The notes beneath the pieces were generated by a model. The model was not told the DNA's origin and searched no databases. It was given only the letters and a program-made list of their open reading frames with translations. The translations under genes and the position numbers were made by a program. DNA of 64,000 nt, from the NCBI GenBank assembly GCA_046563655.1, contig CM102289.1:10106001-10170000 (forward strand), in the 5' to 3' direction. This document shows, one piece after another, positions 1 to 64,000 of this stretch (within the stretch, counting starts at the first letter, position 1; each line of letters begins with the position of its first letter). The stretch comes from Yuukianura sp. NJ FZ-2021 (Eukaryota).

Positions 1-213
1 GATCAACTTTACTTTAACTTCAATGGAACCCAGTTCAATTGCATTTTAATTAGTAATTTTTTATGTTGATGGAAATCTGTATTTGGGATCATCGTTAAAA
101 ACTATCAAGTAATTCTATCTTTCAACTTTGTAGACGAACGAAAAAAGTTACCTTATCAGGGGTTTACCACATACAATTTTTAGATAAAAAAATTTTGAAG
201 GGAAAAGGTTAGA

Positions 214-332
214 TTAGCAAGATTTGATAAAGCAGAAATTTTAGATATTTCTCAGACTTAGCAAGATTTCATAAAGCAGAAATTTTAGATATTTGTCAGA
301 CTTAGCCAGATTTCATAAAGCAGAAATTTTAG
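214..332. repeat. 44-bp minisatellite, ~2.7 copies
   Basis: GCAAGATTTCATAAAGCAGAAATTTTAGATATTTCTCAGACTTA recurs at ~217, 261 and 305. Confidence 0.85.
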
Positions 333-2237
333 AACAGCTAAATTTAACCGTCATAGGATTCCAATGTTTTAGCCAATTTACACTGACAGTTAAGTGAATT
401 CGGCTGGGATTTGTTGAACTTCAATTATTTCAAACAAAAGTTAATGAAAATACCATTAAAATGTGCTTTGCGAAAAGGTTAAAGAGTAAATGGCCCAAGT
501 GTGTGAAAGAGGTGAGCGGGGAGTGCGAAAAGTGCCGACGGATGTACCAAAAAAAGGAAAAGTGTGAGAGAAGTGGAATCCAAAGGGAGAAATGCTACGA
601 AGGGATTTTGCCTTTATGCATCCTCTTCTCTCATCTGACTGTGATGTCAGTGTTCGGGAGACAGCGGAAGTAGAGTCAAGTGTGTTTGAAGTGTGTCGGG
701 GTCACTGTCTCCCAATACATCTTCCCATATCACTCTTCACTCTGTCAAAATCATACCGTCTTATAAGTTCAAGTCACAGTGACCGTTACTTCGTGTCCAC
801 TGCTCACCACGTATGTTTTAACTCATCCATTTATTCCATTGTTGAGTGGTTGTTATCATTTTGGACACTTTGCAGGGCCCACCAACTGTAGTCTAAGGGC
901 GGACTGAAGTAGGGATCGCTGGAGGCGGGATCCGTGGACCAACTAAAGATCAAAACAGTGAATCAAGTGGAAAGGAGTGAAACATAGTGAAGTGGGTGAT
1001 TCATGGTATCAGTTTGGCGTTACTAACTCCGGCCAATCCGTATGTTCATCCCCATGTAAGTATTCTTAGCATTTCAATCATAATGAGCAGTACTGAGCCA
1101 TTTATACTGCATCAGTCATCTCCCAACCTACCTTATGCTCTCTGTTTTACAGTTGTGTTCCAATTATAACGTACACCGTTACGTCAGGCCCAAACTATGA
1201 ATAAGCATTAGGTTTTAGAGTATGTTTAACAATGTTAGCTTCTAATGTTGAAGGGGATTGAGTTTGTGAGTGTGAGGGGTCATTCAATTGTGGACTGGGA
1301 ATGAGGGGGAAGGTCAAGTGACTCAATTGTTTGGCAAATTAGGATTGCATGGGAACACCTATGGGATATGCATTTAGCAACATGCTTCAGGCTCCACTGC
1401 CCCCACAAAAGTCTAAAATTGTACAATCATTCTGAATTGTAACAATTGGATTTGAGGGTGGCTTTCCTACAAAATCACCAACTAAATCCAAATTGGGATG
1501 AAGGCATTTCATCAAGTACCACTGTAGCCACTTTTTAGTCGATCCATGTAGCCTTCGCATCTTCCATATCCATACTAAAGGTGCCTTTGACTTTTAACTT
1601 CAAGTGTTACCACAATTACAATGTGGAAATAAATTCCATTCTCATAACTTACCATATTGTTCTTTCGAATCTCAATTTAGCCAAGTCTTCTGAACACATT
1701 TTAGCATTTTACAACTCTCTCGGATCAGTTTGTACCCAACGGATTTAGTTTACGACTCATTTAGTAACTTTGATTTGATTCCCTAACTGCCGCTCACTTT
1801 AATGTCAAGTTCGTTAATTACAATTTATGGTAGGATTCAGTATTTCGCAACGCAGTTTTTATATTTTGAAACCGACTACTCAAAATAAGTTTGTAACAGT
1901 TGAGCATTGTTGTGCTTCATCCATGAAGGTTTAATAGGAAAGAAGTTTTAACTGATTTGTATTTGTGTTTTTAGGTTGATGCTGGATTTGGATGCCAGGC
2001 AGTACAAGGAACAAAGTGGTCCACGATAACCAGGAAACAAGGGGCATGCTAAACTCCTCGCTGCTACCCCAAGTCTAATTTTCCAAAGGTAAACAACAAC
2101 ATACACTGTTTTTATAAAATCAATTTGCAAATTGTGTTTTGTTTGAATTTGTTAGAGGTTTTGGTGCAGAAGGGGTGCTAAGAATTGTGTTGTTGGATTG
2201 GATTCCTGGATGTAACTGTTAATCCCCTTCTCCAGAA

Positions 2238-5200
2238 ATGGTCTTCGGCCAACAATTGGATCTGCAACAATCCCAGTATTTAAACAACAATACAATTGTA
2301 CAGAAGATCCATTTGTCCAATGAAGAAATGGACATTCTGGCCAAAATAGAAGAAGCAAACAGGTAAGGCCAAAGTCATTTCATTTTAAGCACATCCTGAC
2401 ATTGAATCCCAATTTAAAGAGAAATTGGGAAAGGTGCTCATGCTCAACTTAGCTCAACTTGCAAAACAAGTCTGTTGTGCATGAAATGAAAGTCGTTTCA
2501 TGTTGTGTGACTTTAATGGAAAGTGGCTTGTGTTGCAGAAATGTTGAACATTGTTTTTCGTGGCATAGATCGGGAGTAGTGGTGATGATGGTTGGGAAAT
2601 GTGGTGACTGGAGTTGTTGCAGAATTGGAAAATGTTATTAGGTAACCTGTGTAGATGTGTCGTTGGGATAATTAAGTGAGGAAGTTGAGTAGTTGTGGGA
2701 GTTAGTCTATTCCTAATGATGCGATGTTGAGTGTGTCATGTGGAAGATGGAGGGCTCTCCAGGGACTGGAGAGCTGGTGATTAGTTGGAAGGAATAGTCC
2801 AACTATTGTGGCTAACCACACCACTACTAGGCTAACAATGGGAAGGTGCGACCTATTGAGAGCCAGTACCTCCCGAAATCCTTCAACCACTTTCCGCAAA
2901 CATATTCATTGGAAGGAGAGAGATGGACAGATTTTGAGTAGATCACATTCTCAAGTTCCGGATTTCCACTGCACGAACCAACTTTGTGGAAATGAAAATA
3001 GTTGGACACGGAGGATGGAATTGGACGTAGTTCAGGTGGAGAGTTGACGGAAAGAGCCTTTTGTCTCTCTGAATTATTGAGTTCATTCCTAACCTAGATG
3101 GTAGCGTATTAATTTAATTGTTAAATGCGCTCTCTTTCCACTCAAATTGACACATTTAGAAGAGAGTGATGGATAGGAGTAGAGTGGGGCAGGAGTTGAG
3201 TAGAGAGGAACAGAGCATGCCCTGTGACGAGAGTGACGCTGGAAGGGGTGGGCCCTTGGATTCAGTTGAGTGGGGCAGTGACATGGAGGGAGGTGGGGAC
3301 AGTGGAACAGAGGTGGGGCCTGTCATAATAACCCTGGAAACAGTGTCTTCTGAAGAAGATTCCTCTGAACACGATTCCTGCATATTTTTTGAGCTGAGTG
3401 AGACAGAGACTTCTGACAAGACAGTGGCTGAACTGGAGGATACTTTCCAGAGGAACAGAGTGGGTTCAGTGGCAGAGAATGGTAGTGGTGCAGTGGATTT
3501 TTTGGTGGGGCAAGGTGGGGGTGGGGCTGGAGGGCAGAAGTCAGGTCTAATCAGAGCAAATTCATCCCCACCAGAACCCACTTTGTGTCAAGGGGAAGTG
3601 TCCGCAAAATCAGAGGAAAAGGCTCCTCGGCGACGCAATACACTTGCAGACATATTTAGATGGTTTGTTGAGGAATATTGATTGAAACTATGATTTTTGA
3701 TAATTTCTTTTGTTTTTAGGTTGATAGAGTCTGATTCGAAGAGCTTTAATTCCCTGTCCGGTGTGAGCAGTCACTCGAGGAAGAGTTCCGACACTTCTGA
3801 CATTTCATTTGGCCAAGGGTCAGATAAGGGCTCAGAGGAGACAGAGGAGGATCTGTGGATTACATGGGGCAAAATAGTCAACGAATGGACTACTTACTGG
3901 AAAAAGAAAAACCAACTCGTCCGCGTAATTTTTACAACGTTTTAGAATCAATGAATTGGTGACACTAATTGTTTTTGTTTTGTGAGTTAGGATTTAGTGA
4001 AGATGGGGATTCCGCACCACTTTCGAGGAATCGTGTGGCAACTGCTGTGTGGAGCCCATGATTCTCCTGAGAAGTTTCAATATGCTGACTACATCAAAGC
4101 CACGTCTGCCTGTGAAAAGGTTTCAACTTTTGAGTTGCTGCTTTTTAAAAAGTGTTGGATTGAATTGAGTGGATTGTAGGTGATTCGGCGTGACATTGCG
4201 AGGACGTACCCGGAGCATGATTTTTTCAAGGAGAAGGATGGTCTGGGTCAAGAGTCTCTTTTTAACGTGATGAAGGCGTACTCTCTGCATGATCGAGAAG
4301 TGGGCTACTGCCAGGGATCTGCTTTCATCGTTGGACTTTTGCTCATGCAGATGCCGGAAGAGGAAGCCTTTGCTGTTGTTGTTAAACTCATGCAGGCAAG
4401 ATACTTAACCTTTATCAGTTATCACACTTTCTCAAAACTTGAAAGTGTTTTGTGTTTTTTAAAAAGTTGTTTTTGAACAGGACTATCGACTGCGGGAAAT
4501 GTTCAAACCGTCGATGGCAGAGTTGGGGCTGTGCATGTACCAATTAGAGATGTGTGTTCAGGTAATGCATTTGTTCAAAGTGCTTCAAAGTGTTGTATAA
4601 TGTTGATATTTTGAATTTCAGGAGCAATACCCTGACTTGTACGTTCACTTCACTTCGCAAGGGTTCCACACGTCCATGTACGCCTCTTCCTGGTTTCTGA
4701 CGATCTTCACAACGACACTGCCACTGGGAGTGGCGTCCAGAGTCTTTGACTTGTTTCTCATGGATGGAATAGAGGTCGTGTTCCGCGTAGCCCTCTCCAT
4801 CCTCCAACTGGCCAAAACGGAACTCCTGTCGCTCGACATGGAAGGCATGCTCAAGGTCAGTTATCTTTCTTCAAGTCCACAATTCCAACATTACCATCCT
4901 TAACTCTTTCTTTCTTTTTAGTTTCTGCAAAAGGATCTTCCTCCGCGCATTGAAGCAGGTTAGCACAAATGTCAACACTTTGACTTTACGTAGAGTTTAC
5001 AACGACGGAAGAGGAGAATGATGAAAAGTGATGAGTGATCATTTGGATTTTGAATGTTAGACCCTGAGCCGCTCTTCTGCATCGTGTCGCAGATGAAGTA
5101 CAACAGCAAGAAGATGAAGAAGATTGAAAAGGAATACGCTGCGATGAAAATCAAAGAGCAGGAGGAGATGGTGGAGCTAAGAGTAAGTGAAATAGTTAAC

Positions 5201-6860
5201 CTTTTTGAGTGGAGAGTGACTTGTGTTGTGTCATTTCAGAGGCTACGGACGGAGAACAAGATCTTGAAGCAGAGAATTGAAGTGTTGGAGGCTGAATCAT
5301 CGGAATTAGCCAACAAACTCATCCAAGGTACTTGGATGTTGCTCAATTGAGGAATCTATTAATGCTGATGGAAATGCTTTTAAAATAGGTCAAGTAGACC
5401 GTGCCGAGGAAGTGGAGACTTCGTTCACTCTGAAACGGGAGTTGGCTGCAGTGAGGCAGCACTACTTGGAGACAATGAAGCATCTGGAGAGTGTGACCCA
5501 GCAGTATCAAAACCTCCTCCTCGTCCTCGATGAAACTGTGAGTTGGAAAATGGAAAAGTGACATGACATAAATAACTGACTTTGTTTTTGTAGAATTCGT
5601 CCAAACAAAACTCGATGGACGAAGTGTCAGTGAAGTCTGAGTTGTTGAAGCAGAATGAGGAGTTGGTCCATTGTCTCCAGAATGAGTTGGTGGATGTGCG
5701 ACTCAAGGAGGCGGAGAACTCTGTCATCATGTCTGACCTTCGAACACGCATTCAGGAGTTGGAGGAGGAGAAACGCAGTCTCCGCGAGTCAGTCGTCGAT
5801 AATTCTGTCGCTCATCTCCAAGTAAATTTTAAAATTTTGTCATTCATTCTCTCATGAAACCAATTTTGACCTTTACAATTTCCAATTGTTGTTTCCTTCT
5901 AGGAGGAACTCATAGCTGTAAAGTTGCGTGAGGCAGAGAGTCTCCTTTGGTTGAAGGATTTGAATGAACAAGTATCAGATCTCACTGAGCAATGGGAAAA
6001 ACACGTAAGTGTACACAACCTAACTTTTTATGGAACAACTAAATTCTGAAACTAATTCTTAAACTAGATTCTAAAAATATGAACTGATGTTATTTTCCAG
6101 GATCATGAAGAGTGTACGCCAGAGAAGAAGAATTCGGGGACTCCTTTGGGGAATCTGTTCACTTCCAGCAGGTCTGAAGTGAAGTTTTTGGAAGAGGAAA
6201 TCATGGGACTCAAATTGAAAGAAATGCACTCCATCATTGAACTCAAGGAGCAGAAGCTCAGAATCATGGAACTGGAAACTCAGGTAAAGTTCACAATACT
6301 CAATTGTAAACTTGGAAGTTGTGAAGAAGAAGTTGATGATTTGATTGTGTAGGTGCAAGTGACGACGAACCAGTTGCGGAGGCAGGAGGACGAGAACAAA
6401 CGACTCAAGGATGACTTGGACTCTGCCTATCGTCAGAACAAGGAGTTTCAATCCAAACTGAAAGAGGAGCGTCGTCGCTACGTAGATTTGGAGAGTCGGT
6501 TGAAGGAGGATTCAGTCCATGCCAGAATTCGAGATGCAGAGAAGAGTCAGAAGATGTTTGACCTCTCTCAACAAATCTCTTGTTTGAAATTAAAGAACCA
6601 GGAACTGATAGCAGAGAAGGAGTTGGAACGACATCGGTGTTTGTCTTCGGGAAGTAGTGATATTACTAGTGATAAACCAGACTCAGAAGTAGAAATAGAA
6701 ATGGACAACACACTTCCCCTCCCACAACTCACTTCGCAGGTCAGTTGATTTAGAATGAAAGTAATCTTCAACTAATTGGAGTGACTTTTACTTTCAGATG
6801 GAAAGTTTATGTTTAACATGCAAGTGTGAGGCTGGAAGCAGAATTGCTCAAGGAATATGA
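2238..6860 (+). CDS. EVI5: Ecotropic viral integration site 5 (EVI5)-like TBC Rab-GAP with C-terminal coiled coil; multi-exon, apparently intact
   Basis: Spliced translation gives LSNEEMDILAKIEEANR|LIESDSKS, GIPHHFRGIVWQLL, IRRDIARTYPEHDFF, YSLHDREVGYCQG and MYASSWFLTIF, then long coiled-coil exons. Short GT-AG introns plus one GC-AG intron. Last exon inferred at 6798-6860. Confidence 0.93.
3169..3662 (+). CDS. EVI5: Probable alternative first coding exon of EVI5 (acidic, ends RRRNTLADIFRW)
   Basis: Open frame from ATG 3169. The donor TG|gt at 3662/3663 has the same phase as the AG|gt donor at 2362, so both can splice to the acceptor at ~3719. Confidence 0.7.
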
Positions 6861-7706
6861 AAGTCCAAGTGGAGTTGAGAAGTGGCTGTTCATCAATCAG
6901 TATTTCCACCCCAATGATTAATCCATATCCGCTCTTAAATATGGCCACGCAGTCCCATTCTAGTTTAGACCAATAGTTAAATATGCCACATGTATTTTCC
7001 CTCTAACGTCAACTAATTTGGTGCTCCAAGTTTAGACTAGCTTTAGGTCCCTTTGCGTACTGCAGAGGCTAACTCATTTTAACTTATTTCCTTTGTTTTT
7101 GTAAAGTGTGATACTATTTAAGAGGATTAATTGTAATGGTGCATACTAATTATTAACTTGATCCAAAATGTTTTTGTGACTAAATGCTAGGAAGCTTGTG
7201 AAGTGTGACCTGCGCTGAAACGATGGAGATTCAAACCATCCCTTGCTAATTAAAAAGTAATCTAATTCCTTGGGATGTTCACACTTTGATGTTACGCAGG
7301 TCAAGACGAATTGTGCAAGTCCTTCCATTTATTCCTTAGTTCTTTTATTCAAATTAATTAAGGAGACTTGGAACAATTAGAGTCCTTCTGCCACATATGC
7401 ATTCAAACACATTTGAAAGGGAGGCTACTTGTAAGGAAAAGTCATTAGACATGTTTGTTACTCTCTAATTCCTTGGCTACATTTCCTTTATAAACTTTTG
7501 TAATTCCCAGCTACTCATAACAGTGGAAATAGCAATAAAATTTATCAACTTCTCAAACTCCTAAACTAATTCCATGGTGTGGACGACTACAGTTAGCAAA
7601 AAAGTGTAGGGAATTCGTTAAGACCAGACAGGGATTGAAACATAGGGGAAAATTAATTACTCCTCAAATTGTAAGAAGTAGGAATCTGTTTCTGTCATTT
7701 AAATAT

Positions 7707-13292
<5,586 letters not shown>

Positions 13293-13578
13293 TGTCACTA
13301 ACCAGCAACACATTAGTAAACAAACATTCAAATAATGACTAACATGGAAGCACTTTGACTATCCAGTTAGATACAAACAATGGGTTTACCTGAAGCGATC
13401 TAGTTGTGATGCTTTGAGATTAACTGGAACTCAATTAATCTTAGTACGACCCTTAATTAAATAACTTTAGATTCTCGTTTTTTGTTCTTGTGGCTGTAGA
13501 ATGAGGTGATTTTGGTTTGACTTCCCTTTTATATGAGGGCGAGAGGAGTTGGATTTACCCCTTGGAGGAGTTGGATCT

Positions 13579-13827
13579 TACTCCTCTCAAGTATTTATGT
13601 GAATCTCAACCCGGAGTGCGGATCCCGAGCGAACAAGCTGCTTTCACAACTTTTGTGTTTGTCAGTTCGTCTCAAGTCGAATCCAAGTCAAGTTGAGGCT
13701 AATGCTCGGAAAACAACGGAAACTGCTAGTGGTGCTATCCGATCATTAGGTACTACTACACTGGAACTTGAGACAGAAGAGGGGCGGGAACTCTTTTCAA
13801 AAATTCAAAAGTTAAAATTAAAACAAC
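13579..13827 (+). promoter_or_regulatory. Shared upstream element, copy A (upstream of the NRDE2-like gene, divergent from l(3)mbt)
   Basis: Collinear blocks TATTTATGTGAATCTC / GTGCGGA / GAACAAGCTGCTTT / ACAACTTTTG / GGCTAATGCTCGGA / CTTGAGACA / GCGGGAACTCTTTTCAAAAA are shared with 18544-18790. Confidence 0.7.
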
Positions 13828-13901
13828 TTTCAGTTCAGTTGTCAATTATTATAAAGTATTTAACTTTTGGTTTCCTGTAAGTAATTAGTTGATTAATCAA
13901 G

Positions 13902-15807
13902 AGGTCATCTGGTATTGTTTGGAGTGGAGAGTTTGAAGGACGATCATGGAGTTGGTGGAATATCGCCTTGATCAACTCATCATCTAAAGACAAAAGGTGA
14001 GGACCATTTCGCATTTTATTTCATTGGAATAGCGCCTTTTGTCATTTAGCACGTGGAGTTGGATAGACATTGGTTAGGTGAAGGTCAGTGGTCAAGGGAG
14101 GTAGGGTGGACATGAATTAATCACTTTGATTTGAATCGCAGTGCCTGGAATGGACAGAGGAGGTGGACTCAGAATGGAGTCATTTGGGGAACTGCTGGAC
14201 GCAGAAGCATCTCTCATTCCAATTGAGATATCACGGAGACAATGGAAGTGGCAAAACTCTCCCTCTCAGACACTTCCACTTTCTAGACTGAAGTGGACTA
14301 CTGGAGGAAAGGAACAGACTTGTACCACACAAATCCTAAAACTATGCAACTTCCAGAGGGATTCCAGTTGCCAGAGTACTCTCTTCCCTCTGCCCCCTCC
14401 ATCATGCCCACTGGAAAGAAGCTCAAAGTGGGAACTCCACTTCCAGACTCAGTTTTCAAGAGACAGGAGGAACTGCTGGAGGAAAACGCAACCAAGTTGC
14501 ATGGAATGATTCGATCCATCTTCACTCAGAGTCTGGACCACCTCAAACCAAACTTTCCTTCTCTCCTTTGACTGTGACGATTGCTGGGGACCGGAATTTG
14601 GGAAGTGGGATGGTGAACACTGCTTGGAGTACTTTGGGCAGAAGACTAATTTGATTGTGGAGTGGACAGTGGCCTACAGTCTCTTTGCATATCTGGTCCA
14701 GCACTCCCTGGATGCAGCCTCGGAGGTCATGACGAGAGTGATGGACAGACTGGAACAACTCCCGCCTTTCTCGGACCAACAAGTACTCCTCAATCCTCAA
14801 GTAAGCCAACATTTCCAACAATGTACTTTCAGTTTGTGCAAAGTAATGATTGTTTGTTTGTTTGGAACAGTGGACACAGGATTCGGGAGGAGCTGTTTGT
14901 GAGTTGGTCCAGACTAGGAGCCCTCCATGTGACGCTTCACCCAATGCAAAATGCCAAGTTGAGAACTGTGCTTGGAAAAGCCCTGGAACTCTACCCCTCC
15001 AGCCCCCCTCTCCTCCTTCTCTACATGAATGTCGAAGTACTTCAACTTTTTAACTTTGGTTGTGTTCAGTTGACTCATTTTGTTTGTTTTTGCAGAGTGA
15101 GTGCAGTGTGGTGGGGAAACTGTGGCGGTCCCTCGTCAAGACAGTCAAGGAACGGAATGCGAGTGACTTTTGCACTCTGGATTGGACTCCCGTCTTCATG
15201 GCCTACACTTTGTCCACACAAATGGAGGAGATTGAGGAGGAGTCGGCAGTGGCCCTGCATGAATTTGGAATTGGTAAGGATGGGAATGTTTTTGGAGGGA
15301 ATGTTCAAGTACTCATTGGTTTTTGTTCCAGGGGGACCAGCAGTGCCTCCGGATACCATTTTCTACAAAGTGGATGGGATTCTGAGTGGTGCTGAGAAGA
15401 GTGTGTTGAGTAGGCACTGTCCCTTGATCTGGAGACTTCATCTCAAGCACTTGGCCATGCGAGGGAAGGAGGGGAAGGACAGGAGGAGAGCAGAAGGACT
15501 TTTGTATGAAGCAATTCGACAGTGTCCCACGAGCAAGTCTCTGTACTTGGATGGAATCCTGTACTTTCCTCATCTGATGCACGAAGTGCTGGAACTCATG
15601 ACTCAAAATGAACTGCTCATCCGAATGCCACTCGAGGAACTCCATCTCCTCTCAAAGTTCAAGGGGAAGGAGGATGAGGAAGTGGCCGTTGTGGACACTT
15701 TGAAGTCCAAATCCAACGGAAGGAAAAACCTCAAGAAAAAGAAGAAGGGAGTGACAAAAAGAGGGAGCGAAGAGGATCTCGTTGCAGTAGAAATAGTTAG
15801 TGACTAA
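13902..15807 (+). pseudogene. NRDE2: NRDE2 (nuclear exosome regulator)-like copy, disrupted and probably internally deleted
   Basis: C-terminus HCPLIWRLHLKHL...LLYEAIRQCPTSKSLYLDGILYFPHLMHEVLELMTQNELLIRMPLEELHLL matches the NRDE2 C-terminal motif. The locus (~1.9 kb) is far too short for a full NRDE2, and the upstream frame has in-frame stops near 14224-14286. The 5' boundary is approximate. Confidence 0.7.
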
Positions 15808-16121
15808 CAAATTCGTATGTAATCCACATTACTACTACTTTTCGGTAGCTTAGGAAACTAAATTGTACTTTTATCTTATTAATTCCAAGGCATAAATGGA
15901 TAAAGGTTAGGATAACCCACAATCAATTATTAGTCAACAGCATTACTTCACCGAAAAAATGTTATGAAATACGGTAGTATTACCTTAAAAGTTAAACTAT
16001 ACCTTATGCTTGCTCAATTATAAATCATGGCAAGGTATTTAGTTGTGTAATTATGCTAAAAGCAATTAGTTGCGTAATTAAGATTAAATTGCGAATTACT
16101 TATCGCGCAATGAGTAACTAA

Positions 16122-17277
16122 TTACTGTGAATCACTCATAGTGTTGAGTTCACTTGCGATGTGTTCGTTGTCCTTGATCTTCCTCGTGACTTTTTTCTTG
16201 GCTGGTTTTCTGAGTTTGGGATTTGATTTCTTGATCCCTTGACTCTCCATGGACCGAATTCCCTGTTTCTCCAAGTACTCTTCCATTTTGATGTCGTCCA
16301 TCCCATCAACTGCCACACTGCGACATAACTTCTCAAATTCCTCGTCCACCTTCAGACGAACAGTCTTGTTCCGGAAAAACAACACTTTCTTCTTGTCCTC
16401 CCTTGTGATTGTGATTATCTCAGAATCCAGTGCCTGAAAACACGAAATTCAATTACTTGGGTTTTTACTTAAATTACGACTACTTCAATTTTCATTTGAG
16501 TAAGAGTGGACTCACTTTTAGAACTCGTTCTGCATGAGGCACAGACTCCAGCACATCTTCACGGAAAATTCCACCGAGGCCCTTCATGTCTTGCAGTCTG
16601 AGGAGTCTAAGCAGCGACTTTTTGTCCCGACATCGCAGTGGGGGCTGGAAAATGAACTTGTCGTCTTCATTTCGCTCAATCTTCGGATTATTCGGAAAGG
16701 CTGCCTGCATAAGCCACTAAGAGAATCACAAGTTTTACAAACTTCAAAAGCAAAGTACCGTCTGGATGCTAAAGGTCAACTTACGGCTTTAACTTGTTGC
16801 TCACATCCAGCTGATTGGTTTCATCCAGGATTTTGTCTACTGACAACGGAGAGTCCTCCCCTTCTTGCAACTTTCCTCTCAGATGCTTCACAATCTTGGT
16901 CAAAATCCCAAAACTTGTAGGCAGAATTGGGTCCACTCCAACTTTTAAAAGTGGGTGGAGGAGCAGAGCTAAAAACAGAAATCAATCAATTAACTAGTGA
17001 AACAACTGACTTAATCTTATGATGCACACTTCACTTACCCTGGTTTAGTTGCAATTGACCTCCTCTTCTCCTCTGGTATCTGGTTCATCCCTGCGTACCC
17101 TATTCTCTACCCTGTAAAAACAGAACCAATTAATTAACACTGTCTAAACTAAACGATTGCTCTAATTCTAATCGTCCATTACTCTTATCTTCAATTACTC
17201 TAATGATTTGCTTACGTGGGTGTTTCCTTGGCTCTCTTGAGGAACCGTTCTCTTTCTCCTCTCAGCTCTGGATCCAT
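16122..17277 (-). pseudogene. GTF2E2: General transcription factor IIE beta subunit, frameshifted copy
   Basis: MDPELRRERERFLKRAKETPT, YKF/GILTKIVKHL, ILDETNQLDV, WLMQAAFPNNPKIE and VDEEFEKLCRSVAVDGMDD. Apparent frameshifts at ~16913 (extra T) and ~16793, and a stop in the exon-2 frame. Confidence 0.8.
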
Positions 17278-17384
17278 AATTATCACTTGTGCAATACTAC
17301 AAGTTAATTATTAATTAACTTTAAACGATCACTCTCACTCTTCAAGTTTAGAATGAACTCTGCTTCACTAACTTCCACTTCTAA

Positions 17385-17550
17385 ATTTTGGATTTTGACT
17401 TTTGTTTTTTGAAAAGAGTTGGCGCACTTTGTGTCAAGTTCAAAGTTGAGCAATGTATAATGCTGAGATAACCATGTCAGCAGCTTCTGTTATTCTCCGA
17501 GGATTAGCTCTTCAGACGAAAGGACAAAACCAAAAGTTGTCGGAGCAGGA
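17385..17550 (-). promoter_or_regulatory. Shared upstream element, copy C (upstream of GTF2E2)
   Basis: The reverse complement reads ACAACTTTTGGTTTTGTC..GCTAATCCTCGGAGAATAACAGAAGCTGCTGACA..TTATCTCAGCATTA..CTTGACACAAAGTGCGCCAACTCTTTTCAAAAAACAAAAGTCAAAATC, matching copy B. Confidence 0.75.
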
Positions 17551-18543
17551 CTCTTTGTGTTTTGGTTTTCTGTGCACAGAATGGACTGCGCGTGTTTCAT
17601 CCTCGCTTGACAGTACAAAAATACTCAGGGCCGTGTGCTACTAAGTTACGGCCCATCTTCCGAATAATTATTAATAAAGAATAATTATTATTATTATTAA
17701 CATCATTCACTGTTAAGGACTTCAAATTACAGTTAAGCAAAATGAAATAATTACTACTAGTGTATTTCATGTCCCTTAACCACAAAAAAAAACTAATTCC
17801 AAGACAACTTCCATTTTTGCGTTTCAGCTATGGTTAAACAGTGGATTTTCTAATTTAAACCAAAACTACAAAGAAACTTTGTGAAAATAATGCAAAAACA
17901 GTAAAATTTGAAATGATGTTTAACTTTTAATTTGTTTGAACAAGCGAAAATGGATTTCGAATAACTTTTGTTTGTGGAATTGAAAAAAAACGAAACAGAA
18001 AAAAAGTGGAGTGAACTCCTGCACACTCTTCCTGTTCTCAGCAACTTTCTATGCTTTTCACACATAAAAAATTCACCTAACTTTTTCTGGCCAAGTGAAG
18101 TGATGATAGAAAATCATCATGAATGACTTTACACAAGAAAGTTCTGACCACTGTCGTTTTTCTTTCTTCACAAGAAACTTTCATACAAAAAGTACAAAGA
18201 AAGTTAGAGAAATCTAAGGATGTAGGAAAAGTGAAATTGGAAAGCTTGTTGTACTTTTATTTAGATTTGAGAAGCGAAACTGCATGGAGAAAGTTTGAGT
18301 TTGGTGTACAAAAACAAAAATAAAATTGAAGTTGAGTCAAGTCCAATAGATTCGGCCGGTCCTCCGGAACTTTCTCTGTTTTTCTCCATAAAATGTTTGA
18401 TTTTTGGGGGGTTTGGAGTTGGGATGGTCCCCACATGCATTTTTTCCGTTGCCACCTCACGCCCTTCACCACCCCCAACTCCAAAAGAGTAACACTGCTA
18501 CTCCTTTCGGCTTCATATAAAAGGGAAGCTCCACAAATTCTCT

Positions 18544-18790
18544 ACTGCTCTCAACTATTTATGTGAATCTCGTCCCGGGTGCGGACCGAGAGAGCGAACA
18601 AGCTGCTTTGACAACTTTTGTTTTTGTCATTTCAACCTGACTTGGATTGCGCAAGTCAGGTTGAAGGCTAATCCTCGGAGAGCAACAGAAGCTGCTGACA
18701 GCTTATCTTAGCATTAGACACTGCGGAACTTTACACTTGAGACAAAGTGCGGGAACTCTTTTCAAAAAACAAAAGTCAAAATCAAAACAA
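18544..18790 (+). promoter_or_regulatory. Shared upstream element, copy B (upstream of PPWD1)
   Basis: Same ordered blocks as copies A and C. CTCTTTTC at 18756-18763 is ~130 bp before ATG 18888. Perfect 14-bp hairpin at 18631-18665. Confidence 0.75.
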
Positions 18791-18887
18791 AATAGAAATT
18801 AGAAGTTTAACTTCAATTTAAAGTTAAGCCTGATTGATTAAAGTTAATCATTGACTAATTTGTCAATTAAGTTTCAGTTTTTAGAAG

Positions 18888-21483
18888 ATGTCTGTCAAGG
18901 AAACGAGTAGTACGGAGAACCCGAAGAGACAGCGGTTAGAAGACGACCAGTCCGAAGCAACAATCACCGCAGAAGGTCAAGTGACTGATGAAAATGTGAG
19001 TAAAGGTCAAGAGTCTTCAGACGATGAGTTCATTGGACCTCAGCCAGTCACTGAACAGGATCCACACAAATCGGAAAAAGTCAAGCGGAAGAAAGGTCAG
19101 TCAAACAATGATAACATTTCAAAACAAATCCTAAGTGTCCGATTTTATTTTCAGTTCTTGCCTATGATAAGTTATACCTCGATAACCTTCCAGCTTCCAG
19201 ATGCAGACTACTACGAAAAGAGTTTTATGCATCGAGAGCCATTGTCTCACATAGCAGTTACAAAGCAAGTCAAATACATCTCAATCCCAAGTCATTCAAG
19301 GTTCAATTTTTATTAATAATTTGTTGTTTTTTTCAGAACTGACTTCCTCATTACTGCCAGTTGTGATGGTCACATCAAGTTCTGGAAAAAACAGGAATTG
19401 GGCATACAGTTTGTCAAACACTTTTGACCTCACTTAGGAAATATCCAAGACATTTCAGTCAACTGCAACTCTACCGGGACTCAGCCTCAATTCCCAATGA
19501 CAAAAGCCTCAAGGTCTTCGATGTTGTCAACTTCGGTAAGTTTCACTTTTACAACTTAGATTTCATGAAATTACTAGCATGCTAATGAAAGGTTTGTTTT
19601 GTAGATATGATCAACACGTTCAAATTGGACTTTGTACCGCAAGCATGCGAATGGATCCATCGTTCTGGAGATGCAGTTGTGCTCTGGCAGTGTATGATTT
19701 AAAGTCATTGATTTTATTACAAATTACTAGCTAATTCAATTAATACTAACCTAATTAATTAATTTCAAATGTTTCTAACCCTGTTCTAGGTCTGATGCTG
19801 ACTCCAATCTGATTCACTTTTTTGACGGACACGGAGGGAAGGAACCTCTGCGCATTCAGGATAAAATCCATAGTCTACCAGTGACTATCATCAAGTACGC
19901 TCCAAAGTTAGACGCCGTCAACTCCGGAGATGTCCAGGGAATGGTTGAGTACTGGACATGATCCAAGACAGAATTTGCATTCCCAGCCAACCTTCACTTA
20001 CGTTCCAAACTGGACACGGACTTGTTTGAATTTGTCTCCAACAAGTTGAAAGTCTGTTGCTTGGCAATTTCACCAAACGAAAAGTACTTTGCTACTCTCC
20101 TGATCGAAGAGTAAGTATCTAAATCCCTATCTTAATTATCTTATCGTAGACTTATCCTAATTATCTTGTTATCTTAGACTTAACTTTGTGATTATCTCTC
20201 CAGGTCTGTCTGTTCCACCTTCTGACTGGGAAGTTAGTTCGAGTATTTGACGAAGACTTGCCGCAGATTCTTGAGAATCAAGCCAAGGCTCAGCTGATCC
20301 CGAACATGGAATTCGGAAGACGCATGGCTGTGGAACGGGATTCAGAAAACAACAACGTTTTAAAAGAGACGAACATGCTGTTTGCCGACAGTTCCAACTT
20401 CCTCCTCTACCCCACCGTCCTTGGCATCAAAGTGGTCAACATCGTCACCAACAAGTTGGAACGTCTCATTGGGAACTCAGAAAACCTTCGATTCCTGCGT
20501 CTCGCTCTCTTTCAAGGGAAACCCAAGAAGAACCTTGGAGTTCCCACACTGGAGATGGAGTTCAAAATCCAGCACTGGGCTCTGTTCTTCCAGACCCAAC
20601 TCTTTTCTGCACAGCCTACAAGAAGAATCGCTTCTATCTCTTCTCGAGATGGAAGCATGAGTGAACAAGGATGTGTTCAACGAAAAACCAACCAAAGAAG
20701 ATATCATCTCTGCCACAGACACAGCTGGTAAGATAACATGAAGTGGAAAAAGCATTTATCTCAGCTTATCCTAACTTTATCTCAGGTTTATCCTAACCTT
20801 ATCTTTCTTTTTGAAGCTACTAAGAAGATTTTCGAGACTGCTGTGATGCACACGACGAAGGGTGACATTCATATCAAGCTGTTCGTGAAGGAGTGTCCCA
20901 AATCAGCTGAGAATTTTTGTGTGCATAGGTTAGACCTAACCTGCATGCGAAGAATGGGTACTACAATGGGAACATCTTCGATCACGTCATCAACTCTAAT
21001 TCATGATCCAAACAGGAGACCCTTCAGGTTCTAACTAAAAACTAAAACTAAAGTTACTGAAACGGAATTTGACCTGTGACCTTGAACTTTTGTTTGTCGT
21101 AGGAATTGGAACTGGTGGTGGAGAGAGTATTTGGGGAGGGAGTTCGAAGACGAGTTTCATCCAAGTTTAAGACATGATCGACCGTACACGCTGAGCATGG
21201 CCAATGCCGGTCCAAACACAAATGGATCCCAGTTCTTCATCAACATCACACCCACCGTAAAGTTATACACATCCACTTTTTTCAATTTTTCCATTTTAAA
21301 CAAGCGAAGGTGACTGATTGGTTGTTTATTTTTGGCTTAGCTTTGGCTGGACAACAAGCACACTATCTTTGGCAGAGTGACACGCGGAATGGAGACTGTC
21401 CAGTCCATCTCCCTCGTAAGACTAACTCCAAGACAGACAAGCCCTGCGACGACGTCTCCATCATCAACATCTCTCTCAAATAA
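18888..21483 (+). pseudogene. PPWD1: Peptidylprolyl isomerase domain and WD repeat-containing protein 1, disrupted intron-containing copy
   Basis: [51 protein letters not shown] and [23 protein letters not shown]. In-frame TGA at 19425-19427 and 19959-19961, several frameshifts, and a 20-bp insertion at ~20927. Confidence 0.92.
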
Positions 21484-22079
21484 AATGTCCAGTATTTTAC
21501 ACAAACTTTATTTCTGAACATCCTCATCAAAAAACGAAACACAAGAGATATGAATTAATTAATCGTTGTAGAATGGAGTGAGGTACAAAAAGTAACTAAA
21601 TTAGCGTTGACGCTAAAAAGTTGATGAGTTTTGAGACACTTCCGACACCGATTTAGGAATATGAAGACTATGCGCAGTCCATTGCGCAGAATGTAAAGAT
21701 TATTAAGCTTTAGTCATCGCTCCTGGAAGAAAAGAGAGGTCAAGGTCAGCATTTACCAAATGAAGCTTGCAGCTAGTTGGAAATTGTTAATTAGGTTAAG
21801 TTTGACCTAACCAAGTGTGTTGGTTGTGTTAAACTTGAGCCTAAAAAGCTTACGGTGGGGGATTACTTCGTTGATACTCAGGCAGGGAGGTTGTGTAGTC
21901 CCGCTTCGGCTGGAACAAGTCAGCTTCGTTTAGTACCATGTATCTGCATTTCCAATTTCAATTAATTATTAGTAATTTTCATCACTTTTACCATAAAAAA
22001 TTAAATGCCACTCTTTTCGTTGTGTAGAATCAAGTTTACTATGAAAAAATTGACTGTTTAGATTTTTCACTTCACCGAT

Positions 22080-22510
22080 TTTTTCACTAAAGATATGTTC
22101 ACACTCTGTCAAAAATTTGTCATTTGAGATTTTTTTGCACTAAAGTCGTATTTACACTGTGAAACAAAAATTTGAAATTTGAGATTTTATGCACTAAAGC
22201 CGTATTTCCACTGTGAAACAAAAATTTGAAATTTGAGATTTTATGCACTAAAGCCGTATTTACACTGTGAAACAAAAATTTGAAATTTGAGATTTTTTTT
22301 TCCACTAAAGGCATCTTCAAACAGTTACAAAAACAAAGTTGAGATTTTTTTTCACTAAAGGCATCGTCATACAGTTGCAAAAACAAGGTTGAGATTTTTT
22401 TCACTAAAGGCATCTTCATACAGTCACAAAAACAAAGTTGTCACTAAAGGCATCTTCATACAGTTACAAAAACAAAGTTGAGATTTTTTCACTAAAAGCA
22501 TCTACATACA
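22080..22510. repeat. Degenerate ~40-57-bp minisatellite (~9 units)
   Basis: CACTAAAG recurs at ~22085, 22138, 22192, 22246, 22303, 22353, 22402, 22442 and 22490. Confidence 0.8.
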
Positions 22511-22839
22511 GTGACAAAAGAAGTTAGTCTTCAGGACTTGGACCACAAAATGGAGGAACTTGGCCAAAAACTTACTCACAGGCCTGGTGACTATGTGCCA
22601 ATTGTAAGGTTTAACATTTATTTGGAAATACGTCGAAAACGATTGGAAATCGATACATTTTTGTTTGTTTTCAGTTTGAAGCAGCAGCAACGGAAGTTGC
22701 AGAGGAAGTCACTTATCCACCACCCTTCGGAAAAGAAATTGCCAACCCAATCCAGGTCATGCTATCGTCCTCCGCAAATTCATCCCAGTTTTGCTATGTC
22801 AAGGTAAGAAAAATTGCAATTAGTTCAATTGCTTCCAGA

Positions 22840-25800
22840 TTAACTTATGATGCCATCATACTAATGGACATTGGAATTTTTGAATTTCTTAACTTATGAT
22901 GTCTTCATACTAATGGAAATTAGAATTTTTGAATTTCTTAACTTATGTCTTCATACTAATGGAAATTAGAATTTTTGAATTTCTAAACTTATGATGTCTT
23001 CATACAAAATGGAAATTAGAATTTTTGAATTTCTTAACTTATGATGTATTCATACTAAATGGAAATTAGAATTTTTGAATTTCTTAACTTATGATGTTTT
23101 CATACTAAATGGAAATTAGAATTTTTGAATTTCTTAACTTATGATGTCTTCATACTAAATGGAAATTAGAATTTTTGAATTTCTTAACTTATGATGTCTT
23201 CATACACATCAAAATTGGAATTTTTGAATTTCTCAAGTTATGATGTCTTCATACAGATATTGGAATTTTTGAATTTCTCAAGTTGTGATGTCTTCATACA
23301 CATCAAAATTGGAATTTTTTAATTTCTCAACTTATGATGTCTTCATACACATCAAAATTGGAATTTTTTAATTTCTCAACTTATGATGTCTTCATACACA
23401 TCAAAATTGGAATTTTTTAATTTCTCAACTTATGATGTCTTCATACACATCAAAATTGAAATTTTTTAATTTCTCAACTTATGATGTCTTCATACACATC
23501 AAAATTGAAATTTTTTAATTTCTCAACTTATGATGTCTTCATACACATCAAAATTGAAATTTTTTAATTTCTCAACTTATGATGTCTTCATACACATCAA
23601 AATTGAAATTTTTTAATTTCTCAACTTATGATGTCTTCATACACATCAAAATTGAAATTTTTTAATTTCTCAACTTATGATGTCTTCATACACATCAAAA
23701 TTGAAATTTTTTAATTTCTCAACTTATGATGTCTTCATACACATCAAAATTGAAATTTTTTAATTTCTCAACTTATGATGTCTTCATACACATCAAAATT
23801 GGAATTTTTTAATATCTCAACTTATGATGTCTTCATACACATCAAAATTGGAATTTTTTAATATCTCAACTTATGATGTCTTCATACACATCAAAATTGG
23901 AATTTTTTAATATCTCAACTTATGATGTCTTCATACACATCAAAATTGGAATTTTTTAATTTCTCAACTTATGATGTCTTCATACACATCAAAATTGGAA
24001 TTTTTTAATTTCTCAACTTATGATGTCTTCATACACATCAAAATTGGAATTTTTTAATTTCTCAACTTATGATGTCTTCATACACATCAAAATTGGAATT
24101 TTTTAATTTCTCAACTTATGATGTCTTCATACACATCAAAATTGGAATTTTTTAATTTCTCAACTTATGATGTCTTCATACACATCAAAATTGGAATTTT
24201 TTAATTTCTCAACTTATGATGTCTTCACAGTGATGAAAATTGGAATTTTTTAATTTCTCAACTTATGATGTCTTCACAGTGATGAAAATTGGAATTTTTT
24301 AATTTCTCAACTTATGATGTCTTCACAGTGATGAAAATTGGAATTTTTTAATTTCTCAACTTATGATGTCTTCACAGTGATGAAAATTGGAATTTTTTAA
24401 TTTCTCAACTTATGATGTCTTCACACTGATGAAAATTGGAATTTTTTAATTTCTCAACTTATGATGTCTTCACAGTGATGAAAATTGGAATTTTTTAATT
24501 TCTCAACTTATGATGTCTTCACAGTGATGAAAATTGGAATTTTTTAATTTCTCAACTTATGATGTCTTCACAGTGATGAAAATTGGAATTTTTTAATTTC
24601 TCAACTTATGATGTCTTCACAGTGATGAAAATTGGAATTTTTTAATTTCTCAACTTATGATGTCTTCACAGTGATGAAAATTGGAATTTTTTAATTTCTC
24701 AACTTATGATGTCTTCACAGTGATGAAAATTGGAATTTTTTAATTTCTCAACTTATGATGTCTTCACAGTGATGAAAATTGGAATTTTTTAATTTCTCAA
24801 CTTATGATGTCTTCACAGTGATGAAAATTGGAATTTTTTAATTTCTCAACTTATGATGTCTTCACAGTGATGAAAATTGGAATTTTTTAATTTCTCAACT
24901 TATGATGTCTTCACAGTGATGAAAATTGGAATTTTTTAATTTCTCAACTTATGATGTCTTCACAGTGATGAAAATTGGAATTTTTTAATTTCTCAACTTA
25001 TGATGTCTTCACAGTGATGAAAATTGGAATTTTTTAATTTCTCAACTTATGATGTCTTCACAGTGATGAAAATTGGAATTTTTTAATTTCTCAACTTATG
25101 ATGTCTTCACAGTGATGAAAATTGGAATTTTTTAATTTCTCAACTTATGATGTCTTCACAGTGATGAAAATTGGAATTTTTTAATTTCTCAACTTATGAT
25201 GTCTTCACAGTGATGAAAATTGGAATTTTTTAATTTCTCAACTTATGATGTCTTCACAGTGATGAAAATTGGAATTTTTTAATTTCTCAACTTATGATGT
25301 CTTCACAGTGATGAAAATTGGAATTTTTTAATTTCTCAACTTATGATGTCTTCACAGTGATGAAAATTGGAATTTTTTAATTTCTCAACTTATGATGTCT
25401 TCACAGTGATGAAAATTGGAATTTTTTAATTTCTCAACTTATGATGTCTTCACAGTGATGAAAATTGGAATTTTTTAATTTCTCAACTTATGATGTCTTC
25501 ACAGTGATGAAAATTGGAATTTTTTAATTTCTCAACTTATGATGTCTTCACAGTGATGAAAATTGGAATTTTTTAATTTCTCAACTTATGATGTCTTCAC
25601 AGTGATGAAAATTGGAATTTTTTAATTTCTCAACTTATGATGTCTTCACAGTGATGAAAATTGGAATTTTTTAATTTCTCAACTTATGATGTCTTCACAG
25701 TGATGAAAATTGGAATTTTTTAATTTCTCAACTTATGATGTCTTCACAGTGATGAAAATTGGAATTTTTTAATTTCTCAACTTATGATGTCTTCACAGTG

Positions 25801-26917
25801 ATGAAAATTGGAATTTTTTAATTTCTCAACTTATGATGTCTTCACAGTGATGAAAATTGGAATTTTTTAATTTCTCAACTTATGATGTCTTCACAGTGAT
25901 GAAAATTGGAATTTTTTAATTTCTCAACTTATGATGTCTTCACAGTGATGAAAATTGGAATTTTTTAATTTCTCAACTTATGATGTCTTCACAGTGATGA
26001 AAATTGGAATTTTTTAATTTCTCAACTTATGATGTCTTCACAGTGATGAAAATTGGAATTTTTTAATTTCTCAACTTATGATGTCTTCACAGTGATGAAA
26101 ATTGGAATTTTTTAATTTCTCAACTTATGATGTCTTCACAGTGATGAAAATTGGAATTTTTTAATTTCTCAACTTATGATGTCTTCACAGTGATGAAAAT
26201 TGGAATTTTTTAATTTCTCAACTTATGATGTCTTCACAGTGATGAAAATTGGAATTTTTTAATTTCTCAACTTATGATGTCTTCACAGTGATGAAAATTG
26301 GAATTTTTTAATTTCTCAACTTATGATGTCTTCACAGTGATGAAAATTGGAATTTTTTAATTTCTCAACTTATGATGTCTTCACAGTGATGAAAATTGGA
26401 ATTTTTTAATTTCTCAACTTATGATGTCTTCACAGTGATGAAAATTGGAATTTTTTAATTTCTCAACTTATGATGTCTTCACAGTGATGAAAATTGGAAT
26501 TTTTTAATTTCTCAACTTATGATGTCTTCACAGTGATGAAAATTGGAATTTTTTAATTTCTCAACTTATGATGTCTTCACAGTGATGAAAATTGGAATTT
26601 TTTAATTTCTCAACTTATGATGTCTTCACAGTGATGAAAATTGGAATTTTTTAATTTCTCAACTTATGATGTCTTCACAGTGATGAAAATTGGAATTTTT
26701 TAATTTCTCAACTTATGATGTCTTCACAGTGATGAAAATTGGAATTTTTTAATTTCTCAACTTATGATGTCTTCACAGTGATGAAAATTGGAATTTTTTA
26801 ATTTCTCAACTTATGATGTCTTCACACTGATGAAAATTGGAAGTTCTGAATTTCTCAACTTATGATGTCTTCACACTGATGAAAATTGGAAGTTCTGAAT
26901 TTCTCAAGTTATGATGT
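22840..26917. repeat. 49-bp satellite array, ~83 units, in ordered variant blocks
   Basis: Unit AACTTATGATGTCTTCACAGTGATGAAAATTGGAATTTTTTAATTTCTC. Period 49 checked at 24241/24290. Confidence 0.97.
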
Positions 26918-26919
26918 TA

Positions 26920-27790
26920 GTTGCGACTCCAAACCCCTCAGTTTCAACTTAAAATGGAAGTCCATATAAGCCCTTCATTTCAACTCAAAATGGAAGTCTA
27001 AATTGGACCTAAAATGGGACTTCGAAATGGAAGCGACTCCAAACCCCTCAGTTTTAATTCAAAATTTAAGTTCAAGTAAGACTTAGCCCTTCATTTCAAC
27101 GTAAAATGAAAGTCAAAATGGGACTTCAAAATGGACGTCCAAAAGGGACTTCAAAATGGAAGTCGAAATGGGACTCCTAAAGGGGTTAGTTTCAACTCAA
27201 AATAGATTTCAAAATGGGACTCCAAAATGGACGTCCAATTAGGACTCCCAAAGGTGTTACTTTCAACTCAATACGGGATTCCAAAATGGAAGTCAAAATA
27301 AGACTCCAAAATGGAATTCAAAATAAGACTCCAAAATGGAACTCGAAATGGGACTCAGAAAGCTATTTCAACTCAAAATGGAAGTCCAATTGGGACTCCC
27401 AAATGGAAGTCCAAATGGGACTCCCAAATGGAAGTCCAAATGGGACTCCAAAATGGACGTCCAATTAGGACTCCCAAAGGGTTTATTTTTAACTCAAAAT
27501 CGGATTCCAAAATGGAAGTCAAAATGGGACTCCAAAATGGATGTCAAAATGGGACTCCAAAATGGATGTCAAAATGGGACTCCCAAAGCACTGTCCCAAT
27601 TTAAACTCCAAATGGAATCCTAAAGTCGACTCCCAATGCCCTCTCAATTTTATTCCCAAGTGGAAGTAGAAATTGGAGTCCGAAAGCACTGTCCCAATTT
27701 CAAACAAAATGAAGTCCAAATGGGACTTCAAAACGGAAGTCCAAATGGGACTCCAAACGTCTCAGTTTCAACTTAAAATGGAGGTCGAAA
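26920..27790. repeat. AAAATGGGACTCC / AAAATGGAAGTC (12-13-bp subunit) degenerate tandem repeat, copy 1
   Basis: Many alternating subunits; homologous to 45760-46680. Confidence 0.85.
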
Positions 27791-28020
27791 TAGGTGAAAA
27801 TAAATTTTTTAATTTTTAAATTTTTGGAAAAAAGTTTTTCTTTTAAGGTAATTACATACTGTAATGGAAGAATTAAATTTTTGAAAAAGTTTCTCTCTTA
27901 AGGTGATTACATACTCTGAGAATTATATTTTTGAAAAAGATTCCTTTTAAGGTGGTTACATACTGTGAGAATAAAATTTTTGAAAATGTTTCTTTCTTAA
28001 GGTGACTACATTCTCTGAGT
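27790..28020. repeat. ~50-bp minisatellite TTAAGGTGATTACATACT.TGAGAATAAAATTTTTGAAAA, 4-5 units (also at 46690-46950)
   Basis: TTAAGGTRRTTACAT recurs at ~27843, 27898, 27946 and 27997. Confidence 0.75.
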
Positions 28021-28432
28021 ATTAAACCTACGTTGCACCTATGTCTTAAACCTATGTCTACGTTTCACCAGGAAGGTCGATGGACTGGACGTGCAAATTT
28101 CGACTCAGAATACTGCGCACATCTTGAGTGAATGTCAAGGCGTCTAATACTTTAAGAAGGATGAGGAGGGTGGTAGCATCTGTGAACCAGGATTTGACCA
28201 GCATTGCAATGGCTACAGGCACAAACCACTAGTTAGTTAAATAGTCATTTGGACTGAATCAGCTGTTGAGGTTAAGTTAGCCGGGTAAGAGCGATAAGCT
28301 CCTGGTGAGTTGTCCAGAATAAATATGGAGTTGAGACCATTGGAAATGATGGACAGATCCTTCGAGGAGGAACCCAAGTGAAGAGTGCAGTGTTGTCGCT
28401 AGTATCTCGTCTCCAGGCTGGAGAATCTCCAG

Positions 28433-30827
28433 ATTTAGGTTTCGAATCGGTTTCAGTGTCATTGCCTTTGCTTCCTTTTTTTACTTTCTTCACCGCCAGC
28501 ATTCTCAGACTGTTCGCTGTTCTCTCCGTTGTTAGGCCCCGTTTGTGCTGGAATCTCCACTCCCTGTAAAATGAAATGTTTCCAATCTAATTCAAATGCA
28601 AAATCCCGCTTATTTCAAAATTAACCTGAAAATAACTTGCTAAAAGCTGATCCCAATTTAGACAGGGTATCCTCTTCTGGAGCAGCAACTGTTTCCAGTG
28701 TGGCGTTCTTCTTTAAAACAGATTCTACTAGTAGAGTGAGACTGATGATTCCATTTCCGTCCAAATTGTAATGTGCTTTGACGCCTTTCACTTCAATACC
28801 ATCGCCAATATTTTAACACCTTTCAGATTCACTTTGGTAATGTTAGGAGTCTCGGTGGCACTAAAAACAACAAAAATGGAAATCAGCTGATACTTAAATT
28901 AACAAATTAAAAGTAAATCTTACTTGGCTTCGTGTGCTGGAACTTGCAACTCGCCGTAGCTGACGTAGAAACTGAAATCGTCTACATGCTTGTTGAATGT
29001 TCATATCTTCTTCTGTGGATAAGGATTCATGTAAGAAAAGAGAGTTCGGCGAACAATCTTGACTGGCCGGGCGGCTCCATCTTCTCCGTCCAGTTCCCGC
29101 TCAAAATGGACCTGCAAAAGAAACATTTCATTTGATGACTAATTTCAGTGATTTGTTTTAAAAACTTACCAAAATGGGAAAGAGAACATCTTTGGTCAAA
29201 AACGTTTTGACTTTGAATCCAGATCTGAGATCAGCTGCTTTGTAAGCGCTAAACGGCGCCCATCACTGCAGCCTCGTCCGTGTTCAGACTCTTTTCTAAT
29301 CCTCGTTTCAAAACTTCAGTCAGTTTTTCCTGAACTTTTGGAATACACGTTCCAGCTCCAACTAAAATGACTTGGTCAATGAGTTCCCTTGTAATTCCAG
29401 CAGCTGTTAACGCTTGTTCAACTGGATAGTTGACACGTTCGGCGAGATCTGCACATAAACTCAAACTCGGCACGGGAAACGGGAGTTTTGAAGTCTTGCT
29501 CATCCAAATCACCTTCAACCTGTAATCAAAAAGTCAGCACATTTCAAACATCTTTTCAAAGTTTAGTTCTTTCGAAGTGTTTTCATATTTTCGTGGTTGA
29601 ATCATTCAAATGGTGACTTTAGCCTGCATGTAAAAGGAACCGAAGCGCATTCTATTACTTTTTCAGTTTGAACGGAATAACAAGTAAGGAAAAAGTTGCG
29701 GTTCGAAAATACTACAAAAGTAGTAAAAAAAATGAAGTAGAAACGTATAAAAAAAATTTTACCTGAGCGTAGTGATCAGCGTTAGCACTCAAAACGTTTT
29801 TGAGTCCTCCGGCTTCCTTGAACAATTTGGCCAGGGCATGGTGGTTAGTAAAAACATTAGTTTTGGTCTTCTTCAGGTCATTGAAAGCCTTGCCCAGAAA
29901 ATCCCTCAGCCGAAGTTGCATTTCCAGACCACATAGCGAATGATCGTATCTGACACCAAGTGAATCAGCTGATCAACTTATTTCTGAAAACATGATGTTC
30001 GATGTGTAATTTCAAATTCTAGACTTACCCAACACCAAGAATTGTCAACTGTGGATTAGTTTCAACTACTCCCTTCTCCTTACTTTTCGTCATCTGATAG
30101 CTGATTACAGTAGCCACTGTACTGGATGCTCACATGTCATACGAGGTGCTGGGAGTCTCGTTGAAGTCTTTTCGACAAAAAATACAATAGTTCAAAGCAC
30201 CTAACAACATTCAAGTGTATTAAAAACGACATTCCGACGAATAAAATTATCAAAATTCAAATATTTTGTGAGATATTACTGACCGTGGTTGCGTTTATGA
30301 GCTGAAGAACATTGATATCCGCCCATTCGGATGCGTGCAGAACTGCTCGTCTTTCGGCTTGGTTGAAATAAGGTGGAACGGTGATGAATGCTTCCTTGAC
30401 CGGTTGACTAGCAAAATCCTGAGCACAGTCACGCGCTTGGCTTAGAATCATTCCAAGGAGTTCCTCAGATGAATAAAATAATAAAAAGGTTCACTACAAA
30501 CAGATAAATCAGTAATATCATCAATCAGCTGTTATCGATTTAGGTTACGGTACCTGTCATGTTGAAAAAGAACTGTCCCTGAACCGTGAACCGTGGGACA
30601 GTGTCCCACGGTCAGGATCAGGAACTAAGTTGTAGTAAGGAAATCTCTTTTTGATAAAGCTCTACAATTGGATTATCAATCTTCTTTACCAAGAGATCCA
30701 AGAAGTAAACGTAAGCATTGGATGGGAAACGAACTACTACGTTCAGTGCATCGTCTCCAATGAGCCGCTCATTGTCACGGAACGATACGGTAACTGGTGT
30801 TTTCCGCTTTGACTTGGGCACTCCAGG
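28433..30827 (-). pseudogene. HYOU1: Hypoxia up-regulated protein 1 (GRP170, ER Hsp70-like) fragment, copy 1; 5'- and 3'-truncated, introns retained
   Basis: [95 protein letters not shown] and DTLSKLGSAFSKLFSG. No signal-peptide exon; stops and frameshifts. Confidence 0.92.
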
Positions 30828-30912
30828 CTATAATAAAACGTATTAAGAGTCCAGCATCCTCCTCCCCTTGTCCACTTCATCCGCAACTCCTGGTTTCAAA
30901 TTCACAACTTAA

Positions 30913-32138
30913 ATGGGATTTAGAAACTTCAATTAAGATCTCTTACCCGATTTTTGGATTGTGTTTCCTGGGATTCGTTACTGTAGTGCATTTGGGAAAG
31001 AGTTTCTTCACATTCTCTCTAGTCACATCTGCATGAATGTTCGTCACGTAGAGACAAAATGGGTCAATGTGCTCAGGGTTATTCGTCACACGCGTGTCAC
31101 TGTCCAGTTTCTCCTCCACCTTAGAATAAAAACAAAGTTAGATAACTATCAACCCAAGCAAGAGAATAAAGATACTTGGAGGTTTTAGAATGAACTGGAA
31201 ATGTTTACTTACGGTGATATTTGAACCAGCGAATTTGACTTTCTTCAACGCCTCCACTCCCTTCTGGACGTCTGCGTCGTGCTTGAAGATGACGAGAAAC
31301 TGTCTGGGTTCGACAGATTTGGCAACGACTGCAGTTTCGATGCCGCCATGCCACGCCTTCACAATTTGCTCTGTGATGGGAGGGTCATGCACTTTGATCA
31401 AGTACACATGACCACCATGACCAGCTCCTGCTCCGCCTTCATTCCTCGCTCGCAGGCTCCAGCCGGTCTTGGATTAGAACCCAATTTCTAAACACAGTCA
31501 CAAGTTTACCAATTGGGAAGAAAGGTAGTGGAGAAGCGTGGATTACTTACGTTAGTCAAGCGTTGGAATCGGCTCTTCTTCTGGGCTTTCTTGTGAATGT
31601 TCTTACTCTGCGCAGACACTTTATTCAATCCTCCATTGGCTTGATCTTTCTTCTGGAACTTATGCTTTGGCTGTTGCGTGGCTGGAGCTTTCGGTGGCGA
31701 TGTGCCTTTCGTCACTTCCAACTTCTTTGCACCCACTGGTGGAGGAGCCACTTTCTTGTTCAAATTCTGAGGTTGAGTCTTGTGATTGTCATGCTTCTGT
31801 TGCTGTTTCGGAGGATCTCCACCTACAGCCAAAAAACAGTTTTTAGAAAAGTTGATTCCAGATATCTGAAAGCAATTAACTGGTTACCTTTGCCTTGTGG
31901 CTGCTTGGGACTTTGTTGACAACCGAAGGACTTGTTTCCTCCGAATTTATTGGGACGCTGACCTTGAGGTCCTCCAGGGGATTTACCTTGTTGGTTTTTC
32001 GGAAATTTGGATGGGTATTGTTTCCCCCAACGGACTGCAAACACAAAACACAATCTTCAAGTCATAATTAAGTCAAGACTTAAGTAAGGAAGGAAAAATA
32101 GGAAGACTTACCTTTCGTTTCTCGGCTGCCATGATCAT
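30913..32138 (-). pseudogene. 5' fragment of a K/Q-rich RRM (nucleolin-like) gene, copy 1, truncated in an intron after the start of RRM2
   Basis: Exons MAAEKRK, PKNQQGKSPGG, VYLIKVHDPP...FLVIFKHDADVQKGVEALKKVKFAGSNITV and DPFCLYVTNIHADVTRENVKKLFP. Confidence 0.7.
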
Positions 32139-32334
32139 GTTCCCTTCAACTATTCAGTACTTCCTACCAGGAAACAACTTGTGGATTAAGCAATGAAGAG
32201 ACGGTGACCTTTAAGTTGGACGACGTCGAGGTCAACGTAATGACAACTGGATGAGCGACTACTGCTGACAAGGAGGAATTCAAAGTGAATCTGAGAACAG
32301 GGACTTCCACTTCACAGAGGAGTAACAAATAACT

Positions 32335-32510
32335 CCACTGGTCCTATTTATAACTTTTTCTTTTCTGAGTGCGGACCGCCCGTGTAACAAAAATTCCGCC
32401 ATAAAGTCACTATCGGAGGCTAATACTCGGAAAAGAGTAGAAACTGCAGATAGAGTTATCTGATTCTTAGACACTCCTATGTTTTGTCTTGAGACAAAGT
32501 GCGGGAACCT
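32335..32510 (+). promoter_or_regulatory. Shared upstream element, diverged copy D, in a bidirectional intergenic region
   Basis: TATTTAT..GAGTGCGGACC..GGCTAATACTCGGAAAA..GAAACTGC..TTATCTGA..TTAGACACT..CTTGAGACAAAGTGCGGGAAC occur in the same order as in copies A-C. Confidence 0.65.
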
Positions 32511-32793
32511 AATTTAAATAGTAGTTTAAGTTGTTAGATTTAACAAATCTACAATTCACAATTCGATTACAAGAAAACAATTACTAAATTAATTAGTAAT
32601 CAAGAATAATTATCTGTTGCTTTGCTTCAGTTTGAATAACAACTTGTGCAACTGTTGTTATTCACTTAATCTGGACCTGGAGGATTAGTGGAGGAAGGCT
32701 CATCTCCAATCAACTAAACGGTAACAATGTAACTTAAAAGGGAATCAGTTTTTACATGTGTTTTTATATCCTTAGGTCAGTTGGTTGTTAACG

Positions 32794-33306
32794 ATGAGTG
32801 ACTCGGACGACACTGACTTGGAGAACTTACGACAACTGGCCCTCAGCAGTCTCCTCAAGAACAACTTCCCTCCCACTTCAGACGAGTGCTGTGAGTGTTT
32901 CCCTTTCCACTTAGTACTTTTCAATCATCACAGTGTTTCTTTTGTTTTGTATTAGGTCTTTTACCGTTCAAACTCCAACCTCATCTCAATTCAACCGGTG
33001 GAGAACTCCAAAACAAGAATGAGGATGATGGACCCACAGAAGAGGAGGATGACAACGGACAGAGTGACGACAGGAGCAGTGGAAGCGAATATGCGGTTGT
33101 CGGTAATTGTCACAACCAATGAAGCTAAAGGAACTGGACGTTGTTATGAATTTGTCGCTGGCTGTTGTGTTTTTCTAGAAGAGGGACTTTCTGTTTCATA
33201 TGGTGATGTGGACCAAGTGATTGAGGAAGTTGTTGTGTCGGAGGGTGAGAACATGAACATGACAAGTCCAGAGGAAGAAGAGGCTGAAGATGCCGCCGTC
33301 AGTTAG
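32794..33306 (+). pseudogene. 5' exons of an unidentified acidic/low-complexity protein gene (MSDSDDTDLENLRQLALSSL...), copy 1
   Basis: ATG at 32794, GT-AG-bounded exons, ends abruptly at a junction with GOSR2. The ATG is ATT in copy 2. Confidence 0.5.
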
Positions 33307-33365
33307 CCATGCTTCTTTCGACGAGATTCACTTAGGAGTGCATTAGGAGTAACCTAATGTCAGAC

Positions 33366-33760
33366 TGAGAAGATTTGCTCAGTCGTCGATTCACGCCAAA
33401 TGACAACACGAGTATCAACATTGACTATTCCATCCAGCATCACAGTTCTCTCCAGGTTAGCTCATAACATCATAAACTACAAATCCCGCAATGCCAAATA
33501 AAATGTCACTTTACCAGAACGCCCACCGTGGAATCGATGACATGCTGTCGCTGGGGTACCAAATACTTGGGAATTTGCGTGATCAGGAGTCCATCCTGAA
33601 GCAAACGAAGACAAGGATTCTAAACTTTAACAAACACACTGGGACTAACACCGTGATGCAGTTCATAGAACGCCGTGCATACCAAGACAAGTTGGTTCTC
33701 TACGGTGGGATGCTTCTCACACTGACCATCATCTTTTTCATTTGCATGTACTTTCTCTAG
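33366..33760 (+). pseudogene. GOSR2: Golgi SNARE GOSR2/membrin 3' fragment (last 1.5 exons), copy 1
   Basis: EDLLSRRFTPNDNTSINIDYSIQHHSSLQ|NAHRGIDDML..GYQILGNLRDQ..NTVMQFIERRAYQDK plus a C-terminal TM helix. Confidence 0.85.
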
Positions 33761-33968
33761 ACCTTTCTCCCAACCTCATCTGTGATTCATGTCCCTAACT
33801 TCTAAGCTTATTAAATCATATCGTCCGTTTTCCTAAAATACGAGAGGATCTACCGGAGAGAAGAAGTGATTAGAATTAGTTGGATATTTCGTTTTAATCA
33901 AAGATACCTCGCCATGCCATCCACTGAAGTTTAATGGAAACTAGTGTTTAATTAGTAATTGAAGTACA

Positions 33969-34484
33969 CTATGGTCCAGCGGGGGCATGAGGGGCAGAGG
34001 TTCTTATGATGTCAGAGTCACCAGGATCCGTGATGGAGAGGGTGCAGACTCGGAAGTACTTTCCACAGGCAGTCCCTAGCTCAATGTTCTTTCCAGTGTA
34101 GTGGTGGACTCCAGTCTTGGCCAACATTCCGTAGTACTCAATCTCTCACTTTCTAAAGACAGAGGAAGAGAAACACGACAGTCAAGTGCTGCGTCCCAAC
34201 ATCCATCAGCAGCACACCATTTGTAAATTGGGAGAGAGGAGTGACTTACCTGAGTGGCGGAGTGTTGTTGGCGATGATGATGAGTTTGACCTTGTCATGT
34301 CTCAGTCACTTGATGGCCTGTTTGTAGCCTAGCACAACTTTTCCTGACTTCATCACAAGGGCCAGTCGGGAGTTGATGCTCTCCGCACTCTTTTTCTAAA
34401 AAACAATCAAAACATGGTAAATGCACAACTGGAGGGAAGCAGCATGTGACATGGTCTCTTTACCTGTTTTTTTGAAGCAACCAT
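33969..34484 (-). pseudogene. RPL30: 60S ribosomal protein L30, three exons, premature stops, copy 1
   Basis: [78 protein letters not shown]; pyrimidine TCT/TOP tract upstream at ~34505-34516. Confidence 0.93.
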
Positions 34485-34537
34485 TTTGAAGTTTCTGGAT
34501 TTGATGAAAGAAAGGACTTGTTAAGGGACCTGGACAG

Positions 34538-35285
34538 TAGACTGGCCGGGAAAACCAATGTTTTTTTTTCTCGGAACGCAGTCCCCGCTAAAACGATAGT
34601 TATAATATAGAAAAAATTCAGTAAAAATTTTGGCCCGATTGGTCAACGTTTAGGGGTCGCGCAGGGCACTGGAAGTTTTACGTAAATGTGGGTAAGAGGT
34701 CAAATTTTGACTGCGCATGACCTCACCCGAGTAGTACCTCGTTCGAACCGTCTTGACCTACTGATTCCAAAAATATATAAATGTTGACCATTATGACCTC
34801 CCGTTGACCTGCGGACGGGGAGTGGGGGGTTAGGGTGGGGGTGCATGATCAGGGCGCTGCGCATGACCCTACCCGAGTAGCACTTCATTCGAACCGCCTT
34901 GACCTACTGATTCAAAAAATATATAAATGTTGACCCCTATGACCTTCCGTTGACCTGCTGGGTCAAAATGATCATGATTATGCACCCCATCCCAACCCCC
35001 CTCCCCGTCCGGAGGTCAACGGGAGGTCATAATGGTCAACATTTATATATTTTTGGAATCAGTATGTCAAGGCGGTTCGAATGAGGTGCTACTCGGGTGG
35101 GGTCATGCGCAGTCAAAATTTGACCTCTTACCCACATTTACGTAAAACTTCCAGTGCCCTGCGCGACCCCTAAACGTTGACCAATCGGGCCAAAATTTTT
35201 ACTGAATTTTTTCTATATTATAACTATCGTTTTAGCGGGGACTGCGTTCCGAGAAAAAAAAAACTTGGATTTGCCGGCCAGTCTA
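34538..35285. mobile_element. Non-autonomous hAT-type fold-back element (748 bp) with 8-bp TSD
   Basis: TIR TAGACTGGCCGG/CCGGCCAGTCTA, ~300-bp near-perfect inverted arms, TSD CTGGACAG at 34530-34537 and 35286-35293. The empty site is present in copy 2 (~53428-53435). Confidence 0.93.
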
Positions 35286-36669
35286 CTGGACAGCAATAGG
35301 ATACGAATGAAACCATTTGAATGCTTCATGAGTCGGTAGTTACTCGTAAGAATGAATTACTGCTTACCTAGTAAATCGATGACCACCGACCAGTAGACCA
35401 GTAACACCGAAACACGTTTCTTCCTTGTTACTCGCAAAGAACGAAATGCACAAATGATGGACAGAGACCGTATCCTCCTCCCCTTGTCCACTTCATCCGA
35501 AACTCCTGTTTTCAAATTCACAACTTAATTAACTTTATCCTACTTACAAATTCCACTCTAAATCCGACTTTAATTTTGAATAAACATACCTGCACCGTAG
35601 ATGTCCATTGAGGCAGTGAACATGACCAACTCCAACTATTTGGAAACCTACGCAAAGGAATTCATTTGTTATCATGCATGTTGTCTTTTATGCATTAAAA
35701 CTTACGACATCCAGGAAGTAGTCGACGTGTGGTCGTTTGTGGACAAAAAACCGAACTGGATGCCGCTCAATCGTTACTTTGAGTATAAAGTCCGGAGGTG
35801 TCTCTGGCTTAACGCTTTCCCTAACCAAAGTAGAGATTAATGGAGATGACAATTAAAGGTACGAGTTCCAGACATTACCTTTGAATTGCATCGTGACGAG
35901 AATGGATGAGTGTTTAGTCCACATCCAGTGCAAGTACTTTCCTCCGAACAGCTGACAGCCTGTGTTTGGATAAAGGCGACAATGGAATCTCCTCAGACTT
36001 GACTGTCTCATGCTGAATAATCTAAAAACAATGGAAATAGAGGAGTCAATTAAACAATGTGTTTGGATTTGGTTCATTTTGGTGCCTTACCTTTTCTTGC
36101 GTTCTTCTTCATGAAGTAGGTGAGGCAGTTCCAAATCCTGTTAAAAGTATGAGATGTCTAATGGCCACTTCCGCATATTTCCATATCGCAACGTCAATCT
36201 CCAGAAGAAAGGACGATACGTGTGGAAGTCCAATCAAACGTTGGTCCTTGGATGGAGTGTGGATCTGGAAATAGAAGAGTCCAAACTATGAGAATAATCG
36301 ATGACCAAATGACTGGATTCCAGTCAACTACTTTTACTTGACTTTAATTGTGTTGTTCCTTACCTTAATCTTTCACAAATAGTTGATCCAGCTTCAATTC
36401 GTAGTTGTGCTGGTCGTAGATTAACTAAAACTCAGTTTAATTGGTTTAATTAATTAGTTAATCGTGAACTTTGCACTATTAAGGAAGAAATCAACAAAAC
36501 AACTTAAATCTTTAATTTTTAAAAGTAAATCAGCTGGCGCATGCGCGCACTCGGAATAACAAAATTGAAAATTTTGAGTAGAGGTCGGCGCCTCGCACTC
36601 CATAGCCACAAAAACTGCAAAGTACCCTTAATTAAATTAATTACTTGATTACTCTTTAATTAAAGCATA

Positions 36670-37410
36670 TAGAACTCCGGGATTTGTTATCTGACATTAA
36701 ACATAATGTATTCTTTGTGATATAACGTATTCCGGAGTTTTAACATGCGTAATTAGCCTAATTTCTACTATTGTACCAAAACCATGGTCGCAGCTACTTG
36801 CGATAACTACGATTGCTGATTACACCTTAAGTAATCGATTTAAAATCCTGAAATGTGTTATGTCAGCTTGTAATCGATTGGTTCTTTGCCGTATAACGTA
36901 TTCCAGAGTTTTAAAATGCTTAATTAGCTTTAATTTTCACTTTTGTGCCAAACTCACGATCGCATGTACCTGCGATGTCTGCGATTGCAGATTACTCGTA
37001 GAGTAATCGATTTAAAATCCTGAAATGTGTTAAATCGACTTGTAATTGATTAGTTCTTTCCCATATAACGTATTCCGGAGTTTTAAAGTGCTTAATTAGC
37101 TTCATTTTTCACTATTGGACCAAAATCTTGATCGCCAGTACTTGCGATTTCTACGATTGCTGATTACGCCTAAAGTAATCGATTTAAAATCCTGAAATGT
37201 GTTATATCAGCTTGTAATCGATTAGTTCTTTGCCAAATGACGTATTCCAGAATTTTAATTTGCATAATTAAGCTAATTAGCGCCTATTGTCCTCAAATTC
37301 AGTTTTTGCTTAATTATTCAGTAACTATGCAAATTAAAATTCTGGAATACGTTATCTCGACTTGTAATTGATTAGTTCTTTGCCGTATTACGTATTCCAG
37401 AATTTTAAGA
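36670..37410. repeat. ~172-bp degenerate tandem repeat (3-4 units) ending in a 26-bp inverted repeat, copy 1
   Basis: TAAAATCCTGAAATGTG at ~36841, 37013 and 37185; IR CGTATTCCAGAATTTTAATTTGCATA / TATGCAAATTAAAATTCTGGAATACG at ~37241-37351. Confidence 0.8.
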
Positions 37411-37647
37411 TGACGTTTAGCTCTATTGTCTTAACGCTATTGTGAAAAAAACGCTTTTTTCGTCGGAAAAACGTTTCGGAGATGGCCGAATTTGGTGTCA
37501 AAAGATCGGAAATTTAAAATAGTATCGATTTTGACACCAAAATCTCGCCTATCGGTGGATTTTGCAGTTTTTTTTTGCAAAAAACATGATTTTTTTGCGA
37601 AAAAACACAACATAAATACAAGTTTTGATTCCTTTGCTTTCAGTGTT

Positions 37648-37720
37648 GGCATAGTAGCTTACAGGTTTAGAGCGGGCCTGTTTAGCACTATGGACGGTGG
37701 TTCGAGTCCACCCAGCGGTG
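37648..37720 (+). mobile_element. tRNA-derived SINE-like head, copy 1
   Basis: A-box-like TAGCTTACAGGTTTAGAGC and T-arm GGTGG-TTCGAGT-CCACC; no proper anticodon or acceptor stem. Confidence 0.6.
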
Positions 37721-37984
37721 TGGGTTTTTAGAGACGCCGTAGCTATGCACCAGGCTCTCCTACCCCCCGTGTTGTTTGTTTGGGGGGTAGGGTTAGAGTA
37801 GGTTTGGATAGGTTCGGTGTTCATCGAGTTGGTTCATCGAATGGGTTCTCAATGAACGCATAAGCACTAATGCTTGGTGGATGAACGATGAACGCGAATA
37901 CAATAACGCTTGGTCGATGAACACTCAAGCTCATGCTGCAATACTAGAATTTGGGAAAACAGGGTTCGTAATGGGATATGGAAA

Positions 37985-40900
37985 TGGCAAAATTCCGAAA
38001 ATCCTAAAACACTAAAAACCTAAAGAGCAAAACTCCCAAAATCCGAAAATCCTAAAACACTAAAATCCTAAAGAGCAAAACTCCCAAATTCCGAAAATCC
38101 TAAAACACTAGGGGTCAACCATTTCTTTGCACTTCATCGCAGTTTGAGTTGGCAGTTGGAAATCTGCGAGAGTGCGAGAGTGCGAAAGAGATATTTATAG
38201 AAGCCTCTGAGGGTCGCAGATTTTTGAGTTGGAAAAAGAAAATTGCACTTCTCCTGATTGTCTGTTGGGTACAGGCGGGTACAGGCGAACTCAAAAAATC
38301 TGCGATCGCTCGCACTTTACCAACAGCTGATCAAGTGCGAGAGTGCCACTGCAATTTTCTGCGAGGAAATGGTTGACCCCTACTAAAATCCTAAAGAGCA
38401 AAACTCCCAAAATCCGAAAATCCTAAAACACTAAAATCCTAAAGAGCAAAACTCCCAAAATCCGAAAATCCTAAAACACTAAAAACCTAAAAAGCAAAAT
38501 TCCCAAAATCCGAAAATCCTAAAACACTAAAAACCTAAAAAGCAAAATTCCCAAAATCCGAAAATCCTAAAACACTAAAAACCTAAAGAGCAAAATTCCC
38601 AAAATCCGAAAATATTAAAACACTAAAAACCTAAAGAGCAAAATTCCCAAAATCCGAAAATCCTAAAACACTAAAAACCTAAAGAGCAAAATTCGAAAAT
38701 CCGAAAATCCTAAAACACTAAAACCCTAAACTACAAAATTCCCAAAATCCGAAAACCCTAAAGTCCGAAAACACTAAAATCCTAAACCGCAAAATCCCTA
38801 AAATCCGAAAATCCTTGAGTCCTAAAACACTAAAATCCTAAACTACAAGATTCCCAAAATTCCCAAAATCCGAAAATCCTAAAACACTAAAAACCTAAAG
38901 AGCAAAATTCCCAAAATCCGAAAATCCTAAAACACTAAAAACCTAAAGAGCAAAATTCCCAAAATCCGAAAATCCTAAAACACTAAAAACCTAAAGAGCA
39001 AAATTCCCAAAATCCGAAAATCCTAAAACACTAAAAACCTAAAGAGCAAAATTCCCAAAATCCGAAAATCCTAAAACACTAAAAACCTAAAGAGCAAAAT
39101 TCCCAAAATCCGAAAATCCTAAAACACTAAAAACCTAAAGAGCAAAATTCCCAAAATCCGAAAATCCTAAAACACTAAAAACCTAAAGAGCAAAATTCCC
39201 AAAATCCGAAAATCCTAAAACACTAAAAACCTAAAGAGCAAAATTCCCAAAATCCGAAAATCCTAAAACACTAAAAACCTAAAGAGCAAAATTCCCAAAA
39301 TCCGAAAATCCTAAAACACTAAAAACCTAAAGAGCAAAATTCCCAAAATCCGAAAATCCTAAAACACTAAAAACCTAAAGAGCAAAATTCCCAAAATCCG
39401 AAAATCCTAAAACACGAAGGAGCAAAATTCCCAAAATCCGAAAATCCTAAAACACTAAAAACCTAAAGAGCAAAATTCCCAAAATCCGAAAATCCTAAAA
39501 CACTAAAAACCTAAAGAGCAAAATTCCCAAAATCCGAAAATCCTAAAACACTAAAAACCTAAAGAGCAAAATTCCCAAAATCCGAAAATCCTAAAACACT
39601 AAAAACCTAAAGAGCAAAATTCCCAAAATCCGAAAATCCTAAAACACAAAAATCCTAAAGAGCAAAACTCCCAAAATCCGAAAATCCTAAAACACGAAGA
39701 AGCAAAATTCCCAAAATCCGAAAATCCTAAAACACTAAAAACCTAAAGAGCAAAATTCCCAAAATCCGAAAATCCTAAAACACTAAAAACCTAAAGAGCA
39801 AAATTCCCAAAATCCGAAAATCCTAAAACACTAAAAACCTAAAGAGCAAAATTCCCAAAATCCGAAAATCCTAAAACACTAAAAACCTAAAGAGCAAAAT
39901 TCCCAAAATCCGAAAATCCTAAAACACTAAAAACCTAAAGAGCAAAATTCCCAAAATCCGAAAATCCTAAAACACTAAAAACCTAAAGAGCAAAATTCCC
40001 AAAATCCGAAAATCCTAAAACACTAAAAACCTAAAGAGCAAAATTCCCAAAATCCGAAAATCCTAAAACACTAAAAACCTAAAGAGCAAAATTCCCAAAA
40101 TCCGAAAATCCTAAAACACTAAAAACCTAAAGAGCAAAATTCCCAAAATCCGAAAATCCTAAAACACTAAAAACCTAAAGAGCAAAATTCCCAAAATCCG
40201 AAAATCCTAAAACACTAAAAACCTAAAGAGCAAAATTCCCAAAATCCGAAAATCCTAAAACACGAAGGAGCAAAATTCTCAAAATTCGAAAATCCTAAAA
40301 CACTAAAAATCTAAAGAGCAAAATTCCCAAAATCCGAAAATCCTAAAACACTAAAAACCTAAAGAGCAAAATTCCCAAAATCCGAAAATCCTAAAACACT
40401 AAAAACCTAAAGAGCAAAATTCCCAAAATCCGAAAATCCTAAAACACTAAAAACCTAAAGAGCAAAATTCCCAAAATCCGAAAATCCTAAAACACGAAGG
40501 AGCAAAATTCTCAAAATTCGAAAATCCTAAAACACTAAAAATCTAAAGAGCAAAATTCCCAAAATCCGAAAATCCTAAAACACTAAAAACCTAAAGAGCA
40601 AAATTCCCAAAATCCGGAAATCCTAAAACACTAAAAACCTAAAGAGCAAAATTCCCAAAATCCGAAATTCCTAAAACACGAAGAAGCAAAATTCCCAAAA
40701 TCCGAAAATCCTAAAACACTAAAAACCTAAAGAGCAAAACTCCCAAAATCCGAAATTCCTAAAACACGAAGAAGCAAAATTCCCAAAATCCGAAATTCCT
40801 AAAACACGAAGAAGCAAAATTCCCAAAATCCGAAAATCCTAAAACACTAAAAACCTAAAAAGCAAAATTCCCAAAATCCGAAAATCCTAAAACACTAAAA

Positions 40901-43900
40901 ACCTAAAGAGCAAAATTCCCAAAATCCGAAAATCCTAAAACACTAAAAACCTAAAGAGCAAAATTCCCAAAATCCGAAAATCCTAAAACACGAAGGAGCA
41001 AAATTCTCAAAATTCGAAAATCCTAAAACACTAAAAATCTAAAGAGCAAAATTCCCAAAATCCGAAAATCCTAAAACACTAAAAACCTAAAGAGCAAAAT
41101 TCCCAAAATCCGGAAATCCTAAAACACTAAAAACCTAAAGAGCAAAATTCCCAAAATCCGAAAATCCTAAAACACTAAAAACCTAAAGAGCAAAATTCCC
41201 AAAATCCGAAAATCCTAAAACACTAAAAACCTAAAGAGCAAAATTCCCAAAATCCGAAAATCCTAAAACACTAAAAACCTAAAGAGCAAAATTCCCAAAA
41301 TCCGAAAATCCTAAAACACTAAAAACCTAAAGAGCAAAATTCCCAAAATCCGAAAATCCTAAAACACTAAAAACCTAAAGAGCAAAATTCCCAAAATCCG
41401 AAAATCCTAAAACACGAAGGAGCAAAATTCTCAAAATTCGAAAATCCTAAAACACTAAAAATCTAAAGAGCAAAATTCCCAAAATCCGAAAATCCTAAAA
41501 CACTAAAAACCTAAAGAGCAAAATTCCCAAAATCCGAAAATCCTAAAACACTAAAAACCTAAAGAGCAAAATTCCCAAAATCCGAAAATCCTAAAACACT
41601 AAAAACCTAAAGAGCAAAATTCCCAAAATCCGAAAATCCTAAAACACTAAAAACCTAAAGAGCAAAATTCCCAAAATCCGAAAATCCTAAAACACTAAAA
41701 ACCTAAAGAGCAAAACTTCCAAAATCCGAAAATCCTAAAACACTAAAATCCTAAAGAGCAAAACTCCCAAATTCCGAAAATCCTAAAACACTAAAATCCT
41801 AAAGAGCAAAACTCCCAAAATCCGAAAATCCTAAAACACAAAAATCCTAAAGAGCAAAACTCCCAAAATCCGAAAATCCTAAAACACGAAGAAGCAAAAT
41901 TCCCAAAATCCGAAAATCCTAAAACACTAAAAACCTAAAGAGCAAAATTCCCAAAATCCGAAAATCCTAAAACACTAAAAACCTAAAGAGCAAAATTCCC
42001 AAAATCCGAAAATCCTAAAACACTAAAAACCTAAAGAGCAAAATTCCCAAAATCCGAAAATCCTAAAACACTAAAAACCTAAAGAGCAAAATTCCCAAAA
42101 TCCGAAAATCCTAAAACACTAAAAACCTAAAGAGCAAAATTCCCAAAATCCGAAAATCCTAAAACACTAAAAACCTAAAGAGCAAAATTCCCAAAATCCG
42201 AAAATCCTAAAACACTAAAAACCTAAAGAGCAAAATTCCCAAAATCCGAAAATCCTAAAACACGAAGGAGCAAAATTCTCAAAATTCGAAAATCCTAAAA
42301 CACTAAAAATCTAAAGAGCAAAATTCCCAAAATCCGAAAATCCTAAAACACTAAAAACCTAAAGAGCAAAATTCCCAAAATCCGAAAATCCTAAAACACT
42401 AAAAACCTAAAGAGCAAAATTCCCAAAATCCGAAAATCCTAAAACACTAAAAACCTAAAGAGCAAAACTCCCAAAATCCGAAAATCCTAAAACACTAAAA
42501 TCCTAAAGAGCAAAACTCCCAAAATCCGAAATTCCTAAAACACGAAGAAGCAAAATTCCCAAAATCCGAAAATCCTAAAACACTAAAAACCTAAAAAGCA
42601 AAATTCCCAAAATCCGAAAATCCTAAAACACTAAAAACCTAAAGAGCAAAATTCCCAAAATCCGAAAATCCTAAAACACTAAAAACCTAAAGAGCAAAAT
42701 TCCCAAAATCCGAAAATCCTAAAACACTAAAAACCTAAAGAGCAAAATTCCCAAAATCCGAAAATCCTAAAACACGAAGGAGCAAAATTCTCAAAATTCG
42801 AAAATCCTAAAACACTAAAAATCTAAAGAGCAAAATTCCCAAAATCCGAAAATCCTAAAACACTAAAAACCTAAAGAGCAAAATTCCCAAAATCCGAAAA
42901 TCCTAAAACACTAAAAACCTAAAGAGCAAAATTCCCAAAATCCGAAAATCCTAAAACACGAAGGAGCAAAATTCTCAAAATTCGAAAATCCTAAAACACT
43001 AAAAATCTAAAGAGCAAAATTCCCAAAATCCGAAAATCCTAAAACACTAAAAACCTAAAGAGCAAAATTCCCAAAATCCGAAAATCCTAAAACACTAAAA
43101 ACCTAAAGAGCAAAATTCCCAAAATCCGAAAATCCTAAAACACTAAAAACCTAAAGAGCAAAATTCCCAAAATCCGAAAATCCTAAAACACTAAAAACCT
43201 AAAGAGCAAAATTCCCAAAATCCGAAAATCCTAAAACACGAAGGAGCAAAATTCTCAAAATTCGAAAATCCTAAAACACTAAAAATCTAAAGAGCAAAAT
43301 TCCCAAAATCCGAAAATCCTAAAACACAAAAAACCTAAAGAGCAAAATTCCCAAAATCCGAAAATCCTAAAACACTAAAAACCTAAAGAGCAAAATTCCC
43401 AAAATCCGAAAATCCTAAAACACGAAGGAGCAAAATTCTCAAAATTCGAAAATCCTAAAACACTAAAAATCTAAAGAGCAAAATTCCCAAAATCCGAAAA
43501 TCCTAAAACACTAAAAACCTAAAGAGCAAAATTCCCAAAATCCGAAAATCCTAAAACACTAAAAACCTAAAGAGCAAAATTCCCAAAATCCGAAAATCCT
43601 AAAACACGAAGGAGCAAAACTCCCAAAATCCGAAAATCCTAAAACACTAAAATCCTAAAGAGCAAAACTCCCAAAATCCGAAAATCCTAAAACACGAAGA
43701 AGCAAAATTCCCAAAATCCGAAAATCCTAAAACACTAAAAACCTAAAAAGCAAAATTCCCAAAATCCGAAAATCCTAAAACACTAAAAACCTAAAGAGCA
43801 AAATTCCCAAAATCCGAAAATCCTAAAACACTAAAAACCTAAAGAGCAAAATTCCCAAAATTCTAAAGTCCTAAAACACTAAAAACCTAAAGAGCAAAAT

Positions 43901-43910
43901 TCCCAAAACC
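37985..43910. repeat. 48-bp satellite (six 8-bp subunits), ~120 units, copy 1
   Basis: Unit AAAATCCG AAAATCCT AAAACACT AAAAACCT AAAGAGCA AAATTCCC; period 48 at 38881/38929; 40-bp variants lack one 8-mer. Confidence 0.97.
38109..38382. mobile_element. 274-bp MITE inserted near the start of the 48-bp satellite, copy 1
   Basis: 17-bp perfect TIR TAGGGGTCAACCATTTC / GAAATGGTTGACCCCTA; TSD not resolvable within the satellite. Confidence 0.88.
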
Positions 43911-44077
43911 AAAGCAGAATCACTGCTGAAAGCTGCAAAAGTTAGAGGTGTCTAAAATGTGGAAGACCATAGCGCTTAAGTCACCGTGGCCAAATTCCCG
44001 AATTTTTGTATCATTCCCCGCTTAGAAAAGAATTAAGCTTAATATTCAACATTTATTATCATTTTACAACAAAATGT

Positions 44078-44275
44078 CAAAGGACCATACCGGAATTCCC
44101 ATAAGAATGAGATTCTTTGGGCCACATGGAGGTTTTGCATTGAGCGAGATGGGAGGAAATACACGGAGAGGAGAAAAACTCTTTTCCCATACATTTCTCT
44201 CATCTCATCGCCCATCTCTCGCAATGCAACTCGCTCTCTGGGCCCAGCCTTATAGAAACCCGGTAAGGCCCTTTG
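44078..44275. mobile_element. Old ~200-bp imperfect fold-back (MITE-like)
   Basis: Nested pairing CAAAGG/CCTTTG, TACCGG/CCGGTA, ATAAG/CTTAT and TTGCATTGAGCGAGATGGG/CCCATCTCTCGCAATGCAA. Confidence 0.6.
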
Positions 44276-44479
44276 GATCACTGCTCTTTATTTTATAGAT
44301 AACCATAAAATTTTTATAGCGCTTGTATTCATTAACTAGGCAAAACTTATTATAAAAAATAGTTTTAGTATTTGATTTAAGAAGAAAGGAATGGATGCCA
44401 AAATGATAGATGCGTGAGTGAGTAGTAAGAAGTAATGTCAATGTCTTACTCTCAAACCACAAAAGCTGGCTCAATATTC

Positions 44480-45738
44480 TTTGTCAGGACTATAATATCG
44501 TTCAGTCTTTTGTAGGAGCTTATTCGGCCTGGACCTATCGCAGATGGTGTGAGAGTTGAATACGAGTTAGTAGCAAGTGTTTCAGTAAGTATGCTGTTTG
44601 GACCTGCATCCAAGCCAGTTCGCAGCAAGTATATGGAAATGTATAAATTGAAGTATGGGAAATGTGCAGTCGGACAGTCCAGAAGTTGCTGTTCGATCGA
44701 GGACGAGCCTACTTACGCGCAAAAAGCTGTGTCTTTTGCTTATTTGATCGAAGACGAAACACCCAATGATAAATTTTATAAAGAAGAATTTACAAAGAAG
44801 AAAGTTAGAGGTTTGAAACCTAGAAGCGCTGATGCGGGAAGGAATGCAAGTTCTGGTATTAAATTTTCCACTTTAGTTGGTGGTAAATTCGAGGATTCCA
44901 AGAGGTATGATTTGTTTGTTATACGAACTACTCAAAACTGGGTCCAAGTTAACGAACCTATTTAACGTTAGCATCATTTGTCTTTAGCACAACATCATCT
45001 GCTTGTACGGATACGATTGAAAACAGGGCACTTGACCCAACGGTTACTCCTCCCATCATGGAGTCAGTGGAGACACAAGACGACGACCATAGTCGAACCG
45101 AACTGGATGATTTGGAGTAGGATTTTCATGAAATTATGATAAATTGAGATTGTTCTTTAATTATAATTATTGAGGTTGCGTTTCTAACTACTTGCTTTTA
45201 TTTATTTTAGAAATTCTAACTGCACAGGAGCCTCAAAAAATAATGATGTTAAGAAAGCAGTTAATGTTATTCCTGCTGCTCTGGAAATGAACGATACTAC
45301 TGTTGCATGCAGCCAAGCATCATTTGTTACAGTAAATGAAAATTGTCATAGGTTAGTAACCAAAATCTTGTTCCTTCGACTTTAATTTTTTTTAATTTCA
45401 ATGCACTTTTTGTTTATAAATTTGTCATTTGTAGGGAGCATACTCCGAGAGGCCTACTCAAAAATATAGATGAAAAACGATTATTTGACTCTATTTATGA
45501 GGTGGCTCAAATCAGCGGAATGCGGTCACTTGGAAGGAATCAATACAAGTGGAAAAGGGTTTGCGAATTAGTTGAATCCTTTAATACTACATCTTTCAAG
45601 TCCAAGCAATGGAATTGGGGTGGTGTAAAAAATTTCTTTTACAATAATCTTATGAAACATGCACGCTACAAGTTATATTATCCTCAAAATTCTGATGCTC
45701 GAATTTACTTTGAAACAAAATATACACGGAAAAAGTAG
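44480..45738 (+). other. Degenerate spliced coding remnant of unknown origin (possibly TE-derived; last part weakly Myb/SANT-like)
   Basis: ORFs 44549-44965 and 45502-45738, GT-AG-like boundaries, W-spaced motif KWKRVCELV..QWNWGGVKNFFYNNL. Confidence 0.25.
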
Positions 45739-45759
45739 GAAGCTTCTTATCGTGTTTAT

Positions 45760-46680
45760 GCGGGATTCCAAAATGGAAGTCAATTTGGGATTCCAAAATG
45801 GAAGTCGAAATGGGACTCCTAAACGGGTTAGTTTCAACTCAAAATGGATGTCAATATGGGACTCCAAAATGGACGTCCAATTAGACTCCCAAAGAGTTGT
45901 TTAAACTCAAAATGGGATTCCAAAGTGGAACTTAATTTGGGATTCCAAAATGGAAGTCAAAATGGGACTCCTAAAGGGGTTAGTTTCAACTCAAAATGGA
46001 AGTCAAAATGGGACTCCAAAATGGAAGTCAAAATGGGACTCCTAAAGGGGTTAGTTTCAACTCAAAATGGAAGTCAAAATGGGACTCCAAAATGGAAGCG
46101 ACTCCAAACCCCTCAGTTTTAATTCAAAATTTAAGTCCATGCAATCGATACACAGTTGGTTTGCACCGACTGTATATGGCAAGAAAGAGCAAGGAAAAAT
46201 ACGTGGCTGGAGTGGGACTCGAACCCACATCATTACCATTCCGGGGTAACCGCTCTCACCATTGAGCTACCCAGACACAGTACTTTCCTGCTCTGAAATT
46301 CTGCCTTTTAACCTGAACAGTCCAAGTACGACAGCCCTTCATTTCAACTCAAAATGGAACTCCAAATGGACTCCTAAATTCTCTCCTAATTTCAACCCAA
46401 AATGAAAGTCAAAATGGGACTTCAAAATGGACGTCCAAAAGGGACTTCAAAATGGAAGTCGAAAATGGACTCCCAAAGCACTGTCCCAATTTCAACTCCA
46501 AATGGAATCCCAAAGTCGACTCCCAATGCCCTCTCCTAATTTTACTCCTAAGTGGAAGTAGAAATTGGACTCCGAAAGCACTGTCCCAATTTCAAACAAA
46601 ATGAAGTCCAAATGGGACTTCAAAACGGAAGTCCAAATGGGACTCCAAACGCCTCAGTTTCAACTCAAAATGGAAGTCCA
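45760..46680. repeat. AAAATGGGACTCC / AAAATGGAAGTC degenerate tandem repeat, copy 2
   Basis: Homologous to 26920-27790. Confidence 0.85.
46140..46319 (-). mobile_element. 180-bp solo-LTR-like element containing a tRNA-like Pol III cassette (46204-46276)
   Basis: TG...CA termini, 5-bp TSD GTCCA at 46135-46139 and 46320-46324, absent at the homologous site (~27065-27080). Internal cloverleaf-like sequence with A and B boxes followed by TTTTT. Confidence 0.85.
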
Positions 46681-47354
46681 AATAGGTGAAAATAAAGTTT
46701 TTGGAAAAAGTTTATCTGTTAAGGTGATTACATACTGTGAGAATAAATTTTTTGGAAAAAAGTTTTTCTTTTAAGGTAATTATACATACTGTAACGTAAG
46801 AATTAAATTTTTGAAAAAGTTTCTCTCTTAAGGTGATTACATACTCTGAGAATTATATTTTTGAAAAAGATTTCTTTTAAGGTGATTACATACTATGAGA
46901 ATAAAATTTTTGAAAATTTTTCTTTCTTAAGGTGACTACATTCTATGAGTATTAAACCTACGTTGCACCTATGTTTTAAACTTATGTCTACGTTTCACCA
47001 CGAAGGTCGATGGACGTGCAGATTTCGACTCAGAATACTGCGTACATCTTGAGTGAATGTCGAGGCGTCTAATACTTTGAGGATGAGGAGGGCGGTAGCA
47101 TCTGTGAACCAGGATTTGATCAGCATTGCATTGGCTACAGGCACAGACCACTAGTTAGTTAAATAGTCATTTGGACTGAATCAGCTCTTGAGGTTAAGTT
47201 AGCCGGGTAAGAGCGATAAGCTTCTGGTGAGTTGTCCAGAATAAATATGGAGTTGAGACCATTGGAAATGATGGACAGATCCTTCGAGAAGGAACCCAAG
47301 TGAAGAGTGCAGTGTTGTCGCCAGTATCTCGTCTCCAGGCTGGAGAATCTCCAG

Positions 47355-49730
47355 ATTTAGGTTTCGAATCGGTTTCAGTGTCATTGTCTTTGCTTCCTTC
47401 CTCTTTTTTACTTTCTTCACCGCCAGCATTCTCAGACTGTTCGCTGTTCTCTCCGTTTGTGCTGGAATATCATCTCCACTCCCTGTAAAATGAAATGTTT
47501 CCATCACAATCTAATTCAAATGCTAAATCCCGCTTATTTCAAAATTAACCTGAAAATAACTTGCTAAAAGCTGATCCCAATTTAGACAGGGTATCCTCTT
47601 CTGGAGAAGCAACTGTTTCCACGGTTGCATTCTTCTGAAAAACAGATTCTACTAGTAGAGTGAGACTGATGATTCCATTTTCGTCCAAATTGTAATGGGC
47701 TTTGACGCCTTTCACTTCAATACCATCGCCAATATTTTTAACACCTTTCAGATTCACTTTGGTAATGGTAGGAGTCTCGGTGGCACTAAAAACAACAAAA
47801 ATGGAAATCAGCTGATACTTAAATTAACAAATTAAAAGTAAATCTTACTTGGCTTGGTGTGCTGGAACTTGCAACTCGCCGTAGCTGACGTAGAAACTGA
47901 AATCGTCTACATGCTTGTTGAATGTTCAGATCTTCTTCTGTGGATAAGGATTCATGTAAGAAAAGAGAGTTCGGCGAACAGTCTTGGATGGCCGGGCGGC
48001 TCCATTTTCTCCGTCCAGTTCCCGCTCAAAATCGACCTGCAAAAGAAACATTTCATTATTTGATGACTAATTTGAGCGATTTGTTTTAAAAACTTACCAA
48101 AATGGGAAAGAGAACAGCATTTTTGGTCAAAAACTTTTTCACTTTGAATCCAGAGCTGAGATCAGTTGCTTTGTAAACGGCGCCCATCACTGCAGCCTCG
48201 TCCGTGTTCTGACTCTTTCCTAATTCTCGTTTCAAAACTTCAGTCAGTTTTTCCTGGACTTTTGGAATACGCGTTCCAGCTCCAACTAAAATGACTTGGT
48301 CAATGAGGTCCCTTGTAATTCCAGCGGCTGTTAACGCTTGTTCAACTGGATAGTTGACACGTTCGACCAGATCTTCACATAAACTCTCAAACTCGGCACG
48401 GGAAACGGAAGTTTTGAAGTCTTGTTCATCCAAAAGACCTTCAACCTGTAATCAAAAAGTCAGCACATTTCAAACATCGTTTTCAAAATTTAGTTCTTTC
48501 GAAGTGTTTTCATATTTTCATGGTTGAATCATTTAAATGGTGACTTCCCTGCATGTAACATGAACCGAAGCGCATTCTTTTACATTTGAAGTTTGAACGG
48601 AATAACAAGGAAAAAGTTGCCATTCGAAAATACTTCAAAAGTAGTAAAAAAAATGAAGTAGAAACGTAGAAAAAAATTTTTACCTGAGCGTAGTGATCAG
48701 CGTTAGCACTCAAAACGTTTTTGAGTCCGCCGGTTTCCTTGAACAATTTGGCCAGGGTACGGCGGCTAGTAAAAACATTAGTTTCGGTCTTCTTCAGGTC
48801 ATTGAAAGCCTTGCCCAGAAAATCCCTCAGCCGAAGTTGCATTTCCAGACCACCCAGTGTATGATCGTATCTGAAACCAAGTGAATCAGCTGATCAACTT
48901 ATTTCTGAAAACATGATGTTCGCAGTGTAATTTCAAATTCTAGACTTACCCAACACCAAGAATTGTCAACTGTGGATTAGTTTCAACTACTCCCTTCTCC
49001 TTAGTTTTCGTCATCTGATAGCTGATTACAGTAGCAACTGTAGTGGATGCTCCCATGTCATACAAGAGAAGGTGCTGAGGAGTCTCGTTGAAATCTTTTC
49101 AACAAAAAATACAATAGTTCAAAGCACCTAACAACATTCAAGTGTATTAAAAACGCCATTCCGACGAATAAAATTATCAAAATTCAAATATTTTGTGAGA
49201 GATTGATTACTGACCGTGGTTGCGTTTATGAACTGAAGAACATTGATATCCGCCAATTCGGATGCGTGCAGAACTGCTTGTCTGTCGGCTTGGTTGAAAT
49301 AAGGTGGAACGGTGATGAGTGCTTCCATGACCGGTTGACTAGAAAACTCCTGAGCATAGTCACGCGCTTGGCTTAGAATCATTCCAAGGAGTTCCTCAGA
49401 TGAATAAAAAGGTTCACTACAAACAGATAAATCAGTAATTAATAATTAATCATCAATCAGCTGTTATCGATTTAGGTTACGGCACCTGTCATGTTGAAAA
49501 AGAACTGTCCCACAGTCAGGATCAGGAACTAAGTTGTAGTAAGGAAATCTCTTTTGATAAAGCTCTACAATTGGATTATCAATCTTCTTTACCAAGAGTT
49601 CCAAGAAGTAAAGGTAAGCATTGGATGGGAAACGAACTGCTACGTTCAGTGCATCTTCTCCAATGAGCCGCTCATTGTCACGGAACGATACGGCAACTGG
49701 TGTTTTCCGCTTTGACTTGGGCACTCCAGG
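47355..49730 (-). pseudogene. HYOU1: HYOU1 fragment, copy 2
   Basis: Same exons as copy 1, e.g. MDEQDFKTSVSRAEFESLCEDLVERV..VGAGTRIPKVQEKL..NTDEAAVMGAVYKA. Confidence 0.92.
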
Positions 49731-49815
49731 CTATAATAAAACGTATTAAGAGTCCAGCATCCTCCTCCCCTTGTCCACTTCATCCGCAACTCCTGTTTTC
49801 AAATTCACAACTTAA

Positions 49816-51046
49816 ATGGGATTTGGAAACTTCAATTAAGATCTCTTACCCGATTTTTGGATTGTGTTTCCTGGGATTCGTTACTGTAGTGCATTTGGAA
49901 AAGAGTTTCTTCACATCCTCTCTAGTCACATCGGCATGAATGTTCGTCACGTAGAGACAAAATGGGTCAATGTGCTCAGGGTTATTCGTCACACGCGTGT
50001 CACTGTCCAGTTTCTCCTCCACCTTAGAATAAAAACAAAGCTAGATAACTATCAACCCAAGCAAGAGAATAAAGATACTTGGAGGTTTTAGAATGAACTG
50101 GAAATGTTTAAACTTACGGTGATATTTGAACCAGCGAATTTGACTTTCTTCAAGGCTTCCACTCCCTTCTTGACGTCTGCGTCGTGCTTGAAGATGACGA
50201 GAAACTGTCTGGGCTCGACAGATTTGGCAAAGACTGCAATTTCGATGCCCCCATGCCACGCCTTCACAATTTGCTGTGATGGGAGGGTCATGCACTTTGA
50301 TCAAGTACACACGACCACCATGACCCAGCTCCTGCTCCGCCTTCATTCCTCGCTCGCAGGCTCCAGCCGGTCTTGGATTAGAACCCAATTTCTAAACACA
50401 GTCACAAGTTTACCAATTGGGAAGAAAGGTAGTGGAAAAGCGTGGATTACTTACGCTAGTCAAGCGTTGGAATCGGCCCTTCGTCTGGGCTTTCTTGTGA
50501 ATGTTCTTACTCTGCGCAGAAACTTTATTCAATCCTCCCTTGGCTTGATCTTTCTTCTGGAACTTGTGCTTTGGCTGTTGCGTGGCTGGAGCTTTCGGTG
50601 GCGAAGTGCCTTTCGTCACTTCCACCTTCTTTGCACCCACTGGTGGAGGAGCCACTTTCTTGTTCAAATTCTGAGGTTGAGTCTTCTGATTGTCATGCTT
50701 CTGTTCCTGTTTCGGAGGATCTCCACCTTACAGCCAAAAAACAGTTTAGAAAAGTTGATTCCAGATATCTGAAAGTAATTAACTGGTTTGGTTACCTTTG
50801 CATTGTGGCTGCTTGGTACTTTGTTGACTACCGAAGGACTTGTTTCCTCCGAATTTATTGGGACGCTGACCTTGAAGTCCTCCAGGGGATTTACCTTGTT
50901 GGTTTTTGGGAAATTTGGATGGGTATTGTTTCCCCCAACGGACTGCAAACACAAAACACAATCTTCAAGTCATAATTAAGTCAAGACTTAAGTAAGGAAG
51001 GAAAAATAGGAAAACTTACCTTTCGTTTCTCGGCTGCCATGATCAT
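49816..51046 (-). pseudogene. RRM gene 5' fragment, copy 2
   Basis: Homologous to 30913-32138 with additional indels. Confidence 0.7.
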
Positions 51047-51242
51047 GTTCCCTTCAACTATTCTGTACTTCCTACCAGGAAACAACTTGTGGATTAAGCA
51101 ATGAACAGACGGTGACCTTTAAGTTGGACGACGTCGAGGTCAACGTAATGACAACTGGATGAGCGACTACTGCTGACAAGGAGGAATTCAAAGTGAATCT
51201 GAGAACAGGGACTTCCACTTCACAGAGGAGTAACAAGTAACT

Positions 51243-51420
51243 CCACTGGTCTTATTTATAACTTTTTCTTTTCTGAGTGCGGACCACGCGTGTAACAAAA
51301 ATTCCGCCATAAAGTCACTATCGGAGGCTAATACTCGGAAAAGAGTAGAAACTGCAGATAGAGTTATCTGATTCTTAGACACTCCTATGTTTTGTACTTG
51401 ACACAAAGTGCGGGAACCTA
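51243..51420 (+). promoter_or_regulatory. Shared upstream element, copy D' (duplicate of D)
   Basis: Near-identical to 32335-32510. Confidence 0.65.
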
Positions 51421-51692
51421 ATTTAAATAGTTTAAGTTGTTAGATTTAACAAATCTACAATTCGATTACAAGAAAACAATTACTAAATTAATTAGTAATG
51501 AAGAATAATTATCTGTTGCTTTGCTTCAGTTTGAATAACAACTTGTGCAACTGTTGTTATTCACTTGATCTGGACCTGGAGGATTAGTGGAGGAAGACTC
51601 GTCTCCAATCAACTAAACGGTAACAATGTAACTTAAAAGGGAATCAGTTTTTACATGTGTTTTTATATCCTTAGGTCAATTGGTTGTTAGCG

Positions 51693-52202
51693 ATTAGTGA
51701 CTCGGACGACACTGACTTGGAGAACTTACAACTGGCCCTCAGCAGTCTCCTCAAGAACAACTTCCCACTTCAGACGAGTGAGTGCTGTGAGTGTTTCCCT
51801 GTCCACTTAGTACTTTTCAATCATCATAGTGTTTCGTTTGTTTTATATTAGGTCTTTTACCGTTCAACCTCCAACCTCATCTCAATTGAACCGGTGGAGA
51901 ACTCCAAAAGAAGAATGAGGATGATGGACCCACAGTAGAGGAAGATGACAACGGACAGAGTGACGACAGGAGCAGTGGAAGCGAATATGCGGTTGTCGGT
52001 AATTGTCACAACCAATGAAGCTAAAGGAACTGGACGTTGTTATGAATTTGTCGCTGACTGTTGTGTTTTTCTAGAAGAGGGACTTTCTGTTTCATGTGGT
52101 GATGTGGACCAAGTGATTGAGGAAGTTGTTGTGTCGGAGGGTGAGAACATGAACATGACAAGTCCAGAGGAAGAAGAGGCTGAAGATGCCGCCGTCAGTT
52201 AG
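51693..52202 (+). pseudogene. Unidentified gene 5' fragment, copy 2
   Basis: Homologous to 32794-33306. Confidence 0.5.
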
Positions 52203-52261
52203 CCATGCTTCTTTCGACGAGATTCACTTAGGAGTGCATTAGGAGTAACCTAATGTCAGAC

Positions 52262-52659
52262 CGAGACGATTTGCTCAGTCGTCGATTCACGCCACATGAC
52301 AACACGAGTATCAACATTGACTATTCCATCCAGCATCATAGTTCTCTCCAGGTTAGCTCATAACATCATAAACTACAAATCCCGCAATGCCAAATAAAAT
52401 GTCACTTTACCAGAACGCCCACCGTGGAATCGATGACATGCTGTCGCAGGGATACCAAATACTTGGGAATTTGCGTGATCAGGAGTCCATCCTGAAGCAA
52501 ACGAAGACAAGGATTCTAAACTTTACAAACACACTGGGACTATCTAACACCGTGATGCAGTTCATAGAACGCCGTGCATACCAAGACAAGTTTGTTCTCT
52601 ACGGTGAGATGCTTCTCACACTAACCATCATCTTTTTCATTTACATGTACTTTCTCTAG
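52262..52659 (+). pseudogene. GOSR2: GOSR2/membrin 3' fragment, copy 2
   Basis: NAHRGIDDMLSQGYQILGNLRDQESILKQTKTRILNFTNTLGLSNTVMQFIERRAYQDKF plus TM. Confidence 0.87.
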
Positions 52660-52867
52660 ACCTTTCTCCCAACTTCATCTGTGATTCGTCTCCCTAACTT
52701 CTAAGCTTATTAAATCATATCGTCCGTTTTCCTAAAATACGAGAGGATCTACCGGAGAGAAGAAGTGATTAGAATTAGTTGGATATTTCGTTTTAATCAA
52801 AGATACCTCGCCATGCCATCCACTGAAGTTTAATGGAAACTAGTGTTTAATTAGTAATTGAAGTACA

Positions 52868-53382
<515 letters not shown>

Positions 53383-54809
53383 TTTGTAGTTTCTGGATTT
53401 GATGAAAGAAAGGACTTGTTAAGGGACCTGGACAGCAATAGGATACGAATGAAACCATTTGAATGGTTCATGAGTCGGTAGTTACTCGTAAGAATGAATT
53501 AGTGCTTACCTAGTAAATCGTTGACCACGACCAGTAGACCAGTAACACCGAAACACGTTTCTTCCTTGTTACTCGCAAAGAACGAAATGCACAAATGATG
53601 GACAGAGACCGTATCCTCCTCCCCTTGTCCACTTCATCCCCAACTCCTGTTTTCAAATTCACAACTTAATTAACTTTATCCTACTTACAAATTCCACTCT
53701 AAATCCGAATTTAATTTTGAATAAACATACCTGCACCGTAGATGTCCATTGAGGCAGTGAACACGACCAACTCGAACCATTTGGAAACCTACGCAAAGGA
53801 ATTCATTTGTTATCATGCATGTTGTCTTTATGCATTAAAACTTACGACATCCAGGAAGTAGTGGACGTGTGGTCGTTTGTGGACAAAAACCGAACTGGAT
53901 GCCGCTCAATCGTTACTTTGAGTATAAAGTCCGGAGGTGTCCCTGGCTTAACGGTTTGCCTAAACAAAGTAGAGATTGATGGAGATGCTAATTAAAAGTA
54001 CGAGTTCCAGACAGTACCTTTGAACTCCATCGTGATGAGAATGGATGAGTGTTTCGTCCAGGTCCAGTACGAGTACTTTCCTCCGAACGACTGACAGCCT
54101 ATGTTTAGATAAAGGTGACAATGGGATCTCCTCATACTTGACTGCTTGATGTTGAATAATCTAAAACAGTGGAAATGGGGCAGTCAATTACACAATGTGC
54201 TTGGATTTGGTTGCCTTACCTTCCTTGCGTTCTTCTTCATGAAATAGGTGAGGCAGTTCCAAATTCTGTTGAGAAAAAGTAGGACATGTCTAATGGCCAC
54301 TTCCGCATATTTCCACATCGCAACGTCAATCTCCAGAAGAAAGGACGAAACGTGTGGAAGTCCAATCAAACGTTGGTCCTTGGAGTGTGGATCTGGAGAA
54401 AGAAGAGTCCAAACTATGAGAATAATCGATGACCAAATGACTGGATTCCAGTCAACTACTTTTACTTGACTTTAATTGTGTTGTTCCTTACCTTAACCTT
54501 TGATAAATAGTTGATCCAGCTTCAGTTTGTAGTAGTGCTGGTTGTAGATAAACTAAAACTCAGTTTAATTGGTTTAATTAATTAGTTAATCGTGAACTTT
54601 GCACTACTATACTATAAGAAAGAAGAAATGAATAAAACAACTGAAATCTATAATTTTTAAAAGTAAATCAGCTGGCGCATGCGCGCACTCGCAATAACAA
54701 AATTGAAAATTTTGAGTAGAGGTCGGCGCCTCGCACTTCATAGCCACAAAAACTGCAAAGCACCATTAATTAAATTAATTACTTGATTACTCTTTAATTA
54801 AAGCATATA

Positions 54810-55550
54810 GAACTCCGGGATTTGTTATCTGACATCAAACATAATGTATTCTTTGTGATATAACGTATTCCGGAGTTTTAACATGCGTAATTAGCCTAAT
54901 TTATACTATTGTACCAAAACCATGGTCGCAGCTACTTGCGATAACTACGATTGCTGATTACACCTTAAGTAATCGATTTAAAATCCTGAAATGTGTTATG
55001 TCAGCTTGTAATCGATTGGTTCTTTGCCGTATAACGTATTCCAGAGTTTTAAAATGCTTAATTAGCTTTAATTTTCACTTTTGTGCCAAACTCACGATCG
55101 CATGTACCTGCGATGTCTGCGATTCCAGATTACTCGTAGAGTAATCGATTTAAAATCCTGAAATGTGTTAAATCGACTTGTAATTAATTAGTTCTTTCCC
55201 ATATAACGTATTCCGGAGTTTTAAAGTGCTTAATTAGCTTCATTTTTCACTATTGAACCAAAATCTTGATCGCCAGTACTTGCGATTTCTACGATTGCTG
55301 ATTACGCCTAAAGTAATCGATTTAAAATCCTGAAATGTGTTATATCAGCTTGTAATCGATTAGTTCTTTGCCAAATGACGTATTCCAGAATTTTAATTTG
55401 CATAATTAAGCTAATTAGCGCCTATTGTCCTCAAATTCAGTTTTTGCTTAATTATTCAGTAACTATGCAAATTAAAATTCTGGAATACGTTATCTCGACT
55501 AGTAATTGATTAGTTCTTTGCCGTATTACGTATTCCAGAATTTTAAGATG
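54810..55550. repeat. ~172-bp tandem repeat, copy 2
   Basis: Near-identical to 36670-37410. Confidence 0.8.
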
Positions 55551-55785
55551 ACGTTTAGCTCTATTGTCTTAACGCTATTGTGAAAAAAACGCTTTTTTCG
55601 TCGGAAAAACGTTTCGGAGATGGCCGAATTTGGTGTCAAAAGATCGGAAATTTAAAATAGTATCGATTTTGACACCAAAATCTCGCCTATCGGTGGATTT
55701 TGGAGTTTTTTTTTGCAAAAAACATGATTTTTTGGCAAAAAAACACAACATAAATACAAGTTTTGATCCCTATCTTCTCAGTGTT

Positions 55786-55858
55786 GGCATAGTAGCTTAC
55801 AGGTATAGAGCGGGCCTGTTTAGCACTATGGACGGTGGTTCGAGTCCACCCAGCGGTG
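55786..55858 (+). mobile_element. tRNA-derived SINE-like head, copy 2
   Basis: Near-identical to 37648-37720. Confidence 0.6.
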
Positions 55859-56246
55859 TGGGTATTTAGAGACGCCGTAGCTATGCACCAGGCTCTCCTA
55901 CCCCCCGTGTTGTTTGTTTGGGGGGTAGGGTTAGAGTAGGTTTGGATAGGTTCGGTGTTCATCGAGTTGGTTCATCGAATGGGTTCTCAATGAACGCATA
56001 AGCACTAATGCTTGGTGGATGAACGATGAACGCGAATACAATAACGCTTGGTCGATGAACACTCAAGCTCATGCTGCAATACTAGAATTTGGGAAAACAG
56101 GGTTCGTAATGGGATATGGAAATGGCAAAATTCCGAAAATCCTAAAACACTAAAAACCTAAAGAGCAAAACTCCCAAAATCCGAAAATCCTAAAACACTA
56201 AAATCCTAAAGAGCAAAACTCCCAAATTCCGAAAATCCTAAAACAC

Positions 56247-56520
56247 TAGGGGTCAACCATTTCTTTGCACTTCATCGCAGTTTGAGTTGGCAGTTGGAAA
56301 TCTGCGAGAGTGCGAGAGTGCGAAAGAGATATTTATAGAAGCCTCTGAGGGTCGCAGATTTTTGAGTTGGAAAAAGAAAATTGCACTTCTCCTGATTGTC
56401 TGTTGGGTACAGGCGGGTACAGGCGAACTCAAAAAATCTGCGATCGCTCGCACTTTACCAACAGCTGATCAAGTGCGAGAGTGCCACTGCAATTTTCTGC
56501 GAGGAAATGGTTGACCCCTA
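56247..56520. mobile_element. 274-bp MITE, copy 2
   Basis: Same TIRs and same insertion point as 38109-38382. Confidence 0.88.
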
Positions 56521-57992
56521 CTAAAATCCTAAAGAGCAAAACTCCCAAAATCCGAAAATCCTAAAACACTAAAATCCTAAAGAGCAAAACTCCCAAAATC
56601 CGAAAATCCTAAAACACTAAAAACCTAAAAAGCAAAATTCCCAAAATCCGAAAATCCTAAAACACTAAAAACCTAAAAAGCAAAATTCCCAAAATCCGAA
56701 AATCCTAAAACACTAAAAACCTAAAGAGCAAAATTCCCAAAATCTGCGAGAATATTAAAACACTAAAAACCTAAAGAGCAAAATTCCCAAAATCCGAAAA
56801 TCCTAAAACACTAAAAACCTAAAGAGCAAAATTCGAAAATCCGAAAATCCTAAAACACTAAAACCCTAAACTACAAAATTCCCAAAATCCGAAAACCCTA
56901 AAGTCCGAAAACACTAAAATCCTAAACCGCAAAATCCCTAAAATCCGAAAATCCTTGAGTCCTAAAACACTAAAATCCTAAACTACAAGATTCCCAAAAT
57001 TCCCAAAATCCGAAAATCCTAAAACACTAAAAACCTAAAGAGCAAAATTCCCAAAATCCGAAAATCCTAAAACACTAAAAACCTAAAGAGCAAAATTCCC
57101 AAAATCCGAAAATCCTAAAACACTAAAAACCTAAAGAGCAAAATTCCCAAAATCCGAAAATCCTAAAACACTAAAAACCTAAAGAGCAAAATTCCCAAAA
57201 TCCGAAAATCCTAAAACACTAAAAACCTAAAGAGCAAAATTCCCAAAATCCGAAAATCCTAAAGTCCTAAAACACTAAAATCCTAAAGAGCAAAATTCCC
57301 AAAATCCGAAAATCCTAAAACACTAAAAACCTAAAGAGTCCCAAAATTCCCAAAATCCGAAAATCCTAAAACACTAAAAACCTAAAGAGCAAAATTCCCA
57401 AAATCCGAAAATCCTAAAACACTAAAAACCTAAAGAGCAAAATTCCCAAAATCCGAAAATCCTAAAACACTAAAAACCTAAAGAGCAAAATTCCCAAAAT
57501 CCGAAAATCCTAAAACACTAAAAACCTAAAGAGCAAAATTCCCAAAATCCGAAAATCCTAAAACACGAAGGAGCAAAATTCCCAAAATCCGAAAATCCTA
57601 AAACACTAAAAACCTAAAGAGCAAAATTCCCAAAATCCGAAAATCCTAAAACACTAAAAACCTAAAGAGCAAAATTCCCAAAATCCGAAAATCCTAAAAC
57701 ACTAAAAACCTAAAGAGCAAAATTCCCAAAATCCGAAAATCCTAAAACACTAAAAACCTAAAGAGCAAAATTCCCAAAATCCGAAAATCCTAAAACACAA
57801 AAATCCTAAAGAGCAAAAGTCCCAAAATCCGAAAATCCTAAAACACGAAGAAGCAAAATTCCCAAAATCCGAAAATCCTAAAACACTAAAAACCTAAAGA
57901 GCAAAATTCCCAAAATCCGAAAATCCTAAAACACTAAAAACCTAAAGAGCAAAATTCCCAAAATCCGAAAATCCTAAAACACTAAAAACCTA

Positions 57993-58820
57993 ATGTTCGT
58001 CTAAAAACGCAAGGCCCTTTGTTTATTCTCAAAATCCGAAAATCCTAAAACACTAAAAACCTAAAGAGCAAAATTGTATACACCGGCGCAAAATCCGAAA
58101 ATCCTAAAACACTTGACAAAAACCATTTCTTTGTCAGTTTTTCTCTTATCATTTTCTGGTTCACTTTTTTCAAAGTTAGCAATTAATTCCCAAAATCCGA
58201 ATTACTGCAATGCCTAAAACACTAAAAACCTAGAAGAGCAAGAATTCCCAATCGAATCCTCATAGAAAATCCTAAGAAACACTAAAAACCTAAAGAGCAA
58301 TTTAATTCCCAAAGATCCGACAAGTATACCTAAAACACTAAAAACCTAAAGTTAGCAAAATTCCCAAAATCCGAAAATTTGCTGTTTGTTTGTCTAAAAC
58401 ACTAAAATGTACCTAAAGAGCAATTAATTCCCAAAATTGTCCGAAAATCCTAAAACACTAAGGAAACCTACAAGAGCAAAATTCCCAAAATCCGAAAATC
58501 CTAAAACACTAAAAACCTAAAGAGCGAAATTCCCAAAATCCACTGTGGCCTGCATGTTGTCGTCATGTGGAGGAACTGGAAAATCCTAAAACACGAAGGA
58601 GCAAAATTCTCAAAAGTTCGAAAATCCTAAAGCACTAAAAATCTAAAGAGCTTGGAAACGATTCCCAAAATCCGAAAATCCTAAAACACTAAAAACCTAA
58701 AGAGCAAAATTCCCAAATGATCCGAAAATCCTAAAACACTAAAGTAACCTAAAGAGCAACAACTTCCCAAAATCAGCGAAATTTATGTAAACAAAGGACC
58801 TTGCGTTTTTAGACGAACAT
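57993..58820. mobile_element. TA-flanked TIR element (~830 bp) with a satellite-scrambled interior
   Basis: TIR ATGTTCGTCTAAAAACGCAAGG / CCTTGCGTTTTTAGACGAACAT; TA duplicated at 57991-57992 and 58821-58822 within the satellite motif AAACC-TA-AAGAGC. Confidence 0.75.
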
Positions 58821-61800
58821 TAAAGAGCAAAATTCCCAAAATCCGAAAATCCTAAAACACTAAAAACCTAAAGAGCAAAATTCCCAAAATCCGAAAATCC
58901 TAAAACACTAAAAACCTAAAGAGCAAAATTCCCAAAATCCGAAAATCCTAAAACACTAAAAACCTAAAGAGCAAAATTCCCAAAAGCCGAAAATCCTAAA
59001 ACCCTAAAGAGCAAAATTCCCAAAATCCTAAAGTCCTAAAACACTAAAAACCTAAAGAGCAAAAAAATCCTTGAGTCCTAAAACACTAAAATCCTAAACT
59101 ACAAGATTCCCAAAATTCCCAAAATCCGAAAATCCTAAAACACTAAAAACCTAAAGAGCAAAATTCCCAAAATCCGAAAATCCTAAAACACTAAAAACCT
59201 AAAGAGCAAAATTCCCAAAATCCGAAAATCCTAAAACACTAAAAACCTAAAGAGCAAAATTCCCAAAATCCGAAAATCCTAAAACACTAAAAACCTAAAG
59301 AGCAAAATTCCCAAAATCCGAAAATCCTAAAACACTAAAAACCTAAAGAGCAAAATTCCCAAAATCCGAAAATCCTAAAACACTAAAAACCTAAAGAGCA
59401 AAATTCCCAAAATCCGAAAATCCTAAAACACTAAAAACCTAAAGAGCAAAATTCCCAAAATCCGAAAATCCTAAAACACTAAAAACCTAAAGAGCAAAAT
59501 TCCCAAAATCCGAAAATCCTAAAACACTAAAAACCTAAAGAGCAAAATTCCCAAAATCCGAAAATCCTAAAACACTAAAAACCTAAAGAGCAAAATTCCC
59601 AAAATCCGAAAATCCTAAAACACTAAAAACCTAAAGAGCAAAATTCCCAAAATCCGAAAATCCTAAAACACGAAGGAGCAAAATTCCCAAAATCCGAGGA
59701 AATCCTAAAACCCTACTAAAAACCTAAAGAGCAAAATTCCCAAAATCCGAAAATCCTAAAACACTAAAAACCTAAAGAGCAAAATTCCCAAAATCCGAAA
59801 ATCCTAAAACACTAAAAACCTAAAGAGCAAAATTCCCAAAATCCGAAAATCCTAAAACACTAAAAACCTAAAGAGCAAAATTCCCAAAATCCGAAAATCC
59901 TAAAACACTAAAAACCTAAAGAGCAAAATTCCCAAAATCCGAAAATCCTAAAACACTAAAAACCTAAAGAGCAAAATTCCCAAAATCCGAAAATCCTAAA
60001 ACACTAAAAACCTAAAGAGCAAAATTCCCAAAATCCGAAAATCCTAAAACACTAAAAACCTAAAGAGCAAAATTCCCAAAATCCGAAAATCCTAAAACAC
60101 TAAAAACCTAAAGAGCAAAATTCCCAAAATCCGAAAATCCTAAAGTCCTAAAACACTAAAAACCTAAAGAGCAAAATTCCCAAAATCCGAAAATCCTTGA
60201 GTCCTAAAACACTAAAATCCTAAACTACAAGATTCCCAAAATTCCCAAAATCCGAAAATCCTAAAACACTAAAAACCTAAAGAGCAAAATTCCCAAAATC
60301 CGAAAATCCTAAAACACTAAAAACCTAAAGAGCAAAATTCCCAAAATCCGAAAATCCTAAAACACTAAAAACCTAAAGAGCAAAATTCCCAAAATCCGAA
60401 AATCCTAAAACACTAAAAACCTAAAGAGCAAAATTCCCAAAATCCGAAAATCCTAAAACACTAAAAACCTAAAGAGCAAAATTCCCAAAATCCGAAAATC
60501 CTAAAACACTAAAAACCTAAAGAGCAAAATTCCCAAAATCCGAAAATCCTAAAACACGAAGGAGCAAAATTCTCAAAATTCGAAAATCCTAAAACACTAA
60601 AAATCTAAAGAGCAAAATTCCCAAAATCCGAAAATCCTAAAACACTAAAAACCTAAAGAGCAAAATTCCCAAAATCCGAAAATCCTAAAACACTAAAAAC
60701 CTAAAGAGCAAAATTCCCAAAATCCGAAAATCCTAAAACACTAAAAACCTAAAGAGCAAAATTCCCAAAATCCGAAAATCCTAAAACACGAAGGAGCAAA
60801 ATTCTCAAAATTCGAAAATCCTAAAACACTAAAAACCTAAAGAGCAAAATTCCCAAAATCCGAAAATCCTAAAACACTAAAAACCTAAAGAGCAAAATTC
60901 CCAAAATCCGAAAATCCTAAAACACTAAAAACCTAAAGAGCAAAATTCCCAAAATCCGAAAATTCCTAAAACACGAAGAAGCAAAATTCCCAAAATCCGA
61001 AAATCCTAAAACACTAAAAACCTAAAGAGCAAAACTCCCAAAATCCGAAATTCCTAAAACACGAAGAAGCAAAATTCCCAAAATCCGAAATTCCTAAAAC
61101 ACGAAGAAGCAAAATTCCCAAAATCCGAAAATCCTAAAACACTAAAAACCTAAAAAGCAAAATTCCCAAAATCCGAAAATCCTAAAACACTAAAAACCTA
61201 AAGAGCAAAATTCCCAAAATCCGAAAATCCTAAAACACTAAAAACCTAAAGAGCAAAATTCCCAAAATCCGAAAATCCTAAAACACGAAAGAGCAAAATT
61301 CCCAAAATTCGAAAATCCTAAAACACTAAAAATCTAAAGAGCAAAATTCCCAAAATCCGAAAATCCTAAAACACTAAAAACCTAAAGAGCAAAATTCCCA
61401 AAATCCGAAAATCCTAAAACACTAAAAACCTAAAGAGCAAAATTCCCAAAATCCGAAAATCCTAAAACACTAAAAACCTAAAGAGCAAAATTCCCAAAAT
61501 CCGAAAATCCTAAAACACTAAAAACCTAAAGAGCAAAATTCCCAAAATCCGAAAATCCTAAAACACTAAAAACCTAAAGAGCAAAATTCCCAAAATCCGA
61601 AAATCCTAAAACACTAAAAACCTAAAGAGCAAAATTCCCAAAATCCGAAAATCCTAAAACACTAAAAACCTAAAGAGCAAAATTCCCAAAATCCGAAAAT
61701 CCTAAAACACGAAGGAGCAAAATTCTCAAAATTCGAAAATCCTAAAACACTAAAAATCTAAAGAGCAAAATTCCCAAAATCCGAAAATCCTAAAACACTA

Positions 61801-64000
61801 AAAACCTAAAGAGCAAAATTCCCAAAATCCGAAAATCCTAAAACACTAAAAACCTAAAGAGCAAAATTCCCAAAATCCGAAAATCCTAAAACACTAAAAA
61901 CCTAAAGAGCAAAATTCCCAAAATCCGAAAATCCTAAAACACTAAAAACCTAAAGAGCAAAATTCCCAAAATCCGAAAATCCTAAAACACTAAAAACCTA
62001 AAGAGCAAAACTTCCAAAATCCGAAAATCCTAAAACACTAAAATCCTAAAGAGCAAAACTCCCAAAATCCGAAAATCCTAAAACACTAAAATCCTAAAGA
62101 GCAAAACTCCCAAAATCCGAAAATCCTAAAACACAAAAATCCTAAAGAGCAAAACTCCCAAAATCCGAAAATCCTAAAACACGAAGAAGCAAAATTCCCA
62201 AAATCCGAAAATCCTAAAACACTAAAAACCTAAAGAGCAAAATTCCCAAAATCCGAAAATCCTAAAACACTAAAAACCTAAAGAGCAAAATTCCCAAAAT
62301 CCGAAAATCCTAAAACACTAAAAACCTAAAGAGCAAAATTCCCAAAATCCGAAAATCCTAAAACACTAAAAACCTAAAGAGCAAAATTCCCAAAATCCGA
62401 AAATCCTAAAACACTAAAAACCTAAAGAGCAAAATTCCCAAAATCCGAAAATCCTAAAACACTAAAAACCTAAAGAGCAAAATTCCCAAAATCCGAAAAT
62501 CCTAAAACACTAAAAACCTAAAGAGCAAAATTCCCAAAATCCGAAAATCCTAAAACACTAAAAACCTAAAGAGCAAAATTCTCAAAATTCGAAAATCCTA
62601 AAACACTAAAAATCTAAAGAGCAAAATTCCCAAAATCCGAAAATCCTAAAACACTAAAAACCTAAAGAGCAAAATTCCCAAAATCCGAAAATCCTAAAAC
62701 ACTAAAAACCTAAAGAGCAAAATTCCCAAAATCCGAAAATCCTAAAACACTAAAAACCTAAAGAGCAAAACTCCCAAAATCCGAAAATCCTAAAACACTA
62801 AAATCCTAAAGAGCAAAACTCCCAAAATCCGAAAATCCTAAAACACGAAGAAGCAAAATTCCCAAAATCCGAAAATCCTAAAACACTAAAAACCTAAAAA
62901 GCAAAATTCCCAAAATCCGAAAATCCTAAAACACTAAAAACCTAAAGAGCAAAATTCCCAAAATCCGAAAATCCTAAAACACTAAAAACCTAAAGAGCAA
63001 AATTCCCAAAATCCGAAAATCCTAAAACACTAAAAACCTAAAGAGCAAAATTCCCAAAATCCGAAAATCCTAAAACACGAAGGAGCAAAATTCTCAAAAT
63101 TCGAAAATCCTAAAACACTAAAAATCTAAAGAGCAAAATTCCCAAAATCCGAAAATCCTAAAACACTAAAAACCTAAAGAGCAAAATTCCCAAAATCCGA
63201 AAATCCTAAAACACTAAAAACCTAAAGAGCAAAATTCCCAAAATCCGAAAATCCTAAAACACGAAGGAGCAAAATTCTCAAAATTCGAAAATCCTAAAAC
63301 ACTAAAAATCTAAAGAGCAAAATTCCCAAAATCCGAAAATCCTAAAACACTAAAAACCTAAAGAGCAAAATTCCCAAAATCCGAAAATCCTAAAACACTA
63401 AAAACCTAAAGAGCAAAATTCCCAAAATCCGAAAATCCTAAAACACTAAAAACCTAAAGAGCAAAATTCCCAAAATCCGAAAATCCTAAAACACTAAAAA
63501 CCTAAAGAGCAAAATTCCCAAAATCCGAAAATCCTAAAACACGCCTAAAGAGCAAAACTTCTCAAAATTCGAAAATCCTAAAACACTAAAAATCTAAAGA
63601 GCAAAATTCCCAAAATCCGAAAATCCTAAAACACAAAAAACCTAAAGAGCAAAATTCCCAAAATCCGAAAATCCTAAAACACTAAAAACCTAAAGAGCAA
63701 AATTCCCAAAATCCGAAAATCCTAAAACACGAAGGAGCAAAATTCTCAAAATTCGAAAATCCTAAAACACTAAAAATCTAAAGAGCAAAATTCCCAAAAT
63801 CCGAAAATCCTAAAACACTAAAAACCTAAAGAGCAAAATTCCCAAAATCCGAAAATCCTAAAACACTAAAAACCTAAAGAGCAAAATTCCCAAAATCCGA
63901 AAATCCTAAAACACGAAGGAGCAAAACTCCCAAAATCCGAAAATCCTAAAACACTAAAATCCTAAAGAGCAAAACTCCCAAAATCCGAAAATCCTAAAAC

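Follow-up and report, generated by a model that had tools for sequence, protein, structure and literature searches.

In the genome of the springtail Yuukianura sp. NJ FZ-2021, a fold-back DNA unit of about 150–190 bp probably acts as a working, self-contained bidirectional housekeeping promoter, whose copies form a genome-wide family. An earlier sequence-only reading had proposed a lineage-specific portable promoter. This proposal is supported by the arms running into gene starts, by the position of the unit directly ahead of the sole found loci of POLR2J, CWC15, TAF9, LTV1 and MRPS22, and by block-wise conservation with fixed spacings. That reading had missed the fold-back and its bidirectionality, the layout of E2F-type site, 4-nt spacer and CHR-type hexamer, the clustering at chromosome ends, and the fact that the window's genes are dead.

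Architecture of the unit

The window, i.e., the whole 64,000-nt stretch analysed (contig CM102289.1, positions 10,106,001 to 10,170,000), contains five genuine copies, A to E (Table 1), all of which align in the block order first described. A profile made from genome copies recovered exactly these five loci in the window (nhmmer-type search, E 5e-33 to 5e-27); the best E value for shuffled DNA was 0.66 (five shuffles of the first 22 kb). Each copy also matched the profile on the opposite strand, meaning that the unit is an inverted repeat and that the statement "no TIR visible" was wrong. Copies D and E, formerly treated as separate cases, both lie within one segmental duplication (27507–34537 versus 46397–53435, 94%). 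Copies B and C also form inverted arms with one another (85 nt, 87% complementary, 1.2 kb apart).

Table 1. Copies of the unit and neighbouring features in the window
Feature	Coordinates	Strand	Description
TATA + Inr add-on module upstream of copy A	13499..13533	-	TATA box 13526-13533; Inr-like hexamer 13499-13504, 31 nt downstream; read from sequence
Copy A, one-armed form	13586..13831	+	nhmmer 211 bits, opposite-strand match too; 5' add-on blocks, mirror-arm relic (about 13647-13680), palindromic core, outer arm
Copy A core	13699..13749	.	Two inverted half-sites (CTAAT-n-CTC-n-GA-w-AAC + mirror) flanking a short loop
Copy A arm end	13784..13801	+	E2F-type site 13784-13791; 4-nt spacer 13792-13795 with TCT motif (its C at 13793); CHR-type hexamer 13796-13801; TGAGAC at 13769-13774
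Chimeric dead gene after copy A	13850..15807	+	RAD51-paralogue leader and first codons, second fragment, HAT-repeat (NRDE2-like) 3' part
GTF2E2 (TFIIE-beta) copy	16122..17277	-	Broken by two frame-shifting insertions; weak Pfam TFIIE_beta match
Copy B	17386..17595	-	Core 17457-17507; E2F-type site from 17425; CHR-type hexamer 17413-17408
Repeat U (separate from the unit), about 1 kb	17700..18545	+	Ends in TATA box 18516-18523
Copy C	18550..18797	+	Core 18668-18717; TGAGAC 18738-18743; E2F-type site 18749-18756; spacer 18757-18760; CHR-type hexamer 18761-18766
PPWD1 copy	18888..21483	+	Broken by in-frame stops and frameshifts
Copy D	32341..32522	+	Core and arm retained; E2F-type site from 32501; CHR-type hexamer in same register; tail diverged
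Copy E	51250..51430	+	Duplicate of copy D within the 7-kb segmental duplication

Two 16-bp half-sites, inverted with respect to each other, form the centre of the unit. Outward on each side there follow, at fixed spacing, TGAGAC (19–20 bp from the central pair), an E2F-type site (another 5–6 bp), a 4-nt spacer with an overlapping TCT- or Inr-like motif, and a CHR-type hexamer. The core spans 49–51 bp in 43/45 cases, and ATTAG and TGAGAC are 19–20 bp apart in 50 of 56 arms, conserved registers that, given the shared descent of the copies, are not independent events. In one two-armed copy, the arms are 48 nt long and 88% complementary. Outside the arms, the ends of the unit fade over 25–100 nt, and common sequence extends into the leaders by varying lengths. 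As had been remarked for the window, spacers diverge more than blocks (site rates of about 2 versus 0.2–0.4), the conservation of the TGAGAC and E2F-type blocks being partly built in, because they served as anchors when the arm set was collected. The gamma shape was 1.44 for the unit and 1.95 for the neighbouring repeat U, values that do not separate the two.

By the definition taken from PMC5716687, the arm end reads as an E2F/CHR composite, that is, TTSSCGC in either orientation, which serves as the anchor, with a CHR-type hexamer 4 nt downstream. Of 66 distinct arms, 43 have TTYRAA at precisely this distance from the E2F-type octamer (TTCAAA 21, TTTGAA 17, TTTAAA 5), 8 have it displaced by –1 base and 1 by +1 base, and none has it at any other register tested. 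The exact register is missed by 23/66 arms; TTCCAA stands there in RPB11, CWC15 and LTV1. The TCT-like motif noted earlier is present in copies A, B and C, which carry strict YYCTTTYY (as defined in PMC5580651), but it is only one variant in the family: among 65 distinct arms, 16 have a strict TCT, 5 a loose one, 14 an Inr-like motif and 30 something else, TCT and Inr forms both occurring in the same register. An AT-rich leader motif lies behind 41 of 61 arms, compared to 9% of random windows. The genome has a LIN54-type gene (two TCR domains at one locus) and three E2F_TDP loci.

The TATA + Inr module adjoins many other copies of the unit, in either orientation. At copy A it faces the opposite way, towards a minus-strand gene that, from a translation read by eye, we take to be an MBT-repeat gene.

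Genes behind the unit and distribution in the genome

The copies do point towards the downstream gene, as had been claimed: of 61 non-redundant arms, 34 have a Pfam match within 1.3 kb on the sense strand and 4 on the antisense strand. A cruder test of orientation, based on splice signals, gave a weak result (28 versus 15, p = 0.07). The arms face gene starts 130–370 nt from the ATG, and the previously estimated distance of some 130–140 bp proved accurate, the C of the TCT motif lying 130 nt from the ATG in copy C (PPWD1) and 139 nt in copy B (GTF2E2). Two-armed copies sit between divergent genes, with Pfam matches on both sides at C1:3.914 Mb, C1:3.970 Mb, C3:15.237 Mb, C5:2.288 Mb and C4:16.3 kb.

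When six-frame translations were inspected by eye, nine genes behind the unit showed no stop or frameshift (POLR2J, CWC15, NDUFA9, ENOPH1, MRPL23, ATP6V0B-like, CSTF1, the RAD51 paralogue and TAF9), and LTV1 and MRPS22 have open frames as far as they were read. Family searches of the genome yielded no second locus of POLR2J, CWC15, MRPS22, TAF9 or LTV1; another match in the POLR2J search reads as POLR1D. The genes behind the unit are of a general housekeeping kind, whereas E2F/CHR control in mammals typically concerns cell-cycle genes.

The genes behind all five window copies, in turn, read as broken duplicates. Copy A had been thought to precede the start of NRDE2; what follows it is instead the start of a RAD51 paralogue (leader and initial codons), 95% identical to the intact copy at C4:15.2–16.3 kb (Pfam Rad51, E 2e-28). 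Further on comes the NRDE2-like part, a HAT/TPR-like 3' fragment that we presume to be NRDE2. Copy D is followed by a gene start fused to a v-SNARE 3' fragment (Pfam V-SNARE_C was found on the paralogous locus). No intact PPWD1 or GTF2E2 was found in the assembly, where every copy is broken; both PPWD1 stops are also present in the other two genomic PPWD1 copies. The two GTF2E2 insertions of the window are missing from most public DNA contigs, and such contigs carry GTF2E2 variants absent from 6/6 assembly copies compared, meaning that one GTF2E2 copy is probably missing from the assembly.

The family comprises at least 76 loci in the DNA scanned, with all eight large contigs represented; copy numbers are lower bounds, derived from patterns, BLAST and <1 Mb of examined stretches. 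Young copies are crowded near chromosome ends, and older, diverged copies are sparse in the interiors. Of 42 matches to the core pattern, 38 are at most 300 kb away from a contig end (expected 5%), and the arm pattern marks 74 distinct sites in 98.7 Mb (control 7), in searches that miss diverged copies. No match was found in 192 kb of random interior DNA. The diverged interior copies retain blocks and spacings, several interior sites having one arm and one half-site only. Two core-pattern matches at C3:3.40 Mb are due to chance, being inside coding sequence, and 13 of 20 sites found with a short E2F-hexamer pattern had no family match.

Units and genes have also been swapped. The RAD51-paralogue leader that follows the one-armed copy A also follows, on C4, a unit with two arms, and the block made up of copy B, repeat U and copy C ends in different genes on C7/C1, C8 and C2. 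Repeat U gave 93 matches in DNA searches, many adjoining the fold-back unit and others alone. Public DNA contigs showed a raised depth at 18383–18573.

Function and origin of the unit

The sequence-only reading had suggested a domesticated transposable element, which is plausible. The unit might be an old fold-back miniature transposon (MITE) that inserted at promoters and was co-opted like CERP2/CELE2, an origin that we regard as a real possibility though somewhat short of an even chance; since it concerns origin, it is compatible with promoter function. The unit is short and non-coding, has the inverted repeats of a MITE, is dispersed over all eight large contigs, and its inverted half-sites may resemble transposase binding sites; MITEs carrying E2F sites are described in the available part of PMC5950925. 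On the other hand, arm similarity within a copy barely exceeds that between copies (0.67 versus 0.65), the ends fade and give no sharp termini, and the lack of matches in the random interior DNA argues against the large non-promoter pool of a high-copy MITE. Nor did a partner transposase come to light in searches aimed at other features. No target-site duplication was seen either, as the earlier reading had stated: in 12 two-armed copies, the longest flanking direct repeat averaged 6.25 nt, against 6.32 nt for mismatched pairs, although such a duplication may have decayed in old copies. Next to the B–C block there is a 7-of-9 repeat, but its letters recur in other leaders, and it was therefore not counted as a target-site duplication.

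We consider it very improbable that the unit drives nothing and is a passenger, a dead repeat of subtelomeric duplications beside captured gene fragments. The broken genes of the window and the terminal excess of core-pattern matches would fit such a passenger, but the sole found loci of POLR2J and the other genes named above, the arm orientation (34 versus 4) and the blocks and spacings kept by interior copies do not. It is also unlikely that the older copies are non-homologous and reflect a promoter grammar peculiar to this lineage, in which four binding sites keep set distances, with duplication confined to the chromosome-end copies. Flies have short housekeeping motifs at fixed spacing, the spacers of interior copies are barely alignable, and several of these sites keep one arm and one half-site; yet the 74 arm-pattern sites, with none in the random interior DNA, are few for a general grammar, and descent accounts more readily for the full mirror symmetry and for the loop and tail sequence that the copies have in common. 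Less probable still would be a chromatin boundary or insulator shielding genes in repeat-rich chromosome ends, like dREAM with CP190/BEAF-32 in Drosophila: it may account for E2F/CHR-type sites at divergent gene pairs and for their concentration in these ends (cf. the accessible text of PMC4132727), but duplication alone also explains the terminal excess, and the strict orientation and the TCT/Inr-like motifs in one register fit initiation. Finally, the fold-back is able to self-pair, as a structured non-coding RNA or DNA hairpin family would require, an idea that is scarcely credible given that the variable positions of the palindrome keep no pairing (4/33 versus 2.7 shuffled and 7/33 versus 7.3; one position never pairs), that RNAalifold returned 0 pairs, and that Rfam gave no match at E up to 1 in 13000–19000.

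For the promoter, we infer the start site, the activity and the factor as follows. A DNA-binding protein would hold the central half-site pair, and E2F/DP with LIN54 (DREAM/MuvB) would read the outer composite, an assignment that we slightly favour. Polymerase II may start in the 4-nt spacer, at a TCT or an Inr-like motif according to the copy, a proposition that we see as evenly balanced. The diverged interior copies would stem from an old dispersal. Closer to the chromosome ends, new unit–gene fusions may keep arising through recent duplication at the DNA level and through ectopic recombination. Most of these would die, like PPWD1, GTF2E2 and the chimeras of the window, and some would become the gene's only locus found. 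It is conceivable, if rather doubtful, that the unit offers a landing pad: housekeeping genes copied into recombination-prone ends would be expressed at once on fusing to an arm and could then replace the original locus, POLR2J, CWC15, LTV1 and MRPS22 having been so moved and rewired under one DREAM-type element, with the window's broken copies as leftover trials.

Relation to known systems

Repeat-derived promoters are already known, but one mirror-symmetric unit before the sole found loci of basal machinery genes, which encode subunits of RNA polymerase II and TFIID, a spliceosome factor and a mitoribosomal protein, would, if it is their promoter, clearly exemplify how essential genes can have their promoters replaced in nature. 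If compact and two-way, it would also be a possible tool for a poorly studied hexapod group. Within the family, one putative promoter exists in some hundred natural versions, with candidate TCT- or Inr-type starts and E2F/CHR variants in one register, making bidirectional initiation and DREAM at housekeeping genes directly testable. A literature search that covered few subscription papers found no publication on such a unit in springtails. Public metagenomes gave no match to a pattern that detects 48 of the genome's own 149 loci, a weak negative result, since such collections contain little animal DNA and may omit close records.

The closest known system is that of the MITE-derived germline promoters CERP2/CELE2 of Caenorhabditis (Carelli et al., bioRxiv 10.1101/2022.01.21.477252). 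According to the available part of that preprint, these too are a lineage-restricted family of short inverted repeats with motif pairs at fixed spacing, often divergent, at the promoters of many unrelated genes; however, they are annotated MITEs with thousands of non-promoter copies, shown activity and HIM-17 as their factor. The Yuukianura unit has on the order of a hundred copies, mostly facing gene starts and clustered at chromosome ends; each of its arms has a candidate start motif and a composite of E2F/CHR type, and a transposon origin is plausible only. Brassicaceae MITEs (Henaff 2014, cited in PMC5950925) likewise spread E2F motifs by a repeat family, in high copy number, but the accessible text describes no complete two-way promoters of essential genes, CHR or initiator.

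The arm end resembles the DREAM-bound E2F/CLE and CDE/CHR composites, in which, as far as PMC5716687 is available, an E2F site allowed in either orientation is followed by a 4-nt spacer and the hexamer TTTGAA/TTTAAA or its reverse complement. There, the composite measures about 18 bp and is known from cell-cycle genes of mammals, whereas the predicted Yuukianura composite makes up a single block within a repeated, mirror-symmetric unit of 150 bp that precedes general housekeeping genes. In Drosophila, also a hexapod, E2F/dREAM sites with CP190/BEAF-32 are likewise enriched between head-to-head genes, but the accessible part of PMC4132727 does not describe them as a homologous repeat family. 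As for initiation, the available text of PMC5580651 gives TCT as YYC+1TTTYY, a rare 7-bp motif mainly of ribosomal-protein genes, and Inr as TCA+1GTY, a single T-to-A change turning the former into the latter. In the unit, both forms appear in one register across the family, at candidate starts identified from sequence alone.

Anatomy of the unit and its copies in the window

The sequence-only reading had proposed that five stretches of the window are homologous and keep one block order; alignment bore this out, and a profile built from genome copies marked exactly five window loci (E 5e-33 to 5e-27), the best score in shuffled window DNA being E 0.66. These copies precede a RAD51-paralogue start (A), GTF2E2 (B), PPWD1 (C) and a gene start fused to a v-SNARE 3' fragment (D and E), D and E lying inside one 7-kb duplication and hence not being separate cases. 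The gene following copy A, previously named NRDE2, is the RAD51-paralogue start fused to other fragments. Also contradicted is the statement that no TIR is visible, as the profile recognises each copy in both orientations: the unit is a mirror-symmetric fold-back of about 150 bp. The window (C7:10,106,001-10,170,000), 17 kb from a contig end bearing TTAGG repeats, holds the younger one-armed form, in which the decayed second arm is what had been described as the ACAACTTTTG block; upstream of these copies we found add-on blocks, a TATA module and a separate 1-kb repeat (repeat U).

The centre of the unit (its core) is an inverted pair of 16-bp half-sites, spanning 49-51 bp in 43/45. Outward from it, each half, or arm, typically carries TGAGAC at 19-20 bp (50/56 arms) and, 5-6 bp further on, an E2F-type site (53/60), the two elements that served as anchors of the arm set; a 4-nt spacer and a hexamer follow. 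Among 66 distinct arms, the hexamer TTYRAA occurred in exact register in 43, one base earlier in 8, one base later in 1 and in no other register tested, with the variants TTCAAA, TTTGAA and TTTAAA alternating. An E2F site, four nucleotides and a CHR is also the layout given for DREAM (PMC5716687), and DREAM binding is predicted for this part of the unit. Genes of LIN54 type and E2F/DP are present in the genome. The likeness to the TCT initiator noted earlier is seen in a fraction of the spacer regions: 16 of 65 arms have a strict TCT motif and 14 of 65 are Inr-like. TCT turns into Inr by the substitution of a single base (PMC5580651).

Genome-wide distribution

Copy C as a BLAST query and a search with the core pattern each returned 42 genome matches (pattern control, 0). 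By manual count, 38 of the 42 pattern matches are no more than 300 kb away from the ends of the eight large contigs, where 5% of the DNA is found, these copies being related rather than independent and the pattern itself being derived from terminal copies. One further match is interior and one is on a small contig; the other two, inside coding DNA, were dismissed as chance. With a more permissive pattern for the arm, 74 distinct sites were obtained (control, 7), of which 34 are terminal. Eleven of 13 further pattern sites matched the profile at E <0.004, most with core sequence beyond the pattern, and 7 of 20 sites for a short E2F-hexamer pattern were family members. The profile marked at least 76 unit loci in the genome DNA scanned and had no match in 192 kb of random interior DNA. 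Because of these pattern, BLAST and profile distributions, we regard the unit as an old, sparse, genome-wide family, whose young copies crowd near chromosome ends and in a few interior clusters.

The portions of the interior clusters examined contained no long TTAGG array. The cluster on C5 has gene fragments in common with the chromosome ends; it may once have been such an end itself, or may mark an inversion breakpoint.

Coordinates of features in the window and on the large contigs (C1-C8) of the assembly under study (G000)
Feature	Position	Remarks
TATA (-31, canonical) + Inr pair	window 13499-13533	faces an apparently intact gene, presumably MBT-repeat; 3' part unique in assembly, 5' part duplicated at several ends
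GTF2E2	window 16122-17277	not intact
Repeat U	window 17700-18545	~1 kb; TATA box at its end; dozens of loci
PPWD1	window 18888-21483	not intact
Two satellite arrays	window 22840-26917, 38382-43908, 56520-64000	adjoin chromosome end; units about 98 bp, and about 48 bp with higher-order variants
Direct segmental duplication	27507-34537 and 46397-53435; 35286-43908 and 53428-62395	92-94% identical
Inverted repeat	window 34547-35287	~740 bp, perfect-looking; GC-rich centre; at junction of duplicated blocks
Three-half-site units	G000:C3:15,223,008-15,223,268 and 15,252,085-15,252,364	before LTV1 and POLR2J; extra inverted core copy
Interior unit clusters	C1:3.91-3.98 Mb, C5:2.19-2.31 Mb, C2:8.64-8.66 Mb, C6:4.21-4.23 Mb	
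Tandem repeat U	C5:0.99-1.00 Mb and C1:0.45 Mb	without fold-back unit

Genes behind the arms and the promoter reading

For 61 non-redundant arms, we scanned the two longest reading frames per strand in the neighbouring 1.3 kb (122 sense frames and 120 antisense), and obtained a Pfam match on the sense strand for 34 arms and on the antisense strand for 4; a cruder test of splice-signal orientation was weak (28 vs 15, p=0.07). Housekeeping genes predominate behind the arms, with POLR2J, TAF9, CWC15, CSTF1, LTV1 and arginyl-tRNA synthetase represented as well as genes for mitoribosomal proteins, a V-ATPase subunit, metaxin and a Rab. In the 13 cases measured, the spacer lies 130-370 nt from the ATG, and two-armed copies are situated between divergent genes. 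Family searches of the genome turned up no further locus of POLR2J, CWC15, MRPS22, TAF9 or LTV1.

That intact genes carry the unit, a point suggested for checking, is true of nine judged by eye (POLR2J, CWC15, MRPL23, ATP6V0B-like, CSTF1, the RAD51 paralogue, TAF9 and two that we take, from their translations, to be NDUFA9 and ENOPH1), with LTV1 and MRPS22 open over the part read, but the assembly yielded no intact PPWD1 or GTF2E2, the latter essential. Many of the genes that follow the unit are in fact dead, which counts against a promoter: PPWD1 has stops common to all three copies, the GTF2E2 copies are broken or partial, and one DMAP1-like copy is cut off. Public DNA contigs contain GTF2E2 variants absent from the six assembly copies compared, and therefore the assembly probably lacks one copy. 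One PPWD1 exon has its best named matches in Allacma and Orchesella, which makes a springtail the probable host. No intact-looking PPWD1 at >=82% likeness was among the public DNA contig matches listed; the missing intact genes reflect a gap in the assembly or, in the case of PPWD1, true loss.

A structured RNA, the alternative for which a covariation check had been suggested, fared poorly, Rfam and RNAalifold being negative on the unit. Site rates are 0.2-0.4 in blocks vs about 2 in spacers, and gamma shape failed to set the unit apart from repeat U. In the palindrome, pairing is kept at the fixed positions and no covariation is seen at the variable ones, a pattern that fits recognition by a protein rather than a hairpin. 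On balance, the unit is a real family and quite likely a working two-way housekeeping promoter, a putative role assigned from sequence; its start site and binding factors are candidates, and its origin is conjectural. In its working it would resemble the C. elegans promoters CERP2/CELE2 (bioRxiv 10.1101/2022.01.21.477252); there is also a likeness to plant MITEs that carry E2F sites (PMC5950925) and to dREAM at divergent genes of flies (PMC4132727). The springtail literature searched, with partial coverage, contained no report of such a fold-back unit.

Spread, origin and surrounding repeats

As for the suggested transposable element, the inverted repeat is present but target-site duplication was not above control in 12 two-armed copies. 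A large pool of non-promoter copies was not found in the DNA scanned either, and on these two defining tests the label MITE was not adopted. Copies B and C with repeat U between them form a block that occurs on C7, C1, C8 and C2, and the genes bordering this block vary; one leader follows different unit versions, and shared sequence extends variably into the leaders (up to about 100 nt for B vs C). Given the swapped genes, the variable overlap and the two negative results, the recent spread seems to have gone by way of duplication and ectopic recombination at the DNA level. The old dispersal may have come about through a fold-back element that transposed.

On C4, a 5'-truncated copy of repeat U interrupts a DMAP1-like gene. 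The ~740-bp inverted repeat in the window could represent a fold-back element or else a scar left by repair, and the large direct segmental duplications there contain patchworks of gene fragments.

Follow-up and report, generated by a model that had tools for sequence, protein, structure and literature searches.

How did pieces of several other genes come to lie within a single exon of CTDNEP1, and was it a working gene that they split? In the 64,000-nucleotide stretch of DNA analysed here (the window), the minus-strand CTDNEP1 copy (about 36184-28058) is interrupted within one exon by two inserts, as seen from the minus-strand reading and from exon-by-exon Pfam matches. A sequence-only reading had described a gene split by two captures of other genomic loci. 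This anatomy was confirmed, but the recipient is a decayed pseudogene copy and not a working gene: it belongs to a CTDNEP1-like family of several copies and lies between satellites. The whole block, located where satellite-rich DNA borders an ordinary gene region, is one unit of a tandem repeat of about 19 kb. A second unit (46397..57993, minus strand, by BLASTN and alignment), termed copy 2 below, carries the same mosaic with the same junctions, in agreement with the earlier proposal of a later duplication of the entire mosaic as one unit.

The 5' part of the CTDNEP1 pseudogene (35472..36184, minus strand) comprises exons 1-4 and the start of exon 5, and ends with ...DEVDKGRR, the stretch GGAGGATAC ending at 35470. 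The 3' part (28058..28416, minus strand) provides the remainder of exon 5 (LETRY*RQHC...) and the last exon as far as its stop codon. The Pfam NIF phosphatase profile matches both parts, at 35691-35852 (profile 10-51) and at 28240-28398 (profile 87-129), and the resumed exon matches the solved structure of human CTDNEP1 (chain 8ujl_A, residues 112-161, E 7.8e-16). Excision of both inserts gives a gap-free CTDNEP1 match, the reconstruction initially proposed, and uninterrupted exons do exist. In a comparison with public contigs from four runs and two studies, in which 30 of 1875 contig pieces were listed and depths are not copy numbers, uninterrupted exon joints from 28415/6/7 to 35470/2/3 were found in all four runs and both studies, with at least three sequence variants in one sample. 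Protein searches for the uninterrupted exon or full-length relatives, made with a 65-residue query for which the word-based method is weak, gave no candidates at near lengths, and at longer lengths none of the six candidates scored.

Insert 1 (35469-30913) contains a complete RPL30, the 3' half of GOSR2, and the 5' ends of an acidic gene and of a weakly RRM-like gene. Its start, upstream of RPL30 (35294..35469, minus strand, delimited by the alignment of copies 1 and 2), has no Pfam match. It runs straight on into 34537-34485 once a foldback element is removed, the alignment being contiguous over the empty site. The RPL30 pseudogene (33969..34484, minus strand) retains its full coding region, with three exons and two introns (Pfam Ribosomal_L7Ae at 33972-34145). 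Tail to tail with it lies the GOSR2-like SNARE 3' half (33364..33760, plus strand), identified by sequence reading and by Pfam V-SNARE_C at 33476-33757 (E 6.2e-10), with two exons and the intron between them. The acidic gene 5' end, with three exons (32795..33305, plus strand, by sequence reading), is of no assigned family, with no Pfam family found up to E 10. Its junction with the GOSR2 piece was placed within 33290-33363, and it is head to head with the lysine-rich, weakly RRM-like gene 5' end (30913..32138, minus strand), which retains introns and stops inside an intron. A gene 5' end is indeed present there, as previously read, but its RRM identity is weak (Pfam RRM_1 E 0.023, below the cut-off; Atlas RRM-type clusters at 0.82-0.90). 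The jump into about 4.5 kb of foreign DNA described earlier does bring in these four pieces, but 756 bp of it belong to a later foldback found in one unit.

This foldback or MITE-like element (34538..35293, 756 bp including one target copy) was delineated from an inverted self-match and from a gap in copy 2. Its inverted arms of about 317 bp (34535-34851 versus 35288-34975) are 95% identical, and its target duplication is the 8-bp CTGTCCAG. At the same position copy 2 shows a 756-bp gap, where the empty site can be read directly; since the element is present in copy 1 only, it is a later insertion. The empty-site joint 34529>35286 occurs in all four runs, in each of which empty sites outnumber filled ones 5-10-fold. 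Repeat units beyond the two in the window may be presumed from this excess.

Insert 2 (28417..30849, minus strand) is an intron-retaining fragment of a HYOU1 pseudogene, which begins with the final 22 nt of an intron, stops in the middle of an exon and has CTGGA on either side. The Pfam HSP70 profile (28-368) matches four exons between 30827 and 29252, and tblastn with homologue P0001 covers residues 58-594 of 962 in nine pieces, with frame breaks. The 2.4 kb HYOU1 jump and the resumption at CTGGAG (28416) were thus both seen, the junctions having been read directly. GT...AG introns are present in RPL30, GOSR2, HYOU1, the RRM-like gene, the acidic gene and CTDNEP1. Because all cargo retains its introns, capture took place at the DNA level, as first suggested, and RNA intermediates are excluded. 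A processed pseudogene or retrocopy was rejected, introns being retained and poly-A lacking.

Four minus-strand junctions delimit the inserts: ...GGAGGATAC|GGTCTC at 35470|35469, ...AATCCCAT|TTAAGTTG at 30913|30912, ...GATGCTGGA|CTCTTAAT at 30850|30849 and ...CTCCAGC|CTGGAGACG at 28417|28416. Between the inserts lies the second CTDNEP1 target copy (30850..30912, minus strand, by BLASTN and alignment), made of the intron tail and ...DEVDKGRRML, which reaches 6 nt (GCTGGA) beyond the first copy. The return of the gene to a repeat of its own last 57 bp, noted from the outset, is supported by a BLASTN match of 67 nt between 30846-30912 and 35463-35528 (92.5%, E 8e-20) and by an alignment with a 57-nt core, with two mismatches in copy 1. 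The site duplications are thus a direct repeat of 57-59 bp around insert 1 and one of 5 bp around insert 2. The bases visible at the return junction show no microhomology, unless CTGGA is also the next stretch of the HYOU1 parent. The 8.5 kb contain 13 CTGGAG/CTCCAG sites, of which three fall within 17 bp of the HYOU1-to-CTDNEP1 junction and make a short palindrome there; the cluster of these sites lies at 28411-28432.

Were the inserts carried in by a transposon? Intron-bearing gene fragments from several loci are typical cargo of Helitrons or Pack-MULEs. The two inserts resemble such cargo and could have been borne by non-autonomous, non-canonical elements (Helitron- or Helentron-like, Pack-type with eroded TIRs, or a larger composite). 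The 5-bp duplication flanking insert 2 also fits, and small DNA elements have been active in this genome, as illustrated by the one-unit foldback with its 8-bp target duplication. The insert ends (on the minus strand, ACGGTC/GGTCTC...CCCAT and CTCTTAAT...CTCCAGC) nevertheless speak against this origin. Five boundary pairs were tested for TIRs (insert 1, insert 2, both together, and each half of insert 1) and none was found, inverted local alignments of the 150-bp ends scoring 15-17 against a shuffled 95th percentile of 19-21. Helitron ends (5'-TC, 3'-CTRR, A^T target) are lacking when the insert ends are read on both strands, and sequence reading reveals no poly-A at these ends. The absence of all three kinds of termini, reported at first sight, therefore holds. 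No transposase-like Pfam domain, nor any helicase domain, was found among the unit ORFs scanned, namely 28 selected ORFs (28061-38373) and the 23 ORFs of at least 55 residues overlapping 43900-46400, out of 145 scanned with Pfam. By BLASTN, the insert ends do not recur in the 64 kb other than in the sister unit, and a 57-bp target duplication matches no known transposase. A PDB search with the 21-residue repeat ORF, too short a query, gave no match, and the Rfam and tRNA scans gave a single tRNA-like match, located outside the mosaic. Transposon capture is considered improbable.

The two units lie head to tail about 18.9 kb apart, with matches of 27507/27817-34537 to 46397/46744-53435 (94.9%) and of 35286-39842 to 53428-57993 (97.1%). 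Identity per 500 bp ranges from 0.934 to 1.000, that is 93-100%, with 344 differences between the units; in CTDNEP1 exon 2, 19 of 145 nt differ, and the conserved motif is matched in full by one unit. A 48-bp satellite array (38382..43908; 117.6 copies, 232-bp higher order; TRF and composition skew) separates the units, and the same satellite also occupies 56520-64000. Chimeric joining of reads from CTDNEP1, RPL30, HYOU1 and other loci might be feared in such a repeat-rich region, all the more as the 30 listed pieces of 1875 include one junction bridge (at least 31 letters per side) and no span of the whole mosaic. The junctions are however base-identical in two units that are 2-6% apart, which rules out chimeric assembly, and chimeric reads from live genes would not produce such pseudogene decay. 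The bridge in question is X2 record 11 (30611-30892, no differences), which crosses 30849/30850, the only junction so bridged among the listed pieces; others come near a junction, at 28387-28756 (30 letters on one side) and 30894-31634 (19 letters). The remaining junctions are not called into question by having no bridge among the listed pieces. The second study, under another organism label, has contigs that agree with 884 and 1226 bp of the mosaic without any difference. They also contain a head-to-tail joint from 32251 back to 28823, corresponding to a 3.4 kb HYOU1 and RRM sub-unit which, if laid out as in the window, encloses two junctions. Misassembly, a risk recognised in the original reading, is thus close to refuted, and an artefact appears hardly credible.

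The CTDNEP1 copy and its cargo are pseudogenes with stops and frameshifts. In copy 1, the CTDNEP1 5' part has lost its start codon (ATG>ATA) and shows a 4-nt deletion, one TAA and one TAG; the 3' part has a TAG where copy 2 reads TGG, which brings the stop codons to three. In copy 2, the exons of the 5' part are open apart from a 1-nt deletion in exon 3, and the last exon is disrupted. The interruption of about 7 kb is common to both copies, neither of which has an open frame through the NIF phosphatase domain. The RPL30 exon 2 TGA is also common to both, whereas the exon 3 TGA is restricted to copy 1, copy 2 reading CGA; in the GOSR2 piece, sequence reading shows an in-frame TGA at an exon start. 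Since both inserts and the RPL30 exon 2 TGA are shared and further lesions are private to one copy, decay occurred both before and after the unit duplication. An alternative genetic code, considered because of the in-frame TAA, TGA and TAG codons, was rejected: most of these stops are private, the sister unit reading GAA, CGA or TGG. RIP-like or methylation-driven decay was also rejected, with 173 transitions for 171 transversions and 63 of the 344 differences in CpG.

How, then, was the mosaic built? Another reading takes the 57-bp repeat to be where two adjacent, truncated CTDNEP1 copies overlap. According to this deletion-fusion scheme, two CTDNEP1 pseudogenes of an older array flanked an RPL30-GOSR2-acidic-RRM patch, the first lost its 3' part and the second its 5' part, the stumps overlap by 57 bp, and HYOU1 entered separately. 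CTDNEP1-like sequence is indeed multi-copy, given the variants of the uninterrupted exon, and lies in a tandem array. Moreover, 2 of 57 positions distinguish the two 57-bp copies, the A copy having ATA as in the uninterrupted contigs and the B copy ATG, a pattern expected from two different family members. On the other hand, the present spacers between successive CTDNEP1 copies consist of satellites and unique DNA, free of RPL30, GOSR2 or RRM sequence, and two deletions must have left a tidy, in-register overlap inside one exon. This scheme is therefore regarded as unlikely.

The origin we hold to be probable, if only by a modest degree, is an old, transposon-independent insertion mediated by repair or replication, whose target was a CTDNEP1 duplicate without function; amplification followed. 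The starting point would be a non-functional duplicate, made at the DNA level, of the gene body of CTDNEP1, into one exon of which unspliced genomic copies from at least three other loci would have been written without a transposon. These donor pieces would be RPL30 with the GOSR2 3' half, the acidic gene 5' end with the RRM-like gene 5' end, and the HYOU1 middle. We infer that template switching during break repair or replication restart is the most likely route. The growing strand would leave CTDNEP1 after ...GGATAC, copy ectopic templates and re-enter CTDNEP1 57-59 bp behind its exit point, which would create the direct repeat. It would exit a second time after GCTGGA, copy 2.4 kb of HYOU1 and re-enter at CTGGAG, which lies 5 bp back; the donor genes would remain where they were. 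The 5-bp duplication is also compatible with a filled-in staggered break or an unrecognised transposon. The product would afterwards have decayed and been amplified within the repeat unit, one unit gaining the foldback MITE, and the block would exchange sequence with its relatives.

The build-up may have taken one event or several. A contig joint from 28416 to 30856, found in one of the four runs (depth 80, sides of 30 letters, 9 odd letters between), might represent an intermediate lacking only the HYOU1 insert; if genuine, it would favour two separate events. Conversely, a single chromoanasynthesis-like germline repair might have stitched at least three unlinked housekeeping loci into CTDNEP1 and seeded a macrosatellite with independently expanding sub-units, some copies perhaps being refreshed by gene conversion from live parents, to which the differences in CTDNEP1 exon 2 might point; this fuller scenario is conceivable but doubtful. 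The public contigs add two further clues. A HYOU1 contig about 87% identical (X1 record 3, 1077 letters) matches the stretch from 28426 upward only, its 505 further letters, on the side of the 28417 breakpoint, being unplaced on the stretch; the joint of the 3.4 kb sub-unit is found at about 100 times the depth of this diverged contig, depths not being copy numbers. A second-organism contig departs from the window sequence at 28062, adjoining the CTDNEP1 stop codon, which hints that the CTDNEP1 piece may itself be a captured gene-body fragment.

Gu et al. (2016; PMC5120786) report replicative complex insertions in which several donor segments come together with small gains of copy where they are inserted; PMC8421209 and PMC13065848 look related by title. 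Insertions of this FoSTeS/MMBIR or chromoanasynthesis-like kind are similar in that a single site receives copies of several unlinked segments, with small site duplications and no transposon ends. Those events are recent, arose in the human germline or in tumours and have had their parental junctions sequenced, in contrast to the CTDNEP1 mosaic, which is old, fixed, decayed and amplified. The likeness may extend to the CTDNEP1 recipient, also found uninterrupted, and to the diverged HYOU1 contig, which may be a retained donor.

Subtelomeric and pericentromeric regions carry patchwork segmental duplications, and Y chromosomes carry ampliconic arrays of gene fragments. Common features are unlinked, intron-bearing pseudogene fragments beside satellites, tandem amplification, copy number varying among close relatives and patchy identity between copies. 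The CTDNEP1 mosaic is far smaller, with fragments of 0.4-2.4 kb in a 19 kb unit, and its host genome is compact, short-introned and arthropod-like. Helitron or Pack-MULE capture similarly produces chimeric arrays of intron-bearing fragments from several loci, but the defining termini are lacking here and the 57-bp target repeat is not a transposase target site duplication. A literature search on gene-fragment arrays returned general satellite and T2T works only.

The mosaic is thus not a split working gene but probably a fairly ordinary DNA-repair patchwork in repeat-rich DNA, and working genes are unaffected. Annotators should mask the block, because gene finders would otherwise call chimeric CTDNEP1/HYOU1/RPL30 models. 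If its junctions can be compared with the parental loci, it offers a clean natural record of multi-template insertion, with five junctions and re-entry duplications of 57 bp and 5 bp, without a transposon. Such events are mostly known from human disease and tumours; here one would have been kept and multiplied in an arthropod-like genome. The block is also an instance of genic DNA becoming a tandem repeat, and two close relatives seem to differ in how many copies they carry and in how long the unit is. Should the reading as a single event that seeded a macrosatellite be true, the locus would provide a datable birth of a satellite from genic DNA.

On the minus strand between 27800 and 36500, a CTDNEP1/Dullard-type gene with short GT...AG introns can be read, interrupted by pieces of other genes. 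A Pfam search on single stop-to-stop exons (28 ORFs) gave two minus-strand NIF phosphatase matches, at 35691-35852 (profile 10-51) and 28240-28398 (profile 87-129). Four minus-strand HSP70 exons (30621-30827, 30260-30490, 29715-29972 and 29252-29533; profile 28-368), a Ribosomal_L7Ae match at 33972-34145 (minus) and a V-SNARE_C match at 33476-33757 (plus) lie between them. The resumed CTDNEP1 exon matches the solved structure of human CTDNEP1 (chain 8ujl_A, residues 112-161; E 7.8e-16). When both inserts are removed from unit 2, the second of the two tandem copies, the reading ...DEVDKGRRML + ETRYWRQHC... is gap-free and collinear with the human ...SILKRRYYRQHC stretch of this alignment, which restores the CTDNEP1 motif as noted before. 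The HYOU1 fragment matches residues 58-594 of a 962-aa homologue, P0001, in nine pieces set apart by intron-sized gaps and frame breaks. GT...AG introns are also kept, and copying thus occurred at the DNA level, as had been proposed. The homologue search that gave P0001 returned no close named relative; the best named relatives of the queried exon are insects, an ostracod and a springtail (58-68% identity), so that the genome looks arthropod-like.

Pfam, strand reading and junctions all confirm the mosaic anatomy described in the sequence-only reading, which was carefully made. On the minus strand, J1 (35470/35469, ...GGGGAGGAGGATAC/GGTCTCTGTCC) leaves CTDNEP1 for insert 1. J2, where the unknown gene and the GOSR2 piece meet, lies within 33290-33363. 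J3 (30913/30912, minus, ...CTAAATCCCAT/TTAAGTTGTG) leads into the target repeat, a second copy of CTDNEP1 sequence, and insert 2 is bounded by J4 (30850/30849, minus, ...GGATGCTGGA/CTCTTAATACG) and J5 (28417/28416, minus, ...GATTCTCCAGC/CTGGAGACGAG). The same 57 nt (TTAAG...GGAGGAT) precede both J1 and J4, with two mismatches in unit 1; by BLASTN the target repeat extends over 67 nt (92.5%, E 8e-20). CTGGA is found on either side of insert 2, and the insertion-site duplications amount to 57-59 bp and 5 bp. We infer that the inserts arose during repair or replication through template switches, which would re-enter the CTDNEP1 template behind their exit points. The rival explanation by deletion-fusion would see here the overlap of two truncated neighbouring members of the family. 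CTGGAG/CTCCAG sites number 13 in 28000-36500, and three of them fall within 17 bp at J5, in a cluster reading CTGGAG-ATT-CTCCAG-C-CTGGAG.

Transposition was considered by inverted alignment of the 150-bp ends of five candidates, namely each insert alone, the two combined, and the two halves of insert 1 separately. None of the five carries TIRs (scores of 15-17, inside a shuffled range whose median is 14-16 and whose 95th percentile is 19-21), and neither poly-A nor 5'-TC/3'-CTRR could be read at the insert ends, in agreement with what had been noted before. No transposase-type Pfam family was detected among the 28 ORFs of the unit, in 145 ORFs of the neighbourhood (those overlapping 1-22800 with 62 aa or more, and those overlapping 43900-46400 with 55 aa or more) or in 96 ORFs of at least 36 aa at 15.9-22.1 kb. 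The mosaic lacks the tested defining features of Helitron capture, of Pack-type TIR elements and of retrocopies; a non-canonical transposon is a less probable rival explanation for the inserts.

The window contains two units, in which every junction is identical. Positions 27507/27817-34537 correspond to 46397/46744-53435 (94.9% identity) and 35286-39842 to 53428-57993 (97.1%), which bears out duplication of the mosaic as a unit. To speak of a split gene, or of a single break at its origin, goes beyond the evidence. The mosaic is a pseudogene with stops and frameshifts in both units. A functional CTDNEP1 gene was also considered, and the features tested for it were not found. In unit 1, the CTDNEP1 start ATG is changed to ATA, exon 1 has a 4-nt deletion, and stops occur in LDVD*TLIHS (TAA), VSK*LEL (TAG) and ETRY*RQHC (TAG), as well as in RPL30 exon 3 (TGA). 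Unit 2 reads GAA, TGG, TGG and CGA, respectively, at these stop positions; its own CTDNEP1 lesions are the loss of 1 nt from exon 3 and a disruption of the last exon. A variant genetic code, first suspected, was rejected because these stops are private to unit 1, with sense codons in unit 2. The TGA in RPL30 exon 2 is common to both.

The two units differ by 173 transitions and 171 transversions, and their identity is patchy (0.934 to 1.000 per 500 bp). In CTDNEP1 exon 2 (approximately 35876-36021 versus 54016-54161), 19 of 145 nt differ, whereas most of the unit differs by about 2%, and a conserved 14-residue exon 2 motif is intact in unit 2. Judged from sequence comparison, these patterns suggest exchange with other family members, possibly the live gene; in exon 2, a live copy or a less decayed one may have been the donor in gene conversion. 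Within the HYOU1 fragment, unit 1 has 28 bp more than unit 2 (30580-30607), inside a short palindrome (…CGTGGGACACTGTCCCACG…).

The 4.5 kb of foreign DNA described for insert 1 stands as far as the gene pieces are concerned, but about one-sixth of it is a later insertion: a foldback/MITE-like element of 756 bp (34538-35293), with inverted arms of about 317 bp at 95%, is present in unit 1 and flanked by an 8-bp target duplication, CTGTCCAG, while unit 2 has the empty site. Public contigs show other internal variants of the foldback and loose ends at 35034/35102, which places the element in a family with many copies and recent activity. The empty site (34529 joined to 35286) was found in all four public runs, at 5-10 times the depth of the foldback-specific bins, a depth that is not a copy number. 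With one filled and one empty unit in the window, such an excess suggests more units elsewhere.

These four runs, out of five listed for two studies, were compared as Logan contigs at a likeness to the window of at least 80%; X1, X2 and X4 belong to the first organism, and X3, from the other study, carries a second organism label. In all four, 28415/28416/28417 is joined straight to 35470/35472/35473, skipping 7054-7056 bases, with 26-47 letters on the shorter contig side. The join reads ...GGATAC/TGGAG in X1, X3 and X4 and has two variants in X2; these three readings imply that CTDNEP1 exon 5 also occurs uninterrupted, as at least two copies or alleles. X1 also holds a candidate unjoined HYOU1 copy: a 1077-letter contig (record 3) aligns to HYOU1 from 28426 upward only, with 48 other letters and 17 gaps over 387, and has 505 more letters without placement on the window. 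It fits a diverged HYOU1 copy (about 87% identical) that is unjoined to CTDNEP1 and is probably the parent. In contigs like it, from three of the four runs, the 60-nt stretch 28813-28872 is replaced by 75 other letters. A joint from 28416 to 30856, in X1 only (depth 80, side 30, nine unexplained letters between), could represent a form with insert 1 and without HYOU1; we do not lean on it.

An assembly artefact, in which the junctions would be misjoined, is nearly excluded. Among the 30 pieces listed of 1875, X2 record 11 bridges J4 with 43 letters, and the pieces nearest J5 and J3 have short sides of 30 and 19 letters.

X3 contigs match 29150-30033 and 31026-32251 with no differences, and in one of them 32251 is followed by 28823, a step back of 3429 (depth 1048, side 226). 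This joint is a head-to-tail repeat of a 3429-bp sub-unit made of HYOU1, the target repeat and the RRM piece. Binned depth is 1040-1430 over the sub-unit and 52-76 in the adjacent GOSR2/RPL30 segment (32380-34119), a ratio of about 15-20; for the 5' part of CTDNEP1 it is 420-690. The mosaic sub-unit seems to have become its own tandem repeat under X3's organism label; the joint was not reported in the three first-organism runs, whose contigs show presence and not absence. Another X3 contig departs from the window at 28062, adjoining the CTDNEP1 stop, and others depart at 36346-36437 and 36697, which hints that the CTDNEP1 piece is a gene-body-sized duplicate rather than the home locus.

The part left of 21.6 kb is occupied by multi-exon genes of ordinary appearance (RabGAP-TBC, zf-C2HC + MBT, TFIIE-beta and cyclophilin). 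A 49-bp satellite (22842-26917, 83 copies, 98% identity) and a 25/50/71-bp minisatellite precede unit 1. To its right come an unrelated 48-bp satellite (38382-43908, 117.6 copies) and 1.85 kb of unique DNA, which matches nothing else in the window. The minisatellite then recurs in front of unit 2, and beyond this unit the 48-bp satellite runs on until the window ends. The mosaic is thus located at a gene-to-satellite boundary. The 48-bp satellite (38382-43908 and 56520-64000) has a strong strand skew, with an A- and C-rich strand, a 232-bp higher order and an 8-bp CTAAAATC sub-period, and contains CCTAA motifs. In both units, a 172-bp tandem repeat (36711-37270 and 54849-55408; 3.3 copies, 82-83%) is situated upstream of the CTDNEP1 pseudogene, and the contig split at 36697 falls beside it. 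The minisatellite flank of unit 2 includes a tRNA-like sequence (46203-46276, minus; Rfam tRNA, 51.3 bits; ARAGORN Ser-GGA, 74 nt), with no counterpart found beside unit 1. Short dispersed repeats in the gene region (13576-13826 versus 18539-18790, direct; 17386-17514 versus 18787-18662, inverted; 78-88%) are probably small interspersed elements. The CpG observed/expected ratio is 0.54 in the genes (1-21600) versus 0.81 in the mosaic unit (27400-38500), and the two compartments may have had different methylation histories.

Gu et al. 2016 (PMC5120786) report on complex insertions marked by repeated template switching, by several donor segments and by small copy changes where the insertion took place, and several donor segments and small insertion-site copy changes are likewise found in the mosaic. 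Once formed, the mosaic was amplified and decayed. Subtelomeric or pericentromeric patchworks and Y-linked ampliconic arrays are examples of segmental amplification, and the likeness lies in such amplification after insertion. By analogy, the mosaic would work like a templated complex insertion that then underwent segmental amplification.
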